In this document: piece after piece, positions 1 to 40,863 of the stretch | How positions within the stretch are numbered: the first letter of the stretch is position 1 | Layout: each line of letters opens with the position of its first letter | Virus record (IMG/VR): IMGVR_UViG_3300045988_129344 | Origin: a virus | DNA length: 40,863 nucleotides | Direction: 5' to 3' (one strand) | Notes under the pieces: generated by a model | Told to the model about the DNA's origin: nothing | The model's input: only the letters and a program-made list of their open reading frames with translations | Databases searched by the model: none | Position numbers and translations under genes: made by a program

Positions 1-28
1 TGGTACGCCCGGAGGGATTCGAACCCCT
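1..28 (-). other. tRNA 3'-end-like segment (T-arm, acceptor 3' strand, discriminator A, CCA). Partial only, not a full tRNA gene
   Basis: The reverse complement reads AGGGG-TTCGAAT-CCCTC-CGGGCGT-A-CCA. The next 27 nt are AT-rich and contain the palindrome TTAAATATTTAA; I could not fold them into an anticodon arm. The same segment occurs at 40809-40836. Confidence 0.6.
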
Positions 29-55
29 TAAATATTTAATGAATATGCGGTTTCT
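1..55. repeat. Terminal direct repeat copy 1 (att core region)
   Basis: tggtacgcccggagggattcgaaccccttaaatatttaatgaatatgcggtttct is identical to 40809-40863. Confidence 0.95.
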
Positions 56-64
56 GGACATATC

Positions 65-82
65 TGACTAATGCTTGACTAA
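65..82 (+). promoter_or_regulatory. Two TGACTAA arm-type repeats (putative integrase P' arm sites)
   Basis: TGACTAA at 65-71 and 76-82, in the same orientation as the four copies at 40651-40687. Confidence 0.5.
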
Positions 83-1104
83 TTCATAAATGTATTTAAT
101 TTTTCTACGGTTTCTTTAAAGTGATTTGTACGAATATGTGTATAAATATTTCTTGTAACCGAAATGTCGCTATGCCCTAATAAATGTTGAGCATCTTTTA
201 CGTCTATCCCTGCTTCAAAAAGTATTGTTGCGTAAGTATGACGCAACTGATGAGCTGTTATATCAAGTCCTGTTTCTTTTTTATATTTATCCCAACGACG
301 TTGAAAAGCTGAATAACCGAGTGGCTTTGTACCGTCAATCGAAAATATAAAATTTTCATCTTTTCCTTTAGGGAGTTTATCTGCTAATACATCAAGCAAA
401 ACCACTTTGCGAGTGCCGTTTTCTGTTTTAGTACCTTTAATATGAGGGACGTTGCTTTTATGATATACAGATTTATAAACATTAATTTCTTTATTATCGA
501 AATCAATATCTTTAAACTGTAAAGCAAGAGCTTCGCCCTTTCTTAATCCGGTGTATAACAAAAAATATGGGAACAAACCAAAAGAACAATTTAGACTATT
601 TTTCACTGCTTCGGTTTCTTCTTCTGTAAGAGGTTGTCGTTTGATAGCTGACTTGCCTTTTGGAGGACTAATATATCTTGTAGGGTCATTTTCAACATAG
701 CCTTTTATATAGGCGTATTTAAAAACTAATCGGACTATGGATAATTGGTCTTTTATGGTTTTTGTTGCGTAATCTCTTGTTACATAATAGTCTAAATATT
801 GCTCAATATCGATAGGCTGTATTTCTTTGATATATCTATCATCAAATTCTTCTATTGCGTGACTAAGTAAAATTTTATATCTTTTTGCGGTATTATACTC
901 TATCTTAGGAAAATGTTCTTCTTCCCATTCTTCTGCAACTTCACTAAACAGTTTACCTCTTTCTTCTTGTTGGGTGTAAGCAAGAATTTGACGATTAATA
1001 TCACGTTCAGCTTGTTGCTCCGTAGTTTTGCTACTGTAAAAATATAATCTCTTACCGTTGATTGTGACGACTTTTAAGTATCTTCCGTCTTTTCTCTTTT
1101 TCAT
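79..1104 (-). CDS. int: Tyrosine site-specific integrase
   Basis: 341 aa. The C-terminal catalytic region AHQLRHTYATILFEAGIDVKDAQHLLGHSDISVTRNIYTH fits the R..HxxR..H..Y tyrosine recombinase signature. The gene is adjacent to the att core. Confidence 0.93.
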   Translation of the reverse strand: MKKRKDGRYLKVVTINGKRLYFYSSKTTEQQAERDINRQILAYTQQEERGKLFSEVAEEWEEEHFPKIEYNTAKRYKILLSHAIEEFDDRYIKEIQPIDIEQYLDYYVTRDYATKTIKDQLSIVRLVFKYAYIKGYVENDPTRYISPPKGKSAIKRQPLTEEETEAVKNSLNCSFGLFPYFLLYTGLRKGEALALQFKDIDFDNKEINVYKSVYHKSNVPHIKGTKTENGTRKVVLLDVLADKLPKGKDENFIFSIDGTKPLGYSAFQRRWDKYKKETGLDITAHQLRHTYATILFEAGIDVKDAQHLLGHSDISVTRNIYTHIRTNHFKETVEKLNTFMN

Positions 1105-1195
1105 TTTAATACACTCCTTTTAAAATTAGGTATTGCAAAAACAGAGTGTATATGATACAATAATTTTGCGAATATGTGTTTCAATACACTCTTAT

Positions 1196-1231
1196 CCTCC
1201 GACTGTTGGTAGCGGTCGGGGGAATTTTTTT
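1196..1231 (+). terminator. Rho-independent terminator oriented for plus-strand transcripts
   Basis: Stem cctccgac (1196-1203) pairs with gtcggggg (1215-1222), followed by a T-run at 1225-1231. There is no T-run on the minus-strand side. Confidence 0.5.
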
Positions 1232-1259
1232 ATAATAAGAATTAAATATTAAGGAATAA

Positions 1260-1487
1260 TTAGTGTATTCCAAGTTCTTTCATTGCTTCATCGGATGAAA
1301 CGAATGTTTTACATTCGGGATTAGTTTCGATTTCGTTTAACATATCAAGGTCGGTTTTATCCGGTTCAATTTCCTCAATATCAGACCAAGAGGAAAAATT
1401 ATCAATAATAATCTTCCATAATGAATTGGCATCTTTTTCACTCATAACGGTTACAGCACCTAAAATACGTTCTTTAATGTTTGACAT
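1260..1487 (-). CDS. Small acidic protein, candidate antitoxin partner of the upstream RelE-like toxin
   Basis: ATG at 1487 is preceded by AAGGAG; the ORF-track start at 1496 is a GTG. It lies 15 nt downstream of the toxin stop in the same operon. I recognised no family. Confidence 0.45.
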   Translation of the reverse strand: MSNIKERILGAVTVMSEKDANSLWKIIIDNFSSWSDIEEIEPDKTDLDMLNEIETNPECKTFVSSDEAMKELGIH

Positions 1488-1502
1488 AATAATCACGCTC
1501 CT

Positions 1503-1745
1503 TTATTTATAAACATCTCCACGATTACCTATTTTTTCGATATATAATATATTACCCTGTCTATCAAATATAACTCTAAAATCACCGACACGAAGTCTAT
1601 ATTTTGAATCTGTACCTTGAAATTTTTTTACATCTCCGTTAGGAAGAGAGTTTATAGCCGTAACAATTCTTTCTTTTGTCGAACGGCTTTGTTTTTGCAA
1701 AAACTTAATTGCTTGCTTAGAATAATTTATCTCCACATTCATCAC
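1503..1745 (-). CDS. RelE/ParE-family type II toxin-like protein
   Basis: 80 aa. KYRLRVGDFRVIFDRQGNILYIEKIGNRGDVYK matches the characteristic YRLRVGDYRIIY...I..I.HR..VY C-terminal pattern of RelE/ParE toxins. AAGGAAG RBS. Confidence 0.75.
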   Translation of the reverse strand: MMNVEINYSKQAIKFLQKQSRSTKERIVTAINSLPNGDVKKFQGTDSKYRLRVGDFRVIFDRQGNILYIEKIGNRGDVYK

Positions 1746-1759
1746 TTCCTTAAATCAAC

Positions 1760-2428
1760 TTACATTTCTCTAATCAGCAATTTTGGAACACCCATTACTC
1801 GGCAATGCTCTAAATCTTCGCCCTCAATCAAAATAGGTGGAACATTTGGATTTATAGGAACTAATCGTAGCCAATCTTCACCTTTAACAAATTCGACTTT
1901 TTTTAATGTTGATATTTCGTCATCATATATCACTGCTCCAACGTCACCACTATAATTAACAGTGCTTTGACGTAAGATTAATACTTTATCGCCGTCTTGA
2001 TATTGTGGATACATACTGTCGCCTTTAACGCAAAGTACAAAGAAATCTTGCGGGCTATATCCTTTTAAATATGAATTAGGAACATCAACTTTATCTCCAT
2101 CCCACGATTCAATGGCAATGTGATTATATCCTGCCGCTATGTCACCTATAACGGGGAATGTTGTATAGTCCTCTGTTATATTCGGACTTGGAAATTTATC
2201 ATCTATATATGTTTCAGTTTCCGATTCATCCCAACCCATTAAGTATTGAGCAGAAACATTTGTTGCTTTAGCAATAGCCTCTATACTATCAATAGGAATT
2301 TTTTTTGTTTCACCTGTTGCATATCGTTGTAATGCAGATTTTGAAATACCGGTTAATTTAGCAAGCTCGCCATAAGAGAGGTCTGCTTGTTTAAGAGCTT
2401 GTAAAATTCTATCTGAACACTCACTCAT
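1760..2428 (-). CDS. CI/LexA-like phage repressor (XRE HTH plus S24 autopeptidase domain)
   Basis: N-terminal HTH LSYGELAKLTGISKSALQRYATGE. C-terminal VKGDSMYP (Ser nucleophile) and TLKKVE (Lys) match the S24 peptidase. The likely start is the ATG at 2428 after GAGGTG; the track start at 2437 is a GTG. Confidence 0.9.
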   Translation of the reverse strand: MSECSDRILQALKQADLSYGELAKLTGISKSALQRYATGETKKIPIDSIEAIAKATNVSAQYLMGWDESETETYIDDKFPSPNITEDYTTFPVIGDIAAGYNHIAIESWDGDKVDVPNSYLKGYSPQDFFVLCVKGDSMYPQYQDGDKVLILRQSTVNYSGDVGAVIYDDEISTLKKVEFVKGEDWLRLVPINPNVPPILIEGEDLEHCRVMGVPKLLIREM

Positions 2429-2459
2429 TATTATCACCTCGACATTATAATAACATATC

Positions 2460-2568
2460 TGTCCCTAAAATGCAATACATAAAAACAAAATATTTTAATT
2501 TTGTCCCTAAAAAGGGTTGACAACGATAAACAAGTGTGTTATTATATACTTGTCCCTAAAGAGGGACA
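2460..2568. promoter_or_regulatory. Divergent immunity region with three TGTCCCT operator motifs
   Basis: TGTCCCTAAA at 2460-2469. TGTCCCTaaaaAGGG at 2502-2516. Perfect palindrome TGTCCCTaaagAGGGACA at 2551-2568. Confidence 0.7.
2517..2545 (+). promoter_or_regulatory. Rightward early promoter (PR-like)
   Basis: TTGACA (2517-2522), 17-nt spacer, TATTAT (2540-2545), flanked by operator motifs. Confidence 0.7.
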
Positions 2569-2583
2569 GAAAGGAGAATAGTA

Positions 2584-2826
2584 ATGGTTGATAAAAATCG
2601 ACTAATGGGTCATATCATAAGTAAAGGTTATTCTCAACGCACACTATCTGAAAAAATAGGAGTATCAAAGAATACCTTAAATAGCAAGATTAATGGGCAT
2701 TCATCATTTGATGTTGACCTTATCGAAAAAATATGTGATACATTGAGTATTACGGACATAAATGAAAAAGCAAAAATTTTTTTGAAACAAGCGTCCCTGA
2801 ATAGGGATGAAAATCAGCGTAAATGA
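2584..2826 (+). CDS. Cro-like XRE-family HTH regulator
   Basis: 80 aa. YSQRTLSEKIGVSKNTLNSKINGHS is an HTH. RBS AAAGGAG. Divergent from the repressor. Confidence 0.85.
   Translation: MVDKNRLMGHIISKGYSQRTLSEKIGVSKNTLNSKINGHSSFDVDLIEKICDTLSITDINEKAKIFLKQASLNRDENQRK
2793..2808. promoter_or_regulatory. Fourth operator-like palindrome inside the 3' end of the cro-like gene
   Basis: GTCCCTgaatAGGGAt has the same half-sites and 4-nt spacer as the 2551-2568 palindrome. Confidence 0.4.
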
Positions 2827-2842
2827 AAGGAAGCGAAAAGCA

Positions 2843-3040
2843 ATGGGTGAAGAAAAAGTTACTATAAAAATAGGAGTAGACACAACAGAGTTAAATCAAA
2901 AACTTGATGAAAGCATAAAAAAAGCAACGGAGTTAATGGAATTGCTACAACAATTAGGAATAACTCCGTTACTAAAAATTAATACACCATATAATAATGC
3001 AAATAGGGTAAGAGGAGCGAAAATTACTCGCCGCAATTAG
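2843..3040 (+). CDS. Hypothetical early protein (65 aa)
   Basis: ATG at 2843 follows the conserved GAAAGGAAG RBS. Its 3' end overlaps the convergent minus-strand gene by 17 nt. Confidence 0.5.
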   Translation: MGEEKVTIKIGVDTTELNQKLDESIKKATELMELLQQLGITPLLKINTPYNNANRVRGAKITRRN

Positions 3041-3203
3041 AAAGTTTTTCACTAATATCTTGTAACCATTTTGTATTACCGTTTATGCGAGAAATGGCGC
3101 ATTCAGCTAATTCATCATCGTACCAAGCACATCGTGAAGAACAGGGTGCTTTATCGGTAGCAGTTGACATTAGTGGACAGATTTCGTAATTTGTAAAACT
3201 CAT
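3024..3203 (-). CDS. Small Cys-rich protein (59 aa), leftward cassette gene 1
   Basis: ATG at 3203 with GAGGTG RBS (3210-3215). Sequence MSFTNYEICPLMSTATDKAPCSSRCAWYDDELAECAI. It has its own promoter at 3229-3257. Confidence 0.55.
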   Translation of the reverse strand: MSFTNYEICPLMSTATDKAPCSSRCAWYDDELAECAISRINGNTKWLQDISEKLSNCGE

Positions 3204-3277
3204 TATAATCACCTCGCTTTCTACGGTGATTATAACACAAATAACTGGGAAATACAACCAGCGTAAATGAAAGGAAG
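3201..3277. repeat. Roughly 77-bp intergenic cassette, copy A (RBS and promoter for the minus gene plus RBS for the plus gene)
   Basis: By-eye alignment to 3719-3800 shows most positions identical. It ends with the 19-mer CAGCGTAAATGAAAGGAAG, which also occurs at 2815-2833. Confidence 0.8.
3229..3257 (-). promoter_or_regulatory. Leftward promoter, copy A
   Basis: The minus strand reads TTGTAT (3257-3252), 17-nt spacer, TGt-TATAAT (3237-3229). Confidence 0.65.
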
Positions 3278-3284
3278 TGGTGAT

Positions 3285-3455
3285 ATGGAGGATATAAAAA
3301 TATCAGTGGATTATAACACACACGGTTATACGAAAGTTGTTTCAAACAATAAGGCTGATATATTAAAAGTATTGTCGGAGGAAATAGACGATAATGTAAA
3401 GCAAATTTACATAAAAAAAGAACCGGCACAAAAAGTGTCGGTAGAAAATTGTTAA
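3285..3455 (+). CDS. Hypothetical early protein (56 aa)
   Basis: ATG at 3285 after AAAGGAAG. It overlaps the convergent minus-strand gene by 4 nt. Confidence 0.5.
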   Translation: MEDIKISVDYNTHGYTKVVSNNKADILKVLSEEIDDNVKQIYIKKEPAQKVSVENC

Positions 3456-3721
3456 AGATTTTCTTTTAACCAGTTTGACTTACATAATACATTAGACCAA
3501 GCAGCACCACCGGTAAGTGCTGCAACAAACAAGCGGTCATTACTATCAATAACTGATTTTAGATTATCACGAATATCAGAACAAGAATCAGTTGTCGATA
3601 TAATCCATGTAGATTCACATATATGTGCCCACGTTCCATACGACTTTATCTTCTCATAAAGGTCGTCGTAGTTTCTACCGGGTGAGCATAAATCATATGT
3701 AATAATTTTAGAGTTTGCCAC
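3452..3721 (-). CDS. 89-aa protein of unknown function, leftward cassette gene 2
   Basis: GTG start at 3721 with AGGAGG RBS (3730-3735). It has its own promoter at 3745-3773. KIITYDL...YGTWAHICESTWII suggests a beta-alpha-beta (ferredoxin-like) N-terminal half. Confidence 0.65.
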   Translation of the reverse strand: MANSKIITYDLCSPGRNYDDLYEKIKSYGTWAHICESTWIISTTDSCSDIRDNLKSVIDSNDRLFVAALTGGAAWSNVLCKSNWLKENL

Positions 3722-3800
3722 TATAATTACCTCCTTTCGAGATGATTATAGCATAAATAACTGGAAAATACAATCGGCGTAGGTAATATAAGAAAGGAAG
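3719..3800. repeat. Intergenic cassette, copy B
   Basis: Paralogous to 3201-3277, sharing TATAAT.ACCTC..TTTC...TGATTATA.CA.AAATAACTGG.AAATACAA.C.GCGTA...GAAAGGAAG. Confidence 0.8.
3745..3773 (-). promoter_or_regulatory. Leftward promoter, copy B
   Basis: The minus strand reads TTGTAT (3773-3768), 17-nt spacer, TGc-TATAAT (3753-3745). Confidence 0.65.
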
Positions 3801-3808
3801 ATTTGAAA

Positions 3809-3997
3809 ATGGCATTAGAGAAACCTGCGTATCGTGACAATCTCGAACGCATAAAAGCGCATTATCCCGATAAAGAAATGTTAAAAGTTAAAGATGTTCA
3901 AAGGTTCTGCGGATTAAACAGAGCAACAGTAGAAAAACTTTTTGATTTTAAAGATGGATACATCTCGGTTGCAAAATTGGCACGAGAGATGTCATAA
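3809..3997 (+). CDS. Small HTH DNA-binding protein (excisionase/AlpA-like candidate)
   Basis: LKVKDVQRFCGLNRATVEKLF is HTH-like. ATG at 3809; the track start at 3803 is a TTG. Confidence 0.5.
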   Translation: MALEKPAYRDNLERIKAHYPDKEMLKVKDVQRFCGLNRATVEKLFDFKDGYISVAKLAREMS

Positions 3998-4006
3998 CAA
4001 TTAAAT

Positions 4007-4107
4007 CTCACAGGCAGACAAGGGCTGTCCGCGTGTTATCCGTAAAATAGTCAGACTTTCCCTAAGAGTTTTAATCCTTTTGCGGACGGCTCCTGTGTGC
4101 CTGTGAG
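4007..4107 (+). other. Long imperfect hairpin (26-nt arms, 49-nt loop). Candidate structured RNA or DNA element
   Basis: ctcacaggcagacaagggctgtccgc (4007-4032) pairs with gcggacggctcctgtgtgcctgtgag (4082-4107). There are 10 perfect terminal bp, then mostly paired positions. No U-tract follows. Confidence 0.5.
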
Positions 4108-4129
4108 GAAGTAAAGAGAGATAAAACAA

Positions 4130-4243
4130 ATGAATACAATAGGAATTGCACTGATTAGTTTCGGTATCGGACTAATCATAAGTTGGAAATTGGCAGAAAG
4201 GGACAGGAAGAATGCTAAAAAGAAAACCAAAAACAGAGAATGA
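4130..4243 (+). CDS. 37-aa single-TM peptide with a Lys/Arg-rich tail
   Basis: MNTIGIALISFGIGLIISWKLAERDRKNAKKKTKNRE. Weak AGAGAG RBS. It lies immediately after the long hairpin and is below the ORF-track cutoff. Confidence 0.35.
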   Translation: MNTIGIALISFGIGLIISWKLAERDRKNAKKKTKNRE

Positions 4244-4353
4244 GAAAACGGAAGAATATTTCCACAGAGAAGTATTTCCGATGATTAACGCATTCGCCAA
4301 GGAGTGCAGAGGACACGCAAAACAAAAAATAACGGTGAAAGGAATATTTTCAA

Positions 4354-4527
4354 ATGAACAAATATGTAGTAATGACGGGCAGAGATGATGTAGTGGTTTT
4401 AAACGCCGATGACAGCAAGTCGGTTAAGGCATACATAGCAAAAGGATACGGGATAACAAATCGTATCAAGTCAAAGCACCCGCTTGAAATGAGTGTCGCA
4501 AAGATTATCGGAGGAGAGAAACAATGA
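4354..4527 (+). CDS. Hypothetical protein (57 aa)
   Basis: ATG at 4354 after AAAGGA. ATGA stop/start overlap with the next gene. Confidence 0.5.
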   Translation: MNKYVVMTGRDDVVVLNADDSKSVKAYIAKGYGITNRIKSKHPLEMSVAKIIGGEKQ

Positions 4528-4820
4528 CAGCAAAGCAAATAACAGAATTGCACGATTTGTGTTTGCAGATTAATTTATTTGCAGAAAGACATAAGCAAGC
4601 ACCTATTGCTATGTATCATATGATAGGTGATGAAAATCCATTTACAACTATGATATGTATAGAAATATATCAAACGGAACCGTTCAATATAATCAAAACA
4701 TTTACATTTTCAACGGATACTATTTCGACTGAAGATGTAAAAGGAAGATATTACAGATTAGTTAAGAAGTATTTGAAAGATTTAGTCAAAAAGAATGTGG
4801 AGGTGAAAGAGAATGAATGA
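4524..4820 (+). CDS. Hypothetical protein (98 aa)
   Basis: ORF translationally coupled to the upstream gene. No recognisable motif. Confidence 0.6.
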   Translation: MTAKQITELHDLCLQINLFAERHKQAPIAMYHMIGDENPFTTMICIEIYQTEPFNIIKTFTFSTDTISTEDVKGRYYRLVKKYLKDLVKKNVEVKENE

Positions 4821-4983
4821 CGAAGTAGAGAACTACAATAATGAAGAATTTATCGCGATATTAACCGCACTTGGCAGTAACACAAAAATATTGATTAATG
4901 GTAGTGCCGATTTTGAAATACGCCATTCGTGGAATAATGGTGAGCCGTATATCAATATTGTTACAAAAGAAAAAGACCGTTAG
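4813..4983 (+). CDS. Hypothetical protein (56 aa)
   Basis: ATG at 4813 after GGAGGTG, overlapping the previous stop. Confidence 0.5.
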   Translation: MNDEVENYNNEEFIAILTALGSNTKILINGSADFEIRHSWNNGEPYINIVTKEKDR

Positions 4984-5092
4984 AGCTGGCACTCAAAACG
5001 GTCAAAGTCAAACACAGATTTAATTATCTGTATTTGTATTATAACGCAAGATAAAATAAAAATCAAGAAAAGAATTTAAAGAGGTTAAAAAT

Positions 5093-5449
5093 ATGGCTAA
5101 CAGTGAAATCAGAAGAAAAGCAAAAGAAAACGGGGTGCATTTATGGCGAATAGCTGACGCGCTCGGAATTACTGACGGTAATTTCTCAAGAAAATTAAGA
5201 AAAGAATTAGCGGAGGCGGAAAAGGAGCAGATATTCAAAATAATTGATGATTTAAAAAAACAGCCCATAAGAAAAAATAATTTAATAACTGGTGGCGGGG
5301 ATAGTTGCGGTGAAGATGTTGTCGCATGCACCTGCGACGAATGCGGTGAACCTATATGTGTAGGCGAAAAATACTACGAAATCGTAGATATAATTATCTG
5401 CGAAAACTGTATAGAAAAATTTGCGAAGATAGGAGAGTTAAACAGATGA
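5093..5449 (+). CDS. Putative DNA-binding protein with a C-terminal Cys-cluster (zinc-ribbon-like)
   Basis: The N-terminal segment HLWRIADALGITDGNFSRKLR is HTH-like. The C-terminal segment is CTCDECGEPIC...CENC. Confidence 0.55.
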   Translation: MANSEIRRKAKENGVHLWRIADALGITDGNFSRKLRKELAEAEKEQIFKIIDDLKKQPIRKNNLITGGGDSCGEDVVACTCDECGEPICVGEKYYEIVDIIICENCIEKFAKIGELNR

Positions 5450-5922
5450 ACATATATGAAATAGACAATGCAATGTTTTCTTTAATTGACGAAGAAACGG
5501 GCGAAATAAAGGACTTTGAAGCATTTGAAGAACTACAAATGCAAAAGGAAGAAAAAATCGAAAATGCGGCACTATGGCACAAGAATTTAATAGCTGAAAG
5601 CAAAGCTATCCGAGAAGAAGAAAAAGCGCTTGCGGAGCGCCGTAAGTCGTTGGAAAACAAAGCTGAAAGTTTGAAGAATTTCGTAAATAGAACATTGAAC
5701 GGTAACAAGTTCAGTACATCAAAAGTTGCTATAAGTTACAGAAAATCAACGGCGGTAGAAGTTGATGATGAATTTATTGATTATGCAATGAAGAACAACA
5801 ACGACCTGTTGACATATAAGCAACCTGAGCCAAACAAAACGGTCATCAAGGGAATGTTGCAGGGTGGTTTTGATATTCCACACGCAGAGTTGGTAGAGAG
5901 AAACAATATGAGTATAAAATAA
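5446..5922 (+). CDS. Siphovirus Gp157-family protein
   Basis: MNIYEIDNAMFSLIDEETGEI...coiled coil...SISYRKS pattern. It sits upstream of a Sak4-like ATPase and a DUF669 gene, which is the known conserved triad. ATG at 5446 overlaps the previous stop. Confidence 0.7.
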   Translation: MNIYEIDNAMFSLIDEETGEIKDFEAFEELQMQKEEKIENAALWHKNLIAESKAIREEEKALAERRKSLENKAESLKNFVNRTLNGNKFSTSKVAISYRKSTAVEVDDEFIDYAMKNNNDLLTYKQPEPNKTVIKGMLQGGFDIPHAELVERNNMSIK

Positions 5923-5934
5923 GGAGTGATATAT

Positions 5935-6564
5935 ATGGGAATACCTGTTTTAATTATGGGTGAAAGCGGTAGCGGAAAAAGCGCAAGTATGAGAAATTTT
6001 GAAGCAGATGATTTGTTAATATTCAATGTGGCAAGTAAGCCGTTGCCGTTCCGTAAGAAGTTAAATTCAATAAAAAAGGCTACATACAACGTTATTGCCA
6101 AAGAATTAAGTAAAAAGCAGTACAAGCGATACGTTATAGACGACAGTCAATATTTGTTGGCGTTCGATTCGTTTAATCGTGCAAAAGAAACAGGCTATGC
6201 GAAGTTTACCGATATGGCGGTACGTTTTCAAAAGATGATTACATTTATTATTGAGGGATTGCCTGATGATACAATCGTATATTTTTTGCACCATTGCGAG
6301 CAGACCGAAAACGGTAAAATTAAAGCGAAAACAATCGGCAAAATGTTGGACAATCAGTTGACAGTTGAGGGACTGTTTTCAATCGTTTTACTATGTCAAG
6401 CTGACGGTCAAAGTCATAGTTTCATAACGCAATCAGACGGACATACAACGTGTAAGTCGCCTATGGATATGTTTGATTTAGAGATTGATAACGATTTGAA
6501 AGCAGTTGACGAAAGAATAAGAGAATATTACGGACTGAATGAGGAGGATAAGAATAATGAATAA
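5935..6564 (+). CDS. Sak4-like AAA (AAA_24-type) recombination ATPase
   Basis: Walker A LIMGESGSGKS. Walker-B-like RYVIDDSQ. Synteny with Gp157 and DUF669. Confidence 0.7.
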   Translation: MGIPVLIMGESGSGKSASMRNFEADDLLIFNVASKPLPFRKKLNSIKKATYNVIAKELSKKQYKRYVIDDSQYLLAFDSFNRAKETGYAKFTDMAVRFQKMITFIIEGLPDDTIVYFLHHCEQTENGKIKAKTIGKMLDNQLTVEGLFSIVLLCQADGQSHSFITQSDGHTTCKSPMDMFDLEIDNDLKAVDERIREYYGLNEEDKNNE

Positions 6565-7120
6565 GATACAAGGATATGACGAGGCGCAAGCATACACAGG
6601 TGAGAGCAGAGCATTGCCGGCAGGTAAATATATCTGCGAAATCAAGGGTGCAAAAGAGGTTAAAGCCAAAACCGGTAAGAAACAATTGGTATTGCAACTT
6701 GATATTGCAGAGGGTGAATACAAGGATTTTTATAGCGACCAATTTTCAAAAACTATTAAAGAAAAGGGGACGGAGGCAAAGTGGAACAACGGAGGACTTT
6801 TCAGACAAGGATACGAGGGTAAACAATTACCGTTTTTCAAAGGTATGATTACTTGTATTGAAGAAAGTAATGAGGGCTATGAATGGAATTGGGACGAAAA
6901 AACGCTTAAGGGTAAGAAAATAGGTGTATTGTTTGGACGTGAACAATACCTGATGAACGGTCAAAAAAAATGGGCGACTAAGGCAAGAGCGGTAAGAAGT
7001 ATCAAAGGATTGGAAATGTCCGAAATTCCACAGGATAAACTACTTGATGGAAGTACATCGGGATTTGATACAAGCGGATTTGATGATGAGGACGTATCGG
7101 AAGAAGATTTGCCGTTTTAA
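6557..7120 (+). CDS. DUF669-type ssDNA-binding protein with an SSB-like acidic C-terminal tip
   Basis: ALPAGKYICEIKGAKEVKAKTGKKQLVLQLDIAEGEYKDFY is typical of DUF669. The protein ends DDEDVSEEDLPF. Confidence 0.7.
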   Translation: MNKIQGYDEAQAYTGESRALPAGKYICEIKGAKEVKAKTGKKQLVLQLDIAEGEYKDFYSDQFSKTIKEKGTEAKWNNGGLFRQGYEGKQLPFFKGMITCIEESNEGYEWNWDEKTLKGKKIGVLFGREQYLMNGQKKWATKARAVRSIKGLEMSEIPQDKLLDGSTSGFDTSGFDDEDVSEEDLPF

Positions 7121-7133
7121 TATAGGTTAAGGA

Positions 7134-8993
7134 ATGGGTGCTATGGAGAATGAAAACAGAATAACGATACCCGATTTCAGTAAGGACGATTTTTTAATAT
7201 CATCAAAACCGTTTCAATGGATAATAGACCAAGCTGACGGCAACGAGTTCATCAAAGGTCAGCTTGTGGCACAAATGGCGGAAAAGGCAAAGAAATTAAA
7301 AGTATCTAATTTCCGAACACAATTTTCAAACTACGTCAGAGCGCAAAAGGGTCAAAGCATTGTTTACGGCAACGTAATGGAGTTCAGTGGCACTGCAATA
7401 ATGTGGGACACAGGCGAATGGATAGCAACTGATGACGGAGTGTATAGGTTTAAAGGACAGTTCAGCGAAAAAGTGACGGCGTGTCCACACCCGATATTTA
7501 TGATAACAAGATATTCAAATGTAGATACTGATGTTGAAAGTGTGCAACTTGTTTACGGTAGACCGGGACGAAATTACAAAACTAAAATCGTCCCACGTTC
7601 TGACCTTGCAAGTGCGAATAAAATCGTAAAATTAGCTGAATACGGTGTCGGCGTAACATCAGAAAATGCAAAGGCACTCGTACAGTTTTTAAGCGATTTT
7701 GAAAGCATAAATTATGACAAAATAATCGAAAAGAAATCGTGTGACCATATGGGTTGGGTAGGCAGAGGATTTAAAGAATTTGCACCGTATATATCAGATT
7801 TGGAGTTTGAGGGACAGGACAGTTTCAGACAGTTATTTAATTCGGTAAGAGAGGTCGGCAGTTATGAAAAATGGCTTAAAACAATCAGAGATTACCGCAA
7901 AAACGGTAATATAGTTGTTCGCATGGTAATGGCGGCGAGTTTTGCGAGTGTACTGTTAAAACCGCTCGGAGCGTTGCCGTTCTTCGTTCACCTATGGGGC
8001 GATACAGAAACGGGTAAATCGGTTGCGCTACTTGCGGCAGTGTCTGTATGGGCTGAGCCGGTTATTGGTAAATATGCCTATACATTCAATTCTACTGATG
8101 TAGGTAATGAATTATATGCGGCGTGTTTAAATTCACTGCCGTTATGTATGGACGAATTGCAGATACTGAATAAACGTTCGGATTTTGATGATATAATATA
8201 TCGTCTGTGCGAGGGTACAGGACGTTTACGCGGTAAAAAAGACGGTGGTATACAAAATATTAAGACGTGGCGAAATTGTATTATAACCACAGGCGAACGC
8301 CCGATAACATCAATGTCATCGGGTGGCGGTGCAGTCAACCGTGTTATTGAAATCGAATGTAACGGCGGTAAGTTTTTCAAAAATCCGAGAGAATTTTGCA
8401 GAACGATACAAGCGAATTACGGTCATGCCGGTAAAGAATTTATTGATAATTTAACCGGAAATATCGCTGAAGCACGAGCATTGCACGAAAAGTATATTAA
8501 ACTGTTGGAAGATAATACAGAGGCAACGGACAAACAAATTGCGTCAGCGGCGGCATTATTAACGGCTGATGAGCTGTCTGAACGTTGGATATTTAATGAC
8601 GGTGTACGAATCAGTATAGATGATATTAAACCGTATCTACAAACAAAGGATATGTTGAACGTCAACAGACGTGCGTATGATTACTTGCGAGAAGAAATTA
8701 TTGCAAATCATAGCAATTTCACATCAAACGGCAATGAGTGTTGGGGGATAGAGCAGGACGGCAATATATACATATTGAAAAATCGGTTTAATTCGATAAT
8801 TACTGACGGTGGATTTAATCCGCAGTCAACACTTTCATGGATGATTCGTAACCATAAAATTGCACGTCACGAAAATGGCAGACGCGATATATCCAAGCGA
8901 ATTAACGGAGCAAAAGCACATTGTATCTGTATCTATGTAGACGATATAGACGACTATGAGGACATTGAAAATGATGAAGATTTACCATTTTAA
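7134..8993 (+). CDS. DUF927-like SF3 replicative helicase (possible primase-helicase)
   Basis: Walker A WGDTETGKS. VSVWAEP...FNSTDVGNE...LCMDELQ...CEGTGRLRG fits the DUF927 pattern. The protein ends ENDEDLPF. Confidence 0.7.
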   Translation: MGAMENENRITIPDFSKDDFLISSKPFQWIIDQADGNEFIKGQLVAQMAEKAKKLKVSNFRTQFSNYVRAQKGQSIVYGNVMEFSGTAIMWDTGEWIATDDGVYRFKGQFSEKVTACPHPIFMITRYSNVDTDVESVQLVYGRPGRNYKTKIVPRSDLASANKIVKLAEYGVGVTSENAKALVQFLSDFESINYDKIIEKKSCDHMGWVGRGFKEFAPYISDLEFEGQDSFRQLFNSVREVGSYEKWLKTIRDYRKNGNIVVRMVMAASFASVLLKPLGALPFFVHLWGDTETGKSVALLAAVSVWAEPVIGKYAYTFNSTDVGNELYAACLNSLPLCMDELQILNKRSDFDDIIYRLCEGTGRLRGKKDGGIQNIKTWRNCIITTGERPITSMSSGGGAVNRVIEIECNGGKFFKNPREFCRTIQANYGHAGKEFIDNLTGNIAEARALHEKYIKLLEDNTEATDKQIASAAALLTADELSERWIFNDGVRISIDDIKPYLQTKDMLNVNRRAYDYLREEIIANHSNFTSNGNECWGIEQDGNIYILKNRFNSIITDGGFNPQSTLSWMIRNHKIARHENGRRDISKRINGAKAHCICIYVDDIDDYEDIENDEDLPF

Positions 8994-9004
8994 TATAAAA
9001 AAGT

Positions 9005-9208
9005 GTCCCCAAGTCCCCAACGTCCTCAACAAAACTATAATGTATATATAGTAATATTTATTTGATTAATTATTAAAAATCAAAAAAATATTGTCCTATA
9101 TAGAGTAATAAAAAATGTGTGGACATTGGGGACATATACCGATAAATCGCATAGGTATCGTATTCGGTAGCCCCCAATTTTAAAAATACTGTTTGGGGGC
9201 GTGGGGAC
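9005..9208. promoter_or_regulatory. Origin-like iteron region
   Basis: GTCCCCAA at 9005-9012 and 9013-9020, and GTCCTCAA at 9022-9029. An AT-rich stretch follows. Inverted copies are TTGGGGAC (9126-9133), TTGGGGGC (9193-9200) and GTGGGGAC (9201-9208). There is also a GCCCCCAA (9170-9177) / TTGGGGGC hairpin. Confidence 0.5.
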
Positions 9209-9229
9209 GCATATATAAGGAGTTAAACA

Positions 9230-10480
9230 ATGAAATTATTTGATTATCAAGAAAAAGCACTTGCATTGACAAGTGATAAAGATAATTCGGCATTTTACTA
9301 TGATATGGGATTAGGTAAGACGTTTATAGGCAGTGAACGATTACGATTATACGGCGAACGTGTGAATATAATTGTGTGTCAGAAGTCTAAAATCAAAGAC
9401 TGGTGCGAGCATTTCAAAGAGCATTATACGGATTATGCAGTATTTGATTTGACGAATAAAAAGGATATGCAGGCATTTATGATATATCCGATATACAAAT
9501 GTATCGGTATTATAAATTATGAGCTTGCATACAGACGTGAAGAATTAAAACGATTAACGAATTTTACGATGATGTTAGATGAAAGTTCAATGATAAAAAA
9601 TGAAACTGCAAAACGTACGAAATTCATATTATCGTTGAAACCGTCACACACAATATTGTTATCCGGTACACCGACAGACGGCAAGTATGAGTTCCTGTAT
9701 TCGCAGTTACGATTGTTAGGTTGGAAGATTACAAAAACAGCATATTATAACCGATACATAAAAACGGAATTACGAAGTTACGGCGGTCCAATGTTCAGAG
9801 TAGTTACAGGATACAAGAATGTAAGCGAATTAAAGGCAAAACTAAAGGAATACGGTGCGGTATTCGCTAAGGCGGAAGAAGTTATTAAGTTACCGGAAAA
9901 GACGTTTATCAAGGAATATTCAACCGTTTCATCAGACTATAAAAAATTTATGAAAGACAGGATAATCAAGATAGACGATAAGGAACTGACAGGTGACAGT
10001 ACATTGTCAAAAAGACTGTATGCAAGAATGTTATGTAGTGCATATAGCAAAGACAAAATATCGCGATTAATTGATTTAGTTAATTCTACATCTGACAGGG
10101 TTATTATATTCTACAATTTCAATACCGAACTTGAAGCATTAAGAAAAGTGCTGTTTGATAGACCGATAAGCATAGTAAACGGACAGATCAAGGACTTAAA
10201 AGCATACGAAAATAACGATAATTCAGTTACATTGATACAATATCAAGCCGGAGCTATGGGATTAAATTTGCAAAAGGCGAACAGAATTATATATTTTTCT
10301 CTGCCGGAACGTTCGGAACTGTTCGAGCAATCAAAGGCAAGGATATGCCGTATCGGTCAAGAAAAACAATGCTATTATCACATAATGATGTGCCATAAGA
10401 GCGTGGAAGAAAAGATATATGAGTGTCTGTTAATGCGAAAAGATTATACAGACGAATTATTCAGAAAGGAATTTGGCTGA
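9230..10480 (+). CDS. SNF2-family DNA helicase/translocase
   Basis: Motif I DMGLGKT, motif II MLDESS, motif III LLSGTP, and C-terminal QAGAMGLNLQ...RICRIGQ. Confidence 0.9.
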   Translation: MKLFDYQEKALALTSDKDNSAFYYDMGLGKTFIGSERLRLYGERVNIIVCQKSKIKDWCEHFKEHYTDYAVFDLTNKKDMQAFMIYPIYKCIGIINYELAYRREELKRLTNFTMMLDESSMIKNETAKRTKFILSLKPSHTILLSGTPTDGKYEFLYSQLRLLGWKITKTAYYNRYIKTELRSYGGPMFRVVTGYKNVSELKAKLKEYGAVFAKAEEVIKLPEKTFIKEYSTVSSDYKKFMKDRIIKIDDKELTGDSTLSKRLYARMLCSAYSKDKISRLIDLVNSTSDRVIIFYNFNTELEALRKVLFDRPISIVNGQIKDLKAYENNDNSVTLIQYQAGAMGLNLQKANRIIYFSLPERSELFEQSKARICRIGQEKQCYYHIMMCHKSVEEKIYECLLMRKDYTDELFRKEFG

Positions 10481-10776
10481 TGGCAGAGGAAAAGAATTTT
10501 GAAAACCGAGTTAAGCAATGGCTTAGAAGTAAAGGCTGTTATGTGGTTAAATATTATGGTTGCGGAGGTACAAGAGCGGGCGTTCCCGATTTGCTTGTAT
10601 GTGCGAATGGTAGATTTGTCGGTGTTGAAATTAAAGCTGAACACGGTAAGTTGGCACCGTTGCAACGCAGTCATTTAGATAAAATATTAACTTCCGGCGG
10701 TGCAGTTACAGTCCTTAGACCGTCTGAATTTGACGGATTTAAAAAGTTCATTGAGGAAGTGCTGAATGATGATTGA
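10480..10776 (+). CDS. VRR-NUC domain nuclease
   Basis: GVPDLLVCANGRFVGVEIKAEHGKLAPLQ is a PD-(D/E)xK motif. The ATG overlaps the SNF2 stop. Confidence 0.8.
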   Translation: MAEEKNFENRVKQWLRSKGCYVVKYYGCGGTRAGVPDLLVCANGRFVGVEIKAEHGKLAPLQRSHLDKILTSGGAVTVLRPSEFDGFKKFIEEVLNDD

Positions 10777-11035
10777 TAAAGCTACAAGAAATAAGCTGAA
10801 AGCTAAGGCAAACGAATTGTCGGATATATGTGTAACTGATGGCGAAAAGTTTGCAAAATGCTATGACGATATGTATAACAGTGGTGAATTTAATTGCGGG
10901 GAATGTTTCATCATAGCACGATTAGCTGATTTATATACTGCAATAAAACAGGGTATTATTGATAAAAATGACGGTGCTAAACAGCAAAGTGAAATATTTA
11001 AGGTGATTGAATTGGAGGAAAACGATGATAATTAA
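10766..11035 (+). CDS. Hypothetical protein (89 aa)
   Basis: ORF coupled to its neighbours. No motif recognised. Confidence 0.55.
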   Translation: MMIDKATRNKLKAKANELSDICVTDGEKFAKCYDDMYNSGEFNCGECFIIARLADLYTAIKQGIIDKNDGAKQQSEIFKVIELEENDDN

Positions 11036-11669
11036 ACAAGACAGAGAAAATTTTCATATGTTGAATTTTTTGGACAAGTTTATGATGGGACATAAAGGAT
11101 ACATAGCAGGCGGCTGTTTTAAAAACATTTTCAACGGTGAAAAGATAAAGGACATAGATATATTTTTTGATGACGAGGAAGAATTTTATTGCGCCGTGGA
11201 ATACTTCGACAGTCAGACAGAAGGATATACAGGCGATAACGCATTGACAGTGCAATATAATTTTTACTACGAAAACGACAATGTCAAGGCATATAAGCAT
11301 ATAGACAGTGGGTTGGTATTGGAGTTATGTCGTAAAAATTTCAATGACGCAAAGTCGATGTTAGAAAATTTTGATTTTACTATATCAAAGTTTGCATATT
11401 TCAAAGAAGAAGTAACGGAGGACGACGGAAAACATATTGAATATAAAGTAATGTACGACGATAAGTTTTTTGAACACCTACATACAAAACGATTGGTAGT
11501 CGATGACAAAATACTGTTTCCAATGTCAACATTTGAGCGAATGATACGATATATCAAATATGGATATATGCCGTGCAGAGAAACAAAATTGAAGATAGCA
11601 ACAGCAATACACGAAACAAATATTGAGGATATTTCGGTCAGCAAAAGTTTGTATGAGGGTATGGATTAA
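11025..11669 (+). CDS. Minimal Pol-beta-superfamily nucleotidyltransferase, class-II CCA-adding/poly(A)-polymerase head-domain-like
   Basis: IAGGCFKNIFNGEKIKDIDIFF fits GG-x12-DxD. ENFDFTISKFAY resembles the RDFTINA motif. ATG at 11025 after GGAGGA. Confidence 0.55.
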   Translation: MIIKQDRENFHMLNFLDKFMMGHKGYIAGGCFKNIFNGEKIKDIDIFFDDEEEFYCAVEYFDSQTEGYTGDNALTVQYNFYYENDNVKAYKHIDSGLVLELCRKNFNDAKSMLENFDFTISKFAYFKEEVTEDDGKHIEYKVMYDDKFFEHLHTKRLVVDDKILFPMSTFERMIRYIKYGYMPCRETKLKIATAIHETNIEDISVSKSLYEGMD

Positions 11670-11693
11670 TTTATTTTTAGGAGGAATAAGACA

Positions 11694-11840
11694 ATGACAG
11701 TCGCAGATTTTTATGAAAAGTTCAAAGAATTAATGGAACAAGGATATGGTGAATATACGGTGTCAACTGACGCGGGACTTGCTCCGTTAGTGGCTGAAAA
11801 GACAGAGATATGGGAAGATAGCAAAAAAGTGATTTTGTGA
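11694..11840 (+). CDS. Hypothetical protein (48 aa)
   Basis: ATG at 11694 after AGGAGGA. Below the ORF-track cutoff. Confidence 0.5.
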   Translation: MTVADFYEKFKELMEQGYGEYTVSTDAGLAPLVAEKTEIWEDSKKVIL

Positions 11841-11863
11841 TAAAGAAAGTGAGGAACAAAAAA

Positions 11864-12424
11864 ATGCAAGTAACGATTAATGCAAATGGTAAAACCGTTC
11901 AAGCTGAAATATCGGAAGGACAGCTGAAAGAGTTGGGACTGGTTGAGCAGTTAAAAAAGTTGGGATTGCTTGAGGATAAACCTAGAACTGGGTATGAGGG
12001 AAGAGAAGAATGTAACAATAAGAAGCATTATTTTGTCAATACTATAGATTTAGTAATAGAAGATGAGAATACCGTCCTATTTGACCAAAATCGTTATGAT
12101 GTAGGCAATTATTACAGCGATAAAACCATTGCTGAGAACAATGCAAGAGCAGACAGATTACTCCGTCAACTAAGACAATGGCAGGCACAAAACGACGAGC
12201 CTATTTCAGTAGAAGATTGGAACAATGAAAGTAAAAAGAAGTGGTTTATTATATATAGTTCTGAAGAAATGTACGCAGAGTATTATTATATTATGCGATT
12301 ACCTAATACAATATATTTCACCACCAAAGAAAAAGCCGAAGAAGCTATCGAAGTATTCAAAGATGAACTGATATGGTATTTTACTGAGTATGTTCAGAGA
12401 TTAGACGAGGTACAAAATGGTTAA
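11864..12424 (+). CDS. Hypothetical protein (186 aa)
   Basis: ATG at 11864 after GTGAGGA. No motif recognised. Confidence 0.6.
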   Translation: MQVTINANGKTVQAEISEGQLKELGLVEQLKKLGLLEDKPRTGYEGREECNNKKHYFVNTIDLVIEDENTVLFDQNRYDVGNYYSDKTIAENNARADRLLRQLRQWQAQNDEPISVEDWNNESKKKWFIIYSSEEMYAEYYYIMRLPNTIYFTTKEKAEEAIEVFKDELIWYFTEYVQRLDEVQNG

Positions 12425-12587
12425 AGAACAATTATGTTGGGCGTGTCAGAAAGCTTGCGGCGATTGTTCGTGGAGCAGTTGCTTTCAGCCTGTGGAGGGT
12501 TGGACTGCTGAAAAGGTACAACGCAAGACGTATGATTCGTATAGGATTGAAAAGTGTCCGGAGTATGTACCGGACAAGAAAGCATAG
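12417..12587 (+). CDS. Small Cys-rich protein (56 aa)
   Basis: CWACQKACGDCSWSSC cluster. ATG overlaps the previous gene. Confidence 0.5.
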   Translation: MVKEQLCWACQKACGDCSWSSCFQPVEGWTAEKVQRKTYDSYRIEKCPEYVPDKKA

Positions 12588-12598
12588 GGGGAATTAAT

Positions 12599-12991
12599 TT
12601 GACAAAGGAAGAGCTAAAACAGTATCGCAGTATTGTAGCGGAATTAAACGAGGTAAATGACAGAATAAACAGTAGTACAGTACACGGAACTGTCACAGGC
12701 TCTGACAGTGAGTTCCCGTACGTTAAACACTGTATTTCTGTATCGGGCGTTGAGCCAACGCAAAAGAACGAGAATAATATTATATTACGTCAACGATTAG
12801 AATGGCAGAAAAACAAGATTGAATTGTTTGTTGCCGGTATATCAGACAGTGAAACACGTCGCATATTCCGATATAGATACATAGACGGAACGATAATGCC
12901 GTCGTGGCAGTGGATAGCGTTCAAGATGGGTGGTGGCAATTCGGCTGACGCAGTGAGAAAACGTGTCAATAGATTTTTGAAAAAAAATTAA
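12599..12991 (+). CDS. Late-gene transcriptional regulator, sigma-70 region-4-like HTH (DUF1492/ArpU-type)
   Basis: ISDSETRRIFRYRYIDGTIMPSWQWIAFKMGGGNSADAVRKRVNRFLKK. It sits directly upstream of the packaging genes. TTG start at 12599 after AGGGGG; the start is uncertain. Confidence 0.6.
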   Translation: MTKEELKQYRSIVAELNEVNDRINSSTVHGTVTGSDSEFPYVKHCISVSGVEPTQKNENNIILRQRLEWQKNKIELFVAGISDSETRRIFRYRYIDGTIMPSWQWIAFKMGGGNSADAVRKRVNRFLKKN

Positions 12992-12993
12992 AC

Positions 12994-13027
12994 TTGTCCG
13001 TTTTGTCCGTTTTTCCTATGGTATAAT
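12994..13027 (+). promoter_or_regulatory. Direct repeats TTGTCCGTTT x2 plus an extended -10 (candidate late promoter)
   Basis: TTGTCCGTTT at 12994-13003 and 13003-12, then TGgTATAAT at 13019-13027. No good -35 at 17-nt spacing, which is consistent with activator dependence. Confidence 0.4.
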
Positions 13028-13266
13028 TTATAATGCGAAAAGAATGAGCAAACAAAAAATAATGCAAAACATATATACAGTGCAATATTTTGTGTTCTAT
13101 ATCTTACCGCTCGTTATTTTCGTAAAAAAGGTAGTGTATCGTCGTGAGATGATGGGTGAATATCTCAAAATTGATTGGTGGGAATGGAGATATTAGATTA
13201 AACAGATTGTATGTGTTAATCATATGCAGTCTGTTTTTATTTTTGGATAAAGAAAGGGACATAATT

Positions 13267-14809
13267 ATGGAGCTATTGCAATTAGTTGAAAAATTCAAGA
13301 ACGTTTTCAGCATAGAAAAAATTGAAGATGTTGTTGATGAATTAAAATCAACATTGTTAAATGCCGAAAATTGTCGAAAGCTATGTGAAGATTGGATTTT
13401 AATATGTCCTGATTTAACAATAGATTATATGCAAATGATATTTCAATATTATTTTGCCGACCGCAAAGAAAAAATGCAGGACTACACACCGAAAAGCCTT
13501 GCGGTAGCGGTTGCAGAGTTATCAAAAACCGAAAATGAAAAGATTTGTTTGGATTTGTGTGCGGGTAGCGGAGCATTGACAATCCAAAAATGGAACGAAA
13601 ATAACGATTTAAAATTCATATGCAAAGAATATGACAATCGTGTTATTCCGTTTTTGTTGTTTAATTTGGCAATTAGAAATATTGACGCCGAAGTTATTCA
13701 TTGTGATGTATTGTCAGATGAAAATTTCAAAACATACAGGACGCAAAAGGGTGATAGATTTGCAACTGTTAAAGAGATAACTAAGAGCGAATTTAAAGCT
13801 GATTGTTGTATATCGAATCCGCCGTACAATATGAAATGGGAACAACCTGTATTTGCACAATTACAGAATAGATTTTCACAGTGCGAAGGTACCGCCGGAA
13901 AGTAATGCGAATTATGCGTTTGTATTGACTGCGTTAGATGAGATTACGGGCAAAGCAAGTTTTATATTGCCGAATGGTGTTTTAAGTACAGACAACCAAA
14001 AGGAAAAGCAAATAAGACAGTATTTAGTTGAAATGAATTTCATAGAAAGTATAATTGTATGTCCTGATAAAATGTTTGAAGTTACGTCAATACCAACGTG
14101 TATTATAACATTTAACAAAAATAAAAAACATTCAACGATAGAAATGATTGACCTGCGACAGAGGTATGAAACGGAACAACGAATGCAAAACGGACAGTTT
14201 GGCGGCAAAAGTCACACTAACAGGACATACGCAAAAGAGGTCAAGATTATATCCGAAAGTCAGATACAAGATGTATTAATACAAATTGAACAGTACGGAA
14301 ATATAGCGGGTTACTGCAAGGCAGTAAGCATTGAAGAAATAAAAAACAATAATTATGTATTGGTGCCAAGCCGATACATAGAGTTTGAGAATATAGAAAA
14401 TGCACATAGACCGTACAACGAAATAGTTGCGGATATTAACAGAATTATAACTGAAAAAAATACTTGTAAACTAACAATAAACGAAACAATCGCCAAGTCT
14501 TTAGGATTTGACATTGAACTGTTCAAGCAGGACAACGGTACAAATAATGATTTCTCAAAATTGACAGAAAAAATATGCGGTGAAAAGATTGTAAAAAATG
14601 ATTATTTCAAAACAACCAAAAATAAAAATGAAATAACATTTTCAAACAACAGCAAAGAAAATATATCAAGTATTCTTATGATGATATTTAACACGTGGAA
14701 ACAACACATATATTATCTAAATCTTGAAGAAAACAGATATTTAGCGGAACTTCGGGACGCACTGTTGCCGGAACTGATGAGTGGAAAAATAGATATAAGT
14801 GATATATAA
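13267..14809 (+). pseudogene. N6-adenine DNA methyltransferase (HsdM-like with an HsdS-like C-terminal helix), split by a frameshift near 13885-13900
   Basis: Motif I LDLCAGSGALT and motif IV ISNPPYNMKW are in frame A, which ends at 13905. The expected continuation PPESNANYAFVLTAL...LPNGVL...IR.YL is in the +1 frame (ORF 13853-14809). The C-terminus LAELRDALLPELMSGKIDIS resembles the conserved HsdS helix. Confidence 0.75.
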
Positions 14810-14829
14810 GCGGTGGAAAGGATAAAACA

Positions 14830-14991
14830 ATGTTTGAAAGAATAAAAGCATATTTACGCAATAGAAGATATGAACGAGAACGTAAGAAGTTCATACGCAA
14901 ATGGAACGAGGATAATAAAAATTGGTGCGAGTGTCGACATAAACGCAAAGCGTTTAAACGTGCAATGATAAAAAACGGTTATACGATGTAA
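14830..14991 (+). CDS. Small basic protein (53 aa)
   Basis: ATG at 14830 after GGAAAGGA. Arg/Lys-rich. Confidence 0.45.
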   Translation: MFERIKAYLRNRRYERERKKFIRKWNEDNKNWCECRHKRKAFKRAMIKNGYTM

Positions 14992-15015
14992 TCAAACAGA
15001 AAATGTGAAAGTGAG

Positions 15016-15498
15016 GTGATAAGAGTGACTGAAAAGCAAAAGTTGTTTTGTGAGGAATATTTGATTGATTTGAACGCGACACAAGCGGCATTAAGAGCGG
15101 GATATTCGGAAAAGACGGCGTATTCGATTGGGAATGAGAACTTGAAGAAACCTGAAATTCAAGAATACATACAAAAGCGGCTAAAAGAGAAAGAGGACGC
15201 TCTTATCGCCAAACAAGATGAGGTGTTAAAGACGTTAACCGCCGTTATGCGTCGTGAGAAGCCTGAAACGGTTGTAGTGACGTGTAAAGCCCGTAAGTCG
15301 TATTACGATGACAAGGGTAAAAAGGTCATTGACGAAGCAGAACAGCCGATGTGCGTTGAGATACCGACAAAGGTGTCGGACGTAAACAAAGCGGCGGAAA
15401 TGTTGGGTAAATACTACGCATTATTCACAGAGAAATTAAACGTTGACGGTGATATGGACTACAGCATTAAAATTGATTACGGCGGTGAGGACGAATGA
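15016..15498 (+). CDS. terS: Terminase small subunit
   Basis: KLFCEEYLIDLNATQAALRAGYSEKTAYSIGNENLKKPEIQEYI is typical of Terminase_2. The start may be the GTG at 15025. Confidence 0.88.
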   Translation: MIRVTEKQKLFCEEYLIDLNATQAALRAGYSEKTAYSIGNENLKKPEIQEYIQKRLKEKEDALIAKQDEVLKTLTAVMRREKPETVVVTCKARKSYYDDKGKKVIDEAEQPMCVEIPTKVSDVNKAAEMLGKYYALFTEKLNVDGDMDYSIKIDYGGEDE

Positions 15499-16733
15499 AC
15501 AAAATAACAGTACCGTTCAATCCGATATTCAAACCTGTACATCAGTGTAAGAAACGTTACGTTGTAATGAAAGGCAGTGCCGGAAGTGGCAAGAGCGTTG
15601 ATACCGCACAACTGTACATATTGCGTTTAATGCGTGACAAAGGGCGTAATCTTGTATGTGTGAGAAAGTCCGACATAACAAACCGTGACAGCACTTTTGC
15701 GGAGCTTGAATCAGCTATAAACCGTATGGGCGTTGGCAGAGCGTGGAGAGTTACGCAAAGTCCGTTGTCGTTCACCTGTATAAACGGCAACAAGATTATA
15801 TTTCGTGGTGTCAACGATAACAAGCAACGTGAAAAACTGAAATCAATCACATTTGCGAATGGTAAGTTGACCGACGTATGGATTGAAGAAGCTACGGAAC
15901 TTGTACAACAGGATTTTGAAATTATAGATGACCGTTTGAGAGGTGAACTCCCCGACGGTCTTTTTTATCAGATAAAATTGACGTTCAACCCTGTATCGTC
16001 AAGTCACTGGATAAAGAAAGTGTTTTTCGATATACAGGACGATAATGTCTTAACGCATCAAAGCACATATTTAACAAACCGATTTTGTGATGAGGCGTAT
16101 CGACAACGTATGTTACGACGTAAAGAGGTTGACCCTGAGGGCTACAGAATTTACGGCTTGGGCGAATGGGGCGAAACAGGCGGATTGATATTCTCAAACT
16201 ATCGCATTGAAGAATTTGATACAGATATGAGCCGTTTTGACGCTATGGCGATAGGACAGGACTTCGGCTTTAATCACGCAAATGCTATATTGACGTTAGG
16301 CTATAAGGACGGTGATATTTACGTTTGTAATGAACTGTATGTACACGAAATGGACACAACAGAGATTATCCAAAAAGCTGACGGGAAGTTCAGCAAAAGT
16401 CTTGCAATGTGGTGCGACAGTGCAGAGCCGGACCGTATAAAAATGTGGCGAAAGGCAGGCTATCGCGCAAGGGCAGTTGTTAAAAATCCGAACAGCATAC
16501 AATCGCAGATTGACTGGTTAAAAGGCAGAAAGATACATATTCATCCGTCTTGCGTGAATGTAATCAAAGAGATACAGCAATGGCGTTGGCGAGTGGACGA
16601 GAAGTCGGGCGAGTATACAGACGAACCTGTCAACGTTTTTGACGACGCAATGGCGGCGTTGAGGTACGGCGTTGAGAGTTGGCGCAAGGATAAGAAAGCT
16701 AAAATCTATTCAAGAGAGGAGTACGGAATATGA
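15495..16733 (+). CDS. terL: Terminase large subunit (PBSX/Terminase_3-like)
   Basis: Walker A MKGSAGSGKS. WIEEATE is Walker B. C-terminal nuclease region. Overlaps TerS. Confidence 0.92.
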   Translation: MNKITVPFNPIFKPVHQCKKRYVVMKGSAGSGKSVDTAQLYILRLMRDKGRNLVCVRKSDITNRDSTFAELESAINRMGVGRAWRVTQSPLSFTCINGNKIIFRGVNDNKQREKLKSITFANGKLTDVWIEEATELVQQDFEIIDDRLRGELPDGLFYQIKLTFNPVSSSHWIKKVFFDIQDDNVLTHQSTYLTNRFCDEAYRQRMLRRKEVDPEGYRIYGLGEWGETGGLIFSNYRIEEFDTDMSRFDAMAIGQDFGFNHANAILTLGYKDGDIYVCNELYVHEMDTTEIIQKADGKFSKSLAMWCDSAEPDRIKMWRKAGYRARAVVKNPNSIQSQIDWLKGRKIHIHPSCVNVIKEIQQWRWRVDEKSGEYTDEPVNVFDDAMAALRYGVESWRKDKKAKIYSREEYGI

Positions 16734-18076
16734 TAATTGATGAAGATATAGTTGCGGGCGGTGTGACACCGTTCATCATAACAAAATTGATTGAACGGCA
16801 CGAACGAGAGCGACAGAGATACCGATTGTTACACGATTACTATATGGGCGACCACCGTATTTTAAATCGCAGAAAAAGGGGCAAAAACGTGGCAAACAAC
16901 CGTATAATGTGTAATCACGCAAAGTACATAACGGATATGACGCAAAGTTATTTGGTTGGCAATCCTGTAACATATGCAGTGTCGGACGATTACGACATTG
17001 AGGCAATCAAAAACGCATATTTGGAACAGGACATTCCGAGTGTGGACAGCGAGATTGTGAAAAATATGAGTATTTACGGCAGGGCGTACGAGTTGATATA
17101 TGCGGACGAAAACAGCAAGCCGAGAAGTGTACGATTGGATCCGGAGCATACATTTGTATGTTACTCACAGTCGGCATTTGAAAAGCCGTTGTTTGCGGTG
17201 TATTACTACAAGAAATACGACCTTGACGGCTACTGCACAGGCAGTATTTGTCGTGTGTATGACGAATCGTTTATATATACATACACAGGTCTTGACAGCT
17301 ATACGGCGTTGTCATTGCAAAATGTTGAACCGCATTACTTTTTTGATGTTCCGATTATCGAATACAGAAATAATACGGAAATGCAGGGCGATTTTGAACA
17401 GCTTATAACGCAGATTGACGCATACAACGTGTTGATGTCAGATAGAATTAATGACAAAGAGCAATTTGTTAATTCGCTGTTGTTTTTGTGCAACTGCGAC
17501 CTTGACACCGAACAGGCAAAAAAATTATTGGTAGAACGTATCTTAATGGGTGACGGTGACGCAAAGGCGGAGTATCTGTCAAAGGTGCTGAACGAGGCTG
17601 ATACAAAGGTGTTGCGTGACGACATCAAGGACGATATACACCGTTTGTCACACGTTCCTGATTTGTCGGACGAAAGTTTCGGCAATAATTTGTCGGGCGT
17701 GGCGATAAAGTATAAGCTGTTGGGATTTGAACAGCACGTCAAGAACAAAGAACGTAATTTTGCTAAGACGTTGAGAAAACGTTTGGAGATTTACAACAAT
17801 TTCTTAGTGACATTAAACGCAATGAAAGAAGTGCCGTCGCACAGAGTTGATATAGGATTTACATATAACTTGCCTGCAAACGAACTTGAAATAGCACAGA
17901 TGATTAATTACCTCAAAGGTCTTGCGTCTGACGAAACACTTTTAGAGCGTCTGCCGTTTATAACAGACGCAAAGGAAGAAGTTGAAATCGCACGCAGAGA
18001 ACAGGCTGAAAAGTCCGCCGAAGATATGCGTATCGCTGAAAGTTCGGCAAGGAAAGTAAACTACAATGAAGAGTAA
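16730..18076 (+). CDS. Portal protein (SPP1 gp6-like)
   Basis: 448 aa immediately after TerL. The N-terminal YYMGDHRILNR...NNRIMCNHAKYITDMTQSYLVGNPVTY pattern fits. Confidence 0.9.
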   Translation: MIIDEDIVAGGVTPFIITKLIERHERERQRYRLLHDYYMGDHRILNRRKRGKNVANNRIMCNHAKYITDMTQSYLVGNPVTYAVSDDYDIEAIKNAYLEQDIPSVDSEIVKNMSIYGRAYELIYADENSKPRSVRLDPEHTFVCYSQSAFEKPLFAVYYYKKYDLDGYCTGSICRVYDESFIYTYTGLDSYTALSLQNVEPHYFFDVPIIEYRNNTEMQGDFEQLITQIDAYNVLMSDRINDKEQFVNSLLFLCNCDLDTEQAKKLLVERILMGDGDAKAEYLSKVLNEADTKVLRDDIKDDIHRLSHVPDLSDESFGNNLSGVAIKYKLLGFEQHVKNKERNFAKTLRKRLEIYNNFLVTLNAMKEVPSHRVDIGFTYNLPANELEIAQMINYLKGLASDETLLERLPFITDAKEEVEIARREQAEKSAEDMRIAESSARKVNYNEE

Positions 18077-19568
18077 GGCATATTGGGTAAAACGTGCCGT
18101 TGAAGTTGAAACATATTTGCAATCGCAAGCGGACAGCGTTAAGGACGGTGTAATTAAGGCGTATGAGCGAGCAATCAAAAATGTAAACAATGACATTGAG
18201 AAAACGTTCAAAGCCTATATTTCGACCGATATACCCGAAAAAGAGGCACGCCGATTAATGAGCATAGCCGACAGCGACAAACAGTACGAAGAACTTCTTG
18301 AACTGTATGCCGAAACAGACGACAAGACAGTCAAAAAAGAAATTCTAAACCGTATAAATGCACAGGCATACGGTGCGAGAATTAGCCGATTAGAGGGACT
18401 GAAACGGAATGTATATATTTACTTTAGGCGCGTTGCAAACGAGGCTATAAAGGAGCAAAAGAAACTGTATGACAGTGCGGTAAAGACGGCGTATTATACG
18501 AATATTTTTGATACCGCACAAGGTTTAAACTGCGGTATTGATTTTCCACTTGTACCGCAAAAGGCGGTTAATAAAGTGTTAAGTGAGCCGTGGCACGGTC
18601 ACAACTACAGCGAGAGAGTGTGGATACATAACGACAGATTTATACAGGCAGTCGGACAGACGATTGAGGACGGTATAATCAGCGGTCACAGTGTAAGCCG
18701 TATGACCGATAAGCTGATTGATTACGTCAAAGATACTGCACCGGGTGGAATACGAACATCAGCCGAAACACTTGTGCGAAGTGAAACGGCACATTTTATG
18801 AACCAAGGTCAGAGAATGGCATATGAGGAAATCGGCATAAAACAGTATCGTTTTGTTGCGGCACTGTCTGAATTGACGTGTGACAGGTGCGGAAGTCTTG
18901 ACGGTAGCGTGTTTGATACGGATAAAGCCGTTGAGGGCGAAAACTTCCCACCGATACACCCACGTTGCCGTTGTGTTACGATTATGGCAGACGTGAATTT
19001 GACAAGTCGTATTGCACGCGATCCGCTCACTGGCGAAAATTACAAAGTTGACGGTGGTATGACGTTTGACGAATGGAAAAGCGGTTTGACAGATGAGCAA
19101 AGAAATGCGTTAAAATATGTTGCAAATAGTGAAAAACGTGGTATAATAGAGATGAAAAGAAAAAAGAACGATAATAAATCAGAAACTATGCCCAAAAAGC
19201 AACTTCAAAAAATAATTAAAAGGTTTAAGAAGTTGGGAGGAACTATTCAAATGAGCGAGGAAACGGATAAATATTTGGATAGTAAATTTGCAGAAGCAAT
19301 TACATATGATGCGCATACAATTTTATTACGTCAAAAACCTAGTCGTGCCAGTGTATTTGAAGAGCTTATACATTCCGCTCAATATGGAACGGGGAAAAAT
19401 GATGGAAGTTATATTAGTCGATTAAAGTGTGAAATAGAGGCACAAGAGAAATTACTAAGATACCAAAAAGCATACAGACTTACTAAAATTGAGGTCGAAC
19501 AAACAGAAAAGGCTTTAAATGATTACAAAAATGAATTAAAACTATACTATAAAAAAGGCGGTGTGTGA
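18066..19568 (+). CDS. MuF/SPP1 gp7-like head morphogenesis protein with a C-terminal extension of about 150 aa of unknown function
   Basis: MuF hallmark FPPIHPRCRCVTIM near residue 300. The C-terminal part, from about nt 19100, is visibly AT-richer and contains EELIHSAQ (19359-19382). Confidence 0.85.
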   Translation: MKSKAYWVKRAVEVETYLQSQADSVKDGVIKAYERAIKNVNNDIEKTFKAYISTDIPEKEARRLMSIADSDKQYEELLELYAETDDKTVKKEILNRINAQAYGARISRLEGLKRNVYIYFRRVANEAIKEQKKLYDSAVKTAYYTNIFDTAQGLNCGIDFPLVPQKAVNKVLSEPWHGHNYSERVWIHNDRFIQAVGQTIEDGIISGHSVSRMTDKLIDYVKDTAPGGIRTSAETLVRSETAHFMNQGQRMAYEEIGIKQYRFVAALSELTCDRCGSLDGSVFDTDKAVEGENFPPIHPRCRCVTIMADVNLTSRIARDPLTGENYKVDGGMTFDEWKSGLTDEQRNALKYVANSEKRGIIEMKRKKNDNKSETMPKKQLQKIIKRFKKLGGTIQMSEETDKYLDSKFAEAITYDAHTILLRQKPSRASVFEELIHSAQYGTGKNDGSYISRLKCEIEAQEKLLRYQKAYRLTKIEVEQTEKALNDYKNELKLYYKKGGV

Positions 19569-19569
19569 T

Positions 19570-19797
19570 ATGGATATAATAAATTCATTGAAAATTGGAC
19601 AAAATATATCGGTACAAATCAATGACAACGGTATAAACTTAAAAAATGGGGGATATGTTGCAGATGAAAACGGAAACCGCTTTAAAATATTATCAGTAGC
19701 GATGATAAATAATCATAAACGATTAATTGATAGTAATGCAGAGTTATTGTTGGCGGGAGATGTTAATAATATCGGAAAAAAATTATATACGATATGA
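19570..19797 (+). CDS. Small protein (75 aa), candidate cognate/immunity partner of the MuF C-terminal domain
   Basis: The ATG lies 1 nt after the MuF stop. The gene has the same AT-rich composition and is followed by a terminator. Confidence 0.5.
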   Translation: MDIINSLKIGQNISVQINDNGINLKNGGYVADENGNRFKILSVAMINNHKRLIDSNAELLLAGDVNNIGKKLYTI

Positions 19798-19846
19798 TTT
19801 AATGAAAAAGAGTGTGTAAGAAAAAACTAAATATAAATTAAATATT

Positions 19847-19875
19847 AAAAGCACGTTTGCAGACGTGCTTTTTTG
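19847..19875 (+). terminator. Rho-independent terminator
   Basis: aaaagcacgt / acgtgctttt stem with a 6-nt loop and a T-run. Confidence 0.8.
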
Positions 19876-20024
19876 ATATTCAAATTTATTGAAAGGCGGT
19901 GATAGTGTGAGAGTAGGCACAACATACACATAGAAGAAAGGAATGGTGATCCGATTATCTCCCTGTTAGACGTGGGGTTATACGTCTTATTTTTATACAA
20001 TTTTTTAAGAAAGGAATGATTTGA

Positions 20025-20561
20025 ATGGCAGAGCCAACACCAAATCCATCAAAAACAACGGAGCCAACACCTCCGACACCTCCGACACCTCCGGAGCCTC
20101 CCGCACCGAATAACGGCGACAATCAAAAGGCGATTGATGACGCAGTAGCGGCGGCAAAAGAGAAGTGGGAAAAGGAACTTGAGCAAAAGCTAAAGGACGC
20201 TGAAAACGAGGGCATGAGAAAAGCCAAGTTGACAAACGAGCAAAGAAAAAAAGAGGACGACGACAAGGAACGAGCAGAATTTGAAAAGGCAAAGGCAGAG
20301 TTTGAACGTGAAAAAATCGTTGCATATGCCGAAACAGAACTTGCCAAAGTCGGATTGTCTGCCGAGATTGCAAAGTACATTGTAGTAGAGGACAAGGATA
20401 GCACAAAGGCGGTTATTGACAAGATAAAAGAAAGCTATGACAAAGATGTACAAGCAGGTGTTACCGAGCGTTTAAAGGGCAAAACACCGGATTTAAACGG
20501 TGGCAGTGGCGGTCACAACACAGGCAGTTTTATGGACATAATCAGAGAAAATCAAAGATAG
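20025..20561 (+). CDS. Capsid scaffolding protein (DUF4355-like)
   Basis: Pro/Thr-rich N-terminus, highly charged coiled coil, then VGLSAEIAKYIVVEDKDSTKAVIDKIKESYDKDV. It sits upstream of the capsid gene. Confidence 0.85.
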   Translation: MAEPTPNPSKTTEPTPPTPPTPPEPPAPNNGDNQKAIDDAVAAAKEKWEKELEQKLKDAENEGMRKAKLTNEQRKKEDDDKERAEFEKAKAEFEREKIVAYAETELAKVGLSAEIAKYIVVEDKDSTKAVIDKIKESYDKDVQAGVTERLKGKTPDLNGGSGGHNTGSFMDIIRENQR

Positions 20562-20572
20562 GAGTGAAATAA

Positions 20573-21724
20573 ATGGGTTATTTAAAAAATGAATTGACAG
20601 GATTTGTACCTGTCGAGCAAGCAACAGAAATCATCAAAATGGTGACAAGGGGTTCAAGTGTTTTAAGAATGGCGAAAGTCGAGGAAATGAAACACGAGAA
20701 AAAGAAGTTTAACGTACTTACAGACGGTCCGGGTGCTTACTGGGTCGGTGAGGGTGAAAGAATTAAGACAAGCGGTGCTACTTGGATTCACCCTGAAATC
20801 GAGGCGAAGAAGTTAGCCGTTATTATTCCGGTAACAAAGGAAAAGTTGGAAGATCCGACTATCAGCGTATTTGAAGAACTAAAGCCGGAAATTGCAGAGG
20901 CATTCTACAGAGCGATTGACGCGGCGTGCATTTTCGGTACAAATTCGCCGTTCAAGACAAACATTATGAACGCTATAGACAGCAAGCATATGGTTGTTAC
21001 AGACAACACAAATATTGATATTGCTATATCTGACGCAATGTCAATGATTGAAGAAAACGGCTATGACCCGTCGGGATTTATCGGTCGTATCGGTGTTAAG
21101 AATATGCTGAGAAAATTGCGTGACGCAAACGGCGCACCTGCATATGTCAACGGTACAACAGGTGGTGAGTTGTACGGTCAGCCTATCGAATTTGTGCGCA
21201 ACGGTGCGTGGGACAACAAACGTGCCGATATTATCACAGGTAACTTCAAGTATGCCGTTGTCGGTATGCGTGCAGGTATCAATTACGAAATTCTTACCGA
21301 GGCTACACTACAAGGCACTCTTGACAGTGACGGTAAACCGCTATCACTTGCGGAGCAGGATATGGTTGCAATCAAAGCTACTATGCGTTTAGGTTTCCTT
21401 GTGGTTAAGGACGACGCATTTGCCGCATTTAAGAACGGTGTTCCGACACTTGGCGAATTGACAGTTGAATCGGTTGCAGGAACAACAGGCAACACTGTTA
21501 TTACAGTATCGCCAAAGCCTATCGGCGGTCACAAGTTGGTTTACAAGACTGTCGCAAGCACCGCTCCAAGTGTTGCGTATGACGACGATTTGTCGAAGTG
21601 GACAGAGTTTAACAACGGTGACGAAATCACTGCGACAAACGGTCACAAGATTACAGTTGCGGAAGTTACCGCAGACGGCAAAGCGAGAAAGTCGGGCAGT
21701 GCCGACGTTGTAAGCGGTGAATAA
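20573..21724 (+). CDS. Major capsid protein (HK97 fold) with a C-terminal Ig-like extension
   Basis: GQPIEFVRNGAWDNKRADIITGNFKYAVVGMRAGINYEILTEA...AIKATMRLGFLV fits the Phage_capsid pattern. The last 85 aa or so are beta-rich (LTVESVAGTTGNTVITVSP...). Confidence 0.9.
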   Translation: MGYLKNELTGFVPVEQATEIIKMVTRGSSVLRMAKVEEMKHEKKKFNVLTDGPGAYWVGEGERIKTSGATWIHPEIEAKKLAVIIPVTKEKLEDPTISVFEELKPEIAEAFYRAIDAACIFGTNSPFKTNIMNAIDSKHMVVTDNTNIDIAISDAMSMIEENGYDPSGFIGRIGVKNMLRKLRDANGAPAYVNGTTGGELYGQPIEFVRNGAWDNKRADIITGNFKYAVVGMRAGINYEILTEATLQGTLDSDGKPLSLAEQDMVAIKATMRLGFLVVKDDAFAAFKNGVPTLGELTVESVAGTTGNTVITVSPKPIGGHKLVYKTVASTAPSVAYDDDLSKWTEFNNGDEITATNGHKITVAEVTADGKARKSGSADVVSGE

Positions 21725-21725
21725 T

Positions 21726-22079
21726 ATGGAACAGTTGGGGACACTAAAAATGTTGTTGGGAATTAAGGACGACGAGCAAGACAGCTTGTTGTCCTTTTTG
21801 ATTGAGGACACGGTTAATATGATTATGGCGTATTGTCATATTGATGTACTGCCACGTCAGCTTGAAAGCCTTGTTCCGAAGATTGCGGCGGATATGTACA
21901 GGGCGAAAGGTTACGGGGACAGTAAAAGTCCCGAAGTAGTCAAGAGCAGAAGTGAGGGCGAACGTTCCGTCACATATGCCGAAACCGACAATGACAAGAT
22001 TTTCAGCAACTATTATAAACGCCTTGACCCGTTCCGAAAACGAAAGGGGCGTGTTCCGAGTGACATCAGTATTCAGTGA
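21726..22079 (+). CDS. Head-tail connector (gp6-like)
   Basis: LKMLLGIKDDEQDSLLSFLIEDTVNMIMAYCHID is typical of Phage_connect_1. Confidence 0.8.
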   Translation: MEQLGTLKMLLGIKDDEQDSLLSFLIEDTVNMIMAYCHIDVLPRQLESLVPKIAADMYRAKGYGDSKSPEVVKSRSEGERSVTYAETDNDKIFSNYYKRLDPFRKRKGRVPSDISIQ

Positions 22080-22374
22080 TTTTTACGATAAAACTGTTAT
22101 AATCGCAGAATATGAAATTGATGACTATACAGGTAAAACCGAAAAGACTGTATTGTCCGAAATCAAAGCCGATGTACAACCGTACAGCGGTGGCAGAGCA
22201 AGAGAGCAATACGGTTTGGATATAGAATGTCAAATGCGTATGTTCTGCGATATGTCAGACGACGTAAAGGTCGGTAACAGGGTTGAATATGACGGCGACA
22301 TATATGATATAACATATGTGCAGAAATGGGACAGCGGTTTGGTAGCAATGCTCGAAAGGAGTAGGCTGAAATGA
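22060..22374 (+). CDS. Head closure / head-tail adaptor protein
   Basis: IKADVQPYSGGRAREQYG...VGNRVEYDGDIYDITYV fits the Phage_H_T_join pattern. GTG start at 22060 after AAAGGGG; the start is uncertain. Confidence 0.7.
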   Translation: MTSVFSDFYDKTVIIAEYEIDDYTGKTEKTVLSEIKADVQPYSGGRAREQYGLDIECQMRMFCDMSDDVKVGNRVEYDGDIYDITYVQKWDSGLVAMLERSRLK

Positions 22375-22781
22375 ATTTTTCAATCGAGGGGATAGAGAAC
22401 GTTGTTGACAAGCTGACACAGTATGCGTCGGGCGATAAAATACAGCGAGGTTTGGCAATGGCGGGTGAAGTCGTAAGAGCGCACGCAGTGGCAAACTGTC
22501 CTGTTGCAACAGGGCGTTTAAAGGGCAGTATCGTAAGCCAAGTGGACGGTGACAGCGTTGCAATCGGTCCGACTGCCGATTACGGCATTTATGTTGAATT
22601 CGGCACGGGCTCAAAGGGCGACAAATCTGTTTCGCATACGTCAAAAAGACACTGGACGTATTACAGTGGCGGTCGATTTTACACAACGTCGGGTCAAGCA
22701 CCACAGCCGTTCCTCGTACCTGCACTGAAAAATAACATCAGCGAGATAATCGCTAAGTTTAAGGAGGTGTATAACTCGTGA
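22371..22781 (+). CDS. HK97 gp10-family tail component
   Basis: ANCPVATGRLKGSI...YGIYVEFGTG...QPFLVPAL. Confidence 0.85.
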   Translation: MNFSIEGIENVVDKLTQYASGDKIQRGLAMAGEVVRAHAVANCPVATGRLKGSIVSQVDGDSVAIGPTADYGIYVEFGTGSKGDKSVSHTSKRHWTYYSGGRFYTTSGQAPQPFLVPALKNNISEIIAKFKEVYNS

Positions 22782-22838
22782 AACGAGTTATAGCGAGCAA
22801 ATACGAAGTATTTGTGTTAGCGTAGGGAGGGTGATACG

Positions 22839-23192
22839 GTGTTTGATATTGGTTTGGAATTACGGGATATTTTAAAACAGATAGATGATGTAAGCGTATG
22901 TTTTGCATATCCCGATAATTTTAATAAATTACCCGCAATAGCATATTACACGCTAACGGACAAAGGCTCAATGTCATATGACAATACGGTTTTTACGAAT
23001 GATACAACTGTTCAGATTGATATTTACGCCGATTATCCGCAAACGTGTTTTGAATTGTCGGAGAAAGTATATAAATTGTTGACTGATCATGAATATTATC
23101 ACGAAATGACAATGGACGTACCCAATCCCGACGATAAAAGTATAAAACATAGGACAATGAGATTTACGAAAGTAGTAGAAAGGAATGATTGA
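22839..23192 (+). CDS. Tail completion/terminator-like protein (DUF3168-like)
   Basis: Positioned between the gp10-like and major tail genes. GTG start after GGGAGGG. Confidence 0.5.
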   Translation: MFDIGLELRDILKQIDDVSVCFAYPDNFNKLPAIAYYTLTDKGSMSYDNTVFTNDTTVQIDIYADYPQTCFELSEKVYKLLTDHEYYHEMTMDVPNPDDKSIKHRTMRFTKVVERND

Positions 23193-23195
23193 TTT

Positions 23196-23813
23196 ATGGC
23201 AAATACAGAGAAAAGAAAACCACTACCTACAATAGGTGTGGACAAGTACACATTTTTCGCAGTTTTAACTGACACATCAGAGGGCGCAACATATGGTGAT
23301 CCGTACAATTTAAGAGGTACAGTCGAAATTGCACCGACAGACGCAGGCGGCAGTGATGTTTTTGACGCCGATAACGGTGCGTATGAAACATCAAACTACA
23401 TTGAAAAATTAGGTCACGACATCACAAATGCCGATATTCCGCCGGAAGTTGATTCAATGTGGCGTGGACTGACACAAAAAGACGGTGTAGTAGAGGTCGG
23501 CAACGATACAAAAACAGTTTATTTCGGTGTTGCGTGGAGAATTATGAAATCCGACGGCTCATACCGTTATGTTAGATACTACAAGGGTTCATACAGCTTT
23601 GCGTCAAACGTAGGCGGTAAGACTAAGGCGTCAAGCGGTGCACCTGAAAAGCAAACTGCAAAGGCTACATATACAGCCGTACAACGTGATTTTGACAACA
23701 ACTATTACGCATACTTTGACGAAAGCGATTTGCCGGAGGGCGTTACAAAGACAGAACTTGAGGAAAACTGGTTTAAGGATATGAACTACTATCCAGTGAA
23801 GAAAGCACTTTAA
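23196..23813 (+). CDS. Major tail protein (phi13/TP901-1-like)
   Basis: 205 aa with a typical N-terminus (YTFFAVLTDTSEGATYGDPYNLRGTVEIAPT). It lies upstream of the chaperone and tape measure genes. Confidence 0.85.
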   Translation: MANTEKRKPLPTIGVDKYTFFAVLTDTSEGATYGDPYNLRGTVEIAPTDAGGSDVFDADNGAYETSNYIEKLGHDITNADIPPEVDSMWRGLTQKDGVVEVGNDTKTVYFGVAWRIMKSDGSYRYVRYYKGSYSFASNVGGKTKASSGAPEKQTAKATYTAVQRDFDNNYYAYFDESDLPEGVTKTELEENWFKDMNYYPVKKAL

Positions 23814-23819
23814 GACAAG

Positions 23820-23843
23820 GCACGCCGAAAGGCGTGCTTTTTT
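23820..23843 (+). terminator. Rho-independent terminator/attenuator after the major tail gene
   Basis: gcacgcc-gaaa-ggcgtgc stem followed by TTTTTT. Confidence 0.75.
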
Positions 23844-23866
23844 CGTATAGAGAGGAGCGAGTAACA

Positions 23867-24178
23867 ATGCAAAGAGTATTAACATTTGTACACAACAAAA
23901 AAAAGTATGTATCAAAACCGTGGTGTTTCGGTGCGGCAACGTTGGTTGAAAAAGAATATATGGACGTTGCAGAGGGTGAAAAAGTAACGGCTACGTCGGT
24001 ATGTGCAGATGCCGTTGACTATCTGTTTGAGGGTACAGAGGCGACACAAGATATTTTAGACACGGCTGTTTCAGCAAAAATGAGAATGTGTCGTGAAGTT
24101 ATGAAGTGGTTTATGGACGATTTTACGGGAAAAAACGAGGAAAGCCTGCCGGAGCAGGCAACCGAAAAGGAAGATTAA
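23867..24178 (+). CDS. Tail assembly chaperone (gpG-like)
   Basis: ATG at 23867 after AGAGGAG. Acidic C-terminus. It contains the slippery site. Confidence 0.8.
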   Translation: MQRVLTFVHNKKKYVSKPWCFGAATLVEKEYMDVAEGEKVTATSVCADAVDYLFEGTEATQDILDTAVSAKMRMCREVMKWFMDDFTGKNEESLPEQATEKED

Positions 24179-24333
24179 GCGATTTATATGGGACAATGCT
24201 GAAATATCACGGTATATTGCCGAATGATTTGGCAAAACAAGACCCAAGATTATTACTTGCAGTTATAATCGAGGACGAGGAAGAAGAATATACAGGAAAC
24301 GACCCGTATTTAAAAATGTTTTATGGAATGTAG
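23867..24333 (+). CDS. Tail assembly chaperone -1 frameshift product (gpGT-like)
   Basis: The -1 frame from 24127 reads GKKRGKPAGAGN...GILPNDLAKQDPRLLLAVI and ends at 24333, just before the tape measure gene. Confidence 0.7.
24127..24133 (+). promoter_or_regulatory. Programmed -1 ribosomal frameshift slippery heptamer G GGA AAA
   Basis: The zero frame is acG GGA AAA aac. Slipping back gives GGG AAA, which continues the 24106-24333 ORF. Confidence 0.7.
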
Positions 24334-24347
24334 TGAGGTGATTTGTA

Positions 24348-27300
24348 ATGGCTGATGCGGCGGAATTAGTAGTAAGAATAAGAGGTGATGCGTCCGACTT
24401 AGAGGCGACAATAAGCGGTGTATCGCAACAACTCGAAGAATTGGAACGAACACAAAGCAATACAAATGGTGTGAAAGGTGTAAGAGAAAGCACAAGTGCA
24501 TATCAAGGTCTTGCAAGTCAGCTTAAAAATACCGGAAAAGGTATAAAAGAAGTCGGCGAAAGTATTGACACGATAACAAAACCGATACAATACGCATCAA
24601 CGGCTCTTGCCGCGGGCGGTGTTGCGAGTGCCAAGTTTGCGATAGATTTTGAGGATAGTTTTGCCGGAGTTAAAAAGACGGTTGACGCTACACCGGAACA
24701 GTTAGCCAAAATAAAGCAAGGTATTATTGATTTGTCAACAACAGGTATTGACGGCAGAGGCGCGATACCACAGACGGCAACTGAACTAAATGAGCTTGCG
24801 GCGGCTGGAGGTCAGTTAGGCATATCCCAAGAAAACATTATCGACTTTACGGAAGTAATGGCACAAATGGGTTCAGCAACAAACCTTGTCGGCGAAGAAG
24901 GCGCGGCTACACTTGCCCGATTTATGAATGTAATGGGTACAAGTCAAGGCGAAATTCGTAATATCGGCAGTGCAATCGTTGATTTGGGTAACCACAGTGC
25001 GACAACAGAATCGGAAATCGCGGAAATGGCACTGCGTATGGGTAAATACGGTTCATCTGTACGAATGTCGGCGGCGGACGTGTTGGGTTATTCTGCGGCA
25101 TTGTCCTCATTGGGAATTGAGGCACAAATGGGCGGTAGTGCGATAGGTCGTACGTGGCTGTCCATAGAAACCGCCGTTGCAAGCGGCGGAGAGGGTTTGA
25201 CGAAATTCGCAAAGTACAGCGGTAAGAGTGCGGAAGAATTTAAAGAGCAGTGGAATACTGACAGCTCCGGTGCATTTAACGGACTGTTAAAAGGCTTGCA
25301 GTCTGCCGAGAACCTAACTGTTGCGTTAGATGATTTAGGCATAAACAATACACAGGATATACAGGCTATGATGGCATTAGTCAACGGTTATGATTTAGTA
25401 ACCGAGAGTGTCAATCGTTCAAACACCGCATACCAAGAAAATACGGCACTACAAGAAGAATTTAACGCAAAGAATGAAACGACCGCATCAAAATTGGCGA
25501 ACACAAAAAACAATATTATTGAAGCGGCGAGAAGTATCGGCGAAACAATGTTGCCGTCAATACAAGACGCAAGCACCACAGTAGCTGATTTTGCAAAAGG
25601 ATTGTCGCAAATGTCAGACGAACAAAAACGTGCTGTTGTTAATACGGGTGCGACAGTTATTGCGATAGGTGCTATTTCAAAAGTCAGTGCCGGAGCAATC
25701 AAAGGTGTTGGCGGAATTGTTGAGGCAGTCGGCAACATCAAAAAGGCATTTTCAGCAGGCGGAGCATTGGCGAAGTTTGCACCGACATTGACAAGTATCG
25801 GTGCGGCGGCAGGTCCTGCCGCATTAGCTGTTGCCGGTATTGCTACAGCGGCTATAGTAGGAAAAGTTGCATATGACAAATGGTATCAATCGCAATACAG
25901 GTGGAGCGAGGGACTATCCAAGGGCAACGAAAAGGTCAAAGAAAGCTTTGAAAAATACAAATCGCTGAATGAAGTACAGGGGCAAATCAAATCGTTAAAA
26001 ATGGTTATTGAAAGCCCCGAAAGCAGTCAAGAACAAGTTGACAATGCAAAAAGCAAGTTAGAAGAAATAAAGGAAATGCTATCGCAGGAATACAATCTTG
26101 TAATCAATTCCGATAATTCTAATTTGGACGACGCTGTTGAACAAGTAACCAAACTGTCTAAAAATGAATTGCAGTCTAATATCAATAAGCAACGTTCAGA
26201 ACTATCAAATCTAATAAATAAAGACGCAAAATACAAAGAGGACCGCCAAATCGCGGAAGATAACTATAACAAAGAATTAGCATTACAGACGAAGTATTCA
26301 GAGGCTAAATCAAAAGTTAGTGACATAACTGCAAAAATTTCAAAAAATGAAATAACTGCGGCGGAGGGCTACAAAAAAGCACAAGAAATTTATAAAGAAG
26401 TTTCCGGACACGCATACGAAAACGGCACAACAGACCAATCAATGAAGAATGCGCAAGGCGTGTTATCGTCTATTGCGGCAAATTATTCGGTAGCAACAAC
26501 AGAAGCCCAAAAGTATTACGACCAAGTACAGGCTCTGGACCAATCTCATAAAGAACTACGCGACGTATCAGAAGAACTGGCAAACTATGAAACTGAATTA
26601 ATTAAAATATCTGCATTAAATCAAGACGGCGCCGGAATTGAACAATCCTTAAAGGATATGAAAGAATTTATCGACGTCGGTAAATTAGATATGAACAGCT
26701 ATGCACAGTCGGTGGCGTTGGCTATGAACGGTGTTGAGAATTTGTCTGCTGCGTGGGAGCAGGCGGCAAACGGGGACGGTACCGCACTGAACAACATAAT
26801 TAACGACTATGTTCGTTCAATGACAGAGTTCGGAGCATCATCTGCGGAAACGGCGGTCGGTGTCAGTCTGTTAAATTCCGAATGTACGAATATGCAGGAT
26901 GCAGTAAATAAGGGCAAAATTGATGATGTAGTTCAGAAAATGAATGAAACAGGTCAAACAATGGGATTGACGACCGAGGAAATCGTTGAGGGTACTGCTT
27001 TAATTAAAAACGGATTTGACAGCGTACGCCAAGCCGTTGAAAAAGGCGATATAAACGGCATATTAAAGGATATGATGTCCGAGGGAAGTCAGCAAGGTAT
27101 TGATATGACAGCGGACAAGTTGACCGAAATGTCGCGTGCTATGGGACTGATACCGAATGAAAAACGTATCAAGATAACCGCAGACGGATTTGAAGTAGTT
27201 GATGATTTGACCGCCAAAGTTCGACAACTGGAGGGCAAAAAGTTTGTTGTAACTGTTGACACAGAGGGCAACACAGACGGTGTTGATAATGTCGAGAAAA

Positions 27301-29423
27301 AGACAAAACAACTTGACGGCAAACAGTGTGAGGTCATGTTTACAGCAGACGGAACACCCGCCATTGCAACAATAGATAATACAGAATACAAAATAGCCGA
27401 ATATGACGGTACAACCGGAACGGCGAAACTAATTGCCGAAAACGGCGAGGCTATCGGTGTTATTGATTTAACCACAGGCAAAATAAATCTGATTCCTACA
27501 ACACACGATACAGAAATCACAGCACAGGATAACACATCAGCAGGCGTTGAGAGTGCAAAGGCTAATTTAGATACCGTAAAAGATAAAACAGTAACACTGA
27601 CCGTTCAGACGGTTCAAGTTGGTGGATTGAGTAATCAAAATGTTCCGGCGGCCAAGTTTGGCAGTTCGGGAATGTTCGTAAAAAAAGCCAAAAAAGCCAA
27701 AGGTACACAAAATTTTGAGGGCGGTTTGGCAATGGTTAATGATGAAAAGGGTATATCTGACCCACGAGAATTAATCGTTGACAAAGGACGTGCATTTATA
27801 CCACAGGGCAAGGACGTAGTATTGCCGTTGTCAAAGGGTGCAAAGGTGTACACAGCGTCACAAACCAAGGCGATAATGAACGGTATGGGTATACCGCATT
27901 ACGCAACAGGAAAAGACAATTCGGATGCGTTTACATCAGCCAAGGACGATTGGACGCATTACACCAAAACGCACGCAGTAACGACCGCACAAGAATTAGA
28001 GAAGTGGTTAGAATTTCAAGAGAAATTCAAGTCGAACGACAAGGATATTGCCGATATAGAGGAACAAATATTCAGTCTGACACAGAAACGCACGCAGGAG
28101 TTAAACAACCTGTCAAAGTCGTACATTGAAGAACGTGCGGCACTGAATGACTGGGACGACAACGGCGACAATCCTATTGACGCATTTATCCGTATTCGTG
28201 ACCGCAATATGGCGGAAGTCGAGGCAGGACGTATGACGTGGGAGGACTATACGACAGAAATGTCAAGTATAGGTTCAACGTTATACGGGAATATGACCGA
28301 ATACAGTCGCGATTGGTTGGAACACCAAGAAAAATACAACGGTATGAGTGCCGCCGATTATATAGCAGGTATCGGCAGAATACAGACGTACACCGAACAA
28401 ATGTACGCACAGGGTATAATCAGCCACAAAGAATATGTAGAGGCAAAAAACAAGCTGAATGAGGAGTATTTGGACAAGCGTAAAGAACAAATTGAGAAAG
28501 AGTACGACATATCAAAAAACTACATCAGCGAGCATACATATTTTAACGACTGGCAAGATAACGGCGACAATCCGCTTGACGCGTACAACCGTGTTATGGA
28601 TAGGCACCGTGAGGAATTGGCGAACGGCGAGTTGACACAGGACGAGTTCGACAAGTACCAAAGTGAATTAGGTTCGGATATGTATTCGGAGCGTGTGGAG
28701 CAGTCAAAGAACTGGTTGGAAGAACAACGCAAGTATTACGGTATGACTGATGAAGAATATATCGCCGGTTTAAAACGTATTCAGCAGTATACACAGGAAT
28801 ACTATGATTTGGGGTTAATCAGCCGCAAAGAATACAACAAAAATATGACCGAACTAAATCACGATATGTTCGACCAAGCGGGCGAATCGTTTGACGATAT
28901 GCTGCAGCAACAACAGGACTACATCAACAAACTGCGTGATGAATTTTCTGCACAGGAACAGGCATTACAGGACAGTTGGACGGTAGAGGACCGCAAGGCT
29001 GATATGTCCGAAACACAGGCGCAGTTGGATATTTACGCAAATGCAGTGACAGACAGAGGACAGCAGAAGTACAAAGAACTGCAAGAGCAGATGAAACAAC
29101 TGCAACGTGACGAGGAATTGTATCAGTTGCAAGTCAAAAACAATGCCACGATTGAAAAACTGGAGGCGGAGTATGACGCGTTGGAAAACAGCAAGGCTGA
29201 TTTCATCAAGTCCATTGCAACCAACATTGACAGTATAGACGTGACGGGTATTGTGGCGGATATAACACAGGAAGTCAGCGGCGGTAATGACAAGATAACC
29301 AAGACTTTGGGTGAGATTATAGAGGCTATTAAGGGCATTAAGATTGAACAGCAGAACTATAACAACAACAGTAAAATCACAATCAATACGACTGACAGCG
29401 CTGTTTTGGGTAGCTATGTATAA
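24348..29423 (+). CDS. Tail tape measure protein
   Basis: 1691 aa, in the position after G/GT. Ala/Gly-rich hydrophobic central segment and long coiled coils. Confidence 0.93.
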   Translation: MADAAELVVRIRGDASDLEATISGVSQQLEELERTQSNTNGVKGVRESTSAYQGLASQLKNTGKGIKEVGESIDTITKPIQYASTALAAGGVASAKFAIDFEDSFAGVKKTVDATPEQLAKIKQGIIDLSTTGIDGRGAIPQTATELNELAAAGGQLGISQENIIDFTEVMAQMGSATNLVGEEGAATLARFMNVMGTSQGEIRNIGSAIVDLGNHSATTESEIAEMALRMGKYGSSVRMSAADVLGYSAALSSLGIEAQMGGSAIGRTWLSIETAVASGGEGLTKFAKYSGKSAEEFKEQWNTDSSGAFNGLLKGLQSAENLTVALDDLGINNTQDIQAMMALVNGYDLVTESVNRSNTAYQENTALQEEFNAKNETTASKLANTKNNIIEAARSIGETMLPSIQDASTTVADFAKGLSQMSDEQKRAVVNTGATVIAIGAISKVSAGAIKGVGGIVEAVGNIKKAFSAGGALAKFAPTLTSIGAAAGPAALAVAGIATAAIVGKVAYDKWYQSQYRWSEGLSKGNEKVKESFEKYKSLNEVQGQIKSLKMVIESPESSQEQVDNAKSKLEEIKEMLSQEYNLVINSDNSNLDDAVEQVTKLSKNELQSNINKQRSELSNLINKDAKYKEDRQIAEDNYNKELALQTKYSEAKSKVSDITAKISKNEITAAEGYKKAQEIYKEVSGHAYENGTTDQSMKNAQGVLSSIAANYSVATTEAQKYYDQVQALDQSHKELRDVSEELANYETELIKISALNQDGAGIEQSLKDMKEFIDVGKLDMNSYAQSVALAMNGVENLSAAWEQAANGDGTALNNIINDYVRSMTEFGASSAETAVGVSLLNSECTNMQDAVNKGKIDDVVQKMNETGQTMGLTTEEIVEGTALIKNGFDSVRQAVEKGDINGILKDMMSEGSQQGIDMTADKLTEMSRAMGLIPNEKRIKITADGFEVVDDLTAKVRQLEGKKFVVTVDTEGNTDGVDNVEKKTKQLDGKQCEVMFTADGTPAIATIDNTEYKIAEYDGTTGTAKLIAENGEAIGVIDLTTGKINLIPTTHDTEITAQDNTSAGVESAKANLDTVKDKTVTLTVQTVQVGGLSNQNVPAAKFGSSGMFVKKAKKAKGTQNFEGGLAMVNDEKGISDPRELIVDKGRAFIPQGKDVVLPLSKGAKVYTASQTKAIMNGMGIPHYATGKDNSDAFTSAKDDWTHYTKTHAVTTAQELEKWLEFQEKFKSNDKDIADIEEQIFSLTQKRTQELNNLSKSYIEERAALNDWDDNGDNPIDAFIRIRDRNMAEVEAGRMTWEDYTTEMSSIGSTLYGNMTEYSRDWLEHQEKYNGMSAADYIAGIGRIQTYTEQMYAQGIISHKEYVEAKNKLNEEYLDKRKEQIEKEYDISKNYISEHTYFNDWQDNGDNPLDAYNRVMDRHREELANGELTQDEFDKYQSELGSDMYSERVEQSKNWLEEQRKYYGMTDEEYIAGLKRIQQYTQEYYDLGLISRKEYNKNMTELNHDMFDQAGESFDDMLQQQQDYINKLRDEFSAQEQALQDSWTVEDRKADMSETQAQLDIYANAVTDRGQQKYKELQEQMKQLQRDEELYQLQVKNNATIEKLEAEYDALENSKADFIKSIATNIDSIDVTGIVADITQEVSGGNDKITKTLGEIIEAIKGIKIEQQNYNNNSKITINTTDSAVLGSYV
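28122..28880 (+). repeat. Tandem in-frame duplication of about 399 nt (133 aa) inside the tape measure gene
   Basis: YIEERAALNDWDDNGDNPIDAF...YNGMSAADYIAGIGRIQTYTEQMY aligns with YISEHTYFNDWQDNGDNPLDAY...YYGMTDEEYIAGLKRIQQYTQEYY. Confidence 0.8.
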
Positions 29424-29439
29424 TGTGCGGAGGTAGAAA

Positions 29440-30270
29440 ATGCGAAACGGATTTTATTTTAAAAACAAACATTCAAACGATTTCGGAGTGACTGTACAAA
29501 CGCAGTCACGTCCGATTAAACCGGAAATGAAAATACAGACATATGACAGCCCGTATATAGACGGTGAATATGATTTTTCAACGGCAAATGCGTACAACCG
29601 TGAATTTTATAAAAACCGTGTATTTAAAATGAATTTGCAAATATCGGCGGCGGATATGTCTGAACTGAACAGCAAAATCACAAAAATCACAACGTGGTTA
29701 ATGGGACGTGGTGAGTTGATATTTGACGACACACCCAATGTCAAATGGAATGCGTCGGTTATTGAAACAATAGATTACAAACCAGAAAACTACGGACACA
29801 AAGCGGTCATTTCGGTGTCGTTCAAAGTGCAGACGTGGGCGGCGTTGGTATTTGATATTTTTGACGGTCCGATATTGGATAGCCAAAACATCAAATTAGA
29901 TGATGAAATACCAATCGGACCGAATGAATATTACACGATTACAACAGCAGGCGACAGTACAATACATAACACAGGCGACCGCCCTGTCAGACCTGTTTTG
30001 CGTGTTACAAACGTCACAAAACCTACAACGATAACCTGTAACGGTATCAGTATTACGGTGTCGGAAAACTGCGTTATTGACTGCGACAAACAGTCGGTAA
30101 CAGACGTAAACGGCAACAGTATTATGAAAAAAATCAAAGGTAATTTTTTTGAACTGGAAACAGGGGCGAATAGAATAATTTTGTCCACGACGGCAACGGT
30201 TGAATTTTCATTCTATCCGCAGTACGTTTGGAATACAGAAACGGAGGATATATACAAATGGGACAGATAA
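29440..30270 (+). CDS. Distal tail protein (Dit)
   Basis: The N-terminus FYFKNKHSNDFGVTVQTQSRPIKPEMK is typical of Sipho_tail. It lies after the tape measure gene. Confidence 0.85.
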   Translation: MRNGFYFKNKHSNDFGVTVQTQSRPIKPEMKIQTYDSPYIDGEYDFSTANAYNREFYKNRVFKMNLQISAADMSELNSKITKITTWLMGRGELIFDDTPNVKWNASVIETIDYKPENYGHKAVISVSFKVQTWAALVFDIFDGPILDSQNIKLDDEIPIGPNEYYTITTAGDSTIHNTGDRPVRPVLRVTNVTKPTTITCNGISITVSENCVIDCDKQSVTDVNGNSIMKKIKGNFFELETGANRIILSTTATVEFSFYPQYVWNTETEDIYKWDR

Positions 30271-32009
30271 CATTTATGCGATTGCACGACAGATATACAG
30301 ACAGTTTTGAAACAGGCGAGGTGCTGAACAACGCATATAATATCAAGGAAACAAGGATATTGAACGATACGGGAAGTATTGAATTTGACTATCCATACGA
30401 CGAAAAGGCGCGTCTAATCAGTCAAAATATGTTGGTTAGTGTAAACGGTCATATATACGAAATCAGCCGAACAACACGAAATATGAACGGTGCGGATTCA
30501 CTGCACGTTTACGGTACACCACATTTTGTGTATGAGGCGCAGAAAGCGTTTATACCGACAATCGGCGACCATATCGGTGAAACATCAAGAGCAGTGCTGC
30601 AAGCGGCGGTAAAGATTATTTCGGATTTCAAGGAAGAAGTCAAAGAAAAGTGTATTTTTCACATTATGACAAATGCCGAGTTGACCGAAAAAGGAATGAA
30701 GTGGGTTGCAGATGATGAACTGCTGATTGATTTTTTCTCTACAGACAAAACAAATTTGTGGGACGTTATAAAAACGATAATAGAAAATTTGGGACGTGGC
30801 GAAATATTCCACGAAACAACTATCGACATTAATAACAACATTGTATGTAACATTGCCATTGTTGAACGTATCGGCACAGATAACGGCGTCAGACTGCGTT
30901 TAGAAAAGAATATGCGAAGCATATCAATAGAACGCAACGTAAGCGATATGATAACGCGTTTATGGGCGTTCGGAAGTGACGATTTAACAGTCAGCAGTGT
31001 AAACGGCGGCAAAGCATATATAGACAGTCCAAACATTGAAAAATACGGTGTGCAAGAGGGGTACAAGGACTATAGCGATTATACATCAGCGGACAAACTG
31101 TACCGTAATGCAAAGTGGGAGTTTGACGAGGACAACGAAGATAGAATTGACGTACCGCAGTTGACAATCAGCGGTAAACTGATTGACCTATCGAAGTTAT
31201 CCGAATACGGCGACACAGAAAAGTTGGAAATAGGCGATACGGTACACGTATTTGACATAGACGGTACGGAATATGTGCAGAGGGTAATTGAATATCAGGC
31301 ATATCCGTTGGAGCCGAAAGAGAGCAATATATCAATCGGGCATATCAGACGTGATTTTTTTATCGGACTATGGCAGACAGAACAGGCAACAAAGAAACAT
31401 GCAAAGTGGCAGACTGCGAACAACAGTGTAAATATCCGAAAAGTACAAGGAACGGTGAACACAGACCGAAACGAGGTGCAGTCGGACAATAAGCTGTTGA
31501 AAATTGTCGGCGATTTGTTATACATTGAGGACGACAAGGGCAGACGAAGAATAAACCTCGGAAATATGGACGGTGCGTTCGTTTTTCAGATATTCAATCA
31601 GTTGTCGGAGAAAACCATTGAAATGGACGATGACGGTAATGTTACTATAACAGGTGTATTTGCCACAGGCACAGACAAAAAGGCAAGAACCGTTATAGAC
31701 AAAAACGGTATTCAAAGTTACGACGCTGACGGCAATAAGTACGGATTGTGGTGTAATGCACCGAGTAGCAACGATATGAGATATACTGATTTTAATTTAT
31801 ACTACAATAATAAATGTATTTTTCAAATATACAACGCTATATCGGGAATTTTATTAAGAACGTATGGATTGGACATACTTAGTTCGGGTAACGGTACGAC
31901 AGTCGGCAAAAATAAATGGAAGTTTGAACAGGGAGCAAGCGGAACATTTCAAACCGCAGACGGAAAAACGGTAACTGTTTCGGGCGGTCTTATAACAGGT
32001 ATTTCATAA
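30258..32009 (+). CDS. Tail-associated lysin-like / Tal (phage minor structural protein, N-terminal region)
   Basis: ATG at 30258 after GGAGGA. ILNDTGSIEFDYPYDE...VSVNGHIYEI pattern. It lies after Dit. Confidence 0.8.
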   Translation: MGQITFMRLHDRYTDSFETGEVLNNAYNIKETRILNDTGSIEFDYPYDEKARLISQNMLVSVNGHIYEISRTTRNMNGADSLHVYGTPHFVYEAQKAFIPTIGDHIGETSRAVLQAAVKIISDFKEEVKEKCIFHIMTNAELTEKGMKWVADDELLIDFFSTDKTNLWDVIKTIIENLGRGEIFHETTIDINNNIVCNIAIVERIGTDNGVRLRLEKNMRSISIERNVSDMITRLWAFGSDDLTVSSVNGGKAYIDSPNIEKYGVQEGYKDYSDYTSADKLYRNAKWEFDEDNEDRIDVPQLTISGKLIDLSKLSEYGDTEKLEIGDTVHVFDIDGTEYVQRVIEYQAYPLEPKESNISIGHIRRDFFIGLWQTEQATKKHAKWQTANNSVNIRKVQGTVNTDRNEVQSDNKLLKIVGDLLYIEDDKGRRRINLGNMDGAFVFQIFNQLSEKTIEMDDDGNVTITGVFATGTDKKARTVIDKNGIQSYDADGNKYGLWCNAPSSNDMRYTDFNLYYNNKCIFQIYNAISGILLRTYGLDILSSGNGTTVGKNKWKFEQGASGTFQTADGKTVTVSGGLITGIS

Positions 32010-32015
32010 AAGATA

Positions 32016-32044
32016 TTTACAAAATTATTCCTTTGTGGTACAAT
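32016..32044 (+). promoter_or_regulatory. Promoter of the secreted-protein moron
   Basis: TTTACA (32016-32021), 17-nt spacer with TGg, TACAAT (32039-32044). The inverted repeat CCTTTGTG (32030-32037) / CACAAAGG (32053-32060) brackets the -10. Confidence 0.6.
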
Positions 32045-32070
32045 TTAGGTATCACAAAGGAGGTATTTTT

Positions 32071-32625
32071 ATGAAAGGGAATATTAAAAGTTTTATATGC
32101 GGTATGCTCGTTATGGGTATTATATCGTGTGCAGGAGTATACGCAACCGACGTGTGGCAGAATATAAATGTTTTACCGAATACAATAAAAGTTGTGGTAG
32201 ACGGTAAAGCGGTACAAGCCGACAATTTCCTATACAACGATACAACATACTTGCCGATAAGGGCGGTAAGTGAAGCGTTGGGAAAAGACGTACAATATGA
32301 TACACAAACAAGCACCGCCACAATATCAGAAAAGAAAGAAGATGATAATATGGCAGTTACAAGTAAATACACGCCACCGACAGAATATATAAACGACTCT
32401 GCTTTCATTACTCAAAAAGACGGGGTATATTATGCTTTGATTAATTTTGTGGCGACCAAAATTCAAGACGCAGGATATAAATTTGAATACGACTACGATA
32501 CAAAAACATTTAAAGCCGTAAGCGGCGATAATGTGATTTATATAGGCAAAACAACAGTTATGGACTCTGACGAAGTTATCCCATACGACCAATTTGTAGA
32601 CGAGATACAGCCGTTGTTGAAATAA
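32071..32625 (+). CDS. Secreted/membrane-anchored protein with a copper-amine-oxidase-N-terminal-like domain
   Basis: Signal/TM segment FICGMLVMGIISCAGVYA. IKVVVDGKAVQADNFLYNDTTYLPIRAVSEALGKDVQYD matches the Cu_amine_oxidN1 pattern. RBS AAAGGAGG. Confidence 0.7.
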   Translation: MKGNIKSFICGMLVMGIISCAGVYATDVWQNINVLPNTIKVVVDGKAVQADNFLYNDTTYLPIRAVSEALGKDVQYDTQTSTATISEKKEDDNMAVTSKYTPPTEYINDSAFITQKDGVYYALINFVATKIQDAGYKFEYDYDTKTFKAVSGDNVIYIGKTTVMDSDEVIPYDQFVDEIQPLLK

Positions 32626-32640
32626 GAAAGGGGATTTACA

Positions 32641-32997
32641 ATGATATGGCAACAAGAAGTGTTGGATAAAATAGTATCGAAAATTAAGCCCTTTTCGGAT
32701 TCAGCTAAAAAGTACAAAGCAAATGAAGAAGAAAAGCTTTTTATAGAAAATCTTGCAAGAGAAATGCTTAATAAAAATGCTTTACAACATTTGAAAATTG
32801 ACAGACGTTCAAACGGATTGTTAAATTTTAAATATAAGAATATGCAGATTGGACGAATAAATTTAAGGTCTAAGCCGACACAACTACAAATCATATCACA
32901 GTATGATGTACGTTGGTTAGAAGGACTTTATGTAAGGGAATGTATAAGAAAAATTCCCGAGTGGATGGAATACTTAGATTATTTGATGAATAAATAG
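32641..32997 (+). CDS. Hypothetical protein (118 aa)
   Basis: ORF with AAGGGGA RBS. AT-rich. No motif recognised. Confidence 0.55.
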   Translation: MIWQQEVLDKIVSKIKPFSDSAKKYKANEEEKLFIENLAREMLNKNALQHLKIDRRSNGLLNFKYKNMQIGRINLRSKPTQLQIISQYDVRWLEGLYVRECIRKIPEWMEYLDYLMNK

Positions 32998-33032
32998 CAC
33001 AAAGACACCTCATTATGGGGTGTCTTTTGTGT
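32997..33032. terminator. Bidirectional terminator between convergent genes
   Basis: cacaaagacacc / ggtgtcttttgtg long stem (33001-33009 pairs with 33019-33027), followed by T-rich sequence. Confidence 0.75.
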
Positions 33033-33035
33033 TGG

Positions 33036-33608
33036 CTAATTAGATAGCTTGTGAGTAACCTCACTGACTTTCCAATTGATTGTAAGTTCATAATGCTTTG
33101 TTAAATTGAATTTACCTACAATTGAATCGTTAAGTATTTTATTAGATACATCAATAAAAAATGGTCTGGAAAGTTGGTTGAGTACCTTTAATGCATCTAA
33201 TGTTTCCTCATCTTTTGCTTGATGAATAGTTAACTCATATAAAGTAACTTTATCCTTGGATAGTAAGAGTCCTTTTGGTCTTAAAGAAGCCGCAAACGTA
33301 CAATAATATTCTTCTGATACACCTTTTTTTAAATGAAAAGTTAAAAAACCATATTCTTCTGCCTTTATGGTTTCCTCATAGGTAGAAAAATCTATTCCAT
33401 ATAGTTCTATAGGAGTATAATCAATTAGTTGCGTAGGAGTTACATTCAAATATCTACATAGTTTATCCAATGTATCGAACTGAATGCCTTTGCAATTATT
33501 TTGGGATAAAGCTGTAAGTGTAGTTCGTGAAATACCGGTATCATGAGCTACTTTTGTTATTTTAATGTTGTTTTCAGCAAGAATAATTGATAGATTACAT
33601 CTAATCAT
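33036..33608 (-). CDS. XRE/HTH_26 (YozG-like) regulator with a C-terminal domain of about 125 aa of unknown function (Mnt-analogue candidate)
   Basis: MIRCNLSIILAENNIKITKVAHDTGISRTTLTALSQNNCKGIQFDTLDKLCRYLNVTPTQLIDY. ATG at 33608 after GGAGG. Confidence 0.75.
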   Translation of the reverse strand: MIRCNLSIILAENNIKITKVAHDTGISRTTLTALSQNNCKGIQFDTLDKLCRYLNVTPTQLIDYTPIELYGIDFSTYEETIKAEEYGFLTFHLKKGVSEEYYCTFAASLRPKGLLLSKDKVTLYELTIHQAKDEETLDALKVLNQLSRPFFIDVSNKILNDSIVGKFNLTKHYELTINWKVSEVTHKLSN

Positions 33609-33630
33609 AATAAAACCTCCTTTCATAATA

Positions 33631-33659
33631 ATTGTACAATACACTGTTCATTTTGTCAA
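33631..33659 (-). promoter_or_regulatory. Leftward promoter of the long HTH gene
   Basis: The minus strand reads TTGACA (33659-33654), 17-nt spacer, TACAAT (33636-33631). A TGTTCA box at 33645-33650 lies in the spacer. Confidence 0.6.
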
Positions 33660-33697
33660 GTTTTTAGAAAAAAATAATAAAAATATTAAAAAAAGTA

Positions 33698-33759
33698 TTG
33701 ACATTTAATTAATAGGAATGTATAATAGAAATAGATTTTGAACAAAAGTCTGAACAAAA
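33698..33759 (+). promoter_or_regulatory. Consensus rightward promoter plus two TGAACAAAA boxes
   Basis: TTGACA (33698-33703), 17-nt spacer, TATAAT (33721-33726). TGAACAAAA at 33739-33747 and 33751-33759. Confidence 0.7.
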
Positions 33760-33780
33760 ATCAAAAAAAAACGAAAGGAT

Positions 33781-33993
33781 GTGGTAAAATTGGACAACAA
33801 CTTATCGCAAATCTTAGGCGAAAAACTTATTAAGATTTCGCAAGTTTCAAAAGATACTGGAATTTCAAGGTCTACGTTGACAAACCTGTATTATAAACGT
33901 AGTAAAGCTATTTCGGGTAATGTATTACACAAATTGTGTGATTATCTTGATTGCAGTGTTGGAGATTTGTTGGAAAAGAAAACAAAAAAATAA
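33781..33993 (+). CDS. Small XRE/HTH_26 regulator (Arc-analogue candidate)
   Basis: ISQVSKDTGISRSTLTNLYYKRSKAISGNVLHKLCDYLDCSVGDLL is paralogous to the N-terminal domain of the divergent gene. The start is uncertain (GTG 33781 or TTG 33790). Confidence 0.75.
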   Translation: MVKLDNNLSQILGEKLIKISQVSKDTGISRSTLTNLYYKRSKAISGNVLHKLCDYLDCSVGDLLEKKTKK

Positions 33994-34111
33994 CGATAAC
34001 ACGCCAACCAAAGCAATCGTTATCGTTATCAGTACAAGACGTTTCCGTCTATAAGATATTATATCATAGATTGAAACTCTTGTCAAAGCAAAATTTGAGA
34101 GGAGAAGTTTA

Positions 34112-34894
34112 ATGAATAATTTACAGATTGTAAAATCAGCACAATTCGGAGAGGTACAATGTGATGTGTACTCAGATAGTCAAGATATGTTTATGACAAT
34201 AAGTCAGTTATCTGATTGCTTAGGATATGCCGACAGAAAGAGTATCGAAAAGATAATCGAACGTAATCCTTACTTAAAAGATAAAGAGTTTTCAGTTACC
34301 GACAAATTGTCGGCTACTGATGGTAAGAAGTATAATACTCGTATTTTCACAGAAGACGGCATATATGAAGTTACCTTTCTCGCAAAAACTGAAAAAGCAA
34401 AAGAGTTCAGAGCGTGGGTAAGAAAACTACTGAAATCTTTAAGAAAAGGCGAAACGGTTAATATTGCAGCAGACCACTTAAAAGAAATTGAATTACAAGC
34501 AAAACGTGACAGAGCCACCGCAATGTTGCTTAATGCTCAAAATCGTATGATAAAAACGCTTTTATCGAACACTAAGGACAAAAACTTATCACAGATTGCG
34601 ATTGATGTTATGGGCATTAAAGCGGTGGAGCAGATAACGGGTAAGAATATGAACCAGTATTTACCCGAATGTGAAAAACTTTATTCAGCAACCGAAGTCG
34701 GTGGAATGTTCGGTGTATCGGCTATGAAAATTGGCAAGACTGCCAATGCAAGCGGACTTAAAAATGATACATACGGTAAAACTGTTATGAGCAAGTCAAA
34801 ACATAGTTCTAAAGAGGTACAACAGTTTTTATACAACGAAAAAGGCGTACAAGCTTTAGGCAAGATTTTAGGCAAGACCGTTAAAACGGCGTAG
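34112..34894 (+). CDS. Bro-N domain antirepressor
   Basis: TISQLSDCLGY...YNTRIFTEDGIYEVTFLAKTEKAKEFRAWVRKLL fits the Bro-N pattern. There is also a C-terminal ANT/KilAC-like region. Confidence 0.75.
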   Translation: MNNLQIVKSAQFGEVQCDVYSDSQDMFMTISQLSDCLGYADRKSIEKIIERNPYLKDKEFSVTDKLSATDGKKYNTRIFTEDGIYEVTFLAKTEKAKEFRAWVRKLLKSLRKGETVNIAADHLKEIELQAKRDRATAMLLNAQNRMIKTLLSNTKDKNLSQIAIDVMGIKAVEQITGKNMNQYLPECEKLYSATEVGGMFGVSAMKIGKTANASGLKNDTYGKTVMSKSKHSSKEVQQFLYNEKGVQALGKILGKTVKTA

Positions 34895-34906
34895 GAGGAA
34901 TTTGTG

Positions 34907-35179
34907 ATGAAAAGTGAATTGATAAATCAAATTTATGCAGACGTTTCACAGAGCGAGGAATATCAAAAATCAGAAGAAATGAAACAGTTAACTAAAATAC
35001 AAGATGAGCAGGGGAAAGCCATAAGAAAGACCGTAGGGGATAGAATGTATATAAACAATATTGATGGATTTGTTTCAGCGTCGGAGGCTGGTTGTGAACG
35101 TTACGGTTTTATTTTGGGTTTTAAATATGCAATGCGACTTATACAAGAATGTTTCAATCCAACAGGACAGAATATATGA
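34907..35179 (+). CDS. Hypothetical protein (90 aa)
   Basis: ATG at 34907, 8 nt after AGGAGG. Confidence 0.55.
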   Translation: MKSELINQIYADVSQSEEYQKSEEMKQLTKIQDEQGKAIRKTVGDRMYINNIDGFVSASEAGCERYGFILGFKYAMRLIQECFNPTGQNI

Positions 35180-35188
35180 ATCGGAATT

Positions 35189-35212
35189 AAGCACCTTTTG
35201 GGGTGCTTTTTT
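35189..35212 (+). terminator. Rho-independent terminator
   Basis: aagcacc / ggtgctt stem followed by a T-run. Confidence 0.75.
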
Positions 35213-35259
35213 CGTACAAAAAATGAGGTGACACAATGTACAGACGAATACCACCATAG

Positions 35260-35281
35260 CACGCGAACGGCGTGTTTTTTT
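35260..35281 (+). terminator. Second terminator-like hairpin
   Basis: cacgc-gaacg-gcgtg stem followed by TTTTTTT. Confidence 0.55.
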
Positions 35282-35325
35282 AATACCAAAATCACAATCA
35301 ATTACGATTAGAAAGGAATGATAAA

Positions 35326-37422
35326 ATGAAATTAAATTTTAATTTTAGCGGTAAAACGCTGTTAAAGGATTGGTGGAAGATTGTTCGTGATAATTTCACG
35401 GCAATTCAAACCGAGCATAACACACTGTCCAACAAATTGGATACAGAAATAACGCAACGCACTAACGCTGATGTAGGTTTGGCGGACAAAATCACTGCCG
35501 AAACCAAGGTGAGGGAAAGTGCGGATAGTTCGTTAAACAGTCGTATAAACAACGAAGTGACAATACGACAGGCGGCGGATAATGAACTGCAACGTAATAT
35601 TGACAGTGAAATCACCGAAAGGCAGACGGCAGATACCAATATTTCAAATTCAGTGAAAGCCGAAGAATCAGCAAGAAAAAGTGCTGACAAAGAATTGAAA
35701 GCACGTATTGATGAAATCAATGCGAACACCGAAACAACTATACTGTTTGGCGACAAAAAGCAACATACAGTAAAATTTGTTGCACCGAGTAAGCCTACAC
35801 TATATTTTGACGGACAACAAGAATATTATGGCGAGAGTATGGCGGTTGATATTACACTGAAAGACGCGTTTTACATTGACGGGAAACAGATTGCCGGAAC
35901 GTTTTCAGAACCGTGTATAAATGTACCAATAGACGGCATTTATATTGTTGTTCGCTATGATTTTATTAAAAATACGTGTAGTATATCATCAAATTCTACA
36001 TCTGTACCGTCGGCAATTTCGGGTGATGTATGGACATTTACATTGTATCATATTCACGATATAAATTTAGAAATGAAGATAGACAGCGAATCGCCGACAG
36101 GGGAAAGATATGAGTTTGTATCGGCGACGGTTGATTATGTCATAGAAAACGAAAATACCACAGGCGACAGTTATTTCATCACCAATACATACGAACGTGT
36201 TCGTACATTGGCAGATTTGGCAACTGTCAATAAAAATTCATTTATTGACGCTGTAAATGAAAATGCAAAAAATATTACAGATATAACAAAAAATCAAATA
36301 TTTGTGCAATGCGACGGCGACCACGACGAATTAAAATTACAGGCGGCGATAGATAGCGCGCCGTATAAAAGTATTATATATCCTGTAGGTGAATTGTGCG
36401 TTATTACAAATGCAAATATGAAGTCGGGTTACGGAATGACGGGAACTAATAACGGTGTGGCAATTCCGTTAAAGGGCGGTATGACGTTAGACGGTTCAAT
36501 GTGCGATACAATTATGTTCAAAAATACAAATTCTGTCGCAAAACAATATGTTTTTCATCTGCCGGAAGGCGCTAAAATGCAAAATGTAAAATTTACAGAG
36601 GACACGGACACTGTAACGGCGGACACGGTTAATCCGACAGTATTATTAGCGCAAAGTAGTTCACAGATAATATCCTGTACATTCTACGATATATTTAGTA
36701 CACATCAATTCGGTGTATCAACGTTTGAAATGAGCAACGTTCTGTTTTTGAACAACGTCATAGATACGTTCGCAGGTGCACCGGCAAATAATTTGACATA
36801 CGAAATAAAAATCGCAGGCAATTCGTTTGTTATGGGTAACAAATTTTTGAATTTCACGCAAAAAGAACAATCGTTAGGATATATGCTACAGGCGTCAACC
36901 GTTATATTTGTAAACAATTATATGTCCGGTTTTACAAATTGCAGTATTGATATAGGCAAAAAAATAGTAGGCAATATATTTAAAACGTTTACTGATTGCA
37001 GTATCGATATAAATGGCGAAATTTCGGACAATGAATTTGCAGCAATTACACAGAACACAAAAACACCGTTTATATACACCAAGGGGATTACATTAATCAG
37101 CGGAAACAGAATGCCTGTTATAAAAATTAATTCCGAATATATCGATTTTATCGAATGCGGAAATTATGCCGTTATATGCGGAAATTATATGCACATTTCC
37201 GCAGGCCCTACGTCGGGACAGTGTAATCTAATATCAGCCAGCAGTCAGACGCTGATAGCAGATAATATATTTAGGACAACGGCGTCTGTAACGGCAAATG
37301 CTGATTTTTCAATTATATACAGCGACGGTAAAACAGTAGTCAAAAATAACGTGACAAATGCCGTATCAATCGGAACGTTCGGCGATACGTGCGTTGTTGA
37401 CGGAAATGTGACAGGGTGGTGA
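35326..37422 (+). CDS. Tail fibre / receptor-binding protein (N-terminal repeat coiled coil, C-terminal beta-helix-like repeats)
   Basis: Five E..R..AD..L repeats between residues about 40 and 125. The C-terminal region carries periodic GN/DN motifs (ISGNRMPV, ICGNYMHI, IADNIFRT, VKNNVTN, VDGNVTGW). Confidence 0.7.
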   Translation: MKLNFNFSGKTLLKDWWKIVRDNFTAIQTEHNTLSNKLDTEITQRTNADVGLADKITAETKVRESADSSLNSRINNEVTIRQAADNELQRNIDSEITERQTADTNISNSVKAEESARKSADKELKARIDEINANTETTILFGDKKQHTVKFVAPSKPTLYFDGQQEYYGESMAVDITLKDAFYIDGKQIAGTFSEPCINVPIDGIYIVVRYDFIKNTCSISSNSTSVPSAISGDVWTFTLYHIHDINLEMKIDSESPTGERYEFVSATVDYVIENENTTGDSYFITNTYERVRTLADLATVNKNSFIDAVNENAKNITDITKNQIFVQCDGDHDELKLQAAIDSAPYKSIIYPVGELCVITNANMKSGYGMTGTNNGVAIPLKGGMTLDGSMCDTIMFKNTNSVAKQYVFHLPEGAKMQNVKFTEDTDTVTADTVNPTVLLAQSSSQIISCTFYDIFSTHQFGVSTFEMSNVLFLNNVIDTFAGAPANNLTYEIKIAGNSFVMGNKFLNFTQKEQSLGYMLQASTVIFVNNYMSGFTNCSIDIGKKIVGNIFKTFTDCSIDINGEISDNEFAAITQNTKTPFIYTKGITLISGNRMPVIKINSEYIDFIECGNYAVICGNYMHISAGPTSGQCNLISASSQTLIADNIFRTTASVTANADFSIIYSDGKTVVKNNVTNAVSIGTFGDTCVVDGNVTGW

Positions 37423-37426
37423 TATT

Positions 37427-37810
37427 ATGTACAAATTTTATAGTAAAAACGGAACAGCACAATTTTATGAACGCGGTGTTGAAATTGACGGCACGGTGTA
37501 CGGAATACGAACTGACAGCGACATACTGCGAATTAAACGCAGTGTTTTAAACAGCAAATTTGCTGAAAGCGAAGAAGATTTTGATATGAATGTAGAAATC
37601 GCAAAAATTCAGCATACAGACATCACATTTGAACAGCCTACGGCAGAACAGCTGTCACAGATACAGGCGAAGAAATTTGATAGTATGTCGGATATGAAAC
37701 AGCACGTTCAGTCTGTTATGAGCGGTGACGAAACAATGTCACAAGACGAAATCAACGCAATGCTGATGTTACAGATTGCGGAACTGAAAGCAGGTGTTGA
37801 CGGTGAATAA
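37427..37810 (+). CDS. Hypothetical protein (position equivalent to XkdW-like tail accessory)
   Basis: ORF between the fibre and XkdX-like genes. No motif recognised. Confidence 0.55.
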   Translation: MYKFYSKNGTAQFYERGVEIDGTVYGIRTDSDILRIKRSVLNSKFAESEEDFDMNVEIAKIQHTDITFEQPTAEQLSQIQAKKFDSMSDMKQHVQSVMSGDETMSQDEINAMLMLQIAELKAGVDGE

Positions 37811-37925
37811 AACATTGATACGTAAATACTATCAAATGGGTATTTACAAAGAAAAACATTTAGATATATTCGTCAAGGCGGGATATATCACAGAGAACGA
37901 GAAAAAAGAAATTATGGAGGGTTAA
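37803..37925 (+). CDS. XkdX-family small protein (40 aa)
   Basis: VNKTLIRKYYQMGIYKEKHLDIFVKAGYITENEKKEIMEG fits the XkdX pattern (yY..g.Y....fV.kG.IT.e....I.G). GTG start 6 nt after AGGTG. Confidence 0.55.
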   Translation: MNKTLIRKYYQMGIYKEKHLDIFVKAGYITENEKKEIMEG

Positions 37926-37928
37926 TTT

Positions 37929-38336
37929 ATGGATAAGATTTTTAATTGGACAAGTACGGTAATAGGAATTGTGGGCGGTTTCTTTGCCGCCCTGTTCGGC
38001 AAATGGGATAGCATTTTGTGGGCACTGTTGGTGATAATGGTGCTTGATTATTTAACGGGTGTTATTAAAGCAATCTATACAAAAACAATGTCGAGTGAGA
38101 TTGGGTTTAAAGGACTGCTGAAAAAGATAACTATATTAATTATAGTAGCGTTATCAAACGTCTTGCAACAGATTACAGGTGATAACGTCGCAATTCGTGA
38201 GATTGTTATTATGTTCTACATAGCAAATGAGGGTATAAGCGTGTTGGAGAATGTGGCGGTAATTTACCCGCGAATGCCACAAAAGTTGAAAGATATATTA
38301 CTGCAATTACGCGGTGAAGATGATACGGAGGAATAA
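37929..38336 (+). CDS. Holin (phage_holin_4_1 / Hol44-type)
   Basis: Multiple TM segments. LVIMVLDYLTGVIKAIYTK...FKGLLKKI...YIANEGISVLENV. Confidence 0.88.
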   Translation: MDKIFNWTSTVIGIVGGFFAALFGKWDSILWALLVIMVLDYLTGVIKAIYTKTMSSEIGFKGLLKKITILIIVALSNVLQQITGDNVAIREIVIMFYIANEGISVLENVAVIYPRMPQKLKDILLQLRGEDDTEE

Positions 38337-38338
38337 GT

Positions 38339-39130
38339 ATGGATATTCAAATCAAACAGGGTCCGCAGTGCCACCCGTCCAACTGTTATACATATAGGAA
38401 TGACGATATTTTATTTATCGTCATTCATTTTACAGGTAATAACGGTGACACGGCGCTAAATAACTGTACATTTTTCAGCGGTGAAAATCGCAAGGCGTCG
38501 GCAAATTATTTTTCGGGAAATGACGGTATTTATCAATCTGTTCCTGATAATTGGGCGGCGTGGGCTGTCGGCGGTACAAAAAATTACAAACACCCGTATT
38601 GTAGGAATATGAACAGTATTTCAATAGAAATGTGTAGCCGCATTGGTGCAGACGGTAAATATTATATCGATGATGACGTGGTGGAACAGACAATTAAATT
38701 AACAAAATATTTGATGAATAAATACGGTGTGCCGGCACAGAATGTACTGCGTCATTATGACGTGTGGGACAAACAATGTCCTGAACCGTTTGTGCGTAAA
38801 CCGGAACTATGGCAAGATTTTAAAAATAAATTAAGTGAAAGTGAGGGACTGACAATGGAGCAGTACAATGAATTAAAATCATTAATCACGAAACAGGCGG
38901 CAGAAATAAATGATTTGCGTAATGTAAATCAACAGTTGGTAAACGTAGTCCAAACGACTATGATTTATAATTATGTTGATGACAATATGCCCGATTGGGC
39001 AAGACCGGCAGTACAGGCGGCTATGGACTGTGGTGCGATCCAAGGGGATGAACAGGGTAGATTGGGACTGTCATATAAAGACTTAAGGGCAATTTGTAGA
39101 GAGTACAGATGTGGTATGTATAATAAGTAG
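38339..39130 (+). CDS. Endolysin, N-acetylmuramoyl-L-alanine amidase (Amidase_2) with a C-terminal wall-binding region
   Basis: IVIHFTGN...ASANYFSGNDGIYQSVPD...NSISIEMC...RHYDVWDKQCPEPF. Confidence 0.9.
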   Translation: MDIQIKQGPQCHPSNCYTYRNDDILFIVIHFTGNNGDTALNNCTFFSGENRKASANYFSGNDGIYQSVPDNWAAWAVGGTKNYKHPYCRNMNSISIEMCSRIGADGKYYIDDDVVEQTIKLTKYLMNKYGVPAQNVLRHYDVWDKQCPEPFVRKPELWQDFKNKLSESEGLTMEQYNELKSLITKQAAEINDLRNVNQQLVNVVQTTMIYNYVDDNMPDWARPAVQAAMDCGAIQGDEQGRLGLSYKDLRAICREYRCGMYNK

Positions 39131-39136
39131 CTTTGA

Positions 39137-39165
39137 GGGTGGTGTAATGCCACCCTTATTTTTTG
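39137..39165 (+). terminator. Rho-independent terminator after the lysis cassette
   Basis: agggtgg / ccaccct stem followed by T-rich sequence. Confidence 0.75.
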
Positions 39166-39295
39166 ACAAAAAATAATGGAGCTTATAGAAATTACGGTGA
39201 AAAATATTCTTCAAGTGGCATAAAGCAAGCCGCAAGAAAGAAAGCAAACGAAAAGTTTGAAAAGCTGTTTACAGAAAAAGTTGAATAGATGGAAA

Positions 39296-39328
39296 AAAGA
39301 CAGAAAATTCGCATTTTCTGTCTTTTTT
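39296..39328 (+). terminator. Strong rho-independent terminator
   Basis: aaagacagaaaat-tcgc-attttctgtcttt 13-bp stem followed by a T-run. Confidence 0.8.
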
Positions 39329-39427
39329 GTGGAAATAAACATATTTTAATGATTAAATTTGTGTATAATGTGAATTAAATGGGGTATGGTTTTATGATAC
39401 AATATAAACGAAGAGGAGGATATATAA

Positions 39428-40468
39428 ATGTGGAAAAAAATAGAGTTTAAAGGAAAGAATAAAAAAAAAGAGAACAGTTTAAAGAATGAATATGAAAAAG
39501 AGAGTATTTTAGAAAAAGGACACAAAAAAAATATACATGGACGTGCAATTAGTGCGACAATTATTGGTATACTATTATTAATAATAAATTTTTTTGTAGG
39601 AATTGAAGGGCGAAGAAGAGGAGGAACAGTTGAAAATGTAGTAGAATGTATTAGTACAGCAATAAATAGTGTTGTAAGTATAATACTTGGTTTAGGTGTA
39701 GGATCACTCGTATTAGATTTTTTTAGCTACATTGAATACACTCAAGAAAAAATCAAAGATGTAATGATAACAAAAGATTATTTGAATACTATTTCAAATG
39801 ATGAAAAACGAGCATTAATAAAAAAGTTACAGTCGTCATTGTATTTCAAAAGCGAAAATATCCCTGAAGATAGTTTGTATACAAGAATACACGATAAAAT
39901 ATTGCCGTTGATGGATAAAGAATATTTAGAAAAATATTCTTTACATATTGATTGTAGTATACAAGAAAGTAAAATAGTGAAGAATATGTATCATGAATTA
40001 ATTATATATTCAAAGCATGCGAAAAAATTCATATTGCCATTCGCTATATATATAAAGAAGAGTGATACTGTAGAGGATAGTTATATAGTTAATGAGTTGG
40101 AGTTTAATGGTGAAAAGCAAACATATACCTGCGATAAGCCTGATGAGGATTATGAAGATGGAGAAGTAAAAAGATATTCTATAACTTATGAATTTGATTT
40201 AAAACAAGGATTAAATTCAATTAAGTATCAAAGTAATAGTGTAGTAGATATAAAAGATGAAGAATATGCGCATAGAGTATCAATTCCAACAAAACATTAT
40301 TCTGCAGAAATTGCATGGGATAACGATGACTATCGTATAGAGGGCTATGGATTTGCGTTAGATAACAAAAGTATAATATCTAAAAACTATAATAAAATGT
40401 GTAAAATAGAAGTTGATGATTGGCTATTGCCAGGAGAAGGTTGTATCTTTACAATAAATAAAAGATAG
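39428..40468 (+). CDS. AT-rich cargo gene encoding a 2-TM membrane protein with a C-terminal domain of about 245 aa of unknown function
   Basis: Lys-rich N-tail. TM1 AISATIIGILLLIINFFVGI. TM2 AINSVVSIILGLGVGSLVLDFF. RBS GAGGAGGA. A TATAAT at about 39366 lies upstream. Confidence 0.7.
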   Translation: MWKKIEFKGKNKKKENSLKNEYEKESILEKGHKKNIHGRAISATIIGILLLIINFFVGIEGRRRGGTVENVVECISTAINSVVSIILGLGVGSLVLDFFSYIEYTQEKIKDVMITKDYLNTISNDEKRALIKKLQSSLYFKSENIPEDSLYTRIHDKILPLMDKEYLEKYSLHIDCSIQESKIVKNMYHELIIYSKHAKKFILPFAIYIKKSDTVEDSYIVNELEFNGEKQTYTCDKPDEDYEDGEVKRYSITYEFDLKQGLNSIKYQSNSVVDIKDEEYAHRVSIPTKHYSAEIAWDNDDYRIEGYGFALDNKSIISKNYNKMCKIEVDDWLLPGEGCIFTINKR

Positions 40469-40586
40469 ACTTGAAAAAAATTTTTATATATGTTACAATA
40501 TATTTAGAACGGAGGAATGCCACATGAAATTTTACAAGGAAATACAGATTGGTGGTTAAATTGTTACGCAAATATGATATTGATGA

Positions 40587-40618
40587 AGAGAGACGTTCCG
40601 GTAATAGAATGTCTCTCT
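40587..40618 (+). other. Hairpin (8-bp stem, 16-nt loop) upstream of the att arm repeats
   Basis: agagagac (40587-40594) pairs with gtctctct (40611-40618). Confidence 0.4.
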
Positions 40619-40650
40619 TTGCTATTGCATCATTTTTTTACTCTGTTTTT

Positions 40651-40687
40651 TGACTAAAATCTGACTAACTTTTGACTAACTGACTAA
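40651..40687 (+). promoter_or_regulatory. Four TGACTAA arm-type repeats (putative integrase P arm sites)
   Basis: TGACTAA at 40651, 40662, 40673 and 40681, all in the same orientation. Confidence 0.55.
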
Positions 40688-40702
40688 CAAAAAAGTATAA
40701 CA

Positions 40703-40731
40703 TTTTATCACTTTTTATCACTTTTTATCAC
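40703..40731 (+). repeat. Three tandem TTTTATCAC repeats with a 10-bp period
   Basis: ttttatcac at 40703-11, 40713-21 and 40723-31, between the arm repeats and the core. Candidate Xis or bending-protein sites. Confidence 0.5.
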
Positions 40732-40808
40732 GTTGATTTTCTTCTCGCAAGCACTAAAAAACCGCATAAACACTTGACATTCAAGCATTTATACGGTTTA
40801 TGATGAGT

Positions 40809-40863
40809 TGGTACGCCCGGAGGGATTCGAACCCCTTAAATATTTAATGAATATGCGGTTTCT
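40809..40863. repeat. Terminal direct repeat copy 2 (att core region)
   Basis: Exact 55/55 match to 1-55, and it runs to the last base of the window. Confidence 0.95.

Follow-up and report, generated by a model that had tools for sequence, protein, structure and literature searches.

Backward-facing accessory genes in tandem units downstream of cro in a Hominilimicola prophage: an exchange site for cargo probably expressed in the lysogen

The early region of this phage raises the question of why two short genes should be read backwards inside a rightward operon, each overlapping a small forward gene, between boundaries that repeat the same DNA. The stretch analysed (the window, 40,863 nucleotides) makes up an entire temperate Hominilimicola (Oscillospiraceae) prophage, in which an integrase, RelE/ParE, CI with an S24 peptidase, cro and a PR-like promoter were all present. 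The reading preferred here, with a probability of about 0.6, is that the region would be an array of two units whose accessory genes face backwards ("antisense morons"), in a recombination hot spot just after cro, with cargo expressed in the lysogen. Its features are as follows.

2517 to 2545, plus strand: PR-like early promoter, TTGACA-17-TATTAT with TG, 11/12 matches, flanked by CI operator motifs.
2584 to 2826, plus strand: cro-like HTH repressor (Pfam HTH_3, E 4e-8), with its last codons (QRK*) inside junction 1.
2810 to 2836, plus strand: junction 1, a putative recombination boundary, in which the 19-mer (2815-2833) is the cro stop codon plus the p65 Shine-Dalgarno (SD) sequence AAAGGAAG.
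2843 to 3040, plus strand: p65 (65 aa), small rightward ORF of cassette 1, with an SD at proper spacing, in public gene calls.
3024 to 3203, minus strand: p59 (59 aa), leftward cargo of cassette 1, from a small family with four invariant cysteines and an SRIN motif.
3201 to 3257, minus strand: putative promoter/RBS block A, with -35 TTGTAT (3257-3252), a 17-nt spacer, TG (3237-3236), -10 TATAAT (3234-3229), predicted start near 3222, SD GAGGTGA (3215-3209) and ATG (3203-3201); inverted repeat with arms 3204-3213 and 3226-3235.
3259 to 3277, plus strand: junction 2, where the 19-mer recurs exactly and supplies the p56 SD.
3285 to 3455, plus strand: p56 (56 aa), small rightward ORF of cassette 2 and convergent partner of p89.
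3452 to 3721, minus strand: p89 (89 aa), leftward cargo of cassette 2, stand-alone, with a predicted Cas2-like ferredoxin fold; phrog_1090.
3719 to 3773, minus strand: putative promoter/RBS block B, with -35 (3773-3768), TG (3753-3752), -10 (3750-3745), predicted start near 3738, SD GGAGGTAA (3735-3728) and GTG (3721-3719); inverted repeat with arms 3721-3733 and 3739-3751.
3774 to 3800, plus strand: junction 3, a degenerate 19-mer with insertions, supplying the SD of the following rightward gene (p62).
3809 to 3997, plus strand: p62, small, the first rightward gene past the array, with a weak match only (Pfam HTH_26, E 0.045).

The PR-like promoter is predicted to drive cro and the rightward operon through both cassettes. 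No plus-strand terminator-like site was found from this promoter to 5200, the array included, and since 2826-5200 is free of such sites, read-through of the array from PR would be expected. Past the array comes p62, which is kept at this place in relatives. The four ORFs were as described in the earlier note, two convergent pairs with 3' overlaps of 17 nt and 4 nt, and from cro (2584) to beyond 8000 the only leftward genes were p59 and p89, in agreement with public gene calls. One or more opposite genes nested in an otherwise co-directional operon is the layout of the noncontiguous operon (Saenz-Lahoya 2019, as described in PMC11087260), and p59 and p89 have this layout; in such an operon the antisense gene has its own promoter and is overlapped by the operon transcript, which leads to mutually exclusive expression. 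Searched as DNA against isolated phages, the region gave a single 59-nt match only, and the Rfam scan of 1-6000 gave no match.

Both leftward ORFs are real genes. The earlier note had left it to comparison with homologous phages whether they are conserved as coding sequence, and p59 and p89 were found to be conserved and under purifying selection. For p59, a word-indexed homologue search gave near-identical relatives only (as for p65), and an exhaustive HMMER search was needed to recover the family; its aligned homologues are 39-57% identical, with C9, C21, C25 and C35 invariant and pN of 0.32-0.39 against a saturated pS. The p89 family is larger (73 homologues; PHROG match E 7e-30), with Y9, D10, L11, Y18, L21, S37, W39 and D59 invariant and pN of 0.16-0.33 against pS of 0.6-0.8. 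For the rightward ORFs, pN/pS was 0.5-0.7 in p56, while the coding status of p65 was the least certain among the four: its homologues were close ones only, plus a partial one which partners a p59 relative (L295), and pN was about equal to pS against a single distant candidate. Pfam, NCBIfam and PHROG gave no match for p59, p65 or p56. The AF2 model of p59 was poor (pLDDT 59) and insufficient for a fold search; p59 is probably a small metal-binding protein. The four proteins had been called unrelated, which was nearly right, except that the N-termini of p65 and p56 share a short IKIxVD motif, encoded by an 18-nt DNA repeat.

Each leftward gene is headed by a block in which the minus strand reads TTGTAT-N17-TGnTATAAT, then an SD sequence and a start codon. 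These blocks had been described as near-identical; the repeat is real and the wording somewhat generous, as 3201-3277 and 3719-3800 (77 and 82 bases) share 66 positions in an alignment with three indels (identity about 80-86%), the core (3227-3265 and 3743-3781) being 87% identical. The leftward promoter had also been called strong. Its anatomy stood, but the -35 of both blocks is weak, matching TTGACA at 3/6 positions, and any strength would rest on the extended -10; because of this -35 the sites of blocks A and B were not listed by a generic promoter scan. At the level of sequence the promoter reading gained from comparison, with the same promoter/SD block lying at a fixed distance from the starts of many unrelated leftward genes. 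The CI operator motif TGTCCCT was absent from both blocks in the motif search, as had been claimed, and its sites in the window lie in the cI-cro intergenic region (2460, 2502, 2551 and 2562) and at three distant places only.

A 10-13 bp inverted repeat in each block, overlooked earlier, pairs the -10 region with the SD/start region. A reading as a rightward terminator was rejected, as no T-run follows the hairpin. Among promoters located independently through protein homology, it was present in L254, L256/L265 (arms shifted) and L083, and it was absent from most other p89 loci and p59-family loci, so it is a trait of one promoter lineage and not of gene families. The block core (RBS, inverted repeat and -10) precedes at least 78 gene families in Firmicutes prophages, at varied genome positions. 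An ORF follows the block in 185 of the 201 block-like matches listed, and the ORFs make up 78 families among those matches; the degenerate pattern used required both inverted-repeat arms, these counts are not frequency estimates, and the same pattern also matched unrelated phyla many times, probably by chance. Such a block is not confined to this phage: it seems to be a portable expression module, and not local duplication alone.

Such promoters could also matter for their transcripts in place of their genes. No intrinsic terminator was found after either leftward ORF apart from a weak hairpin at 2807-2794, and with no strong terminator between the leftward units and cro, leftward transcripts could cross anti-p65 into cro; in addition, conservation is higher in the promoter block than in the cargo. 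The leftward promoters might then be chiefly regulatory, with constitutive transcription antisense to cro and towards PR which would stabilise lysogeny or set the induction threshold like PRE or paQ, and the ORFs would be secondary. This is distinctly unlikely, as both cargo ORFs are under selection with a perfect SD at fixed spacing, the same module heads those many gene families at varied positions, and arrays of one to four units occur among otherwise alike phages.

Every unit boundary is a junction which copies the cro 3' end and the ribosome-binding site of the next rightward gene. The 19-mer CAGCGTAAATGAAAGGAAG was found at 2815-2833 and 3259-3277, exactly two copies in the window (0.02 expected by chance), and no further copy was found elsewhere in the window with up to 3 mismatches allowed. 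In the third copy, which ends at 3800, this sequence is broken by insertions (CGGCGTA-GGT-AAT-ATAA-GAAAGGAAG); the mismatch search and the alignment thus agree with the two copies and degenerate third first reported. The junction was found before many different rightward genes (25 loci), and differing cro alleles in relatives finish in identical junction DNA.

A cassette-swapping hot spot bounded by conserved junctions had been suggested, together with a search of related phages for the junctions with different cargo, and this search supported the suggestion well. From one to four such units, with differing cargo, were found in related phages, including among otherwise similar ones. In L008/L253 the same cassettes as in the window stand behind different CI/cro genes, L221 has kept cassette 1 with a different second cassette, and one to three units of this design, with other cargo, occur in L001-L006 and L010. 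An additional junction-flanked unit of 1043 bp exists in L007/L246-type relatives and is absent from the window and L253; with this unit and L221, presence or absence among close relatives has precise boundaries, as in morons. Junction 1 of the window is the left half of the first L007 junction fused to the right half of the second. It is proposed that units are gained, lost and exchanged through recombination at the repeated junction of about 20-30 bp. Two units side by side with shared junctions could also be taken as mere scars of local tandem duplication or general phage mosaicism, with no present function, but this can scarcely be credited: the two units carry unrelated cargo, dozens of further phages have the block and junction together with different cargo, and at related loci -35, TG, -10, SD and start are retained where the intervening sequence has diverged.

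The p56-p89 pairing is kept across four diverged backgrounds, the three other phage backgrounds being L254, L262 and L263. Unrelated phages, among them the isolated Staphylococcus phage phiSP44-1, have homologues of p89 and p59 as single backward genes in the lytic operon, each with its own -10 and a convergent partner overlapping at the 3' end. Partner linkage is nevertheless mixed, as p89 homologues can also have a Tad2-like or another ORF opposite them, and several cargo families lie opposite Tad2-like genes, so the rightward ORFs may be independent early genes and not cognate inhibitors.

Convergent genes with a 3' overlap, the kept p56-p89 pairing and the presence of VapD and GhoS among Cas2-fold proteins would all suit a toxin-antidote pair in each unit, an alternative in the earlier note, with a leftward toxin (p89 as a VapD/Cas2-type RNase) and a convergent ORF or antisense RNA as the antidote which stabilises the prophage. 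It is very improbable, since the lysogen would have the toxin on and the antidote, in the CI-repressed PR operon, off, the wrong way round for an addiction module; moreover partners are exchangeable among loci, and a conventional RelE/ParE pair is already encoded by this phage at 1260-1745. Type II toxin-antitoxin was rejected, as the genes are convergent and not co-directional and no toxin or antitoxin family was matched in Pfam, NCBIfam or PADLOC. Type I was rejected too, as p59 and p89 are soluble-looking and not short hydrophobic peptides, and their convergent partners are conserved ORFs with SD.

Under the preferred reading of an antisense accessory array, each unit would consist of a small rightward ORF of the PR/cro early operon and a leftward cargo gene, headed by a portable sigma-A promoter of its own with an extended -10 and by a strong ribosome-binding site. 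In the lysogen PR is off via CI; since no CI operator lies in the leftward promoters, p59 and p89 would be produced there. Upon induction, PR transcription would run head-on through both units, cargo would be reduced through polymerase collision and antisense pairing, and the small rightward ORFs would be expressed. The regulatory logic would be that of a noncontiguous operon as in Tha/Ith and Tai/Ati, and the cargo would most likely serve the lysogen, for example in defence or exclusion.

Tha/Ith of Staphylococcus aureus phage 80alpha is an overlapping antisense pair in a noncontiguous operon, with lysogeny and lysis as its two expression states (PMC11087260). The polarity is mirrored here: in 80alpha the defence gene is in the cI operon, and the inhibitor is the small antisense gene with its own promoter. 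No HEPN domain was found in the array proteins by Pfam. In Tai/Ati of coliphage phi80 the interrupted operon is the Q-dependent late operon, and the adjacent small gene is made only after induction (PMC11364771). There a defence gene faces the lytic operon, as p59 and p89 do here from the reading of the genes, whereas the operon interrupted here is the PR/cro early operon, the proteins have no sequence similarity, and the units, at least two in tandem, have repeated junctions and one promoter block in common. Further such pairs on noncontiguous operons are predicted by the authors of PMC11364771.

What the cargo does is suggested by sister cassettes, in which the leftward genes include DUF2188, which is the PADLOC candidate PDC-S16 (E 9e-33), and DUF4145 (Pfam E 2.5e-6; PD-T7-4 E 0.0025), with Tad2-like genes (E 2.6e-10) on the rightward side. 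By analogy with these and with the architecture of Tha/Ith and Tai/Ati, a role in defence or exclusion is plausible. No validated defence family in PADLOC was matched by p59 or p89; p59 gave no match whatever, and p89 gave only a weak one to Cas2b (E 1.6e-4, 19.5 bits).

The AF2 model of p89 (pLDDT 92) has a globular alpha/beta fold, and its top Foldseek matches were Cas2 proteins (TM 0.5-0.6, E 0.02-0.2, weak), BPSL1038 and GhoS, so that the models point to a Cas2 fold. Curated Cas2 sequence models in Pfam and NCBIfam gave no match at E <= 1, the p89 profile matched nothing among PDB chain sequences, and a BFVD fold search was uninformative. Homologues are annotated as Cas2 by their sources. 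A CRISPR association of p89 was rejected, as the window has neither cas1 nor a CRISPR-like repeat array and the neighbours are phage early genes; cas1 or a CRISPR array was likewise not found beside p89 homologues. The family is phage-borne (PHROG 1090) and common in Firmicutes phages, mostly as a backward insertion in the lytic operon, and it ranges from Staphylococcus to Klebsiella phages; p59 homologues in other phages are likewise backward inserts. Probably p89 is a small nuclease-like protein of the Cas2/VapD/GhoS type.

The same fold, with the beta1 YDL motif kept, would also allow p89 to be a Cas2 mimic which poisons Cas1-Cas2 and blocks spacer acquisition, so that the cargo would serve counter-defence or host takeover and the array would be an anti-defence island. 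The lack of cas1 and a CRISPR array in the window, and the Tad2-like anti-defence genes within the same arrays, agree with this. It is unlikely, however, since the Tad2-like genes are on the rightward (lytic) strand instead of following the leftward promoter, Foldseek gave weak matches, and in L258 the p89 homologue shares an operon with a PIN_8 nuclease, which resembles a defence or toxin module.

Morons of lambdoid phages, according to Juhala, Hendrix and colleagues, are reportedly extra genes with their own promoter, placed between operon neighbours and expressed from the prophage. They occur in some relatives only, usually with their own terminator and scattered singly. The array resembles them in its extra genes with a promoter-like block, variable among relatives, but it lacks a clear terminator and has a common junction and a common promoter/RBS module. 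An integron has an IntI integrase, attI/attC sites and promoterless co-oriented cassettes. Tandem exchangeable small units with a short repeated boundary at a fixed platform (here the cro end) are similar, whereas the cassettes here carry promoter-like blocks and face away from the platform promoter. An integron was rejected: the sole integrase, found at the attachment end, is a tyrosine integrase of phage type, with no IntI, and the junction is a 20-30 bp direct repeat and not an attC hairpin. The exchange would be more simply explained by homologous recombination on the junctions than by an integron mechanism.

In a bolder form, which is rather doubtful, temperate Firmicutes phages would possess in this array a true modular cassette system, an integrase-less and promoter-carrying counterpart of the integron, whose units would be pairs of lysogen defence and lytic self-immunity or counter-defence, shuffled via the cro-end/SD junction. 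The inverted repeat would insulate the cargo, masking the RBS in read-through transcripts so that cargo is translated from its own promoter only. If so, p89 (solo Cas2-fold) and p59 (four-cysteine) would be two new small single-gene immunity families.

The layout is already known from prophage defence genes; what is new is the uncharacterised genes and the unusually modular cassettes. In a public assembly collection, p89 is indexed in exact form in 3714 blocks; the prophage is very common in the human gut, and its accessory genes are for this reason probably active in many people. The array gives a simple rule for finding prophage-expressed genes and possible lytic partners in uncultured Firmicutes phages, namely a backward gene with a recognisable promoter/SD block, bounded by repeated junctions. 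The solo Cas2-fold family, the four-cysteine mini-protein and their small partners are nominated as testable candidates. If the pairs are defence/self-immunity modules, the noncontiguous-operon scheme known from Tha/Ith and Tai/Ati would also cover the early operon, and exchangeable cassettes in tandem.

The window spans a whole temperate siphovirus-type prophage, whose left end is organised as follows.

1-40: partial tRNA 3' end at the window start, appearing reversed (GGATTCGAACC), probably the attachment core
79-1104, minus: tyrosine integrase
1260-1496, minus: 78-aa gene adjoining the RelE/ParE-type toxin gene, just downstream of it, between integrase and cI
1503-1745, minus: RelE/ParE-type toxin, between integrase and cI
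1760-2437, minus: CI-type repressor with HTH and S24 peptidase domains
2584-2826, plus: cro-like HTH gene, after which a long rightward gene run comes
2843-3040, plus: p65, with close relatives only and a partial homologue next to a p59 relative
3024-3203, minus: p59, with relatives 39-57% identical in alignment
3285-3455, plus: p56, convergent partner of p89 homologues, kept in three other loci (L254, L262, L263)
3452-3721, minus: p89, phrog_1090 (E 7e-30)

No complete tRNA was found at the window start by ARAGORN. The cro gene was preceded by a near-consensus promoter (TTGACA-17-TATTAT with TG), and a generic scan gave no plus-strand terminator-like site from this promoter to 5200. NCBI names Hominilimicola sp. 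(Oscillospiraceae) as the source of exact copies of the window proteins, and the exact 89-aa p89 was indexed in 3714 blocks of an assembly collection, on contigs up to 3 Mb; the prophage is very common in the human gut. A second switch-like module was located at 33036-34894, with tail genes on one side and holin/amidase genes on the other; it comprised two divergent genes for HTH_26 proteins, the leftward one encoding ~190 aa and the other 70 aa, and a gene for a Bro-N antirepressor-like protein. Between p62 (rightward, 3809-3997) and the next gene lay a long, nearly perfect hairpin (4007-4107; 26-nt arms, -48.9 kcal/mol, z -5.8), which had no Rfam match and no T-run after it; the region was kept in most related loci (window 4011-4184 matched at 69-98%).

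The repeated architecture described in the earlier note proved real and coherent. The 19-mer occurred exactly twice in the window (2815-2833 and 3259-3277) against 0.02 expected, with a third copy, broken up by insertions, ending at 3800, and the blocks at the 5' ends of p59 (block A, 3201-3277) and p89 (block B, 3719-3800) shared 66 identical positions over 77/82 nt with three indels. The minus-strand layout common to both is TTGTAT and, after a 17-nt spacer, TGnTATAAT, with ~13-20 nt to a strong SD (GAGGTGA or GGAGGTAA) and a further 5-6 nt to ATG or GTG. The -35 agreed with the consensus at only 3/6 positions, which is why a generic promoter scan missed both, and any strength of these predicted promoters would come from the extended -10. 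The CI operator motif TGTCCCT lay outside them, as had been noted earlier, and occurred in the window only between cI and cro and at three distant sites. A CI-operator-like palindrome (CGTCCCT-GAATA-GGGATG; cf. TGTCCCT-AAAGA-GGGACA, 2551-2568) was seen at the cro 3' end (2793-2809); it was also scored as a weak minus-strand terminator, and might either serve CI as an additional site or act as a roadblock separating the cassettes from cro. Inside p56, at 3309-3320, 12 nt of the -10 region recur (GATTATAACACA, as at 3228-3239), creating a third minus-strand TGTTATAAT (3310-3318).

Each block contained an inverted repeat pairing the -10 region with the SD/start region (block A arms TATAATCACC ... 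GGTGATTATA), which folded on either strand with z-scores of -4 to -7.5. It is our conjecture that the repeat would mask the SD in read-through RNA containing the -10 region, while RNA begun at the block's own promoter would not have the left arm. In L250 (GCA_041405525.1) an IS110-family transposase element sat inside block A at the equivalent of window 3206-3212, in the left arm, separating the p59 ribosome-binding site from the promoter.

The junction (A/C)GAACAAAAATCAGCGTAAATGAAAGGRRG was found at cassette boundaries in 25 loci, preceding many different rightward genes, which bears out the cassette-swapping hot spot proposed in the earlier note. Its sequence matches the 3'-terminal codons (…EQKSA*) found in a number of distinct cro alleles and, after them, the SD of the gene that follows. 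Scanning viral contigs with the block core gave ten loci. L001-L006 and L010 each had between one and three units built like those of the window, in which a small rightward ORF faces a convergent leftward ORF that has a promoter block; their cargo was unrelated (72, 115, ~133, 204, 221, 76 aa). L221 carried cassette 1 (p65, p59) followed by a cassette unlike the window's second (p56, p89), and L008 and L253 kept both cassettes but had different CI and cro genes. A plain duplication scar was excluded, because the cargo is unrelated and the block recurs elsewhere.

L007 represents the same phage (>99% identical) but with 1043 bp more between cro and p65, flanked by a junction copy on either side; the single junction of the window combines the left half of the first copy with the right half of the second. 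This larger form was the commonest in assemblies. The extra unit (L007 11469-12512, own coordinates; likewise L246-L252) followed cro and encoded a rightward 56-aa zinc-ribbon ORF, a leftward 84-87-aa membrane protein and a leftward 120-aa ORF, with ~200 bp of conserved non-coding DNA common to L005. A weak Rfam group I intron match under the gathering score (24 bits, E 0.0016) covered L007 11273-11624, extending into p65. We infer that recombination on the short junction repeat would be the simplest mechanism of cassette exchange, and no dedicated recombinase was evident.

Full-length or core (SD/inverted repeat/-10) copies of the block were found by HMM directly upstream of unrelated leftward ORFs. 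Among the matches listed, 185 of 201 led into an ORF of 30 aa or longer, in at least 78 sequence clusters, counts which measure cargo diversity and not frequency since the loci were fetched by a pattern demanding both inverted-repeat arms. Variants with other spacer sequences retained TTGnnn, the 17-nt spacing, TG and TATAAT, which argues for a promoter, and the block appears to be a portable expression module. Among promoters found independently through protein homology, the inverted repeat was present in L254, L256/L265 and L083 and absent from most others.

Both minus-strand ORFs are conserved as coding sequence, with pN 0.16-0.33 and pS 0.6-0.8 for p89 against its homologues, and pN 0.32-0.39 with saturated pS for p59. 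If the leftward promoters were purely regulatory, this purifying selection on diverse cargo would be left unexplained. An SRIN motif and the invariant residues C9, P10, C21, C25 and C35 mark the p59 family; the structure model of p59 was unreliable. p56 evolves faster than p89, and p65 is the least secure gene call among these proteins.

The 73 homologues of p89 share invariant Y9, D10, L11, Y18, L21, S37, W39 and D59. p89 matched neither Pfam nor NCBIfam models, and its confident AF2 model (pLDDT 92) had Cas2 proteins, BPSL1038 and GhoS as best PDB matches (TM 0.5-0.6, E from 0.02). A less probable reading makes p89 a Cas2 mimic with an anti-CRISPR role. Neither cas1 nor a CRISPR array was present in the window. 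In L258 (1125-2361) a 53% identical homologue headed an operon with an overlapping same-strand 336-aa PIN_8/PIN_12 protein, within an integrative element where an HTH_17 gene and an integrase adjoin, and the two may form a nuclease module.

Functional hints come from sister cassettes only, by sequence match. Their leftward cargo included DUF2188, the PADLOC candidate PDC-S16 (E 9e-33), and DUF4145 (Pfam E 2.5e-6; PD-T7-4 match weak), and their rightward partners included Tad2-like proteins (E 2.6e-10), which fits a division of roles, with defence genes on the strand expressed in lysogeny and counter-defence genes on the lytic one. For p59, p89, p56 and p65 themselves we infer a defence/self-immunity role. 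The alternative raised earlier, that each unit is a toxin-antidote pair, is improbable: the polarity is wrong, as the putative toxin would be on in the lysogen with its partner repressed, and Pfam, NCBIfam and PADLOC searches gave no match to a toxin or antitoxin family. Partner linkage was mixed, with p56-p89 and a 61-aa/72-aa pair conserved, while Tad2-like proteins accompanied several cargo families and p89 homologues several partner families.

Arrangements of this kind are known from the morons and noncontiguous operons of prophages. In Tha/Ith of Staphylococcus aureus phage 80alpha (PMC11087260) and Tai/Ati of coliphage phi80 (PMC11364771), a prophage immune gene and its inhibitor lie on opposite strands in a noncontiguous operon, immunity being on in lysogeny and off once induced. 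Tai/Ati is the closer match, since its immune gene is the backward one within the lytic operon. Unlike these known systems, the window has a tandem array of exchangeable units with a common junction and a common portable promoter/SD module. The cargo families are uncharacterised.

In most loci examined, p89 and p59 homologues of unrelated phages were single genes set backward among co-directional neighbours close to the repressor/cro switch. Each was preceded by a -10 of its own and overlapped a convergent partner at the 3' end. In the isolated Staphylococcus phage phiSP44-1 (L299) two separate genes lie backward in the cro-ant early operon.

2747-2974, backward: gp14, with a TGTATAAT -10 box before it and a hairpin in its leader as well
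3495-3758, backward: the Cas2-like gene gp11 ('Cas2'), with a TGTATAAT -10 box before it

phiSP44-1 would lend itself to tests of the backward-gene architecture.

Follow-up and report, generated by a model that had tools for sequence, protein, structure and literature searches.

A putative EExxH-type Tox-MPTase4 toxin-immunity cassette at the variable 3' end of a MuF locus in a temperate siphophage

It has been proposed, with very little testing so far, that temperate phages use MuF polymorphic toxins to arm or police their hosts. The described systems (Jamet et al. 2017, PMC5576092; Apk2/IapK, PMC12226406) comprise an N-terminal MuF domain, whose gene lies among the head and packaging genes of a temperate phage, a variable C-terminal domain that also occurs in other polymorphic-toxin families, and a small ORF of fewer than 150 codons directly downstream that is a candidate immunity gene. 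The locus described here shares all of these features, its small ORF encoding 75 residues. In the literature consulted, the MuF toxins with experimental data are (p)ppApp synthetases and not peptidases (PMC12226406), whereas the domain studied here belongs, by sequence, to a peptidase family. In the accessible portions of Jamet et al. (2017, PMC5576092), main text and supplements alike, there is no mention of MPTase, PF15640, a linker, recombination or a terminator.

The peptidase family in question, Tox-MPTase4, was defined by the motifs F[DN], [RK] and HExxH, and was associated with delivery by T2SS, T6SS and T7SS, with no immunity protein listed (Zhang et al. 2012, PMC3482391); the supplements of that study and of Jamet et al. 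(2017) hold no text on MPTase4. A canonical member, the metallopeptidase Rhs-CT1 of E. coli, is reported, from experiments, to be an antibacterial T6SS effector (PMC6099711). The domain described here resembles E. coli PAAR-Rhs-CT1 in its size, its C-terminal position, its occurrence on RHS proteins, and its xExxHxxQ[YF] core with a downstream Glu. It differs in bearing EExxH where the canonical protein has HEVIH, and the carriers of its clade are mostly phage head proteins. Additionally, the 83-aa protein encoded downstream in E. coli (CTI1) is unrelated to the beta-barrel partner protein of the present locus (hhalign, 0.3%).

Internal promoters within the rhs genes of Salmonella make the toxin domain and its immunity gene a type II toxin-antitoxin module, which raised the question of whether other toxin families do likewise (Starsta et al. 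2020, PMC7043789). The locus described here has in common with these genes a promoter, in this case a predicted one, that lies within coding sequence and immediately precedes the toxin domain, and possible expression of toxin and immunity protein independently of delivery. In contrast to the Salmonella promoters, the predicted element is near-consensus and is embedded in a linker that is conserved and translated in phage head proteins; a conserved terminator accompanies it, and its position coincides with the junction at which cassettes are exchanged. Two further classes of genetic unit invite comparison. Phage morons are compositionally distinct promoter-to-terminator units inside late operons, and nuclease colicin operons possess constitutive immunity promoters that uncouple the expression of immunity from the induction of the toxin. 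Like a moron, the unit described here has a deviant GC content and a terminator; its promoter is a predicted one, and it does not lie between genes but continues the reading frame of a structural gene, that of the MuF protein.

Here, we describe a computational analysis of a 40,863-nucleotide stretch of viral DNA (IMG/VR record IMGVR_UViG_3300045988_129344), hereafter the window. We present evidence that the host of this temperate siphophage belongs to the gut Clostridia and that the region under study forms the variable 3' end of its polymorphic toxin locus, which is of the MuF type, and we assign a probability of roughly three in four to this explanation taken as a whole. The MuF phage polymorphic toxin is known as a kind; to it the present analysis adds the EExxH motif of this clade, the beta-barrel family of its partner, a linker that resembles a promoter and a conserved boundary at the terminator. 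The locus belongs to an abundant phage lineage of human-gut and rumen Clostridia in which a single site accommodates at least 12 alternative payloads, most of which match no Pfam family. The payload family of the window is large and has an unusual, predicted Glu-for-His metal site, and its dedicated, putative immunity family carries no annotation.

The window encodes an integrase and a CI/S24 repressor, both markers of a temperate phage, and its MuF gene is flanked by genes for the small and large terminase, an SPP1 portal, the scaffold and the capsid (Table 1). The MuF gene product matches PF04233 (Phage_Mu_F) in Pfam over residues 195-306 (E = 1.6e-15), TIGR01641 in NCBIfam over residues 198-306 (E = 7e-21), and a minor head protein family in PHROG (E = 1e-77). 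Several features recorded in a first-pass annotation, made from the sequence without database searches, were confirmed. The Pfam domain limits place the end of the MuF core where it had been proposed, at nucleotide 18983; the gene does become AT-richer toward its 3' end, the GC content falling from 0.45-0.49 (18500-19100) to 0.27-0.34 (19100-19900) and recovering by 20000; the motif EELIHSAQ occupies residues 432-439; and the small ORF begins 1 nt after the MuF stop codon (TGA, 19566-19568).

Table 1. Coordinates, within the window, of the features of the MuF locus
Feature	Position	Strand	Basis
MuF / SPP1 gp7-type minor head protein gene with toxin-like C-terminal extension	18066..19568	+	ORF, 500 aa
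Conserved MuF core domain, ending ...FPPIHPRCRCVTIM	18648..18983	+	Pfam and NCBIfam coordinates
Pre-toxin linker K350-I361 (KYVANSEKRGII), left junction of most tail types	19113..19148	+	tail divergence point
Low-GC cassette block, 769 bp, about 99.3% identical to L001	19118..19886	+	DNA alignment, 5 mismatches
Predicted internal promoter in linker codons: TTGCAA, 16-nt spacer, TGgTATAAT	19120..19147	+	promoter scan
Toxin-like domain M363-V500, EExxH clade of Tox-MPTase4	19152..19568	+	PF15640, hhalign, AlphaFold2, alignment A1
Putative active-site motif E432-E433-L-I-H436-S-A-Q439	19359..19382	+	invariant in A1
Invariant Glu456 (E115 in A1), candidate third metal ligand	19431..19433	+	A1; aligned to Glu of E. 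coli Rhs-CT
Shine-Dalgarno of small ORF (AAAGGCGGTG), within the toxin's last codons K-G-G-V	19554..19563	+	sequence
75-aa partner gene, putative immunity protein, six-stranded beta-barrel	19570..19797	+	ORF; model pLDDT 91.8
Intrinsic terminator, stem 19847-19872 plus T-run, right boundary	19847..19878	+	scan: 11-pair stem
Conserved non-coding anchor (TTGAAAGGCGGTGATAGTGTGAG...), upstream of scaffold gene	19889..19965	+	DNA comparison
Second hairpin, 7 pairs, 3 GC	19968..19987	+	scan; z = -1.09, 28/200 shuffles fold as well
Scaffold protein gene (DUF4355), first conserved gene downstream of the variable locus	20025..20561	+	PF14265, E = 1e-18

A hallmark of the locus is the polymorphism of its tail. 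We compared 73 sequences, the window and 72 viral contigs, whose MuF cores are 94-100% identical, and found at least 12 unrelated tail types, most of which split immediately after the shared linker KYVANSEKRGII. The extension is clearly polymorphic and is not conserved together with the core, and the swapping of tails between MuF orthologues that had been suspected occurs mostly at this one junction. Tail types whose left and right limits could both be placed have a variable segment of 730-1075 bp with a GC content of 0.30-0.36, versus 0.43 in the core, and most tail types include a coupled ORF of 59-104 aa. The linker is also the left end of a transferred block. Identity between the window and another phage, L001, starts at nucleotide 19118 and falls sharply on both sides of the block, and the MuF core of L001 is only about 33% identical to that of the window. 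The alignment indicates that the tail, the small ORF and the terminator have moved as one 769-bp block between phages with diverged cores. The MuF core is joined by a short linker to an exchangeable cassette of approximately 770 bp, in which the small ORF is translationally coupled to the toxin-like domain and which ends at the terminator.

The transferred block has a GC content of 0.296, versus a mean of 0.381 for the window, and only 4.2% of all 769-bp segments are as low. Since further low-GC islands are present in the lysogeny module, at 32.3-33.8 kb and at 38.7-40 kb, the block is foreign to the head module yet not unique in the genome. A megablast search of deposited phages with the locus returned no match; by tblastn, the domain matched only Javan570 and Lj928, and the small ORF matched none.

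The intrinsic terminator downstream of the small ORF, which the first-pass annotation had regarded as part of the toxin-immunity layout, is a genuine feature of the sequence; its minimum free energy is -15.2 kcal/mol (z = -4.29), none of 200 shuffled sequences folds as well, and it is unique within the window. It is not, however, a feature of the cassette's own. The possibility that it was brought in by the window's cassette was rejected because most of the other, unrelated cassette types examined end at the same hairpin stem. On this comparison the terminator is the fixed right-hand boundary of the variable locus. Most cassette types are followed by the conserved anchor that lies beyond it, and L001 has this anchor too; the anchor has no excess RNA structure (z = +1.18), and a search of Rfam with nucleotides 19780-20040 yielded sub-threshold noise and no family. 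A second hairpin, reported earlier as unusual in this position, is present but folds no better than chance (Table 1). No promoter is visible between the strong terminator and the scaffold and capsid genes, which counts against the explanation preferred here.

The C-terminal domain, which the first-pass annotation had been unable to name, can be assigned to a family. The cassette encodes a domain of 138 aa whose first residue, M363, is the counterpart of the start codon in free-standing homologues. It matches PF15640 over profile positions 9-131 of 132 with E = 1.4e-4. The score of 22.2 bits lies below the Pfam gathering threshold of 25 and is a point against the assignment; PF15640 is matched by 29/29 relatives (best E = 5.4e-8), some of which exceed the threshold (L018, 27.6 bits). 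Furthermore, hhalign aligned A1 over 102 columns with the C-terminus of a canonical E. coli PAAR-Rhs protein, itself a 117-bit match to PF15640, with 90% probability (E = 1.7e-6). By these profile comparisons, the domain is a divergent clade of the zincin-like family Tox-MPTase4. The clade comprises 759 clusters at 50% identity, and in relatives of the window's domain it is C-terminal, with a median of 1 residue beyond it. The same domain ends RHS proteins (L054, L084 from Nitrosospira, and L088), and it is also found on Phage_min_cap2 and MuF proteins and as free-standing genes in chromosomal contexts.

The window's EELIHSAQ aligns with HEVIHAKQ of the canonical E. coli protein, and the HExxH motif that defines Tox-MPTase4 is therefore absent, which also counts against our explanation; the [FY]D and R positions of the family are present, in ITYD and SRAS. 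The substitution of Glu for the first His had been noted earlier, correctly but with understatement, as EExxH replaces HExxH in 250/250 relatives. Because our scans of loci had used FEELIH as a search pattern, invariance of the motif is argued only from an unbiased HMM search. Local decay of HExxH was rejected as the origin of EExxH because the Glu is fixed across the clade. Residues E91, E92, H95, Q98 and E115 are invariant in A1, across hundreds of clusters and several phyla, and probably constitute an active site under selection. An AlphaFold2 model of the domain (pLDDT > 90) contains three strands, a helix bearing EELIH and, following it, a helix (108-124) that bears E115. A Foldseek search of the PDB with this model found no significant match (best E approximately 1), and a profile search of PDB sequences found none. 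Since neither search gave a significant match, peptidase chemistry is predicted from remote sequence homology only. Foldseek matches in BFVD were to SprT-like or peptidase models and to models of polyvalent-protein-associated domains, all of them weak and none significant (E at least 0.14).

A small ORF nearly always lies behind the domain. Among 93 distinct domain sequences, 89 are followed by a tightly coupled small ORF; in the remaining four the partner lies further off or the contig ends. Remote homology links the partners even between distant phyla (hhalign 97%, E = 4.6e-11), and profile comparison unites the coupled ORFs in one remote family. Whatever the carrier type, and in all phyla examined, the domain is accompanied by the partner. 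Its divergence follows that of the toxin domain (Mantel r = 0.60; none of 2000 permutations was as high), and it is the faster-evolving of the two, with a mean pairwise distance of 0.60 versus 0.41. The toxin domain ends in G-G-x in 50 of the 93 sequences, and the GGAGGT found there visibly doubles as the partner's Shine-Dalgarno sequence; in 66 of the 89 coupled ORFs, a sequence just upstream of the chosen start codon agrees with the Shine-Dalgarno consensus at 5/6 positions or more. The partner family consists of about 100 clusters, mostly of 77 aa. The window's partner matches nothing in Pfam, PHROG, NCBIfam or PADLOC, and Pfam found nothing in its family, which by the structural model is an unannotated family of small beta-barrels. 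The predicted fold has a generic likeness to the barrels of EF-Tu domain 2, the F1-ATPase N-terminal domain and HerA (E at least 0.067), and weak profile matches were obtained to EF-1alpha, EF-Tu and L24 (E at least 0.02). Mimicry of a translation factor by the partner was considered and set aside because its support ends at the fold class.

The polymorphism of the tail, the transfer of the block, the sharing of the domain among carriers and the coupling of the ORFs bear out the toxin/immunity-like layout first noticed at this locus, and the reading of the MuF tail and small ORF as a polymorphic toxin with its putative immunity protein is strongly supported by these comparisons. During lytic growth, the late operon would produce the full-length MuF-toxin fusion, which would be packaged with the few copies of MuF in the head and enter the next cell along with the DNA. 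The toxin domain, most likely a metal-dependent peptidase, would then attack a target in the cytoplasm, and the partner would bind and block it in the producing cell and in lysogens.

Three other readings of the locus deserve consideration. The free protein of 138-142 aa and its partner might instead form a toxin-antitoxin, addiction or abortive-infection module that is expressed from an internal promoter or one of its own and acts in the carrying cell, stabilizing the prophage or excluding other phages, with the MuF fusion as a by-product of insertion. Free-standing copies, in which two coupled genes follow a strong, consensus promoter, do occur among housekeeping genes in the chromosomes of Clostridia, an arrangement that would suit a type II module, and fused copies retain the promoter, Shine-Dalgarno sequence and ATG in frame. 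However, dozens of divergent genes for MuF and Phage_min_cap2 proteins maintain an open reading frame across the linker, which an irrelevant fusion would not lead one to expect; the same domain ends RHS toxins, whose role is delivery; and no PADLOC defence model is matched. A single site with 12 or more alternative tails is, moreover, the signature of a diversifying conflict between strains, and the lineage of the window has no Shine-Dalgarno sequence for a free toxin. We regard such a module as improbable. A very improbable reading is that the domain is an injected anti-defence or host-takeover effector that cleaves a defence or regulatory protein of the host, and that the small protein is a chaperone, or an inhibitor until packaging. 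MuF proteins are thought to be located in the head and to bind DNA (PMC12226406), and the polyvalent proteins of phages and of conjugative elements are reported to include MuF domains (PMC5512222). The matches to polyvalent-protein-associated and SprT-like protease models point in the same direction but, as noted, are not significant, and the domain and its partner also reside on non-phage RHS toxins and in chromosomal free-standing pairs, where an anti-defence function makes little sense. Finally, the replacement of the first zinc ligand of the canonical motif and the lack of a match among solved structures would suit a catalytically dead pseudo-peptidase that contributes to head structure or assembly, with an unrelated moron as the small ORF. 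This is hardly credible given the invariance of the five putative active-site residues, the unrelated tails carried by near-identical phages that lack this one, and a small ORF whose coupling to the domain holds in all contexts and which diverges together with it.

The polymorphic-toxin reading, which we prefer, has a further component concerning the linker. We propose, as plausible rather than probable, that the G-I-I pre-toxin linker is dual-coding, serving as a sigmaA-type promoter, in most relatives also as a ribosome-binding site and start codon, and being translated as the hinge between MuF and toxin. If the linker codons double as a promoter, it follows that promoter, toxin domain, immunity gene and terminator would make every cassette an autonomous unit inside the late operon. 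Such a unit could supply immunity, and possibly free toxin, from a silent prophage, so that lysogens would stay immune, and possibly addicted, during silence of the late operon, and the conserved ends of the cassette would act as homology anchors for the replacement of cassettes and for the capture and swapping of free-standing toxin-immunity genes. A promoter in the linker would explain both prophage immunity with the late genes off and cassette exchange, and would extend the finding of internal promoters beyond the Rhs toxins of Salmonella. The linker and terminator can be used as landmarks for new toxin-immunity cassettes in phage genomes.

In the window the linker element, TTGCAA-N16-TGGTATAAT, is near-consensus and conserved at the DNA level; between 15 and 24 kb it has the joint-best promoter-like score and is the sole top scorer with an extended -10 TG. 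Promoter-like matches in this region occur at chance frequency (22 found versus 20.2 expected), which counts against a promoter. A TTGACA-like box, a spacer of 16 or 17 nt and TGnTATAAT are found in 31 of 34 distinct linker DNAs. Synonymous recoding of the window's linker type reaches the observed score with p = 0.032, and for the 29 loci scoring 11-13 recodings match the score in 0.5-8% of trials, most in about 1%, although these probabilities are not independent because the loci are phylogenetically related. The GGIIQ motif within the domain has mixed codon use. In most fused relatives the linker also includes the ATG with which the free-standing gene starts, along with its Shine-Dalgarno sequence; the linker of the window is without the Shine-Dalgarno part, and the ATG of M363 lies 4 nt past its -10 box. 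The linker DNA might alternatively be conserved as a recombination anchor or through recent descent, with immunity arising only from late or read-through transcripts. This is the less plausible account, and we consider it unlikely. It would fit the position of the linker exactly at the point of cassette exchange, the relatedness of the loci, whose conservation could be inherited, and the window's -35 box, which matches at only 4/6 positions and counts against a promoter. Against it, what is fixed is confined to the two hexamers, the TG and the length of the spacer, the sequence of which varies, and at four loci (L062, L108, L022 and L080) the -35 box is kept in another reading frame and with other amino acids. 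The linker element is, moreover, the same in kind as the promoters of the free-standing homologues, which have TTGACA-N16-TGGTATAAT in the same position together with the same Shine-Dalgarno sequence and ATG.

The MuF gene of this temperate siphophage ends in a toxin-like domain, and the locus is a variant within the known MuF polymorphic toxin and immunity type, combining a fixed EExxH version of Tox-MPTase4 with a dedicated, unannotated immunity family. Small and large terminase, SPP1-type portal, MuF, DUF4355 scaffold, and HK97-type capsid genes are consecutive in the head module, and a tape measure, a tail endopeptidase, and an amidase lysin are also encoded. The MuF core stops at residue 306 (Pfam and NCBIfam), and GC falls from 0.45-0.49 to 0.27-0.34 across ~19100-19900. 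The first-pass annotation had placed the end of the MuF core, the motif, small ORF, terminator, and hairpin correctly, and its layout of a low-GC C-terminal part, a 75-aa ORF 1 nt after the stop, and a terminator was confirmed by the GC profile, the ORFs, and the terminator z-score.

Coordinates of the MuF cassette, its flanking elements, and the lysogeny genes
Feature	Position	Strand	Description
Tyrosine integrase	79-1104	minus	lysogeny gene
CI-type HTH/S24 repressor	1760-2437	minus	lysogeny gene
MuF gene	18066-19568		500 aa
Linker	19113-19148		pre-toxin peptide K350-I361 of MuF
Promoter-like element	19120-19147		TTGCAA-N16-TGGTATAAT
Toxin-like domain	19152-19568		M363-V500
Partner ORF	19570-19797		75 aa; start 1 nt past MuF stop
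Intrinsic terminator	19847-19872		strong; minimum free energy -15.2 kcal/mol, z = -4.3
Conserved non-coding anchor	19889-19965		TTGAAAGGCGGTGATAGTGTGAG...; upstream of scaffold gene

The C-terminal domain, previously considered unnameable, can be assigned to a family. The last ~140 MuF residues match Tox-MPTase4 (PF15640) over nearly the whole profile with 22.2 bits, just below the 25-bit cut-off, and the profile is matched by 29 of 29 aligned relatives (best E = 5.4e-8). An exhaustive profile search yielded 759 representative clusters, and 410 of these had E <= 1e-10. The canonical member used for comparison, a PAAR-Rhs protein from E. coli scoring 117 bits with PF15640, aligned with the window's clade in hhalign at 90% probability over 102 columns, placing EELIHSAQY opposite HEVIHAKQF and conserving a downstream Glu (E456 in the window). 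Tox-MPTase4 has been defined by F[DN], [RK], and HExxH, with delivery by T2SS, T6SS, and T7SS and no immunity protein listed (Zhang et al., PMC3482391). The suspicion that Glu replaces the first His was right; this is not a local lesion, since E-E-x-x-H is found in all 250 relatives covering the motif and HExxH in none, a tally taken from a search without motif seeding. According to a review, E. coli Rhs-CT1 and Rhs-CT2 are metallopeptidase effectors, the antibacterial activity of Rhs-CT1 having been determined experimentally (PMC6099711). The AlphaFold2 model of the domain (pLDDT > 90 over query residues 30-159) consists of three strands, the EELIH-bearing helix, and a helix with the invariant Glu. 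Because no solved structure matched significantly by fold or by sequence, and a BFVD search with the model returned only another family member and weak SprT-like/peptidase matches, we infer peptidase chemistry from remote homology.

Exchange of the cassette is evident among 73 orthologues, the window included, that have complete tails and MuF cores 94-100% identical to the window's. These cores bear at least 12 unrelated tail types, the window's own type accounting for 12 of the 73. Most tails diverge directly after the linker (...KYVANSEKRGII) and a few split off earlier, after ...EQ(K/R)NAL. Where both boundaries could be located, the variable segments span 730-1075 bp with a GC of 0.30-0.36 versus 0.43 in the core, and most tail types have a tightly coupled 59-104-aa ORF. 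Positions 19118-19886, comprising domain, small ORF, and terminator, are 99.3% identical (5 mismatches in 769 bp) to those of L001, a phage with a divergent MuF core (only about one third of residues shared with the window's); identity drops sharply on either side of the block. The toxin-like domain is C-terminal in all carriers: it terminates RHS-repeat proteins of Firmicutes, Nitrosospira, and Verrucomicrobia, many Phage_min_cap2 proteins, and also MuF proteins, and it occurs as free-standing 128-190-aa genes amid housekeeping genes. Tail diversity, lateral transfer, and carrier diversity are three independent lines arguing for a polymorphic-toxin cassette; together with the coupled partner, they make the initial proposal of a MuF polymorphic toxin and immunity gene right in kind.

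At least 11 other C-terminal payloads on near-identical MuF cores (compared loci L128, L129, L162, L164, L166, L178, L181, L192, and L204) begin after ...KYVANSEKRGII or ...NALE. Metal-site-like motifs are present in the tails of L128 (JAMM-like HSHPx7SxxD), L129 (HEIIGH), L162 (HEFQH), L181 (HEHGH), and L178 (HEVTH, with a weak DUF6782 match). Nine of ten alternative tails lack a Pfam match, and the MuF tail site is thus a reservoir of unnamed toxin candidates. Among deposited sequences, head proteins of Streptococcus phage Javan570 (MK448986.1 17215-18781, L125), Lactobacillus prophage Lj928 (NC_005354.1 ~19434-19769), and Ligilactobacillus salivarius megaplasmid prophages (H4-H14) carry the domain, annotated as hypothetical or minor head/capsid protein and nothing more; in Javan570 an overlapping 71-aa ORF follows. 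In a 985-aa Phage_min_cap2 protein (L123:1451-4405), the EExxH toxin domain occurs together with an intein splicing domain (PF14890).

The small ORF encodes a partner dedicated to the toxin-like domain. A 55-125-aa ORF begins a few nt after the stop, most commonly at +1 or +2, in 89 of 93 distinct toxin-domain sequences; in the other four the partner is slightly more distant or the contig ends. Close kin of the 75-aa protein were found solely beside close kin of the window's cassette. Profile search defined a family of ~100 clusters, nearly all of 77 aa, that is unannotated and unmatched in Pfam, PHROG, NCBIfam, and PADLOC. Partners behind RHS and other distant copies, missed by the first partner profile, are as a group remotely homologous to this family (hhalign 97%, E = 4.6e-11). 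The protein downstream of the E. coli Rhs-CT is unrelated to it, indicating that the EExxH clade has its own immunity family. Toxin and partner distances correlate (Mantel r = 0.60, 0 of 2000 permutations, 68 distinct pairs), with faster divergence on the partner side (mean pairwise distance 0.60 versus 0.41), a pattern also reported for MuF-toxin immunity proteins of the binding type (PMC12226406). The partner model is a six-stranded beta-barrel (pLDDT 91.8) with generic fold resemblances only. The partner's Shine-Dalgarno is, at many loci, made up of the final G-G codons of the toxin (GGAGGT; GGCGGT in the window, 19554-19563).

By sequence, the linker resembles a promoter that is also translated. 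Upstream of free-standing copies, TTGACA-N16-TGGTATAAT is followed by GTAGGAAGTGAA (Shine-Dalgarno) and ATG, and the linker peptide of fused genes, [V/I/L]-D-[K/N]-x-x-x-S-G-I-I-(E/K)-V-G-S-E...M, corresponds to the same signals read in frame. In 31 of 34 distinct linker DNAs, a -35 box close to consensus is combined with a 16-17-nt spacer and TGnTATAAT. Recombination only could be proposed to explain this conservation, and the ends of the promoter-to-terminator unit do coincide with exchange junctions. The hexamers are fixed and the spacer sequence variable; at 29 mutually related loci scoring 11-13, the observed score is reached by 0.5-8% (mostly ~1%) of synonymous recodings sampled from local codon usage; four loci keep the -35 box in a different frame with other amino acids; and a second G-I-I motif, within the domain, has mixed codons. 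These observations argue that the constraint acts on DNA. The window's element begins 2 nt into the transferred block. It has the joint-top promoter-like score in 15-24 kb (recoding p = 0.032), being the sole top scorer with an extended -10 TG; promoter-like matches in the region overall occur at chance frequency. The window lineage lacks the linker Shine-Dalgarno and the M363 ATG (19152) lies 4 nt after the -10 box, so free toxin may not be made there; the immunity gene, unlike the free-toxin start, has its own Shine-Dalgarno.

The promoter-like linker, the toxin domain, the immunity gene, and the terminator thus resemble a self-contained unit within the late operon, and the linker and terminator pair plausibly renders the cassette both exchangeable and capable of its own expression. 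The nearest precedent is the internal promoters of Salmonella rhs genes, shown there by experiment and predicted here, through which the toxin domain at the C-terminus and the immunity gene operate as a toxin-antitoxin pair (PMC7043789); a toxin-antitoxin or addiction module is a less probable rival reading of the present locus as well. In the mechanism that we propose, the MuF-toxin fusion would be produced late and packaged, MuF proteins being thought to bind DNA and to number 2-3 copies per head (PMC12226406), and would enter the next cell along with the DNA. The toxin domain would then work in the cytoplasm as a metal-dependent hydrolase; inspection by eye revealed no obvious signal sequence in either protein. 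The beta-barrel partner would bind and thereby block the toxin domain, and the embedded linker promoter would maintain immunity of lysogens. The tail is less probably an injected anti-defence effector, and very improbably a dead structural domain; our analysis demonstrates modular architecture, cassette exchange, a conserved partner, and conserved putative active-site residues.

At the right-hand end, the terminator stem is kept 3' of most unrelated cassette types examined, the loop alone differing. The second hairpin (19968-19987), earlier singled out as notable, does not beat shuffled sequence. A promoter scan of 19887-20024, between the terminator and the scaffold/capsid genes, found no sigma70-like promoter. 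The anchor, common to most cassette types and L001, occurs once in the window and has no excess structure and no Rfam match; a late promoter or an antitermination signal may reside there, which, if true, would explain transcription beyond the terminator. In 15-24 kb, 16 terminator-like sites were observed where 8.0 were expected; given this enrichment, transcription of the late region may involve programmed attenuation. Additional strong hairpins of terminator type occur 3' of the major capsid gene (21765-21796) and inside the head-tail connector genes (23817-23840). L001 has an extra 116-aa gene of unassigned function (L001:5353-5703) between terminator and anchor, so the locus may have a second slot for insertions.

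Elsewhere in the window, the major capsid protein (20573-21724) joins an HK97-type Phage_capsid domain to a C-terminal S-layer SbsC-like domain (PF18316, E = 2e-18) resembling a fused decoration or Ig-like domain. A 698-aa ORF without a Pfam match (35326-37422) lies between a Bro-N protein and the lysis genes. Other low-GC islands occur at 1-2850, 32350-33800, and 38750-40050, the lowest GC of any 769-bp segment being 0.257 (start 39246). The last island overlaps the amidase lysin and a 346-aa ORF (39428-40468) lacking a Pfam match, and may thus represent another accessory or moron-like region.

Follow-up and report, generated by a model that had tools for sequence, protein, structure and literature searches.

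A P22 immI-like accessory cassette with an Stl2-family repressor and a predicted antisense RNA in the tail operon of a gut prophage

In a gut prophage (IMG/VR record IMGVR_UViG_3300045988_129344; the window, that is, the whole stretch of DNA analysed, has 40,863 bases) a discrete accessory cassette of about 2.3 kb, 32989-35259, lies in the tail operon with Tal, CuAO and orf118 on one side and the tail fibre gene on the other. We are inclined to regard it as a horizontally exchanged accessory unit, a moron, that carries a second self-contained repressor switch controlling an antirepressor-like effector. From left to right it consists of a hairpin, a minus-strand gene for an HTH_26 repressor of 190 aa, two divergent promoters close to consensus, the genes for a small HTH paralogue, a Bro-N protein and orf91, and a terminator (Table 1); a predicted small antisense RNA gene between the small HTH gene and the Bro-N gene is an extra part. 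A sequence-only reading of this DNA had described a second immunity-like region at 33036-35212, and every element that it reported was found, in place or displaced by a few bases. Its central claim, that an autonomous second regulatory region with its own divergent promoters, operators and terminators sits in the late operon directly 5' of the fibre gene and controls an antirepressor-annotated gene, was also borne out.

Table 1. Features of the cassette, in window coordinates
Feature	Position	Strand	Description
Left boundary hairpin	32996-33033	both strands	fold -25.7 kcal/mol (z=-5.6) on +, -19.3 (z=-4.3) on -
Long repressor, 190 aa	33036-33608	-	Pfam HTH_26 E=4.6e-19; N-terminal HTH_26 and C-terminal beta-sheet 'wing' domain
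P_L (leftward promoter)	33631-33659	-	-35 TTGACA 33659-33654, -10 TACAAT 33636-33631; 11/12; drives long repressor
Putative operator O_L TGTACAATACACTGTTCA	33633-33650		exact TGWWCA-N6-TGWWCA; overlaps P_L -10 and spacer
P_R (rightward promoter)	33698-33726	+	TTGACA-17-TATAAT, 12/12 consensus match; drives small HTH, Bro-N and orf91
Putative operator O_R TGAACAAAAGTCTGAACA	33739-33756		exact TGWWCA-N6-TGWWCA; about +6 to +23 of P_R
Small HTH_26 protein	33781-33993	+	70 aa from GTG 33781, or 67 aa from TTG 33790; Pfam HTH_26 E=2.3e-20
Antisense promoter P_as	34086-34058	-	TTGACA-17-TGnTATAAT, 12/12 with TG extension
Predicted cis-antisense RNA, ~75 nt	34052-33978	-	fold z=-4.6
Bro-N protein, 260 aa	34112-34894	+	Pfam Bro-N E=5.4e-10; phrog_1726 'anti-repressor' E=1.6e-28
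orf91, 91-aa orphan	34904-35179	+	no significant family match
Right terminator, closes P_R operon	35189-35208	+	8-bp stem and T-run (terminator scan)

The consensus rightward promoter and the two boxes just 3' of its -10 were both confirmed, the boxes being those of the putative operator O_R. The leftward promoter with a TGTTCA box in its spacer also stood, but a second box, TGTACA at 33633-33638, which overlaps the -10, had been missed. The pattern TGWWCA-N6-TGWWCA has exactly two matches in the 40,863 bases of the window, both in the intergenic region between the repressor and small HTH genes, and because only 0.08 would be expected by chance and 0 of 100 shuffles reached two matches these boxes exceed chance. 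The order P_L/O_L...P_R/O_R is conserved in divergent pairs at 56 loci (52 unique intergenic regions), a site at the relative position of O_L is present in most relatives, and the ATTGTACAAT/TTGTCAA arrangement of P_L is kept in the intergenic regions of distant family members. At the place of O_R the family consensus is inverted, TGTTCA-N6-TGAACA, whereas O_R of the window is a direct repeat of TGAACA boxes. When the unique intergenic regions were counted, a site with at least 11/12 matches was present in 41 of the 43 that go with a GISRTTLT-type recognition helix as against none of the nine with a GIS/AKTTLM/Y helix. By this comparison the protein family conserves the putative operator, which covaries with the recognition helix. 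The cassette operator is absent from the primary switch of the phage and the primary-switch operator, TGTCCCTAAA, is absent from the cassette, so that the two circuits appear to be separate at the level of DNA binding.

The long repressor, which had been recognized as an HTH_26 regulator on the minus strand divergent from P_R, is indeed one, and its kinship goes further. A profile of its family matched the PDB entries 8q86, 8rc5 and 8qe9 (E=6.6e-26, profile positions 1-161), and with its AF2 model (pLDDT 86) the top eight Foldseek matches were all SaPI2 Stl (E=3e-11 to 3e-9, TM 0.5-0.6). In sequence and predicted fold it is a homologue of SaPI2 Stl (Stl2), the master repressor of a staphylococcal phage satellite, and the match extends across both domains, the N-terminal HTH and the C-terminal beta-sheet wing. 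As with stl and str, a small HTH gene is divergent from it and two 18-bp putative operator sites lie between the genes; Stl2 binds two 18-nt repeats in the stl-str intergenic region (PMC11846896). Unlike SaPI2 stl, which lies next to an integrase and governs the excision and replication genes of its satellite, the gene does not reside in a satellite, since no integrase, replication, capsid-hijacking or other satellite genes adjoin the cassette, the only integrase of the window being at 79-1104; its place is the tail operon of a complete prophage, where it would control Bro-N and orf91. The recognition helices also differ, GISRTTLT here and KIARSSLT in Stl2, and therefore the operators of the two probably differ. 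The homology to Stl2, and the absence of an S24 domain from the long repressor, suggest that a protein ligand lifts the repression. With only about 20-24% identity between the C-terminal domains, the class of ligand cannot be carried over from Stl2. Repressors of the Stl2 type form rings or filaments of dimers and are derepressed by phage recombinases. Sak and Sak4 recombinases bind Stl2 (PMC11846896), and the same phage encodes a Sak4-like protein at 5926-6564 (phrog_2872, E=1e-68); by analogy a Sak4-like protein is a candidate ligand, whether the phage's own or one brought by an incoming phage.

The small HTH protein occupies a Str/Cro-like position. Its start is more likely TTG 33790 than GTG 33781 because the Shine-Dalgarno (SD) sequence AAAGGA, 33774-33779, is 10 nt upstream of the former and 1 nt from the latter. 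The expectation that it is an HTH_26 paralogue of the long protein was correct, as it shares 49% identity with the N-terminal part of the latter (E=6e-15), and the recognition helices of the two regulators, GISRTTLTAL and GISRSTLTNL, are nearly identical. On the other hand, the proposal that the two mirror Mnt and Arc has to be abandoned: the P22 pair are ribbon-helix-helix proteins with distinct operators, whereas the paralogy and the shared helix and operator type make the cassette pair resemble CI/Cro or Stl/Str. A divergent partner of 65-80 aa is found at 56 related loci, and in most relatives the pair is the primary, integrase-adjacent switch of a prophage or satellite; an integrase is present in 72/138 related loci, typically with the long HTH gene directly beside it. 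The relatives that share the TGWWCA-N6-TGWWCA operator come from many different host taxa.

The antisense promoter P_as is 12 bp upstream of the Bro-N SD and is directed toward the small HTH gene. The RNA predicted from it is complementary to the stop region of the small HTH gene and to the Bro-N leader. Its 5' hairpin carries a GAAA loop and is followed by a 13+4-bp hairpin, which has a UUGGU loop, and by a U-run (hairpin and U-run, 34029-33978); the RNA ends about 45 nt short of the Bro-N SD (34097-34104), leaving SD and start codon uncovered. In all 12 related cassettes a TG-extended antisense promoter is found 31-40 nt 5' of the antirepressor-like gene, and likewise in L150, L105, L128 and L165. 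An equivalent of the RNA itself is present in 12/12 cassettes, in versions that are distinct in sequence and share one architecture: across the seven sequence-distinct versions both hairpins and the U-run are preserved and each stem position has two to four canonical pair types, and the U-rich loop with its UUGG (YUNR-like) motif is conserved among them. The design of this predicted RNA is conserved across the cassettes. It was found in 5/32 unique Bro-N upstream regions, three of the five being late-slot cassette versions, and most primary-type loci are without it. The Rfam model ctRNA_pT181 (RF00242) aligns with it end to end at 34 bits (E=0.003-0.03), below the gathering threshold of 56 bits, so that membership in this family was rejected; a larger search on L140 did not report the match for the near-identical copy there. 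In the sense leader no attenuator terminator is apparent.

That a Bro-N-domain ORF follows was confirmed, and the protein is annotated as an antirepressor by family only, from phrog_1726 and other PHROGs and from BFVD names. Its predicted architecture, a Bro-N domain, long coiled helices and a C-terminal HTH-like region, would fit a DNA-binding regulator or a toxic effector too. At the N-terminus it has one of the domains of the antirepressor class (Bro-N, KilA-N or ORF6N), whereas at the C-terminus the ANT or KilAC domain of that class is lacking; Pfam found Bro-N and, even at E<=10, no ANT, KilAC or P22_AR domain, and hence it was not taken for a P22-type Ant. No informative PDB match was obtained by sequence or by fold, and the protein has none of the domains for which binding to a repressor has been demonstrated. 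The C-terminal 190 aa occur elsewhere fused to a Phage_pRha N-domain, and relatives with 42-54% identity are encoded after CI/cro, beside integrases. The next ORF, which had been given as 90 aa, is present and has 91; in Pfam its only match is a sub-threshold one to DUF6809 (E=0.043), and among 5.8 billion sequences it occurs in only nine clusters with no precomputed Pfam domain. It is co-inherited with the antirepressor-like gene, following either Bro-N or ORF6N/RHH147 in related cassettes. The S24 repressor ORF named earlier as a possible target is also present, with an extent of 1760-2437 and not 1760-2428; this primary CI carries an S24 autocleavage domain.

The boundaries of the cassette, the swapping of its regulators, its patchy distribution and its lower GC led us to the view that it is a horizontally exchanged moron. 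Terminators had been claimed at both ends, and the one on the right was recovered by the scan; the left hairpin is a stable fold, but with only a weak U tract on either strand. The left hairpin is the terminator of the long HTH gene, an insulator from the upstream late genes and the recombination junction of the cassette. The homology of L001, L002, L004-L006 and L060 to the window stops at 32989-33001, and the hairpin stands beside different regulators in L140, L142 and L150. On the right, homology with other phage backbones has its edge at about 35259, which is as far as the alignments of L141, L142 and L144-L148 extend, and in L140-L143 homology begins exactly at 33974. Comparison of the related contigs shows the regulators swapped between conserved flanks. 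Among 45 related Tal-fibre phage contigs 12 have a cassette, in at least six architectures, and 33 have none; in L206 the proteins of the right arm are 98-100% identical (100% for fibre, orf127 and amidase, 98% for holin), and the cassette is a different one. Other cassette types in this slot have ordinary HTH_3 repressors, not Stl2-like ones, and in sister cassettes ORF6N proteins fill the slot of the Bro-N protein. The GC content of the cassette is 0.27-0.34 as compared to 0.39-0.44 upstream. It has the marks of a moron, namely its own promoters and terminators, presence or absence among relatives and atypical composition, and those of an ant moron, a late-operon place by the receptor-binding gene and variability among relatives (PMC2629481).

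The likeness to mnt/arc/ant of P22 proposed earlier holds for the layout, the late slot, the predicted cis-antisense RNA and the flux of the ant moron, and fails in that its parts have no kinship with those of P22 and both regulators go with a single operator type. In both phages an independently transcribed accessory region lies in the late operon immediately 5' of a receptor-binding gene (the tailspike gene 9 in P22). In each, the maintenance repressor is divergent, the ant operon opens with the gene of a small second repressor, a small cis-antisense RNA (predicted in the cassette) starts from a promoter between that gene and ant, and one gene is annotated as an antirepressor. The ant moron of P22-like phages has 10 types in 16 genomes (PMC2629481), as compared to at least six types in 12 contigs and 33 empty slots here. 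With a predicted sar-like RNA and this polymorphism the parallel to P22 is stronger than was first stated. P22 has no homology to the cassette parts, and unlike P22 the cassette belongs to a Gram-positive host and a siphovirus (with a myovirus-like tail in L142). The sar RNA of P22 pairs with the ribosome-binding site of ant, whereas the cassette RNA spares the effector SD. Binding of sar to ant mRNA has been reported (PMC11016777). The predicted cassette RNA resembles pT181 ctRNA, P22 sar and P1 c4 in its length of about 70-90 nt, in its two stem-loops and intrinsic terminator and in its convergent transcription out of the leader of the gene that it would control; it differs from such structured antisense regulators in lying outside a plasmid rep leader, in lacking SD overlap and in having no evident sense attenuator. 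In the primary cI-cro-ant switches of Gram-positive temperate phages a repressor and a divergent small HTH are likewise followed by a Bro-N protein, as in phage phi11, where the Bro-N/KilA-C protein Gp07 comes after cro. The cassette, in contrast, is a second copy, placed in the late region and without integrase, and its phage already possesses an S24 CI/Cro switch whose operators are unrelated; the cassette also carries the predicted antisense RNA that most primary-type loci lack. In the LexA-controlled modules of the Gifsy phages, coliphage 186 (Tum) and SPC32H (Ant) the antirepressor gene is also away from the primary immunity region and is held off by a dedicated repressor; the cassette differs in that it has no LexA/Cheo box and brings its own repressor, while the primary CI is already S24-autocleaving.

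We propose that in the lysogen the long Stl2-family repressor, made from P_L, would bind both 18-bp operators as a dimer or oligomer. Occupancy of O_R just 3' of the P_R start would block the small HTH/Bro-N/orf91 operon, and occupancy of O_L over the -10 and spacer of P_L would amount to negative autoregulation. Since the repressor has no S24 domain and no LexA box was found in the cassette, derepression would probably be brought about by a protein binding to the C-terminal wing, as phage recombinases do with SaPI2 Stl, and the Sak4-like recombinase of the phage itself or of an incoming phage is a candidate. After P_R has fired the small HTH may act at the same operators, because its recognition helix is almost identical, and would shut P_L as Cro or Str does and limit P_R. 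The strong convergent P_as would meanwhile make the antisense RNA against the Bro-N leader, which may hold effector expression down or make it lag behind that of the small HTH, by RNA duplex formation and processing, transcriptional interference or both. Family annotation and gene position suggest that Bro-N and orf91 act on repressors, possibly the S24 CI of the phage itself or those of co-resident elements. A bolder version, which we put forward as a rather doubtful conjecture, is that the cassette is a protein-sensing alarm: a phage recombinase, the phage's own Sak4 after induction or an invader's, would titrate the Stl2-like repressor, and this event, filtered by the Cro-like paralogue and the cis-antisense RNA, would release antirepressor-like proteins that induce the resident prophage or its neighbours or abort the infection.

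The same parts could also be read as an anti-phage defence cassette, in which the Stl2-like protein senses and inhibits an incoming recombinase and titration of the repressor frees Bro-N/orf91 as a toxic or abortive-infection effector and not as an antirepressor. Inhibition of Sak and Sak4 by Stl2 confers antiviral immunity (PMC11846896) and the fold homology takes in the wing domain; the Bro-N domain matches the PADLOC candidate defence families PDC-S05 and PDC-S23 (E=4e-9); phi11 Gp07 (Bro-N and KilA-C) is growth-inhibitory on overexpression (PMC5944126); and the cassette is accessory and polymorphic like defence morons. Nonetheless, this seems unlikely to us, because with HTH_3 repressors in the other cassettes of the same slot the common denominator is the antirepressor-like genes and not an Stl2 sensor, because the phage's own Sak4-like recombinase would suffer from a cognate inhibitor, and because Bro-N relatives are normally found in early lytic operons after cro. 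Heterotypic superinfection immunity, with the long repressor acting in trans on incoming phages or satellites whose primary switch has TGWWCA-N6-TGWWCA and the Bro-N operon being secondary, is an idea that we find hard to favour. The HTH domain and operator are conserved in many prophages and satellites with an integrase-adjacent pair, and thus a resident copy could repress their lytic promoters. However, this leaves unexplained why antirepressor-like genes, antisense RNA and orf91 are constantly retained with the repressor and why repressor types are exchanged freely and the Bro-N/ORF6N side stays, and since the operator-sharing relatives come from so many host taxa conservation need not mean cross-talk.

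It is equally improbable that the cassette, by placing a reverse gene and three hairpin terminators inside the tail operon, serves mainly to tune late transcription into the fibre and lysis genes. The terminators are there, the third at 35258-35276, a mini-ORF and terminator just 5' of the fibre gene are conserved, and a role of this kind was put forward for the ant moron of P22 and the tailspike (PMC2629481). Yet the 33 cassette-free phages of the 45 have the same fibre and lysis genes, and in L150 the mini-ORF/terminator element is conserved with the fibre gene and not with the cassette. Least of all do we believe that the cassette is inert recombination debris, a functionless fragment of the immunity region of another phage or satellite, even though its regulator pair is normally integrase-adjacent, its GC is below that of the flanks and satellites embedded in prophage late genes are known (PMC10111431). 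Against this, all its ORFs are intact and its promoters score 11/12 or 12/12 against the consensus, several phage backbones with a Tal of only 40% identity carry the module with 99-100% conservation, the boundaries are precise and conserved, and there is no integrase or packaging gene inside 32989-35259.

Antirepressor-bearing second immunity regions have been worked out mainly in P22-like and P1-like enterobacterial phages. The cassette shows that uncultured gut phages of Firmicutes have arrived independently at this design: beside the receptor-binding gene an insulated repressor is combined with a small repressor, a predicted antisense RNA and an antirepressor-like gene, and the whole is exchanged like an immunity cassette. 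What is new is the operator type and its covariation with the helix, the Stl2 kinship of the repressor and the predicted antisense RNA. Annotation and experiments can make direct use of the family-wide TGWWCA-N6-TGWWCA and of the conserved antisense RNA with its two hairpins. A repressor of the Stl2 family, so far known as a satellite's helper sensor and recombinase inhibitor, is now found inside a complete prophage, which gives a concrete and testable route along which one phage might sense another. If the alarm proposal is true, a complete phage would have taken over the helper sensing of satellites and made of it a second, swappable immunity region, and the cassette would be a Firmicutes counterpart of immI whose input is the activity of another phage and not DNA damage.

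The cassette between the Tal-side genes and the tail fibre gene (32989-35259) appears, on its sequence, to be a genuine second, immunity-like region in a window that is a complete temperate siphovirus prophage. Every element that the sequence-only reading had listed in this region was found, namely, the ORFs, promoters, boxes, and terminators, and what that reading had overlooked is an antisense RNA gene on the minus strand. The DNA of the phage is similar to cultured phages in short patches only and none of these phages is close. Its Tal reached at most about 26% identity to INPHARED phages over longer matches and 33% over one quarter-length match. The relatives of the long repressor come mostly from Clostridia and other Firmicutes. 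In the lysogeny module, the 78-aa ORF and the ParE-like ORF, with the integrase on one side and the S24 repressor on the other, are a possible toxin-antitoxin pair. The N6 DNA methylase (13156-14809) is encoded in two pieces, as ORFs that overlap and differ in frame; a sequencing error, a frameshift, or a programmed shift could account for this.

Genes and predicted signals of the prophage, in window coordinates
Feature	Position	Strand	Remark
Tyrosine integrase	79-1104	-	
78-aa ORF	1260-1496	-	
ParE-like toxin ORF	1503-1745	-	Pfam ParE_toxin E=6e-5
S24/HTH CI repressor	1760-2437	-	
Cro-like HTH	2584-2826	+	
Replication-recombination block			Gam-like, Sak4-like, SSB, DUF927; after Cro-like HTH
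Sak4-like protein	5926-6564		phrog_2872 E=1e-68
Methylase, first ORF	13156-13905	+	profile positions 16-152
Methylase, second ORF	13853-14809	+	profile positions 150-309
Terminase, then 1691-aa tape measure, Dit			precede Tal
Tal	30228-32009		
Secreted Cu_amine_oxidN1 protein, orf118			between Tal and cassette
Left hairpin	32996-33033		very stable, poor U tract
Long HTH_26 repressor	33036-33608	-	
Predicted operator O_L	33633-33650		overlaps P_L -10 and spacer
Leftward promoter P_L	33659-33631	-	11/12 consensus
Rightward promoter P_R	33698-33726	+	12/12 consensus
Predicted operator O_R	33739-33756		about +6 to +23 of P_R
Small HTH_26	33781-33993	+	
Predicted antisense RNA	34052-33978	-	about 75 nt, fold z=-4.6
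Antisense promoter	34086-34058	-	TG-extended, 12/12
Bro-N protein	34112-34894	+	
orf91	34904-35179	+	
Right terminator	35189-35208		canonical
Fibre-like protein	35326-37422		right of cassette
Holin, then amidase			after fibre

The long and the small HTH_26 proteins are paralogues (49% identity, E=6e-15), and the Bro-N ORF has matches to Pfam Bro-N and to several PHROGs with the annotation anti-repressor. For the small protein, Shine-Dalgarno (SD) spacing and comparison with relatives favour TTG 33790 as the probable start. The boxes noted in the earlier reading are beyond chance because TGWWCA-N6-TGWWCA occurs exactly twice in the 40,863 bases against 0.08 expected. Elsewhere in the phage this operator was not found at 0 mismatches, and at 1 mismatch there was one chance-level site. 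That the cassette regulators also control genes elsewhere in the phage was rejected since the window has no further exact operator. O_L and O_R are 106 bp apart in the window and 68-98 bp apart in relatives, and because the spacing varies without a shared helical phase operator looping is not claimed.

The family of the long protein is large; in its members a nearly invariant HTH_26 N-domain is joined to a C-domain that is about 120 aa long and divergent. Among the 138 related loci that were compared for the regulator pair, an integrase match was present in 72, typically with the long protein directly beside it, and 56 loci have it in divergent orientation to an HTH_26 gene for 65-80 aa, often with a Bro-N gene next. 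This integrase adjacency and divergent layout argue that the pair is normally the primary lysis-lysogeny switch in Firmicutes prophages and in 10-17 kb satellite-like elements, among them Streptococcus 'Javan' satellites. The intergenic order is conserved across loci (SD, ATTGTACAAT, operator, TTGTCAA, TTGACA, -10, operator) and the predicted operator covaries with the recognition helix: a site of at least 11/12 was found in 41 of 43 unique intergenic regions with GISRTTLT-type helices and in none of the nine regions with GIS/AKTTLM/Y-type helices. Searched against the PDB, the family profile matched Stl2, the master repressor of SaPI2 (8q86, 8rc5, and 8qe9; E=6.6e-26, profile positions 1-161). 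The best eight Foldseek matches of the AlphaFold model of the long protein (pLDDT 86) were all Stl2 chains (E=3e-11 to 3e-9, TM 0.5-0.6), and all later matches were to the HTH only. The stl-str intergenic region contains two 18-nt repeats to which Stl2 binds, and the phage recombinases Sak and Sak4 bind Stl2 and are inhibited by it (PMC11846896). The window phage itself encodes a Sak4-like protein. It lies in a cluster (5356-7120) with Gam-like (Sipho_Gp157) and DUF669/SSB-like proteins, Sak4 being a known class of Stl2 ligand.

The primary switch (2440-2580) carries three copies of TGTCCCTAAA, at 2460, 2502, and 2551, two of which lie within TGTCCCT-N5-AGGGACA-like palindromes around a TTGACA/-10 pair. 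Sites of the TGTCCCTAAA(N)AGGGACA type are the probable operators of S24 CI and Cro. Besides these three copies there are two 1-mismatch sites elsewhere in the window and none in the cassette, and direct control of the cassette by the primary CI was rejected because its predicted operator is missing there. If the cassette were a LexA-controlled antirepressor unit of the Gifsy/186 type, it should have a LexA box; this reading was ruled out because GAAC-N4-GTTC does not occur in or near the cassette. Since the primary and the cassette operators are mutually absent and the cassette has no LexA box, the two circuits thus appear to be independent at the level of DNA binding. If this is the case, then any coupling between them must be through proteins, with Bro-N and orf91 as the output and a ligand of the Stl2-like C-domain as the input. 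What the cassette responds to is probably such a protein ligand and not DNA damage.

Downstream of the antisense promoter come two hairpins, first a small one and then one of 13+4 bp, and after them a U-run. The predicted RNA matches Rfam ctRNA_pT181 end to end at 34 bits, below the threshold of 56, and this match was absent on L140, a contig with another version of the cassette, in a larger Rfam search. For these reasons membership in that family was rejected and the match is regarded as a resemblance. A TG-extended antisense promoter lies upstream of the Bro-N or ORF6N gene in all 12 related cassettes and in three further loci (L150, L105, and L165), at 31-40 nt from the start codon in all of them except L165, where it is about 220 nt away, and each of these promoters leads into an RNA of the same two-hairpin-plus-U-run design. 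Conservation was judged by a promoter-plus-fold scan and stem-by-stem comparison, the divergent versions not being alignable by MAFFT/RNAalifold; the covariance model R1 recovers close versions only. There are seven sequence-distinct versions with 2-4 canonical pair types at each outer-stem position, and most late-slot versions have a UUGGU/UUGAU loop. Among Bro-N genes generally, the feature was found in 5 of 32 unique upstream regions compared with 2.4% of control ORFs. The RNA is complementary to the stop region of the small HTH gene and to the effector leader and does not cover the effector SD. Candidate modes of action are duplex-dependent processing and convergent transcriptional interference. 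In the sense leader this SD can pair with CUCUUG at 34078-34083. No trans targets of the loop were found in the window.

Up to E<=10 in Pfam, the Bro-N protein matched the Bro-N domain only. Its AlphaFold/AF2 model (pLDDT 82, pTM 0.43) combines Bro-N with long helices and, at the C-terminus, a small unit resembling an HTH; it had no significant match in the PDB, and its matches in BFVD are Bro-N proteins named at the level of annotation. Candidate defence families of PADLOC are matched by the Bro-N domain as well, and relatives at 42-54% identity are found after CI/cro, beside integrases. Because of this evidence the 'antirepressor' role is put forward as a putative one, at the level of annotation. 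The C-terminal part of about 190 aa (76% identical) is also fused to a Phage_pRha N-terminal domain (L144-L149; proteins P0189-P0200), a case of domain shuffling of the effector. The adjacent orf91 had no significant family match, with a weak sub-threshold match to DUF6809, and is an orphan family travelling with the Bro-N gene.

Several comparisons indicate that the cassette is a mobile, polymorphic unit. In contigs with a 99%-identical repressor, homology to the window stops exactly at the left hairpin (32989-33001) and different genes follow; in two of them (L001 and L060) Tal is just 40% identical to that of the window. Contigs L140-L143 share with the window only the left hairpin and the sequence that starts at 33974, where the terminator of the antisense RNA ends, and runs rightward, and between these flanks the window pair is replaced by an HTH_3 protein of 135-136 aa divergent from one of 69-75 aa. 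L140 has an extra 179-aa Bro-N protein, as does the type-C locus L190. L150, with structural proteins 36-43% identical to those of the window, carries yet another version, the fourth, at this position. The L142 cassette (4500-7200) interrupts a tail module of myovirus-like type, with the tape measure/LysM protein on one side and, on the other, a CHAP-domain hub and then baseplate-J-like genes; it has HTH_3-type regulators, the hairpin, antisense RNA, and Bro-N as in the window, and an orf91 homologue that is 63% identical. A repressor/antirepressor cassette fills this slot in 12 of 45 viral contigs with both Tal and fibre; at least six architectures occur, and only one is of the Stl2-like type. 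The other 33 contigs have none. L206 has a different cassette next to fibre, orf127, and amidase proteins that are 100% identical to those of the window and a holin that is 98% identical. The GC content is 0.27-0.34 within the cassette and 0.39-0.44 upstream. Such exchange and polymorphism fit the P22-type 'ant moron' as described (PMC2629481). A satellite embedded in a helper phage was rejected because integrase and packaging genes are absent inside the cassette.

Other parts of the slot vary too. Right after Tal (window 32035-32997; loci L206-L280), related phages have one of two genes: that for the secreted Cu_amine_oxidN1 protein, which the window carries, or that for an unrelated signal-peptide protein of about 219 aa, found in either orientation. 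The window and 7 of 12 cassette-bearing contigs have orf118; none of the cassette-less ones does. Where the window holds orf118, L190 has a full-length, sub-threshold Rfam match (5346-5583, plus strand; 29.7 bits, E=0.0018) to the type I toxin mRNA BsrG of B. subtilis SPbeta. At the fibre end (35213-35276), the cassette terminator and a second terminator (35258-35276) flank a 7-codon mini-ORF, MYRRIPP* (ATG 35237; SD gaggtga 35225-35231), whose stop codon overlaps the 5' arm of the second terminator. L150 (7590-7655) has the same arrangement with the peptide MKYGIPP* and the same CACGC/GCGTG stem, its fibre being only 43% identical; L142 (7108-7140) keeps MMCRRIPP* without the terminator; and the counterpart in L190 (8750-8812) has a sub-threshold Rfam Phe_leader match at the same place. 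Because the I-P-P-stop ending is conserved, the mini-ORF may be a leader that stalls ribosomes and would let transcription into the fibre gene.

The proposal that the cassette is a second immunity region like immI of P22, with mnt/arc/ant logic, holds for its layout and position, and the likeness includes the antisense RNA and the moron-like way in which the region comes and goes among related phages. The proposal has to be amended for the regulators, which are paralogues of the type of Stl2 and its small divergent partner Str, with a single type of predicted operator, and this pair appears to be the primary switch in most relatives. In uncultured gut phages, the cassette would thus link sensing of the satellite kind to immI-like logic and to a new, conserved antisense RNA.
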